Shown one piece after another: positions 1 through 64,000 of a DNA stretch of 64,000 nucleotides (within the stretch, counting starts at the first letter, position 1; the number at the start of each line of letters is the position of its first letter). The notes under the pieces are model-generated. The model ran no database searches and was not told where the DNA came from. It worked only from the letters and a program-made list of their open reading frames with translations. The position numbers were made by a program, and so were the translations under genes. This stretch comes from Octopus sinensis (Eukaryota): contig NW_021833118.1 of the NCBI RefSeq assembly GCF_006345805.1, positions 1 to 64,000 of the forward strand. The letters run 5' to 3'.

Positions 1-185
1 CGTCTTTTTCTCTTTCCCTGTTGCCCGCTCTGGGATCTTTCTTTCCTCTCTCTTCCTTCTTTATGTTTCCGACGAAGAGCTCCGCTCGAAACGTCATACC
101 TCCCTGCTTCCATTTCCTGAGCGCCTATTAATAATAATACTGTAATTGTTCCATTGTTGTTGTTTTTTTGTTTCCCGTTTGGATT

Positions 186-190
<5 letters not shown>
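1..190 (+). mobile_element. Penelope-like element pLTR/3' end fragment with degenerate hammerhead motif, ending at (TA)n
   Basis: 69-95 reads CCGACGA-A-GAGC-TCC-GCTC-GAAAC-GTC, a minimal type I hammerhead layout with U4>C. The downstream sequence resembles 14141-14277 and ends directly in (TA)n. Confidence 0.6.
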
Positions 191-227
<37 letters not shown>

Positions 228-553
228 ATATATTATATATATATATACATACATTCATACAACTAATCGTTCACTGAAGAGTTAAGTGCACCAATTACAG
301 GTGTGTAGGAACATCCATACATACGCCTACACGAATACAAACATTAACACGTTCACATATTCTCTCTTTGTTAGTCATTCGCTGCATTTCTATAAATAGA
401 GCAGATGAGGATGATAGACTTTAAGAGGCACCAACCGAAGAAATGGTGCGACTCTTAGAAGAATCTGAATAAAAATGTTAAGTATCTAAGATATTATGTG
501 CCAATGTAACTAACTTATACTAGCATTGCACGTTTGATATTTATATTAAGACT

Positions 554-950
554 AGGTGCAGACATACCTGTATAGCAACAAGTTAGTTTCTCAACCACAT
601 AGTTCGGGGTTCAGTCCCCCTGAGTTGCACCTTGGGAATGTGTTTTCTACTATGGCATCGGGCAGGCCAAAGCCTTGTGAGTGGATTTGGTAGGTGGAAA
701 CTGGAAGAAGCCCATCGTATATATATGTGTGTGTGTGTATGTACGTGTATACCCCATGCCGACTGACAACCGGTGCTTGTGTTTTTACTTCCCCGTTGCA
801 TAGCGGTACGGTAGAAGAGACCGATAGAATAATTACCAGGCTTTTTTAAAAAAAATATAACTAGTTTCGACACATTCAACTAAATATTCTTCAAGGCGCT
901 GCTCCAGCATGGCCGCAGTCAAATGACTGAAACAAGAGAGCAATAAAGGT
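554..950 (+). mobile_element. tRNA-derived SINE, CORE-like family
   Basis: Head GTTCGGGGTTCAGTCCC, body CACCTTGGGAATGTG..GCCTTGTGAGTGGATTTGGTAG, tail GCTCCAGCATGGCCGCAGTC..TGACTGAAAC. The same modules recur at 8660, 13815, 35588 and 43285. Confidence 0.75.
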
Positions 951-1014
951 AAGCTGGAAGAATCGTTAACATGCTGGACAAAATGCTTAACGTTATTTCG
1001 TCCGTCTTTGTGTC

Positions 1015-1145
1015 CTGAATTCAAATGCGGCTGAGGTCAGCTTTGAAACGCACATCCTTTCATCCTGCTCTGTTGAGCACCGAGGTTGACATGGTCGACT
1101 TACCCCGCCCTAAATATTGCTGGCTTTGTGCCAAAAGCTGAAATC
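1015..1145 (+). mobile_element. Degenerate partial SINE (Nin/Deu-like core family)
   Basis: TTCAAATGCGGCTGAGGTCAGCTTTG..CCTTTCATCC..GTCGACTTACCCC..GCTGGCTTTGTGCCAAAA matches the core seen in the intact copies at 4625 and 6958. Confidence 0.55.
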
Positions 1146-1178
1146 AATATACATCTTTGTGTGTATGTGTGTGCGTGC

Positions 1179-1234
<56 letters not shown>

Positions 1235-1562
1235 TGTGTGTGTGTGTGTGTGAGTGCGTGGTCTTGAAGCTGTCATCTCAGATCAAGTTCGATTTTCACT
1301 CTTCCGATTAATTGACTGGATACCTTAGTGCTGGTTGCTGTTTGGAACTTCTCACCTGTACCTACCTACCTATATACATGCATATATGCATACTCATAGA
1401 CTTGTGAGATGATTGGATAGACGGAAGCCGAAAGAAGTCTGTGTATGCATACATACATACACACATACATACATACATACATACATACATACATACATAC
1501 ATACATACATACATACATACATAATACATACATACATATATATGTATGTATGTATATGTATA

Positions 1563-1628
<66 letters not shown>

Positions 1629-1994
1629 ATATGTTACATTTACTAATAGTCAAGATAAAACTCTGAGTTTCAGATGCCGAAGTGGAAATCCACAACACCA
1701 TCTCTTCGGTTATCTGGCCATCTGAAAAAGTGGCTTGAAGTTGGTAACAATTAATTGGAAAATGCTGTATGGTAAACAGGAAATTGACCACGTGGCGGAC
1801 AGGAATTAAACTAGAAATCGGTAATGTTGTTTGGGGTGGGATGTAGGAAGGAACGGCATGTGCAAGTATAAAGTTCTATGAATGTAACTCCCAATAAATT
1901 GGTTGAGTGCCCTTCTTTCTTTTGTCCATTCTGTCGCACAATTGCTCCAAACTCTGTTGAGCGCCATTCATAAAGGTTTGACTAATAGTTTGCA

Positions 1995-3545
1995 ATGGAG
2001 TATCAACCATTACCGTACTCGTTGAGGAATAGCCAAATACCTCCAAGGAAAATCTCCTTGGCGCGATTTACGGAGAAGACGGAAAGGGTCATCAAACACA
2101 GACGCTGGAAGGCTTTCTTCTACGAGAATCCATCTACGGATAAATTCGGCTTCGACTCCCGAAAGTGCCCTCCACGTATGAAAAACCTCGAGAACTTTGA
2201 GACTGACCTATGGAACATTGTAAAGAAGGTAGGGTTTCGGTATTATTCTAACCCCTTCCTTAAATCCCTAAAGGACTATATGACAGCTTGAAACAATCAT
2301 CCAACATACCCACCCTCGCAGACAAAACAAAGAATATTTACGAAATAAACACTTCCACACACTCAAAACTTCTTACAAGTGCCATCACCAAAACATTCAA
2401 GAAAATCCGTAATTCCATATACAATGACATAAATACATAAGCAAAAGAGCTAGCCATTCGCCTTAATATAGAGGATCGCGTGGACTGCCTCACCACGCGA
2501 TTAACCCCCCTCCCACACACACATTACACTTAGGGACCATAAGCCTAACTTCCACGGCAATCCCACATCCAGGCTGATCAGCCCCTCTAAAAGCAAGATG
2601 GGTATTATTGGCAAACGTATTCTTGATACTATCAACTCCGATATCAGAAGAGCCACAGAGTTGACCCAAAGGAACTCCAGCGCAGCCGTGGTCAGCTGGT
2701 TCTACGGTATCGAGAATAAATCAACCTGTAGATTCTCCCAGTTCGACATTGTCGACTTCTAACCTTCCATATCTAAGCCCCTCCTACTGAAGGCCCTATC
2801 TTTTGCTGAGAAATACACCAGCATTAGTGACCTTAACATCAGAATTATCATGAATGCCAGAAAGTCAACTCTGGCCCACAACAATTCCTCCTGGGTGAAA
2901 AATGAAGGTGTCACATTGTTCGACGTCTCTATGGAGAGCTTTGACGGGGCTGAAATCGTCGATCTCGTCGGGTTATACATCTTCGATACCTTCAAGAGAT
3001 GTACCCATCCACATAGATCGGCCCTCTATAGGGACGACGACCTGGCTATCTTAAGCCATATGAACGGGCACGCCATGGAGAAGTTCAGGAAGGACTTCAT
3101 AAAAATATTTATGGAGTTCTGCCTGCCCATAACGGTTGCCATCAACGCTTGATTTCTTGTACTTAACCTTAGACCTTAGTATGGGAGAGTAATGCCCGCA
3201 CAGGAAACCTAACGAGGATACAGTATACATCCACAAGAGATCAAACCATCCCCCGCTGTAATTAGAAACCTGTTTCCAGGCATTAGTAAACTACTATCAA
3301 ATATCTCGGCCTATAGAGAGGTCTTTAATAGTACCGCCCCCTACTACAACGATGTTTTGCCAAGGAGCGGGTTTTTTGAGAAGCTCACGTATGTGGACAA
3401 ACCCCAAACACCCTCTTCCCATTCCTAAAGGATTAGAAGGAGAATTACATGCTATAACCTTCCCTTTCAACCTAGAAGTTTCTACCAACGTAGCTAGGGA
3501 CCTCTTGTCGTTAAGAAACATTTCCACATAGGCCATAATATTCTC
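1995..3545 (+). mobile_element. Penelope-like retroelement relic 1 (N-terminus plus RT, frameshifted, no endonuclease)
   Basis: ORF pieces YSLRNSQIP..VIKHRRWKAFFY..FGFDSRKCPP and FDVSMESFDGAEIVDLVGLYI..LYRDDDLAI match PLE RT motifs (FDxTMGSxDGAE, GLYRDDG). Many stops and frameshifts. Confidence 0.85.
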
Positions 3546-3719
3546 GTATCTTCCATCTTGCGTCTTTCATTTCCCATATACATAACGAACACTGTGAAAG
3601 TGATCATGTCTTAGTAGAAAGCTACCAGACATAAACCATTGCTTTTATTATCTAATAACCACAACCAATTTCTGATTTTCAGGTTTAAGGTGCTATAAAG
3701 TAGCGTGCCACGAAGATGG

Positions 3720-6425
3720 ATAAAATAGATGTTTCGTTAAAGGATAGTAGGAAGGATTATATACATGAAATTTTGGAGAAAACCAACTGATTTATACGAA
3801 GAATGAGGGGAAAAGCTTTCTTCTTCGACAGAAAAATTAAATCAAATGACAAACCTGAACATGGTAACCTACTAAGAAGAGTATTCAAATCCAGGAGGAA
3901 CCCACCATTAACCAATGACTAACCAGATTTGAAGAGGAATTATATAATATGGTTAAGAACGTGAAATTCAGGAAATATCTTAGGAGGTACAATATACATC
4001 AGAAAATTACTGGATGACTTGAAGAAAGCTCCAGGAATATTTGTACAAGCGGGTAAAAATAGTAGCGTTTACATTGTTGTATAAATCAATATGGTTAGGT
4101 AGGAATTACTCAGCAAATGTAGACATATCAATAACGACACATTAAAAAGAATTACTAATACAGGGTTACAAATCGCTAGAGATTTAGCTATAGGTGATAA
4201 AACTGATCTATACGACCCTAGAAAACCCTAGATTATGCTTAAGGACCATAAACCTAACTTCCTTATTGATCCTCAGTTAGATTGATTTGTCCTTCTAAAT
4301 CCGATATAGGGATTATTAGTAAGAAAATCATTGATGGAGTACTACCCATCCTTAAGTCGAAAACTAGATTATCCCTCTGGTCAGATACCCAAGAGGTGGT
4401 CGGATGGTTTAAGCTTCTAGAAACTAGCAAGAATATCAAATTCCTACAGCTAAATATAGAGAGTTATTACGCCACAATTAACCCGATCGTCCTCAATAAA
4501 GCCCTGATTTATAGTATGAGAAATTCTGATTTGTCCCGACGCAAAATAGATATAATTCTTGCAGCGCGAGCCACTTCAGTAGATTCTGATGGCAGATTTT
4601 GGAGTTGATTAGATAGAGAGAATGCAGAAACGTTAGCACTCCGAGCGAAATGCTTAGCGGTATTTCGTCTACCGTTACGTTCTGAGTTCAAATTCCGCCG
4701 AGGTCGACTTTGCCTTTCATCCTTTCGGGGTCGATAAATTAAGTACCAGTTGCGCACTGGGGTCGACGTAATCGACTTAATCCCTTTGCCTGTCCTTGTT
4801 TGTCCCCTCTATGTTTAGCCCCTTGTGGGCAATAAAGAAATAAAAATAACAATGGAGTCATCTGACTCTGTACAGGTCACAGACTTAGTCGGGATATATA
4901 TCCTTTCATTAATCCAGTCTTCCTAACAGATGGTCTATATAGGGGTGACGCACTATTTTTTCTGGATAGAAGTAGTAAAGTACAATTAGAAAGGCATAGA
5001 AAACATTTCTTTAGATTAAAAAAAAATTAGGACTAAATATTACTATGGGAAAGGATTATCGTAGAGTAAATTTTCTTGATGCAACCTTCTGTCTTGATAC
5101 TGGATTCTTTGAGCCATTTCATAAGCCAAATAATCATATTAAGTACATAAATGTAGCATCCAGCCATCCACCATCGAAAATACGGGAATTAGTTAAGAAT
5201 ATTTCTACAAGAATTTCTAGATTACTCACTGATAAAAAAATTTTCGAATCATATGCACCTTATTTATAAAGCTGTTTATTTATATATGTGTATAGGGCTG
5301 GATACCATAAAAAAATTCAATATATACAAGAAGCAGGCATACACAGCACTGTCAGGTCATGCAGTAATAATGCACATTGTACACCATTACAACGTTACGG
5401 TATGAGAACATACTGAGATCAAGAATACAGGCCAGGAAAAATTGGTCACGGCAATGAACTACCAACGAAAACTCATAAACACACACAACACAATAATCCA
5501 ACTGCTCATAACAGTAAATTGTATCAATTCTGTACAACACACTCGATCACATATGCCAAACAACATATATAGGAACGATGATGTCATTATGTACAACCCG
5601 ATTTTCGGTTCGCATATTTCAACCAAGATCGCTGAATATTTTTTTGCTGCTTTAGACAAATGTTTTCCTAAATCTAATAAATACCATACTATTTTTAACC
5701 AACACACCGTGAAGGTATTCTACGCTAACTCTACTAATTTAGAGCTGTATATGCGCCGCATAAACAATAGTAAAATGCGACAACATTTCAATAACTCACC
5801 TACTGGATCTAGCAAATATGCACAACTAAATACCAATGAAGGAGATATAAACCGTCATGAAAAGCGCCAAATACTGTCAAATTTTGATAGTAGAAATGAT
5901 TATTATATAGCTAACGCGGAAACATCGTCGGCAAATGAACTCAGAACTGTCATATATACAAATAAATATAATAAATGCTCACGCAGAGAAAAATCAGGAT
6001 ACTCAGTGATGAACCTCTGTATGAGTTCAAATCTTGTATATAAATGCATAGTGCATAAGTGTTTCTTAACGACAAGAAGTCCCTAGCTACGTTGTTTACA
6101 TTGGGCAAACGGCTCATTCACTTAAGAATCGTAATTGCAACCATATCACCAGCTTGAAGAGAATCAATAAGAGACATTCAACATATTTGGCCGATTCTGT
6201 GTGGCGACTGAAGGAAGATAAATTTAAGTATAACATAACTTGGTCCATAGTAAGGCAAGCAAAACCATATATCATTTCCAAGAGATGCTAACTTTGCTCC
6301 GAAGAATCCCAGTCTATTTTGTGGACCAATGAGAAGATCATTAATAGAATTTCTGAAGGACTCTCAAGATGCCTACATGCATATAAATTTACTTTCAAAC
6401 AATACGGTGGAAATGAATTTGAGTA
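3720..6425 (+). mobile_element. Penelope-like retroelement relic 2 (RT plus GIY-YIG endonuclease), interrupted by a SINE
   Basis: Pieces FIRRMRGKAFFF, ICPSKSDIGIISKKIID, ITMESSDSVQVTDLVGIYIL, VNFLDATF..KPNN..YINVASSHPP, YNPIFG..LDKCFP..IFNQHTVKVFY, LVYKC..YIGQT, WSIVRQAKPY follow PLE domain order. Confidence 0.85.
4625..4845 (+). mobile_element. tRNA-derived SINE with Nin/Deu-like core inserted in the Penelope RT
   Basis: GAGTTCAAATTCCGCCGAGGTCGACTTTGCCTTTCATCCTTTCGGGGTCGATAAATTAAGTACCAG core with A-rich tail. RT reading resumes right after it. Confidence 0.85.
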
Positions 6426-6957
6426 ACTGTTAACATAATTTACCTTAAGTTATGGATGAATAAGTTTAGTTTTAACCTCTCCATTCTTATAAACACCAAG
6501 TATCTATTTAATTCGCTATGTGAACGTGTATGTGCCAAACCACACGGGTGCGTATGCTAACATCTTTGTGGGTTCTTGTAGGAGCGAGTTTACATGTGCC
6601 ATGCAGCTTGCGCGCGGGCGTTTACACATGCATATCTGTTAACGGTTATTTTTGATACTTTTCCCGCTGCGTTGCGAGTCCGTTTCTTTTTTTCATATGT
6701 TATTTTATTATTGATCTTTTATACAGATGAAGATATATCCTTTAATTTGCTGCTTTTCTTTACACGAAATGAGAAGATACATCGCGGAACTATTATCTTA
6801 ACGAGTTATATCTATTTATCACCCAACGAGACATATCTGCACTGTCGGATGCTCCTGAACCAGTTAAGTGTCCCACCCGTGAAAGATCGATGCTATATGT
6901 GTCGAAAACACTGTAGAGATTAATAAAAATGATCATATCTTCCATCTTACATATATA

Positions 6958-7187
6958 TTTCTTTACTACCCACAAGGGGCTAAACACAGAGGGGATAAAC
7001 AAGGACAGACAAAGGGATTAAGTCGACTACATCGACCCCAGTGCGTAACTGGTACTTAATTTATCGACCCCGAAAGGATGAAAGCAAAGTCGACCTCGGC
7101 GGAATTTGAACTCGGAACGTAACGACAGACGAAATATGGCTACGAATTTCGCCCGGCGTGCTAACGTTTCTACCAGCTCGCCGCCTT
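6958..7187 (-). mobile_element. Full-length SINE (Nin/Deu-like core)
   Basis: On the minus strand it starts GGCGGCGAGCTGG, has B-box-like GAGTTCAAATTCC and the same core and tail as 4625. Near-identical to 53958-54178. Confidence 0.9.
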
Positions 7188-7227
7188 ACAGATATGTATA
7201 TATATCTTACATATATGTATATATACA

Positions 7228-7480
7228 CCATCACAAGCGAATGATATCCGAGCTATAGTGGAGAAGGCAAGCCATAGGCTTTGGATGAAAAGTGACGATG
7301 AGCAATGGTTTGATGGATACTGAGCGAAGACTAGTAACCCCATGATCTAGCAAGCGGAGCAATATTGCCGTTGGCAGGAAGGTCTCTAAAAGGTGTGTGC
7401 ATTCTTTCTTGATGACTACATGAGCTTGCTTTTGTACGGAATGCAGAGTTTTTGACTGGGAAAGCTAGTATTTGCAAGAC
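7228..7480 (+). mobile_element. 3' end fragment of an R2-superfamily non-LTR element (HERO-like C-terminus)
   Basis: Translates DIRAIVEKASHRLWMKSDDEQWFDGY*, resembling the AEKASxWLWLKRxDxxW C-terminal motif recalled for RLE-type elements. Short, so the assignment is tentative. Confidence 0.4.
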
Positions 7481-7895
7481 GTTTGAAAATAATTAAACAC
7501 ACACACACACCCACACACAATATAATACATTATATCTTGTGTAATAACAGCCAACAATTGTATCCAGACACAAAAGCTACAAGGTTTTTTTTATTTCTAT
7601 ACCAACTGAAAATTGGTGCAAACTAAAACTGCAAACAAAAGCAAGACCGACCCGTATTCCCAGGTTAATGGGAGGAGGTTCCAGTTAAGGACAAATCTCA
7701 AAGAATGGAACAAAGGAATAAGGACGCTATAAATATCTTTTTTTCTTTTTGATTTAGATTGACAACAATGTGTTCGTCACTCGTCTCACGGTAAATAATA
7801 ATATATCAAACATAAAGAGTTATGACGAGTTTCTCTCTCTCTCTCTCATATACACACGTATATGCATGAGTGTGCGTATTAGGACGAGTGCATGC

Positions 7896-7953
<58 letters not shown>

Positions 7954-8000
7954 ATGAACAACCTAAATATGTTTCTCCATTTTCTTATTTGTATTATATA

Positions 8001-8387
8001 TCTTCTCTATATATATAAACGGCAGTTTGTCTGTGTGTGTTTCTGTGTGTCTGTTAGGTTGTACCCCCACCCTGACCACGGCTTTCAACTGATTCTGATG
8101 AAACTTGACACACACATAGCCCAATGTCATAATTCAAGACTAACGTAGCGAAAATTTTGAAAAGTTCCCCCAGTTCTGAATAAGATCGATAAATACGACA
8201 TGGGGTCGACAATCAGAAACACAAACCACAGATGGTATAGGGGACGCAACTCGACCTTTTTAACTATCAAAAAAAATTTACCATAATTTTTTTCCCATTT
8301 TTTTGCTATTTTTTGGCTATAACTCTCTAAAAATGCTTTATAGTTATTTCCCTTACAAACCCGAGCAACGCCGGGCGATACTGCTAG
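8001..8387 (+). mobile_element. Non-autonomous Helitron
   Basis: A|TC start, subterminal hairpin CCCGAGCAACGCCGGG, CTAG|T end. Second copy at 21978-22347. Confidence 0.8.
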
Positions 8388-8659
8388 TATATATATATAT
8401 ATATATATGAGAAAGAGTGACTTCAATTTCATCCTTTTACTTTGAGGGGTTCCAAACTTAGATTTCTAATAAAGATTACTCATATTAAATTTGTAGCTTA
8501 CTATTGTACATTTTTAAATATGAAAATTTTACAAGTATAGAGTGTGTTATGACCATTTATAATATGTGATTAAATTAATTTAATCATAATTATAATTAAT
8601 TAAATTTTTACCATGTTTCTTACATGTTGGTGTTACCATTCGAAACGATCGTGTGTACT

Positions 8660-9066
8660 CTTTACTCTTACTCTTTTACTCTTTTACTTGTTTCAGTCAT
8701 GTGACTGTGGCCAGGCTGAAGCACTGCCTTTAGTCGAGCAAATCCACCCTAGGACTTATTCTTTGTAAGCCTAGTACTTATTCTATCAGTCTCTTTTGCC
8801 GAACCGCTAAGTTACACACCAGCTTCGGTAGTCAAGCGATGTTGGGGAGGGGGTGGCAAACACAGGCACACGAACATATACACACATACATATATATGTA
8901 CATATATACGACGGGCTTCTTTCAGTTTCCGTCTAACAAATACACTCACAAGGCTTTGGTCGGTCCGAAGATATAGTAGAAGACACTTGCCCAAGGTACC
9001 ACGCAATGGGACTGAACCCAGAACCATGTGGTTGGTAAGCAAACTACTTACCACACAGCCACTCCT
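8660..9066 (-). mobile_element. tRNA-derived SINE, CORE-like family
   Basis: Minus strand: GGAGTGGCTGTGTGGTAAG..GGTTCAGTCCCA..CCTTGGGCAAGTGTCTTCTACTATA, with tail ending in (GAGTAA)n. Confidence 0.85.
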
Positions 9067-9257
9067 ACTAAAATTTTATAAAACTTTTAACATCTACTCT
9101 TCTCTATCTTTAATTGTTTGTTGAGTTTCTATAGGATATATGCTCTATATATGCTCATAACACACCTTATATACATACATACACACATACATACATACAT
9201 ACATACATACATACATACATACATACATACATACATACATACATACATACATACATG

Positions 9258-9356
<99 letters not shown>

Positions 9357-9574
9357 CTACTGTGGGTACGAGGTCTCAAAAGCTGGGTAAGGTGGCAAGT
9401 AGATTAAAAGGAAACCAGTGCTTAACTGACAGTACATTGATCTCGAAAAGATGAAGGAGGAGGTTGACCTCGGCAGAATTTGAACTTAGATCCAAAAACA
9501 CATAATACATATTCATATACATACATGCTTGCACACACATACATACACGCATATCGGCACTAGTCACCATGATT

Positions 9575-9749
9575 GATCGTTAGCCACTACACACATTTTT
9601 TTCTCTCCTTGTTTTTTCGGTGTCTCTTTCTGTAGAAGAGCGTAGGCTCGAAACGTAAAAGACTTTTTCTATTTCTGAGCGTTATACTAATACATCTGTT
9701 TGTTTTGTACACCACCTGTCTTCGTCTTTTGTTTGTTTTTGTAAACTCT

Positions 9750-9752
<3 letters not shown>
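9575..9752 (+). mobile_element. Penelope-like pLTR fragment ending at (TA)n
   Basis: Contains the hammerhead-like motif at 9625-9662. The 3' end CTCTCCC abuts the (TA)n run. Confidence 0.6.
9625..9662 (+). ncRNA. Minimal type I hammerhead ribozyme-like motif (core variant CUGUAGA)
   Basis: TCTTT | CTGTAGA A | GAGC-GTAG-GCTC | GAAAC GTA | AAAGA. The 5 bp stem I, 4 bp stem II, GAAA and GUA cleavage triplet are all present. Core position A6 is U. Confidence 0.6.
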
Positions 9753-9825
<73 letters not shown>

Positions 9826-9827
<2 letters not shown>

Positions 9828-9960
9828 GTTATCACATAAATGGAAAACAAGGGGGGAAAATAGTGCTCAAATATCAGAAGCAGAGTAATAAGATTTTATT
9901 AAACCTGCAAAATCTTCCCAAAGCTGCTACACAGAGTTTCACATTCCTATTCGTCAGACA
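9826..9960 (-). mobile_element. Second Penelope-like pLTR fragment, opposite orientation, ending at the same (TA)n
   Basis: Minus strand CTGACGAATAGGAATGTGAAACTCTGTGTA.. then TATTACTCTGCTTCTGATATTTGAGCACTATTTTCCCCCTTGTTTTCCATTTATGTG, homologous to 34315-34390. Confidence 0.55.
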
Positions 9961-10769
9961 GTTGCGATGTCCGACGAACGGGAATGCCGGACAGCAGTGT
10001 GTAATGTTTTACCAAAAAGTTAAACTATAATTGTAACTAAATTTGACTAGGGTGTTGCAAACATCAACATTGCTAGAAATAAGATTTAAAATACTCTAAT
10101 GTCGTACTCAAGACACATAATTGTATACATATATTCTGACAGGATTATAATCACCCGAAAACACCGATTGAATAAGTGACAACACATACAAACATTCTTA
10201 GTTTTAATTATCTATCTGGTCAATGAACAATGAAATACAATCTCGGGAATAATGCAAAAGTTTCGTTTTCCTAATGGCTTTAAATATAAAAACTGGTGAG
10301 ATCTCCGGCCTTGGTAAAAAAAAGACCCCATAGTTGTGAGATATTCAACAGCAAGTTTTTTACTATCCTAAACAAACGGGGCAACAAACCCTAACAAAAT
10401 TTATGCTCATACGTTTCAGTTAAAAATAAAAACGACAATTCTTTAAAAGGAAGGTGTGGTAAAAAATGTTTGTTCGTGGGCGAAAGAAAGCAAAGCAGTT
10501 AATACCACATTGAATTTGAAGCCACAATCACGTCTATTCAGGGTTACGAGCTAGGTCATGTACGACACACTCTGATTTTCAGGTCATTGAAAGTGTAGCG
10601 ATTATAATAGGTGGTATATGATGTCGAATAGAAAGCTTTGATATAAGAAAGAAAGCTGCTTCTATAGCCTTCTGATCAGGGTTTCATGTCTTTTATTTGT
10701 CTTGACCACTAAGAGAAAATATCCAGTCCGACTCGCTTCCGAAATTACAACAATAACAATGTTTTCCCA

Positions 10770-10960
10770 TTTTGGCGATTTCGGGAAAGAGAGTAAAGTA
10801 ATTACATCGACCTTAGGGCTCAACTAGTACTCACTTTATGAGTCTTCGAAAGGATTAAAGGCAAAGTCTACCCCAGTGAGATATGAGTTCAAAACGTTAA
10901 GACGGACGGCGAAATACCACTAAGCATTTCGTCCAGCGTGCTAACGACTCTGCCGCCTTA
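10770..10960 (-). mobile_element. Degenerate SINE (Nin/Deu-like core)
   Basis: GAAAGGATTAAAGGCAAAGTC..GAGTTCAAAACGTT..GCGTGCTAACGACTCTGCC is the reverse complement of the family head and core. Confidence 0.7.
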
Positions 10961-11091
10961 AAGCAATTTCAGCTTTGCACTTATGTCAGACTTGAACTCA
11001 AATACAGACATTCAAATGTCAAGTCTCCGTCAATTTCGTCCAAAGTACAAAGCCAATAATAATAATAATAATAATAATGATAATAATAATA

Positions 11092-11211
<120 letters not shown>

Positions 11212-11223
11212 TTTCAACTAGCA

Positions 11224-11425
11224 ATAACCACGCCTCGGATTTACCTCATTGGCCATAATAATAGGGGCTGCAATCAGGGTGGGGCACTTGCAGAAAACAG
11301 CACTGCTTGGAACCGCTCGAATACTCCGGAAGGCGCTCGAAAAATAAGGGGTGTTACCTTAGTTCACTGGCAGTGAACAACTGACACCGTAGTACATCTC
11401 CAGCGTCAGAAGCTGTGCAAAGGCA
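11224..11425 (+). mobile_element. R4/Dong-type LINE extreme 3' fragment embedded in (TAA)n
   Basis: Translates GAAIRVGHLQKTALLGTARILRKALEK*, the same C-terminal motif as 62011 (QKIALLGTAHILRRTLS). (AAT)n on both sides. Confidence 0.7.
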
Positions 11426-11431
11426 ATGATG

Positions 11432-12147
<716 letters not shown>

Positions 12148-12184
12148 GATGATGATGATGATGATGACGATGACGATGATGATG

Positions 12185-12326
12185 ATAATCCTTTCTACTA
12201 TAGGCACAAGGGCTGAAATTTTGAGGATGGGGATAGTCGATTGCATCGACCCGGGGTCTCACTGGTACTTAATTTATCGACCCCCGAAAGGATGAAAGGC
12301 AAAGTCGACCGCTGCAGAATTTGAAC
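12185..12326 (-). mobile_element. Partial SINE (Nin/Deu-like core, 3' half)
   Basis: CTGGTACTTAATTTATCGACCCCCGAAAGGATGAAAGGCAAAGTCGAC..GAATTTGAACT. Confidence 0.75.
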
Positions 12327-12393
12327 TAATAATAATTAATAATAATAATAATGGTAATAATAATAATGATGATGATGATTATGATGATGATTA

Positions 12394-12545
<152 letters not shown>

Positions 12546-12550
12546 AATAA

Positions 12551-13315
12551 TACTAATAAACAAAACAGAGACAGACATAAAGTGTTGGGGTTTACATATA
12601 ACAAAGAAATAATAGAAGAAAAAAGGTATATACGGTATACACTGGGAAATAGGAGACATGCATAGCATACAGAGGTACAAAGAGAAAAGGTGATGATGGA
12701 GGGGATGATAGAGATGTGGCCCTCCTGATACAGGAACGTCTCTAGGGATAATCGAGGAACCCCCACCGTCCGAGATTTTTCTGAAACCCTATGAGTAAGT
12801 GCCCTCTCCAATTCCTTCTCTTTCACTCACAGGTCTACACTTAGAGAGTTACCATCCACTCTTGCCATTTTCGCAACCTTTACCCACCTTTCAATAAACT
12901 CACTCGAGGACAGCTCTTGCATCTACACTTTTAATTTCCTTTTCAAGTGAAACTTGAAGAAGTCAATGAGAACTCTACCAAAGAGGAATGTATTTGTACT
13001 CATACCTTTCAGCCTTGTCCACCAAATAGTATCTTTTGCCAGAGCCACCAGGCAAAGGAAAACTACCTTGTCTGCCCGATCGTAGGAGGGCGGTGGTACA
13101 ATTATCAGTACAGACTCGGTCGATAGATGGATCCGTCCCACACGTGACAGCAGCTGTTCAAGATATACCCTATAAGTCAGCAACGCCCGGACACTAAACG
13201 TGGGCGTGCAGAACGGTTTCATCACTCTGCGCGCAACTCGGACAAGTCCGTCTGTCAGTACATCCGTGCCTGCAGAGCTTGTCCCGAGCCGGTAGCGCGC
13301 CCTCCCCGGTAGCAC
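12551..13315 (-). mobile_element. L1/Tx1-clade LINE 3' fragment (zf-RVT CCHC region plus 3' UTR)
   Basis: One minus frame gives CYREGALPARDKLCRHG..TCPSCAQSDETVLHAHVQC (C-x2-C-x8-H-x4-C). After a frameshift it continues VFLCLVALAKDTIWWTRLKG..FFKFHLKRK. Confidence 0.7.
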
Positions 13316-13397
13316 TACAGGCCAAGGATATCTGGAAATTATCTATGATAGTTCTCGACCGAAAAGTCCTCAATAATAATAATAATAAGAATAATAA

Positions 13398-13690
13398 GAA
13401 GATGGGCTACTGCAAATATTCTGCTCAATACTACAGTTGTTTGACCATAACCAGTTGAATATGTCCCTTAGTGGCTGACGATATGCGTATCTCAGATCAC
13501 TACCAGAGTAGTAGAGAACATCATATGTTGAGAGGAATTCTAGGAACATAGATGTTTCGTTCAACATACTTAAACAACCCCTGTTGAAGGACCTTTTGAA
13601 CGGTTTCGGCTACTTGACCTGAAGAAAGTTTTAATTAGGCCCCACCTGCAAGGTCATGTGCTGTTTATCTTGATATGATTTCACCACGTC
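13398..13690 (+). mobile_element. Diverged internal fragment of the (TAA)n-flanked repeat
   Basis: GATGGGCTACTGCAAATATTCTGCTCAAT..CCCACCTGCAAGGTCATGTGCTGTTTATCTTGATATGA aligns to 11642-11970. Confidence 0.75.
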
Positions 13691-13814
13691 GAGATTATAC
13701 GTCGTGCACGTATGGTTCACCATGTCGCGTACAAAACCACAGAAAGCATACAGAAGTTTGTTTACAAAAAAAAAAACCCCAAAAATCTATGTATTACACT
13801 TAGTCGCGTTAGCA

Positions 13815-13970
13815 AAGGTATGTGGGGTTCGAGTCCACATCCACTCACAAGGTTTTGGTCGGCCCGAAGCTATAGTAGAAGAAACTTGCCCAAGGTGACA
13901 CGCAGTGGGACTGAACCTGGAACCATGTGGTTGGTAAGCAAGCTACTTACCACACAGTCACTCCTACGCC
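13815..13970 (-). mobile_element. CORE-like SINE 5' half
   Basis: CACTCACAAGG..TATAGTAGAAGAAACTTGCCCAAGGTG..GGGACTGAACC..CCACACAGTCACTCCT. Confidence 0.8.
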
Positions 13971-13979
13971 TAAATATAT

Positions 13980-14076
<97 letters not shown>

Positions 14077-14087
14077 GTATGTATATG

Positions 14088-14119
<32 letters not shown>

Positions 14120-14140
14120 ATGTATATATAAATGTGCATA

Positions 14141-14277
14141 CCTGACGAAGAGCTCCGCTCGAAACATTAAATCCACCTTCTTTCTTTCCTTTCCTTTCCT
14201 GAATATCCAATAACACTATACTTGTTCCACGCCCTCGCGTTGTTGTGTTTTCTCTTTGTTCATGTTTGGATAAACTA
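14141..14277 (+). mobile_element. Penelope-like pLTR fragment between TA microsatellites, hammerhead core at its 5' end
   Basis: CTGACGA-A-GAGC-TCC-GCTC-GAAAC-ATT at 14142-14168 has an intact core but no stem I partner. Same family as 1-190. Confidence 0.65.
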
Positions 14278-14929
14278 TATATATGTATTTCGTTTTTGGA
14301 TTTGGTTTGCAAGATTCTTTATATGGGTTCGTGTGTTGAAGCATATTCTGTTGTGTCTGGGGAGAGTCATTCTGACAGTCAAAAATTGAGAGTCATTTTG
14401 ACAGTCAAAAATTGTGAAGCATGACTGTCACCACTACTACATGAACCCGAAGATTGCAGAATTCAATGCATGAAAGTACTAGTTCAATCAGAATGAACAT
14501 TTAACATTCTACTATTTCATTTTATTTTATTCAATTATAATATATTATCTTATAATATATCATTATAAGATTGTAAATAAAACGTGAAAATCAGACAAGG
14601 TTGGAATTCCTTTTATTAATATATATATATATATATAAACACACACACACACACATTATTAACGAAAGCGTTATTCTTAGCGTTGTTATAGGAAAATAAA
14701 GGACAAAAAACAACAATGCCACAAACCCCACACACAGAGGCACACATGCACAATCACGCACGCGATTTGTCCTCTTTTTTCTCCTTTTTTTCCCTTTTTC
14801 CTTACATGAATTGCATTTCGAAAAACGATGATGTAACTCATCAATGTTGTAAATCAAAGAATTGTTTAGATAAAACAACAGAGCTAGCGACTGTCAAATT
14901 TGGTGCGTAAGAAAATCGGTTAGTTCATT

Positions 14930-15210
14930 CTTAAGACTAGCCAGGCTCATGGGACAGGTTTCCCAGTTTCTGTGGCGTATGTGTTCCCTCCGGCTGGACG
15001 GGATGCCAGTGCATCGCAGCGTTACTCAAGAAACAGGAAGAGAGAGTGAAAGAAAGTTGGGACGAAAGATTACAACAGGGGTTCGCCACCACCCCCTGCC
15101 AGAGCCTCGTGGAACTTTAGGTGTTTTCGCTCAATAAACACACACAACGCCCTGTCTGGGAGTCGAAACCACGATCCTCCGACCGCGAGTCCTCTGCCAT
15201 TGCGCCTCCA
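14930..15210 (-). mobile_element. tRNA-derived SINE (head H1 plus V-domain-like tail)
   Basis: Minus strand GGAGGCGCAATGGC..GGTTTCGACTCCC head shared with 29304. Tail CTGCGATGCACTGGCATCCCGTCCAG..CATACGCCACAGAAAC shared with 27295. Confidence 0.75.
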
Positions 15211-16191
15211 TATATATTTATACGTATATATATACGGTTATATATAATATATATATTTATGTATATATAATATATATATATAATATATATGCATACATAT
15301 ATACATGCATGTATGCATCCATGCATGCATGCATGCATCCATACATACATACATATGAACTCGAGCCTGGTATTAACTAATTAATTTTTTTGTTCGTTCT
15401 AGTGTTATAACAGCGTGCCTTATTAATTCGTTGTTTTTCGAGGTTTGGGTTTAAACTGCCCTTTATATCATGTAAGCAGTCCTGTCAAAGGTCTCCTCTC
15501 TGTGTATTAAAATATTTTATACACATATTTTAAAAAATATGTTATGTCTTATGACTTTTATTTATGCATGCTAACCACCGGTAATAAATTATTTTATCAC
15601 CCTCATATTTACGATATATATATAGATCAAAATCAAAATCAAAAATCAAATTTAGAAATCTTTTTTGAAATACTCTAAATTAAAGGACGAATCTACGTTC
15701 AACCATTTTACAACTATATATATAAAGATTTCTAAAGTTGATTTTTCCTACTTTGCTATTAATTAACAGGCGTAAATTTGCAAACATATGAAAGTAATAC
15801 TTGTATATAATGTTTGGTGAATTTATGGAAAGAAGTCCCATAAAGCTCATAGATTTATTTTAAAACGGAGGAAACAAATTGTTAAAATATATGAGAAGTT
15901 TAATTCTTATATATTTCAATAACTTGTGTATGTATCTGCATTGCGTATAAACATACAATGAAAGAAAAGTAACACCAAGCGGAAAACAAGTCAAGTAACT
16001 AAATAAAGGAAAATTTAAGGCGTGTGACATATAAATAGCGCATGTTTCCTGAATGCGAGTCACTTTTCAAAGCGATCTTTAACGTGAAATGCTGTTTATG
16101 AATAATTGGTGCACCTTAATACGGAGTTTGCAGTAGAAGGGTTTGTGAAAAAAAAAAAAACAAGAGGTGAGCATTCATATTTGTTTATTTG

Positions 16192-16282
<91 letters not shown>

Positions 16283-16401
16283 ATATTATATATATATATA
16301 TCATATATTATATGTATATACATATTTATATGTGTGTATGTCTCTTTCTCTCCCTCTCTCTCTTTCTTTACAAATGCATATATATATATGTATATATATG
16401 A

Positions 16402-16486
<85 letters not shown>

Positions 16487-16570
16487 ATATATATAATATA
16501 TATACATGTATGTATGTATGTATGTATGTATGCATGTATGTATGTATGTATGTATGTATGTTTATATATT

Positions 16571-16880
16571 TGTGAAGGCGCATGGCTTAGTGGTTAGAGC
16601 GTCGAGCTTACGATCGTGAGGTGGTGACTTTGATTCCCGGACCAGGTTGCGTGTCGTGCTCTTGAGCAAGACACTTTATTTCACGTTGCTCCAGTTCACT
16701 CATCTGTAGAAATGAGTTGCAACATCTCTGGTGCCAAGCTGTATCCGCCTTTGCCTTTCGCTTGGATAACATTGGTGGTGTGGAGAGGGGAGGCCGGTAT
16801 GCATGGGAGACTGCTGGTCTTCCACAAACAACCGTACCCGGACTTGTGCCTCGGAGGGTAACTTTCTAGGTGCATCCCCT
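16571..16880 (+). mobile_element. tRNA-derived SINE (head H2)
   Basis: A box TGGCTTAGTGG, B-box-like TTTGATTCCC, body TTGAGCAAGACACTTTATTTCACGTTGCTCCAGTTCACTCA. Confidence 0.8.
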
Positions 16881-19800
16881 ATTTGTTCCACTTACTTCTC
16901 GAGATGCTTGCTCAATGTTCCCAGGGCTCCGACAATTATTGGTACTACTGCTACCTTTTTCATCGACCACAACTGCTTAAATTCCCATGTTAACCTGTCA
17001 TACCTCTCATCTTTTCTTTCTTCCTTATCGCATACCTTCTTGTCAGCTAGACATGCTATGTCTATGATCCAGCATAGTTTGTTTACTTTCTAAATTAAGA
17101 CTATGTCTGACTTCTTATTCTTTATCTTATGGTCGCACTGAATCATAAAATCCTATAGGATCTTTACATTTTTATTTTCGACGATGCCTTCGAGTTTGTG
17201 GTCGTACCAAATTTTTTCTCTGTAAAGTCCATACTTTTTACAAAGCGTCCAATGGAGAAGCCTGGCTATATTGTCGTGGCGTTTCTTATATTCCTTCAGG
17301 GCTAGTGGCGTACATTGGTTGGTAATATGCCATACAGTTTTACCATTTTGTCCACAGATTCTGCATTTATCACTATCTGATGTGTTGTCTATTCTGTATT
17401 TTATGTAGTTTGTTCTTAGTACTTGCATTTGGGCAGCACAGATTAGCGCCTCCGTTTCTAAATCACTTTTTATCATCCACAGCCTTCTTTTTTCTTTGTC
17501 TGTCCTATCTTCAACATCCTTATGAAATTGACCATGCATTCTTTCTTTTTCAGTTTCATTCGTTTTCAATTTCTTGTACAGTGCTTTATCTTCGCAATCT
17601 TTCATCCTACACAAGCCTGACCTTCTTACTTATAATATCGGTTCTGTGGTTTTTTTTTACATACCATGCTATGTTGTTTTCTTCTGCGCTAATGCATCCA
17701 ATAAGTCCTCTTCTCCCCCTTTTTCTTCGTACATACAGTCTGTCTGTGTCACTTTTTGGGTCGAGTGTCCCATATCTATTTAGCAACTTCCTTGTCTTTC
17801 TGTCGAAGCTGTTTAGTTCGTCTGCTGTCCATGCGATTATCCCTGCTCCATATCTAAGGTGTGAAACCGCCCAGGTGTTGATAGCTTCAAATCTTATTCC
17901 GTCCGTTTAATTTTGACTTAAGGATCAGTCTCAGTCTGCGTAAGCACTCCACATTAAATTTTTCTGTCATTTCTTTTTCCATCAATTTATCCATTTCCAA
18001 AATTCCCAAGTACTTATAGCCTGTCTCTTCTATCTCTTTCATAACTTCTTCCTATAGTTTCGTTAGCCCGTCCATACATTTGATTGCGCCTCTCTTCAAG
18101 GCTAACACATCACACTTTCTCAGTCCGAACTCCATTCTGTTATCAACACTGAAGGTATACACCGCATCGACGAGGGAACTGACTTGGGCTTCATCTTTAC
18201 CATAAAGTTTGAGGTCATCCACGAATAGCAAATGGTTGACTTTTTGTTGGCGGCTTTTGAATACATATTCAGCTCTTGCTTTCCTCGGAATTAGTGTCAG
18301 TGAGATCAAGCACAGTACAAATATCAGTGGGGACAGGCAGGTGCCCCTTTTAATTTCTACTGTCCCTAAACCTCTTCCGTATGCTGTCAGGTCCGTCCTC
18401 CATTTCGCCAAACTTTTTCCAAGCAATCGCTCAACATTCGATGCAATACCAAATAGGTTCATACATTCCATAATCCAAGAATGTGGGATCATATCGTACG
18501 CCTTACGATAGTCGATCCGTGACAGGTCTAAGTTATTTTTCCTCTTCTTGCAGTCTCTAAATACAGGTTTGTCTATCAGGAGCTGATCCTTGGTACCTCT
18601 GCACTTACGCTTGCAACCCTTCTGCTCATGTAGCAGGACTCCATTTTCTTCCAGATATTCGTACATTGACTCTGCGAGTATTTCAGTCAATAATTTCCAC
18701 ATAAGTGGCAAACAGGATATTGGCCTGTAATTGTCAACCGTGTTGCCTTTTTCGATATTTTTCAGGCACAGCACTGTCTTACCCAATGTCAACCACTCTG
18801 GTGTTACTTGGTCGGCATTTAACAAGGTGTCGAGTTGCGCAGCTATTCGTGCATGACATTCACCAAATCTTTTGATCCAGTAGCCTTGAACTCCATCTGG
18901 TCCCGGTGCTTTCCAGTTGCTCATTTTTTCTTGCTGATTTCCTTCACTTCCCTAACTGAAATGACTAGTTCTGCCTGTTTTCGACAGACTACTGTTTGTT
19001 TCAGTTCTTGCAACCATTCTGCATCCTTCTTGTGCTCCTTGTCTTTGCTCCAGATGTCATTCCAAAGCCTTTGACTTTCATTGTTATGTGGTATCAACTT
19101 TTCATCTGTACACTCTCCATTTATTTCTTTACAGAAACTCTTCTGATCTACTCTGAATAACCTATTCTGGTAGTAACCCTTCATTAGTCGGATCTTACCA
19201 TTTTTGTTTTCTTTGCAACGAGGCGCTGCTTCAGTTCCTCCATCACCACTTTCAAGCCCTTTCTTTCAATATTATACTTCCTTTTCAGCGCCCTGTATTT
19301 TTTGTTCACTTTTAAGCTCCCCTTTCTCTGCTGCTATTTTCCAAGACCCGTCTTTTGATAGTTTCGAGCTCTACTTCTGTGAGCCGACAATTTTTTCTTA
19401 TTGCTCTAGCTTGATCACATAGTGTCTGTTCCGTGAGTTGAAGCAATCCCTTTTCTCTCCAATGATCATACATATGTTGTCGGTAACCCCTAATTTGAGC
19501 ACCATTTTCTTCTACCGGGCTGCTCAAGTAGTAACGCTCCATGACCACAGCATTTATTTGCTTGCTCCATCTACGCCATATGTGGTGGTCCCTTTCTGGA
19601 TATCGACAGGCTGGAGCCGGACCAGAATCTCTGAGCCTGCCGGGTGGAACACAATCACCATCATTTGCTTTTGTTTAATTACTACCGTTATTCACAATAT
19701 TTTTTATTGTTACTCATGAGGTAGCGATTATCAGGTTGCGCATTTACCAGTGTTTTTATTGTGACACCATCAGTCCATGGGAGATTCCACCTGTTTCCTT
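16880..19800 (-). mobile_element. R4/Dong-clade non-LTR retrotransposon, near full length but decayed
   Basis: Minus ORFs in order: N-terminal RGYRQHMYDHW..TEQTLCDQARAI; [42 protein letters not shown]; CCHC knuckle CRICGQNGKTVWHITNQC; RLE-type end PIIVGALG. The 5' end abuts (TAA)n. Confidence 0.85.
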
Positions 19801-19861
<61 letters not shown>

Positions 19862-20681
19862 CATCATCATCATCATCACTGATATCAATGACATTATCGC
19901 TTTCATGTGTAGTGGTTGCAGCAACAGCATCAGTAGCATAGTGGTAAGGGTGGTAGTTGGGCCTCAGTTGGGCGATCATAATAGTAGTAGTTGTAGTATT
20001 AGCAGCTGCAGAATATTATTATTTTTATTATTTTTATCATTGTCACCGTCACCACCACTACCACTGTTATAAACTTTATTACTAATTCCACTTATTATCA
20101 AAAGATTTCATTAAATGTTCTTTATTTTCAACTTTTGTCTTGTACTTGAGATAATCATAAAAATGTGGTTGTTGGAGGAAATAGTTGAGTAGCAGCTTGG
20201 TGAAAAGATCATATTCTACAGGTCTATAAATAGATTCTGCAGATGGTGGGGAGGGGTCTATAAATAGATTCTGCAGATGGTGGCGAATCTTCCCACCCTT
20301 TGGGTCAGCAGAGGTGAAATGTGTTTAGTACTACCAGTTACCATTGAGTGCGTTGCCTTGAAAGAAGCAATTCAACCTGTTCTATTTGTAATTACTGGTA
20401 GAAAAAACAATAATATATATACACATACACACACACAGACACACACGCACACACACATACACATATATATATATACTGATATTCACGTCGTTGAATTTTT
20501 GAAATTCTGAATTCAATTGTGTTGTTGCAATAAAAGGTATGTTTACGTATTTGGGTAATATCAAATATCAGGCCATCCGATAAGATCTGTCCGAATTTTG
20601 AATAAAGGAAACAAGAGATCAAATGTTATATTTATTTGAAATTTAATCATCATCATCATCATCATTATCATCATCATGATG

Positions 20682-20731
<50 letters not shown>

Positions 20732-20768
20732 TATTATTATTATTAATTATAATAATAATAATAATAAT

Positions 20769-21106
20769 GGGGGAGCATCATAGCCATGTGTTGAGAAGGA
20801 TTCTTTGGGGTTTGAATAATTCACCTCTGGAAACATGGGTGTTTTGTTCAACGTCCTTAAACAACCCTTATTCAGGGACCTTTTGAGCGGGATGGGTTAC
20901 TCGATCTGAAGAAAATTCTAACTGGGCTCCACCTGCAAGGTCATGTGCTGTTTATGTTGATATGAGATCACCATGTCGCGCACATATGGTTGTGATGCAT
21001 GTGCCTGGTGTACCCATATCAGACGAGTAGTCATGATGGGTATACTGGGCTTCGTATATTTTACCCCAGTGTCACTTTGATGGCATGCTCCGCTCGCTCA
21101 CTCAGT
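20769..21106 (+). mobile_element. 5'-truncated copy of the (TAA)n-flanked repeat (mirror at 62607-62945)
   Basis: GGGGAGCATCATAGCCATGTGTTGAG..CTCGCTCACTCAG-(TAA)n aligns to 11769-12108. Confidence 0.8.
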
Positions 21107-21143
21107 AATAATAATAATAATAATAATGTTAATAATAATAATT

Positions 21144-21174
<31 letters not shown>

Positions 21175-21215
21175 CATTATTATTTTTATTATAATTATTA
21201 TGATAATTATTATTA

Positions 21216-21295
<80 letters not shown>

Positions 21296-21315
21296 TAGTA
21301 GTAGTAGTAGTAGTA

Positions 21316-21364
<49 letters not shown>

Positions 21365-21367
<3 letters not shown>

Positions 21368-21515
21368 TCAAATTTTGAAACAAGGCCAGCAATTTTGGGG
21401 AAGACCTTAGTGTTCAAATGGTACTTAACTTAACGACTCCGAAAGGATGGAAGGCAAAGTCAGCATAAGCAGAATTTGGACACAAAATGTTAAGACAGAC
21501 GAAATGTCGCTCGCA
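21365..21515 (-). mobile_element. Degenerate SINE (mirror at 59150-59300)
   Basis: CAAGGCCAGCAATTTTGGGG..GGTACTTAACTTAACGACTCCGAAAGGATGGAAGGCAAAGTC. Confidence 0.75.
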
Positions 21516-21871
21516 TAATAAATGTTCCTTAAGTTGTACCGATGTCCTGTTGATCTTTGATGCCATTGTTTTTTTGCTCGCGTATGTGTATATGTATGTA
21601 TGTATGTATGCATGTATGTATGTATGTATGTATGTATGTATGTATGTTTGAATGTATGTATGTATGTATGCATGTATGTACGTACGTATGCGGGTAGGTA
21701 TGTACATATCTGTCTGTATATCTGCCTGTTTGCCTGTCTTCTGTCTCTGTATGATAGACTTTATATGTTAGACGTTTAATTGAAATACATAACATATGAC
21801 ATACACACATATGTATGTACTTATTCATATATGTATGCTATATATATATATATATTATATATATATATATT

Positions 21872-21908
<37 letters not shown>

Positions 21909-21918
21909 ATGCATGTAC

Positions 21919-21951
<33 letters not shown>

Positions 21952-21977
21952 TATATATATATGTATGTATGTATGTA

Positions 21978-22347
21978 TCTCTCTATATATAAACGGCAGT
22001 TTGTCTGTGTGTGTTTCTGTGTGTCTGTTAGGTTGTACCCTCACCCTGACCACGGCTTTCAACCGATTCTGATGAAACTTGACACACACATAGCCCAATG
22101 TCATAATTCAAAACTAACGCAGCGAAAATTTTGAAAAGTTCCCCCAGTTCTGAAAAAAATCGATAAATTCGACATGGGGTCGAGAATCAGAAACACAAAC
22201 CACAGACTGTCTAGGGGACGCAACTCGACCTTTTTAACTAAAAAAAATTTACCATCATTTTTTTTCCATTTTTTGGCTATAACTCTCTAAAAATGCTTTA
22301 TAGTTATTTCCCTTACAAACCCGAGCAACGCCGGGCGATACTGCTAG
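21978..22347 (+). mobile_element. Non-autonomous Helitron, left arm only
   Basis: A|TC start, 3' hairpin and CTAG|T end, near-identical to 8001-8387. The mirror site near 58680 is plain (TA)n. Confidence 0.85.
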
Positions 22348-22450
22348 TATTTATATATTTGTGAACAAACCGGATGTTACGGAGAACAGCGACACACATA
22401 GGTCTTTTTAAATAGTAACTGTAATTATATATTATTCATATAATAATATA

Positions 22451-22624
22451 TGTTCCATTTAGAGCGACTATACCTAAGCAATTGACCCAAAAAAGATGGG
22501 CCGAACCACTGCGAATTGAACACATCAATGCTTACACGGTTCCGGACGCAACCAATTCAGCCACAAAGCCCACATTGCCCTTTTTTCGGTCGCTTGTTTA
22601 GGTTTAATCTCTCTAAATGGAGCA
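22451..22624. mobile_element. MITE-like element with ~45 bp imperfect TIRs and TA flanks (mirror ~58415-58590)
   Basis: TGTTCCATTTAGAGCGACTATACCTAAGC.. versus ..GTTTAGGTTTAATCTCTCTAAATGGAGCA, 8 mismatches in 45 by eye. Related sequence continues to ~22910. Confidence 0.5.
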
Positions 22625-22941
22625 TATATTATTATATAAATGATATATAATTACAGTTATTATTAAAAAGGACCCATGTGTGTCTCTCTTCTCCGTAATT
22701 TACAGCCTTCGGGTTTATTTACAAAGGCTAACATTATCTATACATTAAATTGATGAAATTGATGAAATTGATGAGTGGGCTATGTGATTGAATTGGGTGT
22801 GTACGGAGCCATGTAAGCATTGATGTCATTTTCAAATCGCAGTGGTTCGGCGGTCCCTCTTTTTTCAGTTAATTGTTTAGATTTAATCGCTCTAAACGGA
22901 GAGTATATTATTATATAAATAATACATACATACATACATAT

Positions 22942-23015
<74 letters not shown>

Positions 23016-23601
23016 TACTACATATACCCAACTAATAAACTGTCACCTGCAAATATATTTTACTTAGTAAACGATAGCCGCAAGAATAAAGCGAACAAAC
23101 TAGTACCAGATTATGTAACCAATCTCAGGCATCCATATTTATTGATTTACTAAGATCCTTGGACCACACCGTATCACACAGTCACACTCACTGGATTAAT
23201 TCTTCATCCGGTAGTTCTGCTTTGGCAGGTATACTTGAGATATTCCCAGCGTTAATTCCTGAGGGTAGTCACCAACTGTTGACAAAGATCATCTCGTAAG
23301 CTATAAAGGACAGAGAAACAAAAGACTCTAACCAGAAATTGTTAAGTTTCCAACAATTTCTGATTAAAATTTGTTCCAGCTGAAATGTCCTAATAACAAA
23401 ACAATATCGATCTCCCTGTCGTCTGCCTGTCACAGAGTTTTATTTTCATTTCTTCTCTTTGATATGTTGGTGTTCTTTCGTCTTTAAACATACACATATT
23501 TCATGATTTAATTGTCACATCGTCCTTGATGATTTGATGATTTCAGTGTTTCTCATATTTATATTTTGTTATTTCAGATATCTGTTCACACTGGTTCAAC
23601 T

Positions 23602-25597
23602 ATGATTCACTTCAACGTAATTGTATTCCTCCTGGGGCTCTTATCACCATTAGTTTATTCTCATGGTTGTCGTATGGAAGACGACGTATGTGAGTTTAAG
23701 CTGGTAATTTCCTATAAATTAACTATGCTATACAATAAGATCTTGGTACTACCCCATAATGGAAAACTCTACAAATATGACGTCACTAATTTTACAAATG
23801 CTCAACCGATACCAACTGATAAAGTCATTACGATGGATGGTTTCTCTGAGTCAGTTAAGGTGATTACAGTAAATGGTACAGTTCCTGGACCAACGATAGA
23901 AGTTTATAAAGGACAAAGAGTCATCATTGAAGTAGAAAACCAATTATTTTCAGAAGGTACAACAATACATTGGCACGGCTTGCATCAAAGAGAAACATCA
24001 CATATGGATGGTGTACCTTGGGTTACACAGTGTCCAATTCAACCAGGTCAGTCGTTCAGATATGAATTTAATATTACACAAATTGGAACTTATTGGTACC
24101 ATTCTCATATTGGAACACAACGTACCATGGGAGTATTTGGTGCTTTGATACTACACGAAAAGACAAAACGTAAAATGGAAGAACATGTAATGGTAATCTC
24201 AGACTACAATCATGACTGGGATTCCGATATGAGTTTTTTAAAAGTTGGCATGGGACTTTATATGCATAAAAAAAAGGTTGATATTACCAGATCTGTTGAA
24301 GGAGGGCTTTTTAGTCTCTTTCAGTTCAATTCCGGAACTGTGAATGGTCGGGGCCGTTATTATGATGAGTCAGGGAAACATAATGAGGCTCCACTGACTG
24401 TCTTTGAAGTAGAATCAGGTAAAGAATATCGTTTTAGAGTGATCGCTGCAGGGGCTCTGTACCCATTTGAAGTATCTGTTGATGGTCACCAGATGGTAGT
24501 CATTGCCTCTGATGGTTATGACATAACACCAACACCTGTTGATTACTTTATCATCAACCCCGGTGAGAGATTTGACTTCACAATACATGCAAATAACTCT
24601 GTCGGAAATTACTGGATCCGCGGACAGACACTGCAAATGGGCAAAAATAATACATTTGAAGCAATTCTTCGATATAAAGGTGCACCGGTCGAAGAACCTA
24701 ACTCCACAGTTTCTGACTGCATTCAACAAAAGAACTGCACTTTACTCAACTGTCCCTTTCTTTATAATCCCCATAAAAGTGATAAACCATGTTTAACTTT
24801 TGGTGACTTAGAATCTAATTATCGAGATGTACCGCCTTTCCGGTCTGGAAAGTTTAAGGAACATTTTTTAAATTTTGCTTTTCCTGGTGAACCTGGGAAC
24901 ACACCTGCATCAATAAATGGTCGGGTGTTCGTGGAACCCACGGTAAACCCTTTAACACAACCAAATGAAATAGATAGTCCGTGTGATAAAGCCAACTGCG
25001 GTGTTGATAAAGTGTGTCGGTGTACTCATTCCATAAACCTGAAATTTGGTGATACAATTCAAGTTGTAATGACAAATCTGGGAAAAGGTAAAGGGTTCTC
25101 CCACCCTATACACATGCATGGACATTCATTTTATGTAGTTAAAATGGGATTTCCAAAATACAATGAAACAACGGGAAGAATAATAAATGATAGTACAGAT
25201 ATTGATTGCAGAGGTGATCCGAAAATGAACTATTGTAATGATGCGGCTTGGTCAAACAGTAAATGGGAGGGAGACAACATCCCCGGAATGAATTTACGAA
25301 ACCCTCCTCGAAAGGATGTAGTTATGGTCCCTACAGGTGGATACGTTGTAGTGAGAATACGGGCCGATAATCCTGGAATGTGGTTTGTGCACTGCCACAT
25401 TGAATTACACAGCAAGGAGGGAATGGCTCTTATTCTTAACGAATCTTTCGCTCGGTTGCCAGAAATGCCGGACAATCTCCCCGGGTGTCGTAGCTTCAAG
25501 AGAAGCGTTTACAACATAAGGAAAGATACTGGAAAGGATGACTGTAAGGACAGAAATGGTGAAGATGATAAGGATGATAAAGGTGATAATCATGGCG
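23602..25597 (+). CDS. Multicopper oxidase (laccase-like) gene A, large coding exon: signal peptide plus three cupredoxin domains
   Basis: ATG at 23602, 24 nt after an acceptor TTTTGTTATTTCAG (ends 23577). Signal peptide MIHFNVIVFLLGLLSPLVYS. Cu motifs HWHG, WYHSH, HPIHMHG and HCHIELHSKEGM (Met axial ligand) are intact. Phase-1 donor G|GTAAGG at 25598. Confidence 0.93.
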
Positions 25598-26033
25598 GTA
25601 AGGGATGTTATATTTTTATTGTTCTTTAATCTTTTCCTCGAGTTTCATCTCTTATTTTATAAATATTTTGAGAAGGCAAGACAGATGGGGTACTATCAGA
25701 TAGGTGGTGGAATAAAAGCAGTACTGTTCTTGAGAACGAGGTAGATTATGATTTCGTGATTTTAGAGATCGTGAGAAATGGCTGGAGAGAGAAGATGGAT
25801 GGAGGGAGTGAGAGATTGAATCGTTTGGCGATTATCATTTTGTTCAATGTCGTCGATCTGTTGTTGAAGACCTGAGTTGCTGCAGTTGTCGTTGTCGCTG
25901 TTGTATTCATCACCATGTTAACCATTGAGCTGACATGTCCAGAAATATATTTCAGCTTTTGTCATCACTTTTAAAAAAACTTTCTACACCACCCAACACT
26001 ACAATATCAAATGCATCCATTTCTAAATCGTTA

Positions 26034-26069
<36 letters not shown>

Positions 26070-27294
26070 GTCTACTCTTTATAGAGGGCAAGTAACAGCA
26101 CACGATCTTCTCTTGTTGGTTGGTCAGTGAACGAAGTTCATGTGGGTAACAAATACAGTTTAATTGGATCAGACTGAATTGTATCCTATTATCATTAAAA
26201 GCCAACTGCACCAGAGAACAAAATGACATTGATTATCAATAGATTAGGATACCTTCATCTATGATAAATCCTCGACTACCAATGACATCAGCTGATGCAA
26301 TAAATCAGTTTTGTTTTCTGCTATCAACTGCAAACGAAGATGAGATTCTCCGGGAATTTTAAAGGTGATTACTTTTTCCAGGTATTTCTTTAGTTTTGCC
26401 ATCAGGACACGGACGCACATACAATAAAGGAAACAACGTAAGTTCATTTCGTAAATTAGGATGAATACCTGTTCGTAAAGAGTTGCAGTCCTTTACTCTT
26501 GACCAATTTAGAAAATGATTGTGTGGAGAGAAAAGAATCCTGATGTTCGAGCAATGTTTTCCATCGTGGCAGTGCTGGTGGTGGTGATTGTGGTGGTGGT
26601 TGATCATCGTTGTTGCTAAAACTATATTTCGTATTACTATGTTATTATTCAAACTGTATACGTAAATCTATTGTGGATTTCCTAGCAGATTACGTGAATG
26701 AAAAACGAAAATCAATGACAAACTAATGTGTTACTAGTTGTTCTCTTTGGATTAAGTGAATTAATTTTGTTTCTGGAGGATTCTCAGTGTAATGTGTTGT
26801 ATTAGTTTGGCAACAAGGAAGTTATTCGTTGTAGGAACGCAATTCAATATTGACTGATGTATATCGCAGATGTACGGCTATGTTTCATGAGTGACGTCCT
26901 TAACTTGGAAAGCAAAACTACTACAAACGTTGCAAATAATAAACGAATAAACTCTTACTAGTGATCATTGGAATGGAAGTCATCACAATTATGGAGTGAT
27001 ACACTGAGAACAAACACGTATTGAAATTAAAATGGTACCAGTAGCTGCGTGTGCATGAATTATTTTTTGTCAGATGATGTGGAAACTGAAGAAACAAATG
27101 TATTTTTTACAGCAATAGGCTTATGGATAGAGTGCTAAATATTTAGAGAGTCTTAGTGGCATTTTTTGCTATTAGATCTTCCGTAATAGAGATATATTAT
27201 TTAATTATATTGTTACATAAGTGAGAGGGAAATGACTTCTTGAAATGCAACTGCCATTGAAGTTTTATATATTTTTATCTTCTGGTCACACATG

Positions 27295-27540
27295 TGGAGG
27301 TGCGTGGTTTAGTGGTTAGGGTGTTGGCCTCATGATCGTAAGATTGTAGTACCGATTCCTGGACCAGGTCACGCGTTGTTTTCTTGAGTAAAACACTTCG
27401 TTTAACTTTGCTCCACTTCACACTCAGCTGGGAAAAATGAGTAATCCTGCGACGGACCGGTGTCCTGTCAAAGCGGGGAATATATACGCCACAGAAACCG
27501 GAAAATCGTCCCTATGAGTTTATAGGACTCGAGAAGTAGA
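27295..27540 (+). mobile_element. tRNA-derived SINE (head H2 plus V-domain-like tail) in the gene A intron (mirror ~51555-51800)
   Basis: TGGTTTAGTGGTTAGGG..CGATTCCTGGACC..GAGTAATCCTGCGACGGACCGG..TACGCCACAGAAACC. Confidence 0.75.
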
Positions 27541-27965
27541 TTTACTACTATTTTTTACTACATATACCTAAAGTAGGGATCGGCAAACTATTTCAGATGT
27601 GGACTAGGTTGGGAATGTTTCGCTTTCTGAGGCAATACAAATAAAATGAAATGAAAATTAGACCATAGAGGGGTTTGCAAGTTCTAGCCATGACTGTACA
27701 TGTTTATATTCAGATACAGTAAATCAAGCGCATTATTTTTTAATGTACCCATTTTTTTTAACGTGGCACAGAGTAATTCAAGGAGATTTGGTTGCTATTT
27801 CAGAAAATATATCTTTGTTCTTATTCCTAACAGGTGAAGTTCGTAGGTTACTTTTGGGGTGTTTAATGCGCAGTTCGAATTCGTTCCTCGCAAGAAAATG
27901 CATTATTGAAATAAATAAATAAACTTATGAAATATTTCATTATATAATAATGAGCGAAGTGTATC

Positions 27966-28004
<39 letters not shown>

Positions 28005-28683
28005 CAAAATCCCTCAGAAGGGAGTGGGAGAAAGAATAATATAAGTGAAGGGAGAGGAGAGAAAATAGTAATTCAGTGAAGGAGAAATAGGGAGAGTAAT
28101 AGCCATAACTGAGAGGGAGTGAGAAAAAATAACAGCAATGTAAGAGAGGAAGTGGTAAAGAGAGTGTTGTGTATCTTATCTTCTACTATAATAATACTCT
28201 TGTGTATTTCTCCGTCACAACATATGAATAAGAAGGGAAGGGGTGATAGATGATTAAGGAAAGAAGGGGTGAGGGCAAACTTGGTAGTGGGATGATAGAA
28301 GTCCTATGGTGAAGAAAAAATCAAACAGCGTTTCAACTTTGCGTGAGTATGTGTGTGTGTATATAAAAGGAAGTCATGGAAATGTGTGTGTGTGTGTGTG
28401 CGTGTGTGTGTGTGTGAGAGTGCAATGAAAGTGGGATGGTAAACATTCAACGCTGAAAAGAAAAATCAAACAGCGTTTCAACTCTGTGTGAATATATTTG
28501 TGTAAGCGTCTGCGTGGACAAGGAAAGTGTGTGAATGTATGTATCTGTGATTATTATGTACCTTATTTATATAAAAAATACTAATTTTTGACGGCACGGG
28601 GCCGGCTAGTCTTTTTTTTTTTATTTTTTGCTATTTGTATATCTACCTAATAAACTCAATATTGTATTTCTTTTCCTTTACAG

Positions 28684-28799
28684 TTGCAGACGACTACACA
28701 GTACGAGTGGCACTTGGAGTTCTAATCGCTGTCGTCTGTATCCTGGCCATTCTTGTTGTTGTTCTTGTGTTCCTTGTTATAAGGAAGCAAAAGAATTAA
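28684..28799 (+). CDS. Predicted terminal transmembrane exon of gene A
   Basis: Polypyrimidine acceptor TATTTCTTTTCCTTTACAG. In phase 1 it reads VADDYTVR-VALGVLIAVVCILAILVVVLVFLVI-RKQKN*. Spliced CDS is 1996+116=2112 nt (703 aa). Not confirmed by transcript. Confidence 0.8.
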
Positions 28800-28920
28800 C
28801 TTTGAAAATCACCTGAAATCAATACGATCATAGATAGCAGTGGGGGAGAGTGGGGTGGGGGCGAATCTAAGATGTGCTAGAGTAATTTTGTGGGGTCTGT
28901 AAGTGCATAGTGTAAGGTTC

Positions 28921-29255
28921 GAGTGGGGTTTGGTAACTGATGTGTGTCGTGGGTCATGTATGTACTTGGTGGTATATAGTACATATAGTGTATTAGTAAT
29001 AGTATATAGTGTGATACAACACAATTACGACGGCATTATTAATTTTACATTATTACTACACTATTATTAATGTGGTGTGTGTGTGTGTGTATTTGTGTGT
29101 GTGTCTGTGTGTGTTGAGTGGGGTTTGGTAACTGATGTGTGTCGTGGGTTATGGATGTACTTGCTGGTATATAGTACAGATAGTGTATTAGTGATACAAC
29201 ACCATTACGACGGCATTATTAATTTTGCATTATTACTACACTATTATTAATGTGT
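28921..29255. repeat. Two-copy ~190 bp tandem duplication downstream of the TM exon (mirror ~49825-50160)
   Basis: GAGTGGGGTTTGGTAACTGATGTGTGTCGTGGG..ATTACGACGGCATTATTAATTTT starts at 28921 and again near 29116. Confidence 0.8.
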
Positions 29256-29303
29256 GTGTGTGTGTGAGCGTGTGTGTCTGATAGTGTAGTAATAATGGTA
29301 TTT

Positions 29304-29694
29304 GTGGAGGCGCAATGGCCCAGTGGTTAGGGCAGCGGACTCGCGGTTATAGGATCGCGGTTTCGATTCCCAGACCGGGCGTTCTTAGTGTTTATTGAGC
29401 GAAAACACCTAAAAAAGCTCCACGAGGCTCCGGTAGGGGATGGTGGTGATCCCTGCTGTACTCTTTCACCACAACTTTCTCTCACTCTTACTTCCTGTTT
29501 CTGTTGTACCTGTATTTCAAGGGGCCGGCCTTGTCACTCTCTGTGTCACGCTGAATATCCCCGAGAACTACGTTAAAGGTGCACGTGTCTGTGGAGTGCT
29601 CAGCCACTTACACGTTAATTTCACGAGCAGGCTGTTCCGTTGATTCGGATCAACCGGAACCCTCATCGTCGTAACCGACGGAGTACTTCCATCC
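29304..29694 (+). mobile_element. Full-length tRNA-derived SINE with 13 bp TSD (mirror 49388-49777)
   Basis: A box TGGCCCAGTGG, B box GGTTTCGATTCCC, TSD AATAATGGTATTT at 29291-29303 and 29695-29707. Confidence 0.9.
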
Positions 29695-30639
29695 AATAAT
29701 GGTATTTATTCATAATTAGTGAAAGCTGTCTTCATTGACGTTTAACTCTAGGTTCGAACCTATTGAATAGCCACGACCATCCCGTCTGGTATGTAAATAA
29801 TTCTTCTAGGATTACGTTATCTATCATGTCCAGTTTTTGCTTTAGAACGGAGGTAGATTTTTGACATCTAATTTTATCAACTCGAGTTGACGCGTAAATA
29901 TCCACTCGTTGAGATCGTATAACCATTGAAGTAAATTGTGGGTTTCTTTATGTTAATCTAACAATTATAAACGCTGTTTTGTCCAGAGCATTGGTATTTA
30001 ATAGTTGTAGACAGCAGAAGTGAAGCGTATATACTAAAAGAGTTAATGAGTGATACTGAAAGGGTAGAAGTATGATTCGAACCATTATCCTCAAGCTTAT
30101 AACTAATACAATGTTTTAATAAAAGCGCGTTTGTATAAGATGTATATGTGTGTGTGTGTGTGTTCTTATTTCACAAAACAGTTGAAATAAATTTCTAGTA
30201 TCAACTTCTCTATTGATATATTCAAATACACCTTTTATGATAACAAATATATGCAATGTCACTAATAATCTCATGTCCAAAAATTTCTTGAAGGCTGTTT
30301 ATATTATTGGTTGCTATTAAAAGTCTTCGGTATTCAGCCTTATCTGGATTTTAAAATACAGTGATCATGTTTTGGTTTAAATCTGCCGCCTGTTCCGATA
30401 TGTAAGTTCGTACATCAGATATTCGGTTCAGCCTAAATTTAAATTACTTACGTGACATAACTCTCCATTTTTCCAGTTTTAGTTATCTCTCTTGTTACTT
30501 CGAACTGTTGATTTCTGTTCATAGTTGGTTTCTTGTTTTATGGCTTCACTTGATGGTTTCGGACACTTATTTCGCTGCGAGGGTGAAGCCCATATCAGTC
30601 ACGTGATATCTTAAAACCTTCCAGAATCGTTAGTATGCC

Positions 30640-30830
30640 GGACAAAATGCTAAGCGGCTTTTCGTCTGCCTTTATGTTCTAAAATCAAATTCCGCCGAGA
30701 TTAACTTTGCCGTGCCATTCATCCTTTCAGAGTCGATAAAATAAGTACGGGTTGAGTACTGGTATAAACGTAACAGATTTAGCCCTACCCCTTAAATTGC
30801 AGGCGTTGTGCCAATATTTGAAACCATTCT
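30640..30830 (+). mobile_element. Degenerate SINE, Nin/Deu-like (mirror ~48240-48440)
   Basis: CAAATTCCGCCGAGATTAACTTTGCC..TTCATCCTTTCAGAGTCGATAAAATAAGTAC. Confidence 0.7.
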
Positions 30831-31454
30831 CCAAATCCTTACTTTTCGCTGATTAAACAGTTTAAAACATACCGCGTAAAAAACTATTTTCGGAAGTAAG
30901 GACAATAATGGATTTCCCCTTAAGGCTACATGGCGGTGTAAACCATAGTATATTGCCATTGTTATTGCAGTCTTATTGTTTTAGACAGCAGGAAGATAGT
31001 GATAACTGTAAAAATAAAAAAAAGTTATGTCAATGCTCCCCAAACCGAATCGCTGGCATACTAAACTACAGTCTAGGTAGAAAAAGAAGTATTTAGGCTG
31101 AACAAAGAATACATAGGCAATACTTTTTTTCCTTTTGCTTCATCAGAATGTGCTAATTGCTTTTTGAATACAAATATATACATAGTTGAGGTGTGAACGA
31201 ATCTAGATGTAAAACGGCGAAAAGACGTGTAAAAGAAATGTGAGAGAGGATGAATAGGATACCCAGCAAGGAGAAGGTTAGATTAAACTAGTGATGTCCT
31301 GTTACCTGGATAGCTAAGATTATAATTACAAAATTAGAAAATACTGAGGTGATTCAATTGTTTTAATTGACATAGAAACATATTTAATGGGTTTAAAAAT
31401 TGAATATGAATAATAGCTTCATAACGATTTTAATAGTGTATTAAGATATTTCAA

Positions 31455-31678
31455 AGAGAGAGAGAGAGAGAGAGACAGACAGAGAGAGACAGAGAACTTA
31501 AATCAGAAAATGAATCGCAGACTAAAAGGTCAGATATATAGCATATGACATGTTCTAGAAATAACGTTAATTTGGGTGAGAGAGTGAGTGAATGAGAGAG
31601 AGGGAGAGAGAGAGACACAGAGAGAGAGAGACAGACAGACAGGCATACAGACAGACAAATAAATGGATAGACAGATAT

Positions 31679-31709
<31 letters not shown>

Positions 31710-31714
31710 TATAT

Positions 31715-31757
<43 letters not shown>

Positions 31758-32015
31758 TTAAATCAGTAAATGAATCGTAGACTAAAAGGTCAGATAGATA
31801 GCATATAACAGATGTTTTAGAAATAGCGTTAAATTGGGTAAGAGAGTGAGTGAATGAGAGAGAGGGAGAAGGAGAGACAGACAGACAGACAGGGAGAGAC
31901 AGACAGACAGGGAGAGACAGACAGACAGGGAGAGACAGGGTGAGAGAGACAAAAAGAGACAGACAGAGAAGGCAGACAGAAGAGACAGACAGGCATACAG
32001 ACAGACAAATAATGA

Positions 32016-32084
<69 letters not shown>

Positions 32085-32107
32085 TAGACAGATATATAGA
32101 TAGATAG

Positions 32108-32147
<40 letters not shown>

Positions 32148-32150
32148 TAA
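31455..32150. repeat. Compound GA/GACA/GATA microsatellite with internal two-copy duplication (mirror ~46935-47620)
   Basis: GAGAACTTAAATCAG..TGAATCG..GACTAAAAGGTCAGAT..GAGAGTGAGTGAATGAGAG occurs near 31492 and 31752. Confidence 0.85.
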
Positions 32151-33343
32151 AATAAAAAAGATATACGCTTTATAAATGGATTGTTTTCTGTAATCTTTGT
32201 ATTCTATTCGCCCCGTCGACGGCGGGTTATCGTAAATATTTTATGATTCATCTTAACTTCCACAGAAATTGAAGAGTAATATGATGCTTTTTAAGCTGCT
32301 AACTTGTAATTCTCAGTGCATTACTTTTCCTTTTAATGATAATCATTGTAGAGGCGCATAACTATATTATTGTAGTCACTAATATTGAATCTACAAGTTT
32401 CTATGGTGATTAAAACAACTGCATCCCATCATAAATTTAATTATTAGTCTTAGTGGCTGAACTACAAGAAAGCGCTCAAATAACTTACCTTCCCACACCA
32501 TTGAACAGCGGTATTTTCTGCTTTCAACTTCATTCCTCCCAGCATTTTTCATCTTATTACAACAACTTCATACAAAGTTCCATTATTTAAAAATTGTAAC
32601 TAATTCTCAAGTACCGAAAGGGGAAATCTGCGATCACTGTAAATTTGGGAAAATCTTAAAAATATATATTTGTATTATTATGCAGACCGTCATTTGTTGT
32701 TTGTACCAAAACACAATACACATTATTGTATTGAAAACACGACTGTGTTCTAGTTTCATTTTTTGTAGAGAGACTATTATTTTTAATATTTTCGTATAAA
32801 ATACATGTTGCTCGTATGAAAAAAGTAAATACCCCAAATCCACCATAAAAGTTTCCATATCTTACATTCATAGTCTCATTTACATCTTGAGTTAAGGCTG
32901 GTACACAACACATTGGCGATTATTCATATTAGGATGGATACTATGGTAATGTAAATATTATCACCCGTAGTGATAATTTTAGTGTTGGATTTATATGTTA
33001 TCAGTCAAGTATTCTTATGTTGCTTGTCATGCATGTACATGGCATGCAAGACCAGTTTGGCATTGTGCTGTTAAGAAGAATGATTCCATAATTTCTCCAA
33101 ATGCAAATATATTAAAACGCGTTCATAAAAGAGAAAGGAGAAAAGAAAAAAGATGTATTTTGAACACTAATGTGTTCTGAAAATCGCGTTGAAAACGATA
33201 AAGCTTTTCCTCAATTTGAACAATGACAAATATATATTTTTATACATGAATTTTTGTAATACCCGTTGCGAGTTCCTGATATATTAATAATCTGATTTTC
33301 ATTTCTGTTTTATAATACTAAAAACTATATATATATACCATGT

Positions 33344-33374
<31 letters not shown>

Positions 33375-33952
33375 GTATGTATGTATGTATGTATATATGA
33401 ATATATATATATAGGTGTTAAATGACCACCTAAGGATATTAAATATTCAAAGAATTTACTGTCTTTTTGCCGATATAAATAACAATGTTATGACCTATTG
33501 CTCTTAACAAATAGGTAAATAAATAAATAAAATAAACATACAGAAATATATATTAGAAATGGAAACCAAAATAATAAATTCAACAATAAAATAATTCAAT
33601 CTTTAAATGATAAATTCAGTTCAATTTTATTTTGTGATACAAACAAATAACTCATGTAGTAAATTAGCTGATGCCACACCATTGATAAAAGCAAGTTTTT
33701 CAAGAATAATGAAACATCGTTTGAAATATAATGAGATTTCATCAGATAGATATATCTTCTTAAATGCCTTACGAAAAATAGCGCATGAAAATTTTTCTAA
33801 CTGCTAACGCTTTTAAAAAAAAAAAACCTTTTAAAGAGCGAGTCCAATCGTAAATAAATAATCTAACTGAAAGTTCGTAAATTCCTAAATTTAAATCTAT
33901 TAGTATCTAGTTCTATAACCGATTTTGTTGCATAATACATACATTCATATAG

Positions 33953-33994
<42 letters not shown>

Positions 33995-34183
33995 GCACAA
34001 ATACGTACACCACTCTATTTTTGTATATATACATACACATACACGTACGTCTACATACATGCATATTCATATGTACAAGTTTACTTATTCATACACACAC
34101 ACACTCATATATATATACATACATACATACATACATACATACATACACACACACACAGACGCACATATATATATATATATATA

Positions 34184-34385
34184 TTATTTTAAGCAGCAGA
34201 AAATTCAACAAAATCTGTTACTCTGAGTTTCTCGTTGCCGTTCATCAGACAGATGAACGGCAACGAGAAACTCAGAGTAACAGATTTTGCTGAATTTTCT
34301 GCTGCTTAAAATAAAGCATATTACTCTACCACTGGTATTTGAGTACTCTTTTTTCCACCTTGTTTCACATTTATGTGTTTACTCC

Positions 34386-34390
<5 letters not shown>
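34184..34390. mobile_element. Fold-back Penelope-pLTR mini-element between TA runs, left arm only
   Basis: 63 bp inverted arms (34184-34246 and 34252-34314, one mismatch, loop AGACA) followed by a tail homologous to the pLTR at 9826-9900. Absent at the mirror site near 44870. Confidence 0.7.
34214..34252 (-). ncRNA. Minimal hammerhead ribozyme-like motif
   Basis: Minus strand CTGT | CTGATGA | A-CG-GCAA-CG-A | GAAAC-TCAGA-GTA | ACAG has an intact CUGAUGA and GAAA core, a 4 bp stem I, a short stem II with GNRA loop, and a GUA triplet. Confidence 0.6.
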
Positions 34391-34429
<39 letters not shown>

Positions 34430-35587
34430 ATTATATATATATATATTTAAATGTATACATATGCAAGTCCATACACACATGTATATATATTTATGGTAAA
34501 ACATTAGTTTATATTTTAATTCAAATCTAAATAAAGAGATTTATAATATAAATTAAACTTACAACTTATTCAAGTCATACTTTAAAGTAAATAGAGGGGA
34601 AATAACTATTTTTCCATTTTCAGAAACAAAACGAACGAAATTAACATTTTTACATATGATGTTTTGTAATACTTATTATGATTTGTTGTTAAATAAAATA
34701 TTTACATTTTAATATTACTTGTTAGTTTTTATTACTGAAATAAACAGTTTACATTTGTGTCTCAAGTCCCAGATATGGTTAACTTATCTTGTGGTTTTTC
34801 TCTTATCCATATGCCGGAAGGACGTATGCACGCTACGCACCATAAGATCATCGTGGAACGATTCATTCCATGCGTTAATAGACAAAGGAAATGCAGACTT
34901 TGTTTAGCCGAAAGATCTATCCTTTTTAGATCTGAGATATTTATTAAAAATTCACAAGTTTCTTTTGTTGAACGGGAGGACACCATCCTCTTCGGTTTAA
35001 GCATACAGTCTCACAAACTATGACTTTCTCCCTGTTACATTAATTTATACACAAACCGTTTTAGAATTGATTCGAATGGGCACAAAGGACGCAACTTTTA
35101 AATTTCTGGGGTTTTTTTCTCATCCACTTTTATTTGACCCTCTCCCTCTAGTCGTTTCTCATGTTCTTTCTGTTTTCATCAGATCTATAAGAGATTAGGG
35201 TGGGATACCAATCAGGAGTTCAGATTGCCGAGGAAGATTATATGAGCGTTTAACGGCCTTTCGTGTGCAAAAAATGACCTTGAATTTTAAATGGACATTC
35301 ACTTCCTTCATCAGCTTGATTGCACCCCTTTTGCTTACTCGAATAAATTATTATATGGTTTGTGTAAATTGCTTCACAGGGAGAAGCTAAAGTTTGTGAG
35401 ACTGCATACTTAATTCAGAGAGGGTGGTATTCTCCAGTTCAACAAAATAAATTTGTCCATGTTTACATTTACTAAAAATCTCAGATCTGGAATTCTTGTC
35501 TCAATTACGAAAGTACATATAAACTCTTTATACTTATGCATGCATACATGTGTGTGTGTGTGTGTTTGTAGAAAACAAAAACGAAGG

Positions 35588-35744
35588 ATTGGCTGTGTTG
35601 TAAGTAGCTTGCTTACCAACCACATAGTTCCAGGTTCAGTCCCACTGCGTGGCACCTTGGGCAAGTGTCTTCTACTATAGCCTCGGGCCGACCAAGGCCT
35701 TGTGAGTGGATTTGGTAGACGGAAAGTGAAAGAAGGCCGTCGTA

Positions 35745-35827
<83 letters not shown>

Positions 35828-36050
35828 GTGTGTGTGTGAGTTTTTGTATGTTTGTGTGTCTGTGTTTGTCCCCCCAACATCGCTTAGCAACCGATGCTGG
35901 TGTGTTTACGTCCCCGTAACTTAGCGGTTCGGCAAAACAGACCGATTGAATAAGTACTAGGCTTTCAAAGAATAAGTCCTGGGGTCGATTTGCTCGACTA
36001 AAGGCGGTGCTCCAGCATGGCCACAGTCACATGACTGAAACAAATAAAAG
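35588..36050 (+). mobile_element. CORE-like SINE (mirror ~43285-43710)
   Basis: GGCTGTGTTGTAAGTAGCTTGC..GGTTCAGTCCCACTGCGTGGCACCTTGGGCAAGTGTC..GCTCCAGCATGGCCACAGTCACATGACTGAAAC. Confidence 0.9.
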
Positions 36051-36493
36051 AGTAAATATTTCGTTTACATAATATTTAGTATAATGTAGTTTAGTATAAT
36101 ATATGATATTTGCCATATTATGCGATATAAGTAAAATTAAATAGAAAAAAGCTGGAAAAATCAGAAACATCGAAAACGAAACAGTGTATATGTATGAATA
36201 AATGAGTAAATAAGAAAATAAAAAATATATCATGAGGAGAATAACGGTGGTGATGCAGGAAGATAGAAAGAGAGTATATAAAGAAGCAATAAAGGTTGTA
36301 TTTAAATATGTTTATGGGTAACAGTTTGGGCAGCAATAATAACGGTGCTTGAAGAAAGAAAATGAAAAGACTCGTAATAATAGTTAGAATTCATGAAATA
36401 ACAGTAAAAATAATAATAATGTTGATGATGATGATGATGATGACGATGCCGATGATGATGATAACGATAATAATAATAATAATAATAATAATA

Positions 36494-36567
<74 letters not shown>

Positions 36568-36629
36568 TTATATTATTATTATTATTATATTATTATTATT
36601 ATCATTATTATTATTATTATTATTATCAT

Positions 36630-36990
36630 ATTGACAAATTATATAAATATAAGGACCTGAAAATTGAAATACAAAAGATATGACATCCTAAAGCGAGAAG
36701 TGTTCCTGTTATTGTGGGTGCTTTTACCTCCCTAAGATTTCAGTCATACTATAACATCTCTTATCCTTCGCTTGCCCTAGATCGCTGGGTGCGTTCTCGG
36801 CAAGTGATTGTAACAAACATGCAGATTAAAAGTAGAGTATTGCTCATATACTACGGAAAGCACTCTCCATCTAAAGTGAAATAAATATGGTGGTAATTTT
36901 AGCATGCATAGCAAAACAAAAGTGCCCTTGCTACTCTTGGCCTCCGGAGGCTGCACAGAACTAATGCAGCTGAAATAAAGTTATAATGGA
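36630..36990 (+). mobile_element. R4/Dong 3' fragment (longer mirror copy at ~41890-42455)
   Basis: KLYKYKDLKIEIQKI*HPKARSVPVIVGA matches the Dong C-terminus KYKDLEIE..IPIIVGALG. Followed by a 3' UTR and (GAT/AAT)n. Confidence 0.7.
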
Positions 36991-37026
36991 AAGAAACTAT
37001 AAATGATGATGATGATGATGATAACG

Positions 37027-37088
<62 letters not shown>

Positions 37089-37118
37089 GATGATGATGAT
37101 GACGATGATAATGATGAC

Positions 37119-37167
<49 letters not shown>

Positions 37168-37384
37168 TTGATAATGATGATGACGATGATGATGATATAA
37201 ACAAGTTTTTATGCATAGCTGAATAAAAGAATGCTTGGAGATGTTCACAGTTTTATCAGTAAACAATACATTTGTATGTCACATCATGAAACTCTGAGTT
37301 TTCGTGGACATCTTTGTCTATTTACCCTAAATAAGACACAGCTATATCGTATTACACAGTAAGACGACGAGTCGGTTGAATCGT

Positions 37385-37570
37385 TCTTACGCACAGCAAA
37401 ATGCTTAGCAACATTTTGTCTGTCTTTACGTTCTGAGTTCAAATTCCGTCGAGGTTGAGTTGCTGTTCATCTTTTCGGAGTCGATAAAGCGAGTACCAAT
37501 TGAGTACTGAGGTCGATGTTATCGAGTTACTCATTCCCCCGAAATTGCTGGCCTCGTGCCAAAGTTTGAA
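37385..37570 (+). mobile_element. SINE, Nin/Deu-like (mirror ~41250-41440)
   Basis: TTACGTTCTGAGTTCAAATTCCGTCGAGGT..TTCATCTTTTCGGAGTCGATAAA..GAAATTGCTGGCCTCGTGCCAAAG. Confidence 0.8.
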
Positions 37571-37789
37571 ACAAATATCACATTACACAGAGGATATAAA
37601 TTATGCGTCTATCCATTTTGATAACATAAGAGACTATTAATAGATGCAAAAAAATATGTTATATTCACCTATCATTTTTATGTTTATTTATATAATTGTT
37701 TCATCCAGTCAAATGGATTTTATACAAAAACCTGATGAGTCGATGATTAATCGATATCGCTGCAATGTGTTGTTACACATCTTTGGCTA

Positions 37790-38083
37790 CCTTCGGTCAT
37801 CGCTGACCATGGGTATCACGTCCGTCCATTTATTGTCCAGGTTGGGCCCCTCGACTTGAGCCATGGAGACCAATGCGAGAATGGCAGTCTCGGTCGCATC
37901 TGTATGTAGATTCCGGTCTGTCGGCTTTCGATCCCTTACATCGGGCTCGCTTTTCTGCAGCTACAGCTGACAGCATCACTTCACCGATCCGTAGCTGTTT
38001 GAGAAGTGTGCTTTTTTACCTAGCGTGGTCTGCTGTCAGGTCCTCCCAGGAGTTGATGTCGATGTTGAGCGCCTCCCTGTCCC
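37790..38083 (-). mobile_element. Inverted duplicate of the last ~300 bp of the central RTE, forming the inner end of the left arm
   Basis: Reverse complement of 40708-41015. Homology stops abruptly at CTCCCTGTCCC|AAAATAAC. Confidence 0.9.
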
Positions 38084-38285
38084 AAAATAACTCCTTATAC
38101 TGAAGTCTAATATTTCCCTCCATTTAACTATATCACATCATCTCTGCTGAAGGAATGTTCCTAATATCCCAGAAACAGCTGTAAAACTAAATTTCTCTTT
38201 ATAGATATCCTGAAAATTCCACACAAGCTTGGCTTTGCTGTCTAATTTTATTTAACACACACACACATACACACACACACACATG

Positions 38286-38340
<55 letters not shown>

Positions 38341-38725
38341 ATTTATGTATCTATCTATCTATCTATCTATATATATATATATACATGTGTGTGTATTCGG
38401 TATTGCTGGTCAATTTGTAGTAAACAACAAAATATCTACTAATGATGTACCTCCTTGAGTAAATGTTATTTTTATTACTGAGCTGATCGAGGCACAAGTT
38501 TCGCCGTCATGGCTTGGTTAACCAGTTGCCATGGTAATCGCGTTGTTTCAGCTGAGATAGCACTAGCTGGAGTAAAAGAATGAGTAATTTCCCTTGAATT
38601 ATTATCTATGCGGTGTGAGCGAGTTATTTCCTCCTTGTTGATTACGATGTCGAAATTTAGATTTTACTTTAAATTACAATTGTCAGAGTGTGTGTGTGTG
38701 TGGTCACATACATACATACATATTA

Positions 38726-38775
<50 letters not shown>

Positions 38776-38776
38776 G

Positions 38777-38827
<51 letters not shown>

Positions 38828-38832
<5 letters not shown>

Positions 38833-39132
38833 TAAATAAGGGTAGAAATTGATATTAATCAATTAAAACCAGTGGCCTAGCATATTTTTTAAAAATCCGA
38901 AGATTAAAAGTTTCTTACATACAAAATTTATAGGACTGATCACTAAAAGTGGACAGTCTATGTGCTAGATATAGACGTCAAAATCGCTATTTTCCACGAA
39001 GAATGTGTTCTCAAGAAAAGCTCTTTTTGATGAGTTTTTTCTTGAGAACACATTCTTCGTGGAAAATAGCGATTTTGACGTCTATATCTAGCATATAGAC
39101 TGTCCACTTTTAGTGATCACTCCTATAAATTT

Positions 39133-39137
<5 letters not shown>
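38828..39137. repeat. Fold-back element between (TA)n runs in the palindrome spacer
   Basis: 101 bp inverted arms (38919-39019 and 39037-39137, two mismatches, 17 nt loop) plus a ~90 bp unique extension ending at (TA)n. Confidence 0.85.
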
Positions 39138-39194
<57 letters not shown>

Positions 39195-39448
39195 TATAGT
39201 TCGGATAAAAGCATAAAAATAATGTTACATTAATCTGATGCGTCACGCTATACTTTTGTAGGGTATAAATATCATTATCCTTAAACAAGAATGTTGTTGA
39301 CAGTGACTTCGAAGCTTCGGCCAGCGAATACATATTTACAGGGACAATGGAGTGAACAATTCGTTTTATTACATAACTTTGCAATTGTTTTCAACGATAT
39401 TTTATTACAATAGTATTGCTGTATTATTATTGTATAATATGTGTAACA

Positions 39449-41025
39449 GTCGCTTATTTCGCCCTTGTTCTTGTACAGAGTAACAATCTTTTCATCTCTC
39501 ATGTCTTGCGGTACAGCTCCCTCTCTCCTGCATTGGCAGAGGACTTTGTGCAAAGAGCGCGGTAGGGTAATCTTGCAGCGCTTGATGAGATGTGGTGGGA
39601 TGCTGTCGCTGCCTTGAGCTTTGCCCGCAACTAGGCTGTCGATGGTCTTGCTGAGCTGATGAATACATGTTGCATTCATCGACCTCACCAAGGCTTTCGA
39701 TCTTGTCAGCAGAGACGGCTTCTTCAAGGCGATCCATATGATTGGCTGTCCTCCAACACTGCACAGCTTAATCGAGTTCTTTCACTCAAACATGTAGGGG
39801 ACTGAGCAGTTCAACGGCAACCTCTCTGAGCCCTTCGACATACGCAACGGAGCCAAGCAGGGCTGTGTGCTCGCCCCAAAGATCTTTGTGATCTTTTTCT
39901 CTCTCCTTCTGAGATGCGCATTCGGCACAGCACCAGAAGGGATCTACATGCGGACCAGATCAGATGGCAGACCCTTCAATCTCGCCTGTCTAAAAGCGAG
40001 GACAAAGGTCTGTGAAGCTGTCATCAGAAACATTCTATTTGCTGACCACGCTGCAGTTACGGCCCACTCCCAACGGGAGCTGCAGCTGCTAATGGACCGC
40101 TTCTCTCAGGCCTGTAAGGATTTTGAGCTGACCATCAGCCTGAAGAATACAAACGCCCTGGCGCAAGGCACACCAGCACAACCTGCCGTCACCATCAATG
40201 ACTACGAACTTGAAGTTGTTCATCTGTTCACCTACCTTGAGTCCATAACTGACAACCTCTCTTTCGATGCCGTGATTGACAAGAGAATTGGGAAGGCAAG
40301 CACTACGCTCACGCGCCTCACATCAAGAATGTGGACAAACCCACAGTTGACAGCGAAAACTAAGATGGCTGTGTACAACGCCTGTGTCCTCAGCACCCTG
40401 TTGTATGGCTGCGAGACATGGACCACATACATCGTCAGAAAAAAATAGCTGAACAGCTTCCATCTCAGAAGCCTACGACGCATACTGGGCATCTCTTGCC
40501 AGGACGAGATGACCAACACCGACGTTCTGACTTGTGGTGGCTTCCCTTCCATGTACACCTTGCTGAGACAACGTCGACTACGCTGGCTAGGCCATGTTCG
40601 CCGTATGGAGGACGGCCAAATCTCAAAAGACATTCTCTACAGAGAATTCGCAGCAGGACAGAGAAACAAGAGCCGCCCGCAGCTGAGGTACAAGAACGTG
40701 TGCAAGAGGGACAGGGAGGCGCTCAACATCGACATCAACTCCTGGGAGGACCTAGCAGCAGACCACACTAGGTAAAAAAGCACACTTCTCAAACAGTTAC
40801 GGATCGGTGAAGTGAAGCTGTCAGCTGTAGCTGCAGAAAAGCGAGCCCGATGTAAGGGATCGAAAGCCGACAGACCGGAATCTACATACAGATGCGACCG
40901 AGACTGCCATTCTCGCATTGGTCTCCATGGCCACAAGAGGCGCTGCTCAAGCCCAGTGGCCCAACCTGGACAATAAATGGACGGACGTGATACCCATGGT
41001 CAGCGATGACCGAAGGTATCCAAAG
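39449..41025 (+). mobile_element. RTE-clade LINE, 5'-truncated with an inverted 5' segment and candidate 10 bp TSD
   Basis: Plus strand AFIDLTKAFD, GAKQGCVLAP, LFADHAA, VLSTLLYGCETW, RQRRLRWLGHVRRMEDG. The upstream RT part (GKAQGSDSIP..IVTLYKNKGEISDC) lies on the minus strand at 39449-~39662. ATGTGTAACA at 39439-39448 and 41026-41035. Confidence 0.85.
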
Positions 41026-41650
41026 ATGTGTAACAACACGTTGCAGCGATACTATTATGGTGATATCGATTAATCATCGACTCATCAGGTTTTTGTATAA
41101 AATCCATTTGACTGGATGAAACAATTAAATAAATAAACATAAAAATGATAGGTGAATATAACATATTTTTTTGCATCTATTAATAGTCTCTTATGTTATC
41201 AAAATGGATAGACGCATAATTTATATCCTCTGTGTAATGTGATATTTGTTTCAAACTTTGGCACGAGGCCAGCAATTTCGGGGGAGTGAGTAACTCGATA
41301 ATATCGACCTAAGTACTCAATTGGTACTCATTTTATCGACTCCGAAAAGATGAACAGCAACTCGACCTCGACGGAATTTGAACTCAGAACGTAAAGACAG
41401 ACAAAATGTTGCTAAGCATTTTGCTGTGCGTAAGAACGATTCAACCGACTCGTCGTCTTACTGTGTAATACGATATAGCTGTGTCTTATTTAGGGTAAAT
41501 AGACAAAGATGTCCACGAAAATTTAGAGTTTCATGATGTGACATACAAAAGTATTGTTTACTGATAAAACTGTGAACATCTCTAAGCATTCTTTTATTCA
41601 GCTATGCCTAAAAACCTGCTTATATCATCATCATCGTCATCATCATCATC

Positions 41651-41692
<42 letters not shown>

Positions 41693-41708
41693 CATCATCA
41701 TCATCATC

Positions 41709-41765
<57 letters not shown>

Positions 41766-41793
41766 ATTATTATTATTATCATTATTATTATTA

Positions 41794-41824
<31 letters not shown>

Positions 41825-42504
41825 CATTATTATTATTATATTATTATTATTATTATTATCATCATCATCTTCATCATCATTTATGGTTTCCTTCCATTAA
41901 AACTTTATTTCAGCTTCATTAGTTCTGTGCAACCTTCGGAGGCCAAGAGTAGCAAGGGCACTTTTGTTTTGCTATGCATGCTAAAATTACCACCATATAT
42001 ATTTCACTTTAGATGGAGAGTGCTTTCCGTAGTATATGAGCAATACCCATTATTATTATTATTACTACTTTTTACTTTTAATCTGCATGTTTGTTACAAT
42101 CACTTGCCGAGAACGCACCCAGCGATCTAGGGCAAGCGAAGTATAAGAGATGTTATAGTATGACTGAAATCTTAGGGAGGTAAAATGGCAGGGACAGTAG
42201 CGAAATATCTTCATGTAATACAACGCAAACATTTAAGTGGATAGGGTTTTTCTAAGGATGTGGATAGCACATGACAGCTCAATTTTTGGATTTCTCTGAG
42301 ACATGGATCTTCTGGGATGTTATCTAGATGTTTCTGACATCCCTTTTTTTATCATACCTAAAGCACCCACAATAACAGGAACAGTTCTCGCTTTAAGATG
42401 TCATATCTTTTGTATTTCAATTTTCAGGTCCTTATATTTATATAATTTGACAATATGATAATAATAATAATAATAATGATAATAATAATAATAATATAAT
42501 AATA

Positions 42505-42558
<54 letters not shown>

Positions 42559-42575
42559 ATGATAATAAAAATAAA

Positions 42576-42626
<51 letters not shown>

Positions 42627-42673
42627 TAATAATAATAATATATAATAATAATAATGATAATAATAATAATATA

Positions 42674-42719
<46 letters not shown>

Positions 42720-42749
42720 TATTATTATTATAATGATAATAAAAATAAA

Positions 42750-42795
<46 letters not shown>

Positions 42796-42815
42796 TAATA
42801 ATAATAATAATTATA

Positions 42816-42865
<50 letters not shown>

Positions 42866-43481
42866 CGATATCATCATCATCATCATCATCATCATCATCG
42901 TCATCATCATCATCATCAACATTATTATTATTTTAACCATTATTTCATGAATTCTAACTATTATTACGAGTCTTTTCATTTTCTTTCTTCAAGCACCGTT
43001 ATTATTGCTGCCCAAACTGTTACCCATAAACATATTTAAATACAACCTTTATTGCTTCTTTATATACTCTCTTTCTATCTTCCTGCATCACCACCGTTAT
43101 TCTCCTCATGATATATTTTTTCATTTTCTTATTTACTCATTTATTCATACATATACACTGTTTCGTTTTCGATGTTTCTGATTTTTCCAGCTTTTTTCTA
43201 TTTAATTTTACTTATATCGCATAATATGGCAAATATCATATATTATACTAAACTACATTATACTAAATATTATGTAAACGAACTCTTTACTCTTTTACTC
43301 TTTTATTTGTTTCAGTCATGTGACTGTGACCATGCTGGAGCACAGCCTTTAGTCGAGCAAAGGACTTATTCTTTGTAAGCCTAGTACTTATTCTATCGGT
43401 CTCTTTTGCCGAACCGCTAAGTTACGGGAACGTAAACACACCAGCATCGGTTGTTAAGCTATGTTGGGGGGGACAAACATA

Positions 43482-43536
<55 letters not shown>

Positions 43537-44870
43537 GTACATACATATATACGACGGCCTTCTTTCAGTTTCCGTCTACCAAGTCCACTGACAAGGCCTT
43601 GGTCGGCCCGAGGCTATAGTAGAAGACACTTGCCCAAGGTGCCACGCAGTGGGACTGAACCTGGAACCATGTAGTTGGTAAGCAAGCTACTTACCACACA
43701 GCCACTCCTTCGTTTTTGTTTTACTTTCTACAAACACAGACACACACACATGTATGCATGCATAAGTATAAAGAGTTTATATGTACTTTCGTAATTGAGA
43801 CAAGAATTCCAGATCTGAGATTTTTAGTAAATGTAAACATGGACAAATTTATTTTGTTGAACTGGAGAATACCACCCTCTCTGAATTAAGTATGCAGTCT
43901 CACAAACTTTAGCCTTCTCCCTGTGAAGCAATTTACACAAACCATATAATAATTTATTCGAGTAAGCAAAAGGGGTGCAATCAAGCTGATGAAGGAAGTG
44001 AATGTCCATTTAAAATTCAAGGTCATTTTTTGCACACGAAAGGCCCTGTTAAACGCTCATATAATCTTCCTCGGCAATCTGAACTCCTGATTGGTATCCC
44101 ACCCTAATCTCTTATAGATCTGATGAAAACAGAAGGAACATGAGAAACGACTAGAGGGAGAGGGTCAAATAAAAGTGGATGAGAAAAAAACCCCAGAAAT
44201 TTAAAAGTTGCGTCCTTTGTGCCCATTCGAATCAATTCTAAAACGGTTTGTGTATAAATTAATGTAACAGGGAGAAAGTCATAGTTTGTGAGACTGTATG
44301 CTTAAACCGAAGAGGATGGTGTCCTCCCGTTCAACAAAAGAAACTTGTGAATTTTTAATAAATATCTCAGATCTAAAAAGGATAGATCTTTCGGCTAAAC
44401 AAAGTCTGCATTTCCTTTGTCTATTAACGCATGGAATGAATCGTTCCACGATGATCTTAATGGTGCGTAGCGTGCATACGTCCTTCCGACATATGGATAA
44501 GAGAAAAACCACAAGATAAGTTAACCATATCTGGACTTGAGACACAAATGTAAACTGTTTATTTCAGTAATAAAAACTAACAAGTAATATTAAAATGTAA
44601 ATATTTTATTTAACAACAAATCATAATAAGTATTACAAAACATCATATGTAAAAATGTTAATTTCGTTCTTCGTTTTGTTTCTAAAAATGGAAAAATAGT
44701 TATTTCCCCTATATTTACTTTAAAGTATGACTTGAATAAGTTGTAAGTTTAATTTATATTATAAATCTCTTTATTTAGATTTGAATTAAAATATAAACTA
44801 ATGTTTTACCATAAATATATATACATGTGTGTATGGTATTGCATATGTATACATGAAAATATAAATATAT

Positions 44871-44906
<36 letters not shown>

Positions 44907-46936
44907 TTGTGTGTGTATGTTGTATGTATGTATGTATATATATATGTGTGTGTGCGTATGTGTGCGTATGTGTGCGTATGTGTGTGTATGAATAAGTAAA
45001 CTTGTACATATGAATATGCATGTATGTAGACGTACGTGTATGTGTATGTATATATACAAAAATAGAGTGGTGTACGTACTTGTGCATATATATGTGTGTG
45101 TGTGTGTGTATGTGTTTGTGTGTGTGTGTGTCTATATGAATGTATGTATTATGCAACAAAATCGGTTATAGAACTAGATACTAATAGATTTAAATTTAAG
45201 GAATTTACAAACTTTCAGTTAGACTATTTATTTACGATTGAACTCGCTCTTAAAAGAGTTTTTTTTTTAAAGCGTTAGCAGTTAGAAAAATTTTCATTTG
45301 CTATTTTTCGTAAGGTTTTTAAGAAGATATATCTATCTGATGAAACCTCATTATATTTCAAACGATATTTCATTATTCTTGAAAAACTTGCTTTTATCAA
45401 TGGTGTGGCATCAGCTAAGTTACTACATGAGTTATTTGTTTGTATCACAAAATAAAATTGAACTGAATTTATCATTTAAAGATTGAATTATTTTATTGTT
45501 GAATTTATTATTTTGGTTTCCATTTCTAATATATATTTCTGTATGTTTATTTTATTTATTTATTTATTTACCTATTTGTTAAGAGCAATAGGTCATAACA
45601 TTGTTATTTATATCGGCAAAAAGACAGTAAATTCTTTGAATATTTAATATCCCTTAGGTGGTCATTTAACACCTATATATATATATTCATATATACATAC
45701 ATACATACATACATAATATATATATATACACACACACACATACATGGTATATATATATAGTTTTTAGTATTATAAAACAGAAATGAAAATCAGATTATTA
45801 ATATATCAGGAACTCGCAACGGGTATTACAAAAATTCATGTATAAAAATATATATTTGTCATTGTTCAAATTGAGGAAAAGCTTTATCGTTTTCAACGCG
45901 ATTTTCAGAACACATTAGTGTTCAAAATACATCTTTTTTCTTTTCTCCTTTCTCTTTTATGAACGCGTTTTAATATATTTGCATTTGGAGAAATTATGGA
46001 ATCATTCTTCTTAACAGCACAATGCCAAACTGGTCTTGCATGCCATGTACATGCATGACAAGCAACATAAGAATACTTGACTGATAACATATAAATCCAA
46101 CACTAAAATTATCACTACGGGTGATAATATTTACATTACCATAGTATCCATCCTAATATGAATAATCGCCAATGTGTTGTGTACCAGCCTTAACTCAAGA
46201 TGTAAATGAGACTATGAATGTAAGATATGGAAACTTTTATGGTGGATTTGGGGTATTTACTTTTTTCATACGAGCAACATGTATTTTATACGAAAATATT
46301 AAAAATAATAGTCTCTCTACAAAAAATGAAACTAGAACACAGTCGTGTTTTCAATACAATAATGTGTATTGTGTTTTGGTACAAACAACAAATGACGGTC
46401 TGCATAATAATACAAATATATATTTTTAAGATTTTCCCAAATTTACAGTGATCGCAGATTTCCCCTTTCGGTACTTGAGAATTAGTTACAATTTTTAAAT
46501 AATGGAACTTTGTATGAAGTTGTTGTAATAAGATGAAAAATGCTGGGAGGAATGAAGTTGAAAGCAGAAAATACCGCTGTTCAATGGTGTGGGAAGGTAA
46601 GTTATTGAGCGCTTTCTTGTAGTTCAGCCACTAAGACTAATAATTAAATTTATGATGGGATGCAGTTGTTTTAATCACCATAGAAACTTGTAGATTCAAT
46701 ATTAGTGACTACAATAATATAGTTATGCGCCTCTACAATGATTATCATTAAAAGGAAAAGTAATGCACTGAGAATTACAAGTTAGCAGCTTAAAAAGCAT
46801 CATATTACTCTTCAATTTCTGTGGAAGTTAAGATGAATCATAAAATATTTACGATAACCCGCCGTCGACGGGGCGAATAGAATACAAAGATTACAGAAAA
46901 CAATCCATTTATAAAGCGTATATCTTTTTTATTTTA

Positions 46937-46979
<43 letters not shown>

Positions 46980-46996
46980 ATCTATCTATATATCTG

Positions 46997-47061
<65 letters not shown>

Positions 47062-47315
47062 TCATTATTTGTCTGTCTGTATGCCTGTCTGTCTCTTCTG
47101 TCTGCCTTCTCTGTCTGTCTCTTTTTGTCTCTCTCACCCTGTCTCTCCCTGTCTGTCTGTCTCTCCCTGTCTGTCTGTCTCTCCCTGTCTGTCTGTCTGT
47201 CTCTCCTTCTCCCTCTCATTCACTCACTCTCTTACCCAATTTAACGCTATTTCTAAAACATCTGTTATATGCTATCTATCTGACCTTTTAGTCTACGATT
47301 CATTTACTGATTTAA

Positions 47316-47352
<37 letters not shown>

Positions 47353-47361
47353 ATATATATA

Positions 47362-47392
<31 letters not shown>

Positions 47393-47581
47393 ATATCTGT
47401 CTATCCATTTATTTGTCTGTCTGTATGCCTGTCTGTCTGTCTCTCTCTCTCTGTGTCTCTCTCTCTCCCTCTCTCTCATTCACTCACTCTCTCACCCAAA
47501 TTAACGTTATTTCTAGAACATGTCATATGCTATATATCTGAGCTTTTAGTCTGCGATTCATTTTCTGATTTAAGTTCTCTG

Positions 47582-47618
<37 letters not shown>

Positions 47619-50298
47619 TTGAAATATCTTAATACACTATTAAAATCGTTATGAAGCTATTATTCATATTCAATTTTTAAACCCATTAAATATGTTTCTA
47701 TGTCAATTAAAACAATTGAATCACCTCAGTATTTTCTAATTTTGTAATTATAATCTTAGCTATCCAGGTAACAGGACATCACTAGTTTAATCTAACCTTC
47801 TCCTTGCTGGGTATCCTATTCATCCTCTCTCACATTTCTTTTACACGTCTTTTCGCCGTTTTACATCTAGATTCGTTCACACCTCAACTATGTATATATT
47901 TGTATTCAAAAAGCAATTAGCACATTCTGATGAAGCAAAAGGAAAAAAAGTATTGCCTATGTATTCTTTGTTCAGCCTAAATACTTCTTTTTCTACCTAG
48001 ACTGTAGTTTAGTATGCCAGCGATTCGGTTTGGGGAGCATTGACATAACTTTTTTTTATTTTTACAGTTATCACTATCTTCCTGCTGTCTAAAACAATAA
48101 GACTGCAATAACAATGGCAATATACTATGGTTTACACCGCCATGTAGCCTTAAGGGGAAATCCATTATTGTCCTTACTTCCGAAAATAGTTTTTTACGCG
48201 GTATGTTTTAAACTGTTTAATCAGCGAAAAGTAAGGATTTGGAGAATGGTTTCAAATATTGGCACAACGCCTGCAATTTAAGGGGTAGGGCTAAATCTGT
48301 TACGTTTATACCAGTACTCAACCCGTACTTATTTTATCGACTCTGAAAGGATGAATGGCACGGCAAAGTTAATCTCGGCGGAATTTGAATTTAGAACATA
48401 AAGGCAGACGAAAAGCCGCTTAGCATTTTGTCCGGCATACTAACGATTCTGGAAGGTTTTAAGATATCACGTGACTGATATGGGCTTCACCCTCGCAGCG
48501 AAATAAGTGTCCGAAACCATCAAGTGAAGCCATAAAACAAGAAACCAACTATGAACAGAAATCAACAGTTCGAAGTAACAAGAGAGATAACTAAAACTGG
48601 AAAAATGGAGAGTTATGTCACGTAAGTAATTTAAATTTAGGCTGAACCGAATATCTGATGTACGAACTTACATATCGGAACAGGCGGCAGATTTAAACCA
48701 AAACATGATCACTGTATTTTAAAATCCAGATAAGGCTGAATACCGAAGACTTTTAATAGCAACCAATAATATAAACAGCCTTCAAGAAATTTTTGGACAT
48801 GAGATTATTAGTGACATTGCATATATTTGTTATCATAAAAGGTGTATTTGAATATATCAATAGAGAAGTTGATACTAGAAATTTATTTCAACTGTTTTGT
48901 GAAATAAGAACACACACACACACACATATACATCTTATACAAACGCGCTTTTATTAAAGCATTGTATTAGTTATAAGCTTGAGGATAATGGTTCGAATCA
49001 TACTTCTACCCTTTCAGTATCACTCATTAACTCTTTTAGTATATACGCTTCACTTCTGCTGTCTACAACTATTAAATACCAATGCTCTGGACAAAACAGC
49101 GTTTATAATTGTTAGATTAACATAAAGAAACCCACAATTTACTTCAATGGTTATACGATCTCAACGAGTGGATATTTACGCGTCAACTCGAGTTGATAAA
49201 ATTAGAAGTCAAAAATCTACCTCCGTTCTAAAGCAAAAACTGGACATGATAGATAACGTAATCCTAGAAAAATTATTTACATACCAGACGGGATGGTCGT
49301 GGCTATTCAATAGGTTCGAACCTAGAGTTAAACAATAATAACGTCAATGAAGACAGCTTTCACTAATTATGAATAAATACCATTATTGGATGGAAGTACT
49401 CCGTCGGTTACGACGATGAGGGTTCCGGTTGATCCGAATCAACGGAACAGCCTGCTCGTGAAATTAACGTGTAAGTGGCTGAGCACTCCACAGACACGTG
49501 CACCTTAACGTAGTTCTCGGGGATATTCAGCGTGACACAGAGAGTGACAAGGCCGGCCCCTTGAAATACAGGTACAACAGAAACAGGAAGTAAGAGTGAG
49601 AGAAAGTTGTGGTGAAAGAGTACAGCAGGGATCACCACCATCCCCTACCGGAGCCTCGTGGAGCTTTTTTAGGTGTTTTCGCTCAATAAACACTAAGAAC
49701 GCCCGGTCTGGGAATCGAAACCGCGATCCTATAACCGCGAGTCCGCTGCCCTAACCACTGGGCCATTGCGCCTCCACAAATACCATTATTACTACACTAT
49801 CAGACACACACGCTCACACACACACACACATTAATAATAGTGTAGTAATAATGCAAAATTAATAATGCCGTCGTAATGGTGTTGTATCACTAATACACTA
49901 TCTGTACTATATACCAGCAAGTACATCCATAACCCACGACACACATCAGTTACCAAACCCCACTCAACACACACAGACACACACACAAATACACACACAC
50001 ACACACACACATTAATAATAGTGTCGTAATAATGTAAAATTAATAATGCCGTCGTTATGGTGTTCTATCACACCATATACTGTTACTAATACACTATCTG
50101 TACTATATACCACCAAGTACATACATGACCCACGACACACATCAGTTACCAAACGCCACTCGAACCTTACACTATGCACTTACAGACCCCACAAAATTAC
50201 CTTAGCAAATCTTAGATTCGCCCCACCCCACTCTCCCCCACTTCTATCTATGATCGTATTGATTTCAGGTGATTTTCAAAGTTAATTCTTTTGCTTCC

Positions 50299-50396
50299 TT
50301 ATAACAAGGAACACCAGAACAACAACAACAAGACCAGGATACAGACGACAGCGATTAGAACTCCAAGTGCCACTCGTACCATGTAGTCGCCTGCAG
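50299..50396 (-). CDS. Right-arm copy of the terminal hydrophobic exon, net -1 frameshift
   Basis: Acceptor TATTTCTTTTCATTTACAG retained. Phase 1 reads AAGDYMVR-VALGVLIAVVCILVLLLLFWCSLL*. Joined to gene B it gives 1960+98=2058 nt (685 aa). The join is inferred. Confidence 0.6.
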
Positions 50397-51087
50397 CTGT
50401 AAATGAAAAGAAATACAATATTGAGTTTATTAGGTAGATACACAAATAGCAAATAATTTAAAAAAAAGACTAGCTGGCCCTGTGCCGTCAAAAATGACGC
50501 CTAATTGTAGTATTTTATATATAAATAAGGTACATAATAATCAGAGATACATATATTCACACACTTTCCTTGTTCACGCAGACGCTTACACAAATATATT
50601 CACACAGAGTTGAAACGGTGTTTGATTTTTCTTTTCAGCGTTGAATGTTTACCATCGCACTTTCATTGCATTCACACACACACACACATACACAAACATA
50701 CACACACACTTCCATGACTTCCTTTTATATACACACACACACATACTCACGCAAAGATGAAACGCTGTTTGATTTTTCTTCACCGTAGGACTTCTATCAT
50801 CCCACTACCAAGTTTGCCCTCACCCCTTCTTTCCTTAATCATCTATCACCCCTTCCCTTCTTATTCATATGTTGCGGCGGAGAAATACACAAGAGTATTA
50901 TTATAGTAGAAGATAAGATACACAACACTCTCTTTACCACTTCCTCTCTTACATTGCTGTTATTTTTTCTCACTCCCTCTCAGTCATGGCTATTACTCTC
51001 CCTATTTCTCCTTCACTGAATTACTATTTTCTCTCCTCTCCCTTCACTTATATTATTCTTTCTCCCACTCCCTTCTGAGGGATTTTG

Positions 51088-51126
<39 letters not shown>

Positions 51127-52778
51127 GATACACTTCGCTCATTATTATATAATGAAATATTTCATAAGTTTATTTATTTATTTCAATAATGCATTTTCTT
51201 GCGAGGAACGAATTCGAACTGCGCATTAAACACCCCAAAAGTAACCTACGAACTTCACCTGTTAGGAATAAGAACAAAGATATATTTTCTGAAATAGCAA
51301 CCAAATCTCCTTGAATTACTCTGTGCCACGTTAAAAAAAATGGGTACATTAAAAAATAATGCGCTTGATTTACTGTATCTGAATATAAACATGTACAGTC
51401 ATGGCTAGAACTTGCAAACCCCTCTATGGTCTAATTTTCATTTCATTTTATTTGTATTGCCTCAGAAAGCGAAACATTCCCAACCTAGTCCACATCTGAA
51501 ATAGTTTGCCGATCCCTACTTTAGGTATATGTAGTAAAAAATAGTAGTAAATCTACTTCTCGAGTCCTATAAACTCATAGGGACGATTTTCCGGTTTCTG
51601 TGGCGTATATATTCCCCGCTTTGACAGGACACCGGTCCGTCGCAGGATTACTCATTTTTCCCAGCTGAGTGTGAAGTGGAGCAAAGTTAAACGAAGTGTT
51701 TTACTCAAGAAAACAACGCGTGACCTGGTCCAGGAATCGGTACTACAATCTTACGATCATGAGGCCAACACCCTAACCACTAAACCACGCACCTCCACAT
51801 GTGTGACCAGAAGATAAAAATATATAAAACTTCAATGGCAGTTGCATTTCAAGAAGTCATTTCCCTCTCACTTATGTAACAATATAATTAAATAATATAT
51901 CTCTATTACGGAAGATCTAATAGCAAAAAATGCCACTAAGACTCTCTAAATATTTAGCACTCTATCCATAAGCCTATTGCTGTAAAAAATACATTTGTTT
52001 CTTCAGTTTCCACATCATCTGACAAAAAATAATTCATGCACACGCAGCTACTGGTACCATTTTAATTTCAATACGTGTTTGTTCTCAGTGTATCACTCCA
52101 TAATTGTGATGACTTCCATTCCAATGATCACTAGTAAGAGTTTATTCGTTTATTATTTGCAACGTTTGTAGTAGTTTTGCTTTCCAAGTTAAGGACGTCA
52201 CTCATGAAACATAGCCGTACATCTGCGATATACATCAGTCAATATTGAATTGCGTTCCTACAACGAATAACTTCCTTGTTGCCAAACTAATACAACACAT
52301 TACACTGAGAATCCTCCAGAAACAAAATTAATTCACTTAATCCAAAGAGAACAACTAGTAACACATTAGTTTGTCATTGATTTTCGTTTTTCATTCACGT
52401 AATCTGCTAGGAAATCCACAATAGATTTACGTATACAGTTTGAATAATAACATAGTAATACGAAATATAGTTTTAGCAACAACGATGATCAACCACCACC
52501 ACAATCACCACCACCAGCACTGCCACGATGGAAAACATTGCTCGAACATCAGGATTCTTTTCTCTCCACACAATCATTTTCTAAATTGGTCAAGAGTAAA
52601 GGACTGCAACTCTTTACGAACAGGTATTCATCCTAATTTACGAAATGAACTTACGTTGTTTCCTTTATTGTATGTGCGTCCGTGTCCTGATGGCAAAACT
52701 AAAGAAATACCTGGAAAAAGTAATCACCTTTAAAATTCCCGGAGAATCTCATCTTCGTTTGCAGTTGATAGCAGAAAA

Positions 52779-53757
52779 CAAAATTTAAAAACTGTTCCTC
52801 AAACTTTCCAGACCGGAAAGGCGGTACATCCTGATAATTAGATTCTAAGTCACCAAAAGTTAAACATGGTTTATCACTTCTATAGGGATCATAAAGAAAG
52901 GGACAGTTGAGTAAAGTGCAGTTCTTTTGTTGTATGCAGTCAGAAACTGTGGAGTTAGGTTCTTCGACCGGTGCACCCTTATATCGAAGAATTGCTTCAA
53001 ATGTATTATTTTTGTCTATTTGCATTGTCTGTCCGCGGATCCAGTAATTTCTGACAGAGTTATTTGCATGTATTGTGAAGTCAAATCTCTCACCGGGGTT
53101 GATGATAAAGTAATCAACAGGTGTTTTGTTTTTATGTCAAAACCATCAGAGGCAATGACTACCATCTGGTGACCATCAATAGATACTTCAAATGGATACA
53201 GAGCCCCTGCAGCGATCACTCTAAAACGATATTCTTTACCTGTTTCTACTTCAAAGACAGTCAGTGGAGCCCCATTATGTTTCCCTGACTCATCATAATA
53301 ACGGCCCCGACCATTCACAGTTCCGGAATTGAACTGAAAGAGACTAAAAAGCCCTCCTTCAAGAGAACTGGTAATACCAACCTTTTGGTTATTCACATAA
53401 AGTCCCATGCTAACTTTTAAAAAACTCATATCGGAATCCCAGTCATGATTGTAGTCTGAGATTACCATTACATGTTCTTCCATTTTACGTTTTGTCTTTT
53501 CGTGTAGTATCAAACCGCCAAATAGTCCCATCGTACGTTGTGTCCCAAGATGAGAATGGTACCAAAATGTTCCAGTTTGTGTAACATTAAATTCATATCT
53601 GAACGTCTGACCTAGTTGAATTGGACACTGTGTAACCCAAGGTACACCATCCATATGTGATGTTTCTCTTTGATGCAAGCCGTGCCAATGTATTGTTATA
53701 GATTCTGAAAATAATTGGTTTTCTACTTCAATGATGACTCTTTGTTCTTTATAAACT
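52779..53757 (-). pseudogene. Multicopper oxidase copy C, truncated at both ends and frameshifted
   Basis: Starts at VYKEQRVIIEVEN, keeps HWHG and WYHSH, has a +2 shift near 53125-53135, and ends at FLNF fused to intron sequence. Lacks the signal peptide and domain 3 Cu ligands. Closer to A than to B. Confidence 0.85.
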
Positions 53758-53957
53758 GGATCTCGAAGCACGTAAATGCTATAAATAACAAAATTTCGAT
53801 ATTGTGTTCAAAAATACATTTGGATACAAAAATTCGAAAGCTGTCTGTGGGATCCGAACCCACATCTCCATTTATGTCTTTCGAGGTCAAGTTCGCAAAA
53901 AAGAATTATTTCACGTTCTTTCGAAATTTTATCGAATTCTTACATGAAAAATATATA

Positions 53958-54178
53958 TATTTCTTTACTGCCCACAAGGGGCTAAACACAGAGGGGACAA
54001 ACAAGGACAGACAAAGGGATTAAGTCGACTACATCGACCCCAGTGCGTAACTGGTACTTAATTTATCGACCCCGAAAGGATGAAAGGCAAAGTCGACCTC
54101 GGCGGAATTTGAACTCGGAACGTAACGACAGACGAATTTCGCCCGGCGTGCTAACGTTTCTATCAGCTCGCCGCCTTA
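53958..54178 (-). mobile_element. Full-length SINE with 16 bp TSD (one mismatch)
   Basis: Near-identical to 6958-7187. ACATGAAAAATATATA at 53942-53957 and ACATGAACAATATATA at 54179-54194. Confidence 0.9.
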
Positions 54179-54542
54179 ACATGAACAATATATAAATTTA
54201 TGTGTAGGTGTAAGTGTATGTGTGTCTGTATATGCGCCTTAGCATTTGTCTCCTATCAGACAACCGGAGTTGGTTTGTTTATGTTCCTTTAACTCAGTGG
54301 TTCAACAAAGCCGACAGATAGAATTAGTACCAGGATTAAAAATGAGTGCTAGTATTGATTTGTTTGACTAAATCCTTCAAAGCGGTGATTCAGCATGGCT
54401 GTATTCCAATGAATGAAACATGAAAAAGATAAAAGACAACGATATAAAAAAAAGACAAAAAAAGAAAGAAAAGAAAGAAAGAAAGAAAAGAAACGAGATT
54501 GCTGAGAAACGATAAAATAAGTTATTGAAAACTATTCCTTAC

Positions 54543-56502
54543 CGTGTTCTGAAGTATTTTTATCACCAACACCTTTTGTTTCTTCATTATAAACTCCTTT
54601 CTCGAAACTTCGACATGCAGGGAAATTGACAGGGATTTTTGGTAAGTGGGCAAAAGATTCATTTAGAACCATTGCCATTCCGTCCTTACTGTGTAATTCA
54701 ATATGGCAGTGCATGATCCATACTCCAGGATTATCGGCCACTATTCTCACTACAACGTATCCACCTGTAGGGACCATAATTGTATCCTTTTGAGGGGGGG
54801 TTCGTAAATTCATTCCGGGGATGTTGTCTCCTTCCCAGTTGCTATTTGACCAAACCGCATCATTACAATAGTTCATTTTCGGATCACCTCTGCAATCAAT
54901 ATCTACAGTATCATTTATTATTTCTCCCGTTGTTTCATTGTATTTTGGAAACCCCATTTTAACTACATAAAATGAATGTCCATGCATGTGTATAGGGTGG
55001 GAGAACCCTTTACCTTTTCCAAGATTTGTCATTACAACTTGAATTGTATCACGATATTTCAGGTTTATAGAATAAGTACACCGACACACTTTATCAACAC
55101 CGCAGTTGGCATTATCACACAGACTATCTATTTCTTTTGGTTGTGTTAAAGGGTTTACCGTGGGTTCCACGAACACACGACCATTTACTGATGCTGGTGT
55201 GTATCCTGGCTCGCCAGGAAAAGCAAAATTTAAAAAATATTCCTCAAACCTCCCAGACTTGTATGGAGGTACAACAACAGGGTAATCAAGTTCCAAGTCA
55301 TTAAACTGTAAACACCGTTTATTACTTTTCTCGGGATAATAAAGAAAGGGGCAGTTGAGTAAAGTGCAGTCCTTTTGTTGAACGCAGTCAGAAACCGTGG
55401 AGTTGGGTTCTTCGTCCAGTGCACCCTTATAACGAAGAATTGCTTCAAATGTATTATTTTTTTCAATTTCCATTGTTTTTCCACGAATCCAATAATTTCC
55501 GACAGAGTTATTTGCCTTCAATATAAAGTCAAATCTCTCACCCGGACTGAGGATGAAATAATCAACAGCTGTTGGTTTTAGGTCAAAACCATCAGAGGCA
55601 ACGACTACCATCTGGTGACCATCAACAGACACTTCAAACGGGTAAAGGTACCCTGCAGCGATCACTCTAAAACGATACTCTTTACCTTGTTCTACTTCAA
55701 AGACAGTCAGTGGAGCCCCATTATGTTTCCCTGTTTCATCATAATAACGGCCTCGACCATTCACAATACCAGAATGGAAATTAAAAAGACTAAAATGTGC
55801 CCCATCTAGAGATTTGGAACTGCCAATGTTTTTACGGTTCCAATAGAATCCGAATTTCATTTTTAAGTAACTCACATCGGAGTCCCAGTTATGGTTGTAG
55901 TCTTTTATTAACATCACATGTTCTTCCATTTTACGTTTTGTCTTTTCGTGTATTATAAAACCACCAAATAGTCCCATCGTACGTTGTGTCCCAAGATGAG
56001 AATGGTACCAATAAGTTCCAGTTTGTGTAACATTAAATTCATATCTGAACGACTGACCTGGTTGAACTGGACACTGTGAAACCCAAGGTACGCCATCCAT
56101 ATGAGGTGTTCCTTTTTGATGAATGCCGTGCCAATGTATTGTTGTAGATTCTGAAAATAATCGGTTTTCTACTTCAATGATGACTCTTTGTCCTTTATAA
56201 ACTTCTATTGTTGGTCCAGGAACTGTGCCATTAACTGCAATCACCTTAACTGACTCAGAGAAACCATCCATCGTAATGACTTTATCAGTTGGTATCGGTT
56301 GAGCATTTGTAAAATTAGTGACGTCATATTTGTAGAGTTTTCCATTATGGGGTAGTACCAAGATCTTATTGTATAGCATAGTTAATTTATAGGAAATTAC
56401 CAGCTTAAACTCACACACGTCGTCTTCCATACGACAACCATGAGAATAAACTAATGGTGATAAGAGCCCTAGGAGGAATACAATTATGTTGAAGTGAATC
56501 AT
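54543..56502 (-). CDS. Multicopper oxidase (laccase-like) gene B, large coding exon
   Basis: ATG at 56502, 24 nt after the same acceptor as A. Signal peptide and all four Cu motifs (HWHG, WYHSH, HPIHMHG, HCHIELHSKDGM) are intact. Phase-1 donor G|GTAAGG at 54542. Confidence 0.92.
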
Positions 56503-57564
56503 AGTTGAACCAGTGTGTGCTGATATCTGAAATAACAAAATGAGAAACAATGAAATCAAAGACGATGTGACAATTAAATCACGAAATATTTGTAAATTTT
56601 CAAGACAAAGGAATACAGACATATCAAAGAGAAGAAATGAAAATAAAACTCTGTGTGACAGGCAGACGACAGGGAGATCAAAATTGTTTTGTTAGTAGGA
56701 CATTTCAGCTGGAACAAATTTTTATCAGAAATTGTTAGAAACTTAACAATTTCTGGTTACAGTCGTTTTTTCCTCTGTCCTTTATAGCTTACGAGATGAT
56801 CTTTGTCAACAGTTGGTGACATAGTATCATAAGTTAGAAGTGGGGAATATTTTAAGCGTGTCTGTCAAACCAGAAGTGCTGCTTCAAGTACTTTATCGCC
56901 TAAACGTGATCAGTATGGTCCAGAGGATACTAGTTTGTACATAATAGTGTTCTTATTCATTCGTTTTATAGTACTTGTCATGCTTACGTTACACAATATT
57001 CTATTGGTTGGCAATATACAAGTTAGTTAAAGATACATCGGAGTGGTTGTGTGGTGATTGTAGATAGAACTAAATTTGATGTTTCTCACAGATATTTACT
57101 AATTAGAAGACTAGTAAATACAGTAAATAACTTACTAAATGTAGAGTGTAATAGAGTTAAGAAATATCTTCCAACACATGAATCATTAATCAAAGCCAAG
57201 TGTTTCCTACAAAAGTCTTAATATGATGTAACCTCTATCCTGTTCCCGATTAACAAGAAACAATAGCAGCTCAGTCTAAACTTAAAGTCATTGTACACAT
57301 TAAATATTGCAGCTGATGTAATACTTGTTGTTAAAGACAATAAAGATGCGATAGGCATGCCTGTGATATCATTGATTATATCGGCAGAACCAAAAGTGAG
57401 AAAACATCCTATACTGATAATGTGAGCGGGGGGCTAGCATTAGATAACATTAGATACATAAATTCCCTATCTTTTCTCAATAAAATCTGTGATTCTACAC
57501 GCAAATGTACGTTTAAAAGTGTAGAAATGTGCGTATGCGTGAGAGTTTGTATTTGCAAGTGTAT

Positions 57565-57642
<78 letters not shown>

Positions 57643-58018
57643 ATGTATGTATGTATGTATATATGTATGTATGTATATATGTATGTATGTATATATGTAT
57701 GTATGTATATATGTATGTATGTATATATGTATTATTTATATAATAATATACTCTCCGTTTAGACCGATGAAACCTAAACAATTAACCGAAAAAAGAGGGA
57801 CCGCCGAACCACTGCGATTTGAAAACGACATCAATGCTTACATGGCTCCGTACACACCCAATTCAGTCACATAGCCCACTCATCAATTTCATCAATTTAA
57901 TGTATAGATAATGTTAGCCTTTGTAAACAAACCCGAAGGCTGTAAATTACGGAGAAGAGAGACACACATGGGTCCTTTTTAATAATAACTGTAATTATAT
58001 ATCATTTATATAATAATA

Positions 58019-58413
58019 CTAGCAGTATCGCCCGGCTTTGCCGGGGTTTGTAAGGGAAATAACTATATAAGCATTTTTAGAGATGTAAAGTATAATAGCC
58101 ATCTCAATATGGCTAATCACAAAGGGGGGTGTTACTGTAGCTTTTTACAATCTGAGATTTAATAATACATTTTTAAAGAGTTATTTCCCTTATATAATAG
58201 CAAAAAATGCATTAAAAATGGGAAAAAAGGATGGTAAATTGTTTTTAAAAATCGTACACTCATCGTAGACGCGCGCTAATACCCAGAAGGGCTCGATATG
58301 AATCACGACTATAAGATACCCGCTTTTAGTTACACTGCATCACAAAATGTGGGAGTAGTTAGGAATCTAAATCGTAGGAGAGAGACACACAACTTCACTT
58401 TTATATATAAAGA
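58019..58413 (-). mobile_element. Non-autonomous Helitron, right arm only, with empty site in the left arm
   Basis: Minus strand GAGCATA|TCTTTATATATAAA..CCCGGCAAAGCCGGG..CTAG|TATTATTATATAAATG. The left arm reads GAGCATA-TATTATTATATAAATG at ~22620-22642, so an A|T insertion with no TSD. Confidence 0.9.
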
Positions 58414-58671
58414 TATGCTCCATTTAGAGATATTAAACCTAAACAAGCGACCGAAAAAAGGGCAATGTGGGCTTTGTGGCTGAATTGGGTGCGTCCGGAA
58501 CCGTGTAAGCATTGATGTGTTCAATTCGCAGTGGTTCGGCCCATCTTTTTTTTGGTCAATTGCTTAGGTATAGTCGCACTAAATGGACCATATATGAATA
58601 ATATATAATTACAGTTACTATTTAAAAAGACCTATGTGTGTCGCTGTTCTCCGTAACATCGGGTTTGTTCA

Positions 58672-58705
<34 letters not shown>

Positions 58706-59352
58706 CATACATATATGAATAAGTACATGCATATGTGTGTATGTCTCAGACAAATGAAATTTTATGTATTTCAATTAAACGTCTAACATATAAAGTCTAT
58801 CATACAGAGACAGAAGACAGGCAAACAGGCAGATATACAGACAGATATGTACATACCTACCCGCCCACATACATACATGCAGGCATACATACATACATAC
58901 ATGCATACATGCATACATACATGCATACATACATACATACATACATACATGCATACATGCATACATACATACATACATACATACATACATACATACATAC
59001 ATACATACATACATGCATACATACATACATACATACATGCATGCATACATACATACACACATACATACATACATACATACATACGCGAGCAAAAAAAACA
59101 ATGGCATCAAAGATCAACAGGACATCGGTACAACTTAGGGAACATTTATTATGCGAGCGACATTTCGTCTGTCTTAACATTTTGAGTCCAAATACTGCTT
59201 ATGTTGACTTTGCCTTCCATCCTTTCGGAGTCGTTAAATTAAGTACCATTTGAACACTGAGGTCTTCCCCAAAATTGCTGGCCTTGTTTCAAAATTCGAA
59301 ATAATAATAATAATGATAATAATAATAATAATAATAATAATTATTATTATTA

Positions 59353-59427
<75 letters not shown>

Positions 59428-59625
59428 TAATAATAATAATAATAATGATGATAATAATAATATTGATAATAATCATAATAATAATAATAAGAAGAAGAAG
59501 AAGAAGAATGATAATAATAATAATATAATAATAATAATTAATAATAATAAATAATAATAATGATAATAATAATAATAATAATAATAAGAAGAAGAAGAAG
59601 AGGAAGACGAAGAAGAATGATAAAA

Positions 59626-59668
<43 letters not shown>

Positions 59669-59677
59669 TTAATAATG

Positions 59678-59708
<31 letters not shown>

Positions 59709-59934
59709 TAATAATAATAATAATGATAATAATAATATAATAATAATAATAAGAAGAAGAAGAAGAAGAAGAAGAAGAGAATGATAAAAATAATAATAAT
59801 AATAATAATGATAATAATAATAATAATAATGATGATAATAATAATAATAATATTAATGATAATAATAATGATAATAATAATATAATCTAATAATAATAAT
59901 AATAATAATAATAATGATAATAATAATAATAATG

Positions 59935-59965
<31 letters not shown>

Positions 59966-60055
59966 TAATAATAATAATAATAATAATAATGATAATAATA
60001 ATAATAATAATAATAATGATATTAATAATAATAATAATAATAATGATAATAATGA

Positions 60056-60092
<37 letters not shown>

Positions 60093-60164
60093 GATAATAA
60101 TAATAATAATATAATAATAATATGATAATAATAAAATAATAATAATATAATAATAATAATAATG

Positions 60165-60218
<54 letters not shown>

Positions 60219-60231
60219 TATAATAATAATA

Positions 60232-60272
<41 letters not shown>

Positions 60273-60274
<2 letters not shown>

Positions 60275-60560
60275 CCTGGCTTACCATCCCTGCAAGAAGT
60301 GCACCCTGGCTTACCATCCCTGCAAGAAGTGCAAAAGATTGTCTTAACTGGTACATCACACGTATTGAGAAGAGCATTGTCGATGTGAGAACTGTTGCTG
60401 CTCATGTATTTTAATTTAACTTAAATAAAAAAAAAAATTAACGAACTACTGTGTTTGGTTTAATGGCCTACCAATGTATTCTATGAGTTTCTTTGCCCTA
60501 GGAGTCGGGAAGACACTCGGCAAGAAATCGAAGCAAATTTGAAAGAAGAAAAAAAAAGTA
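60273..60560 (+). mobile_element. R4/Dong 3' end inserted in (TAA)n, with a 30 bp tandem duplication at its 5' junction
   Basis: PGLPSLQEVQKIVLTGTSHVLRRALSM* followed by a 3' UTR. ACCCTGGCTTACCATCCCTGCAAGAAGTGC occurs twice (60273-60332). Confidence 0.75.
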
Positions 60561-60738
60561 ATAATAATAATAATAATAATAATGATAATAATAAAATAAT
60601 AATAATAATAATAATAATATAATAATAATAATAATGAATAATATTAATAATATATAATAATAATAATAATATAATAATAATAATAATAATAATAATATAA
60701 TAATAATGATAATAATGATAATAATAATAATAATAATG

Positions 60739-60769
<31 letters not shown>

Positions 60770-60814
60770 TAATAATATTAATAATATAATAATAATAATA
60801 ATGATAATAATAAT

Positions 60815-60851
<37 letters not shown>

Positions 60852-60934
60852 TAATAATAACAACAATGGCAATAATAATAATAATAATAATGATAATAAT
60901 AATAATAATAAGAAGAAGAAGAAGAACAATAATG

Positions 60935-60979
<45 letters not shown>

Positions 60980-61038
60980 TAATATTAATAATAATAATAA
61001 TAAAATAATAATAATAATAATAATAATGATAATAATAA

Positions 61039-61085
<47 letters not shown>

Positions 61086-61196
61086 TAATAATAACAATAA
61101 TAATACTAATCATAATAATAATAATAATGATAATAATAATAATAATAATAATGATAATAATAATAAATAATAATAATAATATTAATAATAATAATG

Positions 61197-61227
<31 letters not shown>

Positions 61228-61279
61228 TAATATAATAATAATAATAATGATAATAATAAAATAATAATAATAATAAGAA

Positions 61280-61311
<32 letters not shown>

Positions 61312-61326
61312 CTAATAATAATAATG

Positions 61327-61359
<33 letters not shown>

Positions 61360-61387
61360 TATAATAATAATAATAATAATAAATAAA

Positions 61388-62113
61388 GCCTCCCCACCAG
61401 AAATTACCAAAAACATGTAATGAAAGAAATATTACAAGTAACTGCAGAATATGTGGAGATGGACAAGAAACAATAAATCATATTATCTCTAGCTGCCCAG
61501 TCCTGGCTAAGAAGGAATATATTCACAGACATGACAGAGTTGGAACCTACATACATTGGAAGCTATGCCAACATTATGGAATAACAACAGAAAAAAGATG
61601 GTATAGGCACACACCAGAAAAGGTCACAGAAAACGAGAAAGCAACCATACTCTGGGATATGCCGATACACACAGATAGAGAAATTAAGGCCAACAGACCA
61701 GATATAGTTGTCAGAGATCATGAAGAAAAAAATGCTTTTTAATTGATGTATCAATACCGGCAGATGTCAACGTGTCTCTAAAAGAAATGGAGAAACTCTC
61801 AAAATACAAAGACCTGGAAATAGAGGTAACTAGAATGTGGAATCTGAAAACAGAAACAATTCCTATCATAGTAGGTGCATTAGGCATGATAAAAAAATAT
61901 TCAGACAAATACATAACAAAAACACCAGGACTTACAAACACATATAACATACAGAAAATTGCACTACTAGGCACTGCCCACATCCTACGCAGAACACTTT
62001 CCATACAATAACCATCAGAGCATCACAACAAATCACAGCACATACCCAAGGCACACAGAGCTGCGCTCGGTAGTGAAGTGAAAGCACGCTATAAAATAAA
62101 AATAAAACTACTG
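61388..62113 (+). mobile_element. R4/Dong 3' fragment (CCHC plus restriction-like endonuclease) inserted in (TAA)n
   Basis: CRICGDGQETINHIISSC, RHDRVGTYIHWKLC, ILWDMPIHTD..ANRPDIVV, then EKLSKYKDLEIEVTRMW..LLGTAHILRR. One frameshift. (AAT)n on both sides. Confidence 0.85.
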
Positions 62114-62266
62114 AATAATAATAATAATAATAAATAATAATATAATATAATAATAAGATATAATAATATAATAAATAATAATAATAATATAATAATATAA
62201 AATAATAATATAATATAATAATAATATGATAATAATAATAATAATGATAATATAATAATAATAATG

Positions 62267-62347
<81 letters not shown>

Positions 62348-62536
62348 GTAATAATAATGATAATAATTTATAATAATAATAATAATTATTATTATTATTA
62401 TTATTATAATACTACTACTACTACTACTAATAATAATATAATAAATGATTAATAATAATAATAATAATAATAATAAAAATAATAATAATAATAATATAAT
62501 AATAATTATCATAATAATTATAATAAAAATAATATG

Positions 62537-62569
<33 letters not shown>

Positions 62570-62606
62570 AAATTATTATTATTAACATTATTATTATATT
62601 ATTATT

Positions 62607-62945
62607 ACTGAGTGAGCGAGCGGAGCATGCCATCAAAGTGACACTGGGGTAAAATATACGAAGCCCAGTATACCCATCATGACTACTCGTCTGATATGGG
62701 TACACCAGGCACATGCATCACAACCATATGTGCGCGACATGGTGATCTCATATCAACATAAACAGCACATGACCTTGCAGGTGGAGCCCAGTTAGAATTT
62801 TCTTCAGATCGAGTAACCCATCCCGCTCAAAAGGTCCCTGAATAAGGGTTGTTTAAGGACGTTGAACAAAACACCCATGTTTCCAGAGGTGAATTATTCA
62901 AACCCCAAAGAATCCTTCTCAACACATGGCTATGATGCTCCCCCA
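62607..62945 (-). mobile_element. Mirror copy of the (TAA)n-flanked repeat at 20769-21106
   Basis: Reverse-complement match, including the same 5' truncation point. Confidence 0.85.
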
Positions 62946-62983
62946 TTATTATTATTATTATTATTATAATAATAATAATAATA

Positions 62984-63020
<37 letters not shown>

Positions 63021-64000
63021 TATTATTATCATCATCATCATGATGATAATGATAATGATGATGATGATGATGATGATGATATGATGGTGATGATGATGAT
63101 TAAATTTCAATTATATATAACATTTGATCTCTTGTTTCCTTTATTCAAAATTCGGACAGATCTTATCGGATGGCCTGATATTTGATATTACCCAAATACG
63201 TAAACATACCTTTTATTGCAACAACACAATTGAATTCAGAAGTTCAAAAATTCAACGACATGAGTATAAGTATATATATGTGTATGTGTGTGTGTGTGTG
63301 CGTGTGTGCCTGTGTGTGTGTATGTGTATATATATTATTGTTTTTTCTGCCAGTAATTACAAATAGAACTGGTTGAATTGCTTCTTTCAAGGCAACGCTC
63401 TCAATGGTAACTGGTAGTACTAAACACATTTGATCTCTGCTGACCAAAGGATGCAAAGATTCTTTTGTCCCTATGGCTGACCTCCCCACCATCTGCAGAA
63501 TCTATTTATAGACCTGTAGAATATGATCTATTCATCAAGCTGCTACTCAACTATTTCCTCCAACAACTACATTTTTATGATTATCTCAAGTACAAGACAA
63601 AAGTTGAAAATAAAGAACATTTAATGAAATCTTTTGATAATAAGTGGAATTAGTAATAAAGTTAATAACAGTGGTAGTGGTGGTGACGGTGACAATGATA
63701 AAAATAATAAAATAATAATATTCTGCAGCTGCTAATACTACAACTACTACTATTATGATCGCCCAACTGAGGCCCAACTACCACCCTTACCACTATGCTA
63801 CTGATGCTGTTGCTGCAGCCACTACACATGAAAGCGATAATGTCATTGATATCAGTGATGATGATGATGATGATAATAATAATAATAAATAATAATAATA
63901 ATATATAATATAATAATATAATAATAATAAATAATAATAATAATAATATAATAATAATAAAATAATAATAATAATAATAATAATATAATAATAATAATAG

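What the first reader, a model, noticed from the sequence alone, without database searches (positions are those of the whole stretch)
23602..28799. Hidden transmembrane exon makes gene A a type I membrane-anchored laccase
Seen: the 687 aa ORF in the track runs through a GTAAG donor found at the equivalent position in B. 3.1 kb downstream a good acceptor opens, in the right phase, a 25-residue hydrophobic stretch followed by RKQKN*. Known: signal peptide, three cupredoxin domains and a C-terminal TM is the topology of yeast Fet3-type cell-surface oxidases. The Met axial ligand is shared with ascorbate oxidase and insect MCOs. Inference: a cell-surface oxidase of unknown substrate (phenols, pigment precursors or Fe(II)).
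Basis: partly seen in the sequence, partly recalled or inferred. Interest (0 to 1): 0.75.

Follow-up and report, generated by a model that had tools for sequence, protein, structure and literature searches.

The report
Membrane-anchored octopus laccase, already annotated
The predicted extra exon is real and gives this octopus copper oxidase a membrane anchor, but the same 703-residue protein is already in the public Octopus sinensis annotation and the design is common in molluscs and annelids, so it is correct but ordinary.

Summary
Exon 1 (23602-25597) ends at G|GTAAG in phase 1. The acceptor TTTACAG|T at 28684 opens VADDYTVR, a 25-residue hydrophobic stretch, then RKQKN and a stop at 28799, giving 703 aa.

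It is not new. The window is Octopus sinensis scaffold VCDQ01003333.1, positions 1-64000. The 703-aa product is identical to RefSeq XP_036355374.1/XP_036355375.1 (laccase-like isoform X1), annotated at 23602-28799. Isoform X2 uses a donor 15 nt upstream and the same acceptor.

The layout of one long exon, a phase-1 intron and a short transmembrane exon recurs in O. bimaculoides, a cuttlefish, a gastropod and an annelid. Of the 120 best homologues, 74 carry a hydrophobic C-terminal tail.

All ten histidine, one cysteine and the axial methionine copper ligands are invariant. AlphaFold gives three cupredoxin domains, a disordered acidic linker and one helix (670-702).

The closest solved structures are a termite laccase, ascorbate oxidase and fungal laccases. 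Fet3p ranks about 41st, and the position matching its D409 is a lysine. The Fet3 comparison therefore holds for topology only.

Side observation: a 1-bp-deleted version of the transmembrane exon lies behind gene B and behind the allelic copy of A.

The parts
23602..25597 (+). Gene A coding exon 1: start codon, signal peptide (about residues 1-20, 23602-23661), three cupredoxin domains and an acidic linker. It ends in phase 1.
   Evidence: Translation. Pfam Cu-oxidase_3 at residues 84-187, Cu-oxidase at 242-361 and Cu-oxidase_2 at 461-613. Copper ligands H123, H125, H167, H169, H501, H504, H506, H597, C598, H599, H603 and M608 are invariant in 31 homologues.
25583..25584 (+). Alternative donor (AAAG|GTGATA; the exon then ends at 25582) used by RefSeq isoform X2 (698 aa). 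Same phase and same acceptor.
   Evidence: Joining 23602-25582 to 28684-28799 translates exactly to P0125 = XP_036355376.1.
25598..28683 (+). Phase-1 intron of gene A, 3086 nt, from GTAAGG to TTTACAG. It contains microsatellites and a tRNA-like SINE head near 27296-27380.
   Evidence: The same donor and acceptor sequences occur in O. bimaculoides.
28684..28799 (+). Gene A terminal coding exon: juxtamembrane VADDYTVR, transmembrane helix at residues 674-698 (28707-28781), cytoplasmic RKQKN (28782-28796) and stop (28797-28799).
   Evidence: The AlphaFold helix spans 670-702. The tail is identical in O. vulgaris CAI9735106.1 and near-identical in O. bimaculoides.
54543..56502 (-). Gene B (paralogue) coding exon 1, ending CAC G|GTAAGG in phase 1.
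   Evidence: It is 79% aa identical to A, with dS 0.25 and dN/dS 0.42.
50299..50396 (-). Gene B terminal exon. It is a copy of the transmembrane exon with a 1-bp deletion, so the tail reads AAGDYMVRVALGVLIAVVCILVLLLLFWCSLL* and lacks the basic RKQKN end.
   Evidence: Alignment. Exon 1 plus this exon equals P0128 = XP_036355377.1, 685 aa.
52775..53757 (-). Truncated third laccase copy inside gene B's intron. It is 95% identical to A 23901-24881 and lacks the C-terminal copper sites.
   Evidence: Pfam finds Cu-oxidase_3 and Cu-oxidase in ORF 53016-53771.

Best explanation
Gene A of Octopus sinensis is a two-coding-exon gene for a 703-residue three-domain multicopper oxidase of the laccase / ascorbate-oxidase type, tethered to the membrane as a type I protein.

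Shown here:
- The splice 25597^28684 is in frame, and its product is identical to the public RefSeq model.
- All copper ligands are present.
- The last exon encodes a single hydrophobic helix followed by RKQKN.
- The same layout of a long exon, a phase-1 intron and a short transmembrane exon is conserved across molluscs and an annelid.

Inferred mechanism:
- The N-terminal signal peptide sends the chain into the ER.
- The glycosylated catalytic domains end up outside the cell or inside an organelle lumen, held about 35-45 residues from the bilayer by a disordered acidic linker.
- Substrate electrons enter at the type 1 copper (H501, C598, H603, axial M608).
- They pass through the H597-C598-H599 triad to the trinuclear cluster, where O2 is reduced to water.

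The substrate is not determined. The most likely class is phenols, aromatic amines or ascorbate rather than Fe(II).
For: - The joined CDS is in frame and 703 aa long.
- The exact sequence is XP_036355374.1/XP_036355375.1, annotated at 23602-28799 of VCDQ01003333.1, and the window is identical to that record.
- A second annotated isoform uses the same acceptor.
- The O. bimaculoides orthologue uses the same donor and acceptor sequences.
- A phase-1 intron precedes the transmembrane exon in cuttlefish, Gigantopelta and Owenia.
- 74 of 120 homologues have a hydrophobic tail, mostly followed by basic residues, with 5-50 residues after the hydrophobic 19-mer. 119 of 120 have an axial Met.
- Pfam finds the three domains, and the ligands are invariant.
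- The AlphaFold model has mean pLDDT 83.7, a disordered linker at 638-668 and a helix at 670-702.
- The nearest structures are termite laccase 8r7i, ascorbate oxidase 1aoz and fungal or plant laccases.
- All ten sequons lie N-terminal to the helix, and the charge distribution is positive-inside.
Against: - No transcript reads could be inspected here. A protein search with the C-terminal 125 residues found no transcript-derived fragment spanning the junction.
- On the allelic scaffold VCDQ01003116.1 the same gene is annotated as the 675-aa read-through form. A soluble isoform or allele may therefore exist.
- No dedicated signal-peptide, transmembrane or GPI predictor was available. The cytoplasmic tail is only five residues.
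- Mollusc laccase activity has been reported mainly in plasma (PMC4722754).
Confidence: 0.85

Rival explanations
1. The donor is often or always read through, or the transcript ends in the intron. The product would then be a soluble secreted 675-aa laccase ending GKGCYIFIVL, and the downstream exon would be unused or used only in a minority of transcripts.
For: - The 675-aa read-through protein is an annotated product on the 99.5%-identical scaffold VCDQ01003116.1.
- About a third of homologues lack a hydrophobic tail.
- Laccase-type activity in snails is mostly in plasma.
Against: - RefSeq gives two spliced isoforms on this scaffold.
- The transmembrane exon and its phase-1 intron are conserved from octopus to annelid.
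- The read-through tail has no counterpart in homologues.
- On the other scaffold the transmembrane exon carries the 1-bp deletion, which may be why a different model was chosen there.
Confidence: 0.1
2. The C-terminal hydrophobic stretch is a GPI-attachment signal that is cleaved off, as proposed for insect MCO1. The mature enzyme would then be lipid-anchored rather than a type I transmembrane protein.
For: - Insect MCO1 has a C-terminal transmembrane region and is predicted to be GPI-anchored (PMC4593997).
- The octopus cytoplasmic tail is very short at five residues.
- The 1-bp-deleted variant ends directly in hydrophobic residues and has small residues (AAG) about 8-10 positions upstream.
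Against: - The intact tail ends in three basic residues after 25 hydrophobic ones.
- Most homologues have 13-50 residues, rich in Arg and Lys, after the hydrophobic segment. That is typical of a stop-transfer anchor and not of a GPI signal.
- No GPI predictor was run.
Confidence: 0.1
3. It is a Fet3/hephaestin-like cell-surface ferroxidase that works in iron transport.
For: - It has the same overall topology as Fet3p, with a signal peptide, three cupredoxin domains and a C-terminal transmembrane helix.
- Insect MCO1 has been linked to iron homeostasis.
Against: - Fet3p ranks about 44th by sequence (E 3.8e-44, against 1e-65 for laccases) and 41st by fold.
- The residue four positions before the type 1 histidine, which is D409 in Fet3p, is Lys497 here and Lys in the family consensus.
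- The axial ligand is Met, whereas Fet3p has Leu (from general knowledge, not tested).
- Insect MCO1 orthologues are reported to be better ascorbate oxidases than ferroxidases.
Confidence: 0.07

Closest known systems
RefSeq XP_036355374.1 / XP_036355375.1, laccase-like isoform X1 [Octopus sinensis], with isoform X2 XP_036355376.1
   Same: X1 is identical over all 703 residues and has the same coordinates (23602-25597 and 28684-28799) on the scaffold the window comes from.
   Different: X1 does not differ. X2 uses a donor 15 nt upstream and lacks the residues GDNHG.
Lophotrochozoan membrane-tailed laccase-like oxidases, for example O. bimaculoides LOC106881493 (P0002), Acanthosepion P0006, Gigantopelta P0008 and Owenia P0057
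   Same: They are 48-84% identical. They share the three domains, the axial Met, the C-terminal hydrophobic helix followed by basic residues, and the phase-1 intron before the transmembrane exon.
   Different: Octopus tails are very short (5-8 residues after the hydrophobic stretch), against 13-50 in most bivalves and gastropods. Octopus linkers are rich in Asp and Lys.
Insect multicopper oxidase-1 (MCO1 / laccase-1)
   Same: [quoted passage not shown] The top structural match to gene A is an insect (termite) laccase, 8r7i.
   Different: MCO1 is predicted to be GPI-anchored. Orthology to the mollusc genes was not tested. MCO1's reported activities, ascorbate oxidase and weak ferroxidase, have not been shown for any mollusc enzyme.
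Yeast Fet3p
   Same: It is a type I membrane protein with three cupredoxin domains outside the cell and a single C-terminal transmembrane helix.
   Different: It is more distant than laccases and ascorbate oxidase by sequence and by fold. The D409-equivalent position is Lys here. Gene A has an axial Met. No Ftr1-type partner is known in animals (from general knowledge).
Plant ascorbate oxidase (1AOZ)
   Same: It has an axial Met, and it is the second-best structural match (TM-score 0.79 normalised to the target).
   Different: It is soluble and secreted with no membrane tail. Sequence identity is only 22%.

Membership tests
Three-domain blue multicopper oxidase (laccase / ascorbate oxidase type) | Three cupredoxin domains (Pfam Cu-oxidase_3, Cu-oxidase, Cu-oxidase_2) | tested here: met
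   E-values are 1.7e-46, 7.8e-29 and 8e-38, all far above the curated cut-offs. The AlphaFold core is confident, and Foldseek probability is 1.00 against laccases.
Three-domain blue multicopper oxidase (laccase / ascorbate oxidase type) | Ten His and one Cys copper ligands in the four motifs HWH, HSH, HPxHxH and HCHxxxH | tested here: met
   H123, H125, H167, H169, H501, H504, H506, H597, C598, H599 and H603 are invariant in 31 aligned homologues.
Three-domain blue multicopper oxidase (laccase / ascorbate oxidase type) | Oxidase activity on phenols, aryl amines or ascorbate with O2 reduced to water | not testable with these tools
   This needs enzyme assays.
Lophotrochozoan membrane-tailed laccase-like oxidases (as annotated in public genomes) | C-terminal hydrophobic helix followed by basic residues | tested here: met
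   The Kyte-Doolittle 19-mer score is 3.76 and the tail is RKQKN. 74 of 120 homologues share the feature. The AlphaFold helix spans 670-702.
Lophotrochozoan membrane-tailed laccase-like oxidases (as annotated in public genomes) | Tail encoded on a separate last exon after a phase-1 intron | tested here: met
   All five loci solved have this layout: the window, O. bimaculoides, Acanthosepion, Gigantopelta and Owenia.
Fet3p-type ferroxidase | Type I topology with a single C-terminal transmembrane helix | tested here: met
Fet3p-type ferroxidase | Acidic residue equivalent to D409, four residues before the type 1 His ligand H413 | tested here: not met
   The type 1 His of the HPxHxH motif is H501, and the residue at position -4 is K497. 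The family consensus there is also K. The Fet3p numbering comes from PMC9880977. The mapping is by position only and assumes no indel in those four residues. No direct alignment to Fet3p was made.
Fet3p-type ferroxidase | [quoted passage not shown] | not tested
   No residue-level alignment to 1ZPU was available.
Fet3p-type ferroxidase | Closer to Fet3p than to laccases or ascorbate oxidase | tested here: not met
   By sequence, 1zpu scores E 3.8e-44, against 9.4e-66 for laccases and 2.5e-52 for 1aoz. It ranks 41st in Foldseek.
Insect MCO1 | Signal peptide plus carboxyl-terminal transmembrane or GPI region on a three-domain oxidase | tested here: met
   The feature is described in PMC4593997.
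Insect MCO1 | Orthology (phylogenetic placement with MCO1 rather than with other animal oxidases) | not tested
   No insect sequences were among the 120 best hits, and no tree was built.

The most novel reading that the evidence does not exclude
The membrane tail of this octopus laccase may be polymorphic and may be exchanged between the arms of a roughly 20-kb inverted duplication.
- An intact stop-transfer version (…VFLVIRKQKN) lies behind gene A on this scaffold.
- A 1-bp-deleted version (…LLLLFWCSLL, no basic end) lies behind gene B, behind the allelic copy of A, and in the chromosome copy of B.
- The allelic copy of A is annotated as a read-through soluble form.

If the variants differ in anchoring (transmembrane helix, GPI-like or released), the locus would produce anchored and shed oxidase from near-identical genes by gene conversion.

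More broadly, the tailed lophotrochozoan laccases could be the counterparts of insect MCO1. They would then be cell-surface redox enzymes rather than the plasma 'phenoloxidases' they are usually taken for.
Probability: 0.15. Interest if true: 0.35.

Novelty: already known. Interest (0 to 1): 0.12.

Why it matters
It adds little beyond confirming the annotation. The exact protein is already in RefSeq. Membrane-tethered multicopper oxidases are well known from yeast (Fet3p), insects (MCO1) and, from general knowledge, mammals (hephaestin).

There are two modest points of value:
- The mollusc immunity papers that I opened, and the open-access full-text searches I ran, treat laccases as humoral or extracellular phenoloxidases and do not discuss the membrane tail. 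Yet about 60% of the closest homologues carry one.
- Any study of cephalopod laccases, such as laccase-3 in the squid light organ, should take the tether into account when localising or expressing the enzyme.

Tried and rejected
- **Transcript evidence.** I searched the protein database with only the C-terminal 125 residues, hoping to catch transcript-derived fragments that span the junction. It returned three unrelated partial hits and no octopus transcripts, so it was a dead end.
- **Conservation between A and B as evidence of selection on the exon.** I rejected this. The whole 7.9-kb segment around the exon is 97.8% identical between the two arms, so exon identity there says nothing. The octopus species are also about 88% identical right through the intron. 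I used distant species and intron phase instead.
- **Literature on a transmembrane tail in mollusc or cephalopod laccases.** Six searches, of the eight run in total, turned up no explicit description, and nor did the passages read in five of the papers found. The insect paper PMC4387078 is not held.
- **tRNA-like element in the intron.** ARAGORN called no tRNA.
- **Residue-level comparison with Fet3p.** Only the D409 position could be mapped, by its spacing from the copper ligand. E185 and D283 could not be mapped.
- **B-arm frameshift as a sequencing error.** I considered this and rejected it. The same variant, with its linked substitutions, is present in three separately assembled copies.
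Full report
**What is in the sequence**

- The plus-strand ORF 23566-25629 (687 aa from a TTG) is present. Its first ATG is at 23602.
- The ORF reads through CAT GGC G|GTAAGG. If the GT at 25598-25599 is used as a donor, the exon ends at 25597 with one base of the next codon. That is phase 1, since 1996 nt = 665 codons + 1.
- A strong acceptor lies 3086 nt downstream: TGTATTTCTTTTCCTTTACAG|TT, with the first exon base at 28684.
- The joined reading frame continues as V-ADDYTVR-VALGVLIAVVCILAILVVVLVFLVI-RKQKN-stop. The product is 703 aa and ends at 28799.
- Gene B on the minus strand has the matching donor, CAC G|GTAAGG at 54543|54542, also in phase 1.

**Is it more than chance?**

- I read all 672 AG dinucleotides in the 10 kb downstream of the donor in phase 1.
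- Thirteen give a strongly hydrophobic 19-mer. Five of these are the same exon entered at later AGs. The rest come from microsatellite-like repeats with poor polypyrimidine tracts.
- Only 28684 combines a pyrimidine tract of at least 0.8 with a strongly hydrophobic frame, scoring 3.76. The one other site with such a tract scores only 1.82.

**Identity of the window and of the gene**

- The best protein hits are octopus laccase-like proteins.
- An exact-sequence look-up shows that the 703-aa product is RefSeq XP_036355374.1/XP_036355375.1, 'laccase-like isoform X1 [Octopus sinensis]'.
- The gene is annotated at 23602-28799 of scaffold VCDQ01003333.1 in assembly GCA_006345805.1. The fetched locus is base-for-base identical to window 13602-38799.
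- Isoform X2 (XP_036355376.1, 698 aa) corresponds to a second donor 15 nt upstream (AAAG|GTGATA, exon end 25582) joined to the same acceptor.
- From general knowledge, NCBI's pipeline normally issues alternative isoforms only when transcript alignments support them. I could not inspect that evidence here.

**Evidence from relatives**

- The O. bimaculoides orthologue (LOC106881493; 83-84% identical) has the same donor sequence ATGGCG|GTAAGGGA and acceptor TTTACAG|CT. Its tail is …VALGVLIAVVCILAILVVVLVFIVVRKQKN.
- The O. vulgaris model CAI9735106.1 ends with a tail identical to that of gene A.
- The two octopus genomes are about 88% identical even through the intron, so I looked further away.
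- In a cuttlefish (Acanthosepion), a gastropod (Gigantopelta) and an annelid (Owenia), the homologous genes have the same layout. One long exon encodes the whole enzyme, followed by a phase-1 GT..AG intron (3043, 3598 and 783 nt) and a short last exon that encodes the hydrophobic helix and a basic tail.
- Among the 120 best homologues, which span molluscs, an annelid and nemerteans, 74 have a C-terminal hydrophobic 19-mer scoring at least 1.6. It is usually followed by Arg/Lys-rich tails, with 5-50 residues after the hydrophobic 19-mer. 119 of the 120 have Met at the axial position.
- The tail is therefore an old and widespread feature of this family.

**The protein**

- Pfam finds Cu-oxidase_3, Cu-oxidase and Cu-oxidase_2 in order.
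- In an alignment of 31 homologues, all ten histidine ligands, C598 and M608 are invariant.
- All ten NxS/T sequons lie before the helix. The flanks are DDYTVR on the outside and RKQKN on the inside. This fits a type I orientation.
- AlphaFold (mean pLDDT 83.7, pTM 0.83) gives a confident beta-rich core, a disordered acidic linker at 638-668 and one helix at 670-702.
- By sequence, the nearest solved proteins are fungal laccases (E about 1e-65), then ascorbate oxidase (2.5e-52), then Fet3p (3.8e-44).
- By fold, the top match is the termite blue laccase BP76 (8r7i), followed by ascorbate oxidase. Fet3p ranks 41st.

**Function and mechanism**

- Three things are shown: the gene structure, the copper sites and the hydrophobic tail.
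- Four steps are inferred from established knowledge of multicopper oxidases and of type I membrane proteins:
  - The signal peptide is cleaved near residue 20.
  - The catalytic domains face the outside of the cell or an organelle lumen.
  - Electrons enter at the type 1 copper.
  - They pass through the His-Cys-His triad to the trinuclear cluster, which reduces O2 to water.
- The substrate is open.
- Against a Fet3-like ferroxidase: Fet3p's D409 lies four residues before its type 1 histidine H413 (PMC9880977). The same position here is Lys497, and Lys is the family consensus. This mapping is by position only. E185 and D283 could not be mapped.
- Insect MCO1 is described with a signal peptide and a C-terminal transmembrane region predicted to be a GPI signal. 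It is reported as a better ascorbate oxidase than ferroxidase (PMC4593997).
- Mollusc and squid papers treat laccases as phenoloxidase-type immune enzymes. Neither those papers nor the searches I ran turned up any mention of the membrane tail.

**Rivals**

- *Soluble read-through form.* The 675-aa read-through protein is an annotated product on a second scaffold, VCDQ01003116.1, which is 99.5% identical to the window over 22 kb. There, however, the transmembrane exon carries a 1-bp deletion, which may explain why a different model was chosen.
- *GPI anchor instead of a helix.* This cannot be excluded without a predictor or an experiment. The basic residues after the hydrophobic stretch, here and across the family, argue against it.

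**Things seen in passing**

- Genes A and B lie in a large inverted duplication. Exon 1 differs considerably between them (87% nt, 79% aa, dS 0.25, dN/dS 0.42), although the first 100 codons are 97-99% identical. The 7.9 kb that includes the transmembrane exon is 97.8% identical. This is a mosaic typical of gene conversion.
- B's terminal exon (50396-50299, minus strand) has a 1-bp deletion that changes the tail to …CILVLLLLFWCSLL*. RefSeq annotates this product as XP_036355377.1. The same variant occurs behind the allelic copy of A and in the chromosome copy of B. It is therefore a real haplotype and not a random error.
- The intact version is ancestral, because O. bimaculoides and O. vulgaris both have it.
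- A truncated third laccase copy sits in B's intron.
- The chromosome copy joins the left flank of the A arm directly to the B arm. The interior of the palindrome is therefore inverted relative to this scaffold.

**Verdict**

- It belongs to a widespread, if little discussed, family of tailed lophotrochozoan laccase-like oxidases.
- Interest is low.

Noticed in passing
window 50299-50396 (-); L007 about 15083-15190; L009 about 15690-15784: A variant of the transmembrane exon carries a 1-bp deletion and several linked substitutions. Its tail reads …CILVLLLLFWCSLL* and lacks RKQKN. It lies behind gene B in the window, behind the allelic copy of gene A on scaffold VCDQ01003116.1, and in the chromosome (CM016875.1) copy of B. 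The intact version is ancestral. The pattern suggests gene conversion between the palindrome arms, or a polymorphism in how the enzyme is anchored.
   Followed up: partly
window about 19800-38100 versus 63930-40700: A large inverted duplication is centred near 39.4 kb and its identity is mosaic. Exon 1 of A and B is 87% identical, with the first 100 codons at 97-99%. The region 26309-34185 versus 52783-44864 is 97.8% identical, and the upstream regions are about 90-93% identical.
   Followed up: partly
window 52775-53757 (-): A truncated third laccase copy lies inside gene B's intron. It covers parts of the Cu-oxidase_3 and Cu-oxidase domains only. It is 95% identical to A 23901-24881, and it abuts the A-like intron sequence directly, as if 1.4 kb had been deleted. 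O. bimaculoides LOC106881494 isoform X1 (873 aa) also has a partial laccase segment appended.
   Followed up: partly
L009 (CM016875.1:38833303-38859086) versus window 18314-19847 and 64000-51814: In the chromosome-scale record, the sequence left of the A arm continues straight into the B arm. The interior of the palindrome is therefore inverted relative to this scaffold. This is either an inversion polymorphism between haplotypes or an assembly difference. The window scaffold and VCDQ01003116.1 look like unplaced haplotigs of this chromosome region.
   Followed up: partly
L007 10001-12028 (VCDQ01003116.1): On the 99.5%-identical scaffold, the same gene A is annotated as a 675-aa read-through product ending GKGCYIFIVL. 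This may be a soluble isoform, or an artefact of annotating a frameshifted last exon.
   Followed up: partly
window 18052-18924 (-): A 290-aa ORF matches reverse transcriptase (RVT_1, E 1.9e-18). It is a retroelement remnant upstream of gene A.
   Followed up: no
window about 27296-27380 (+), with a copy in the B arm near 51500-51700: A tRNA-like sequence (GGTGCGTGGTTTAGTGGTTAGGG…) lies inside the intron and is probably the head of a SINE. ARAGORN calls no tRNA gene.
   Followed up: partly
window 23570-23601 (+): An acceptor-like TATTTCAG lies 24 nt upstream of the ATG. Two RefSeq protein accessions exist for the same isoform. Together these suggest one or more untranslated 5' exons upstream.
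   Followed up: no
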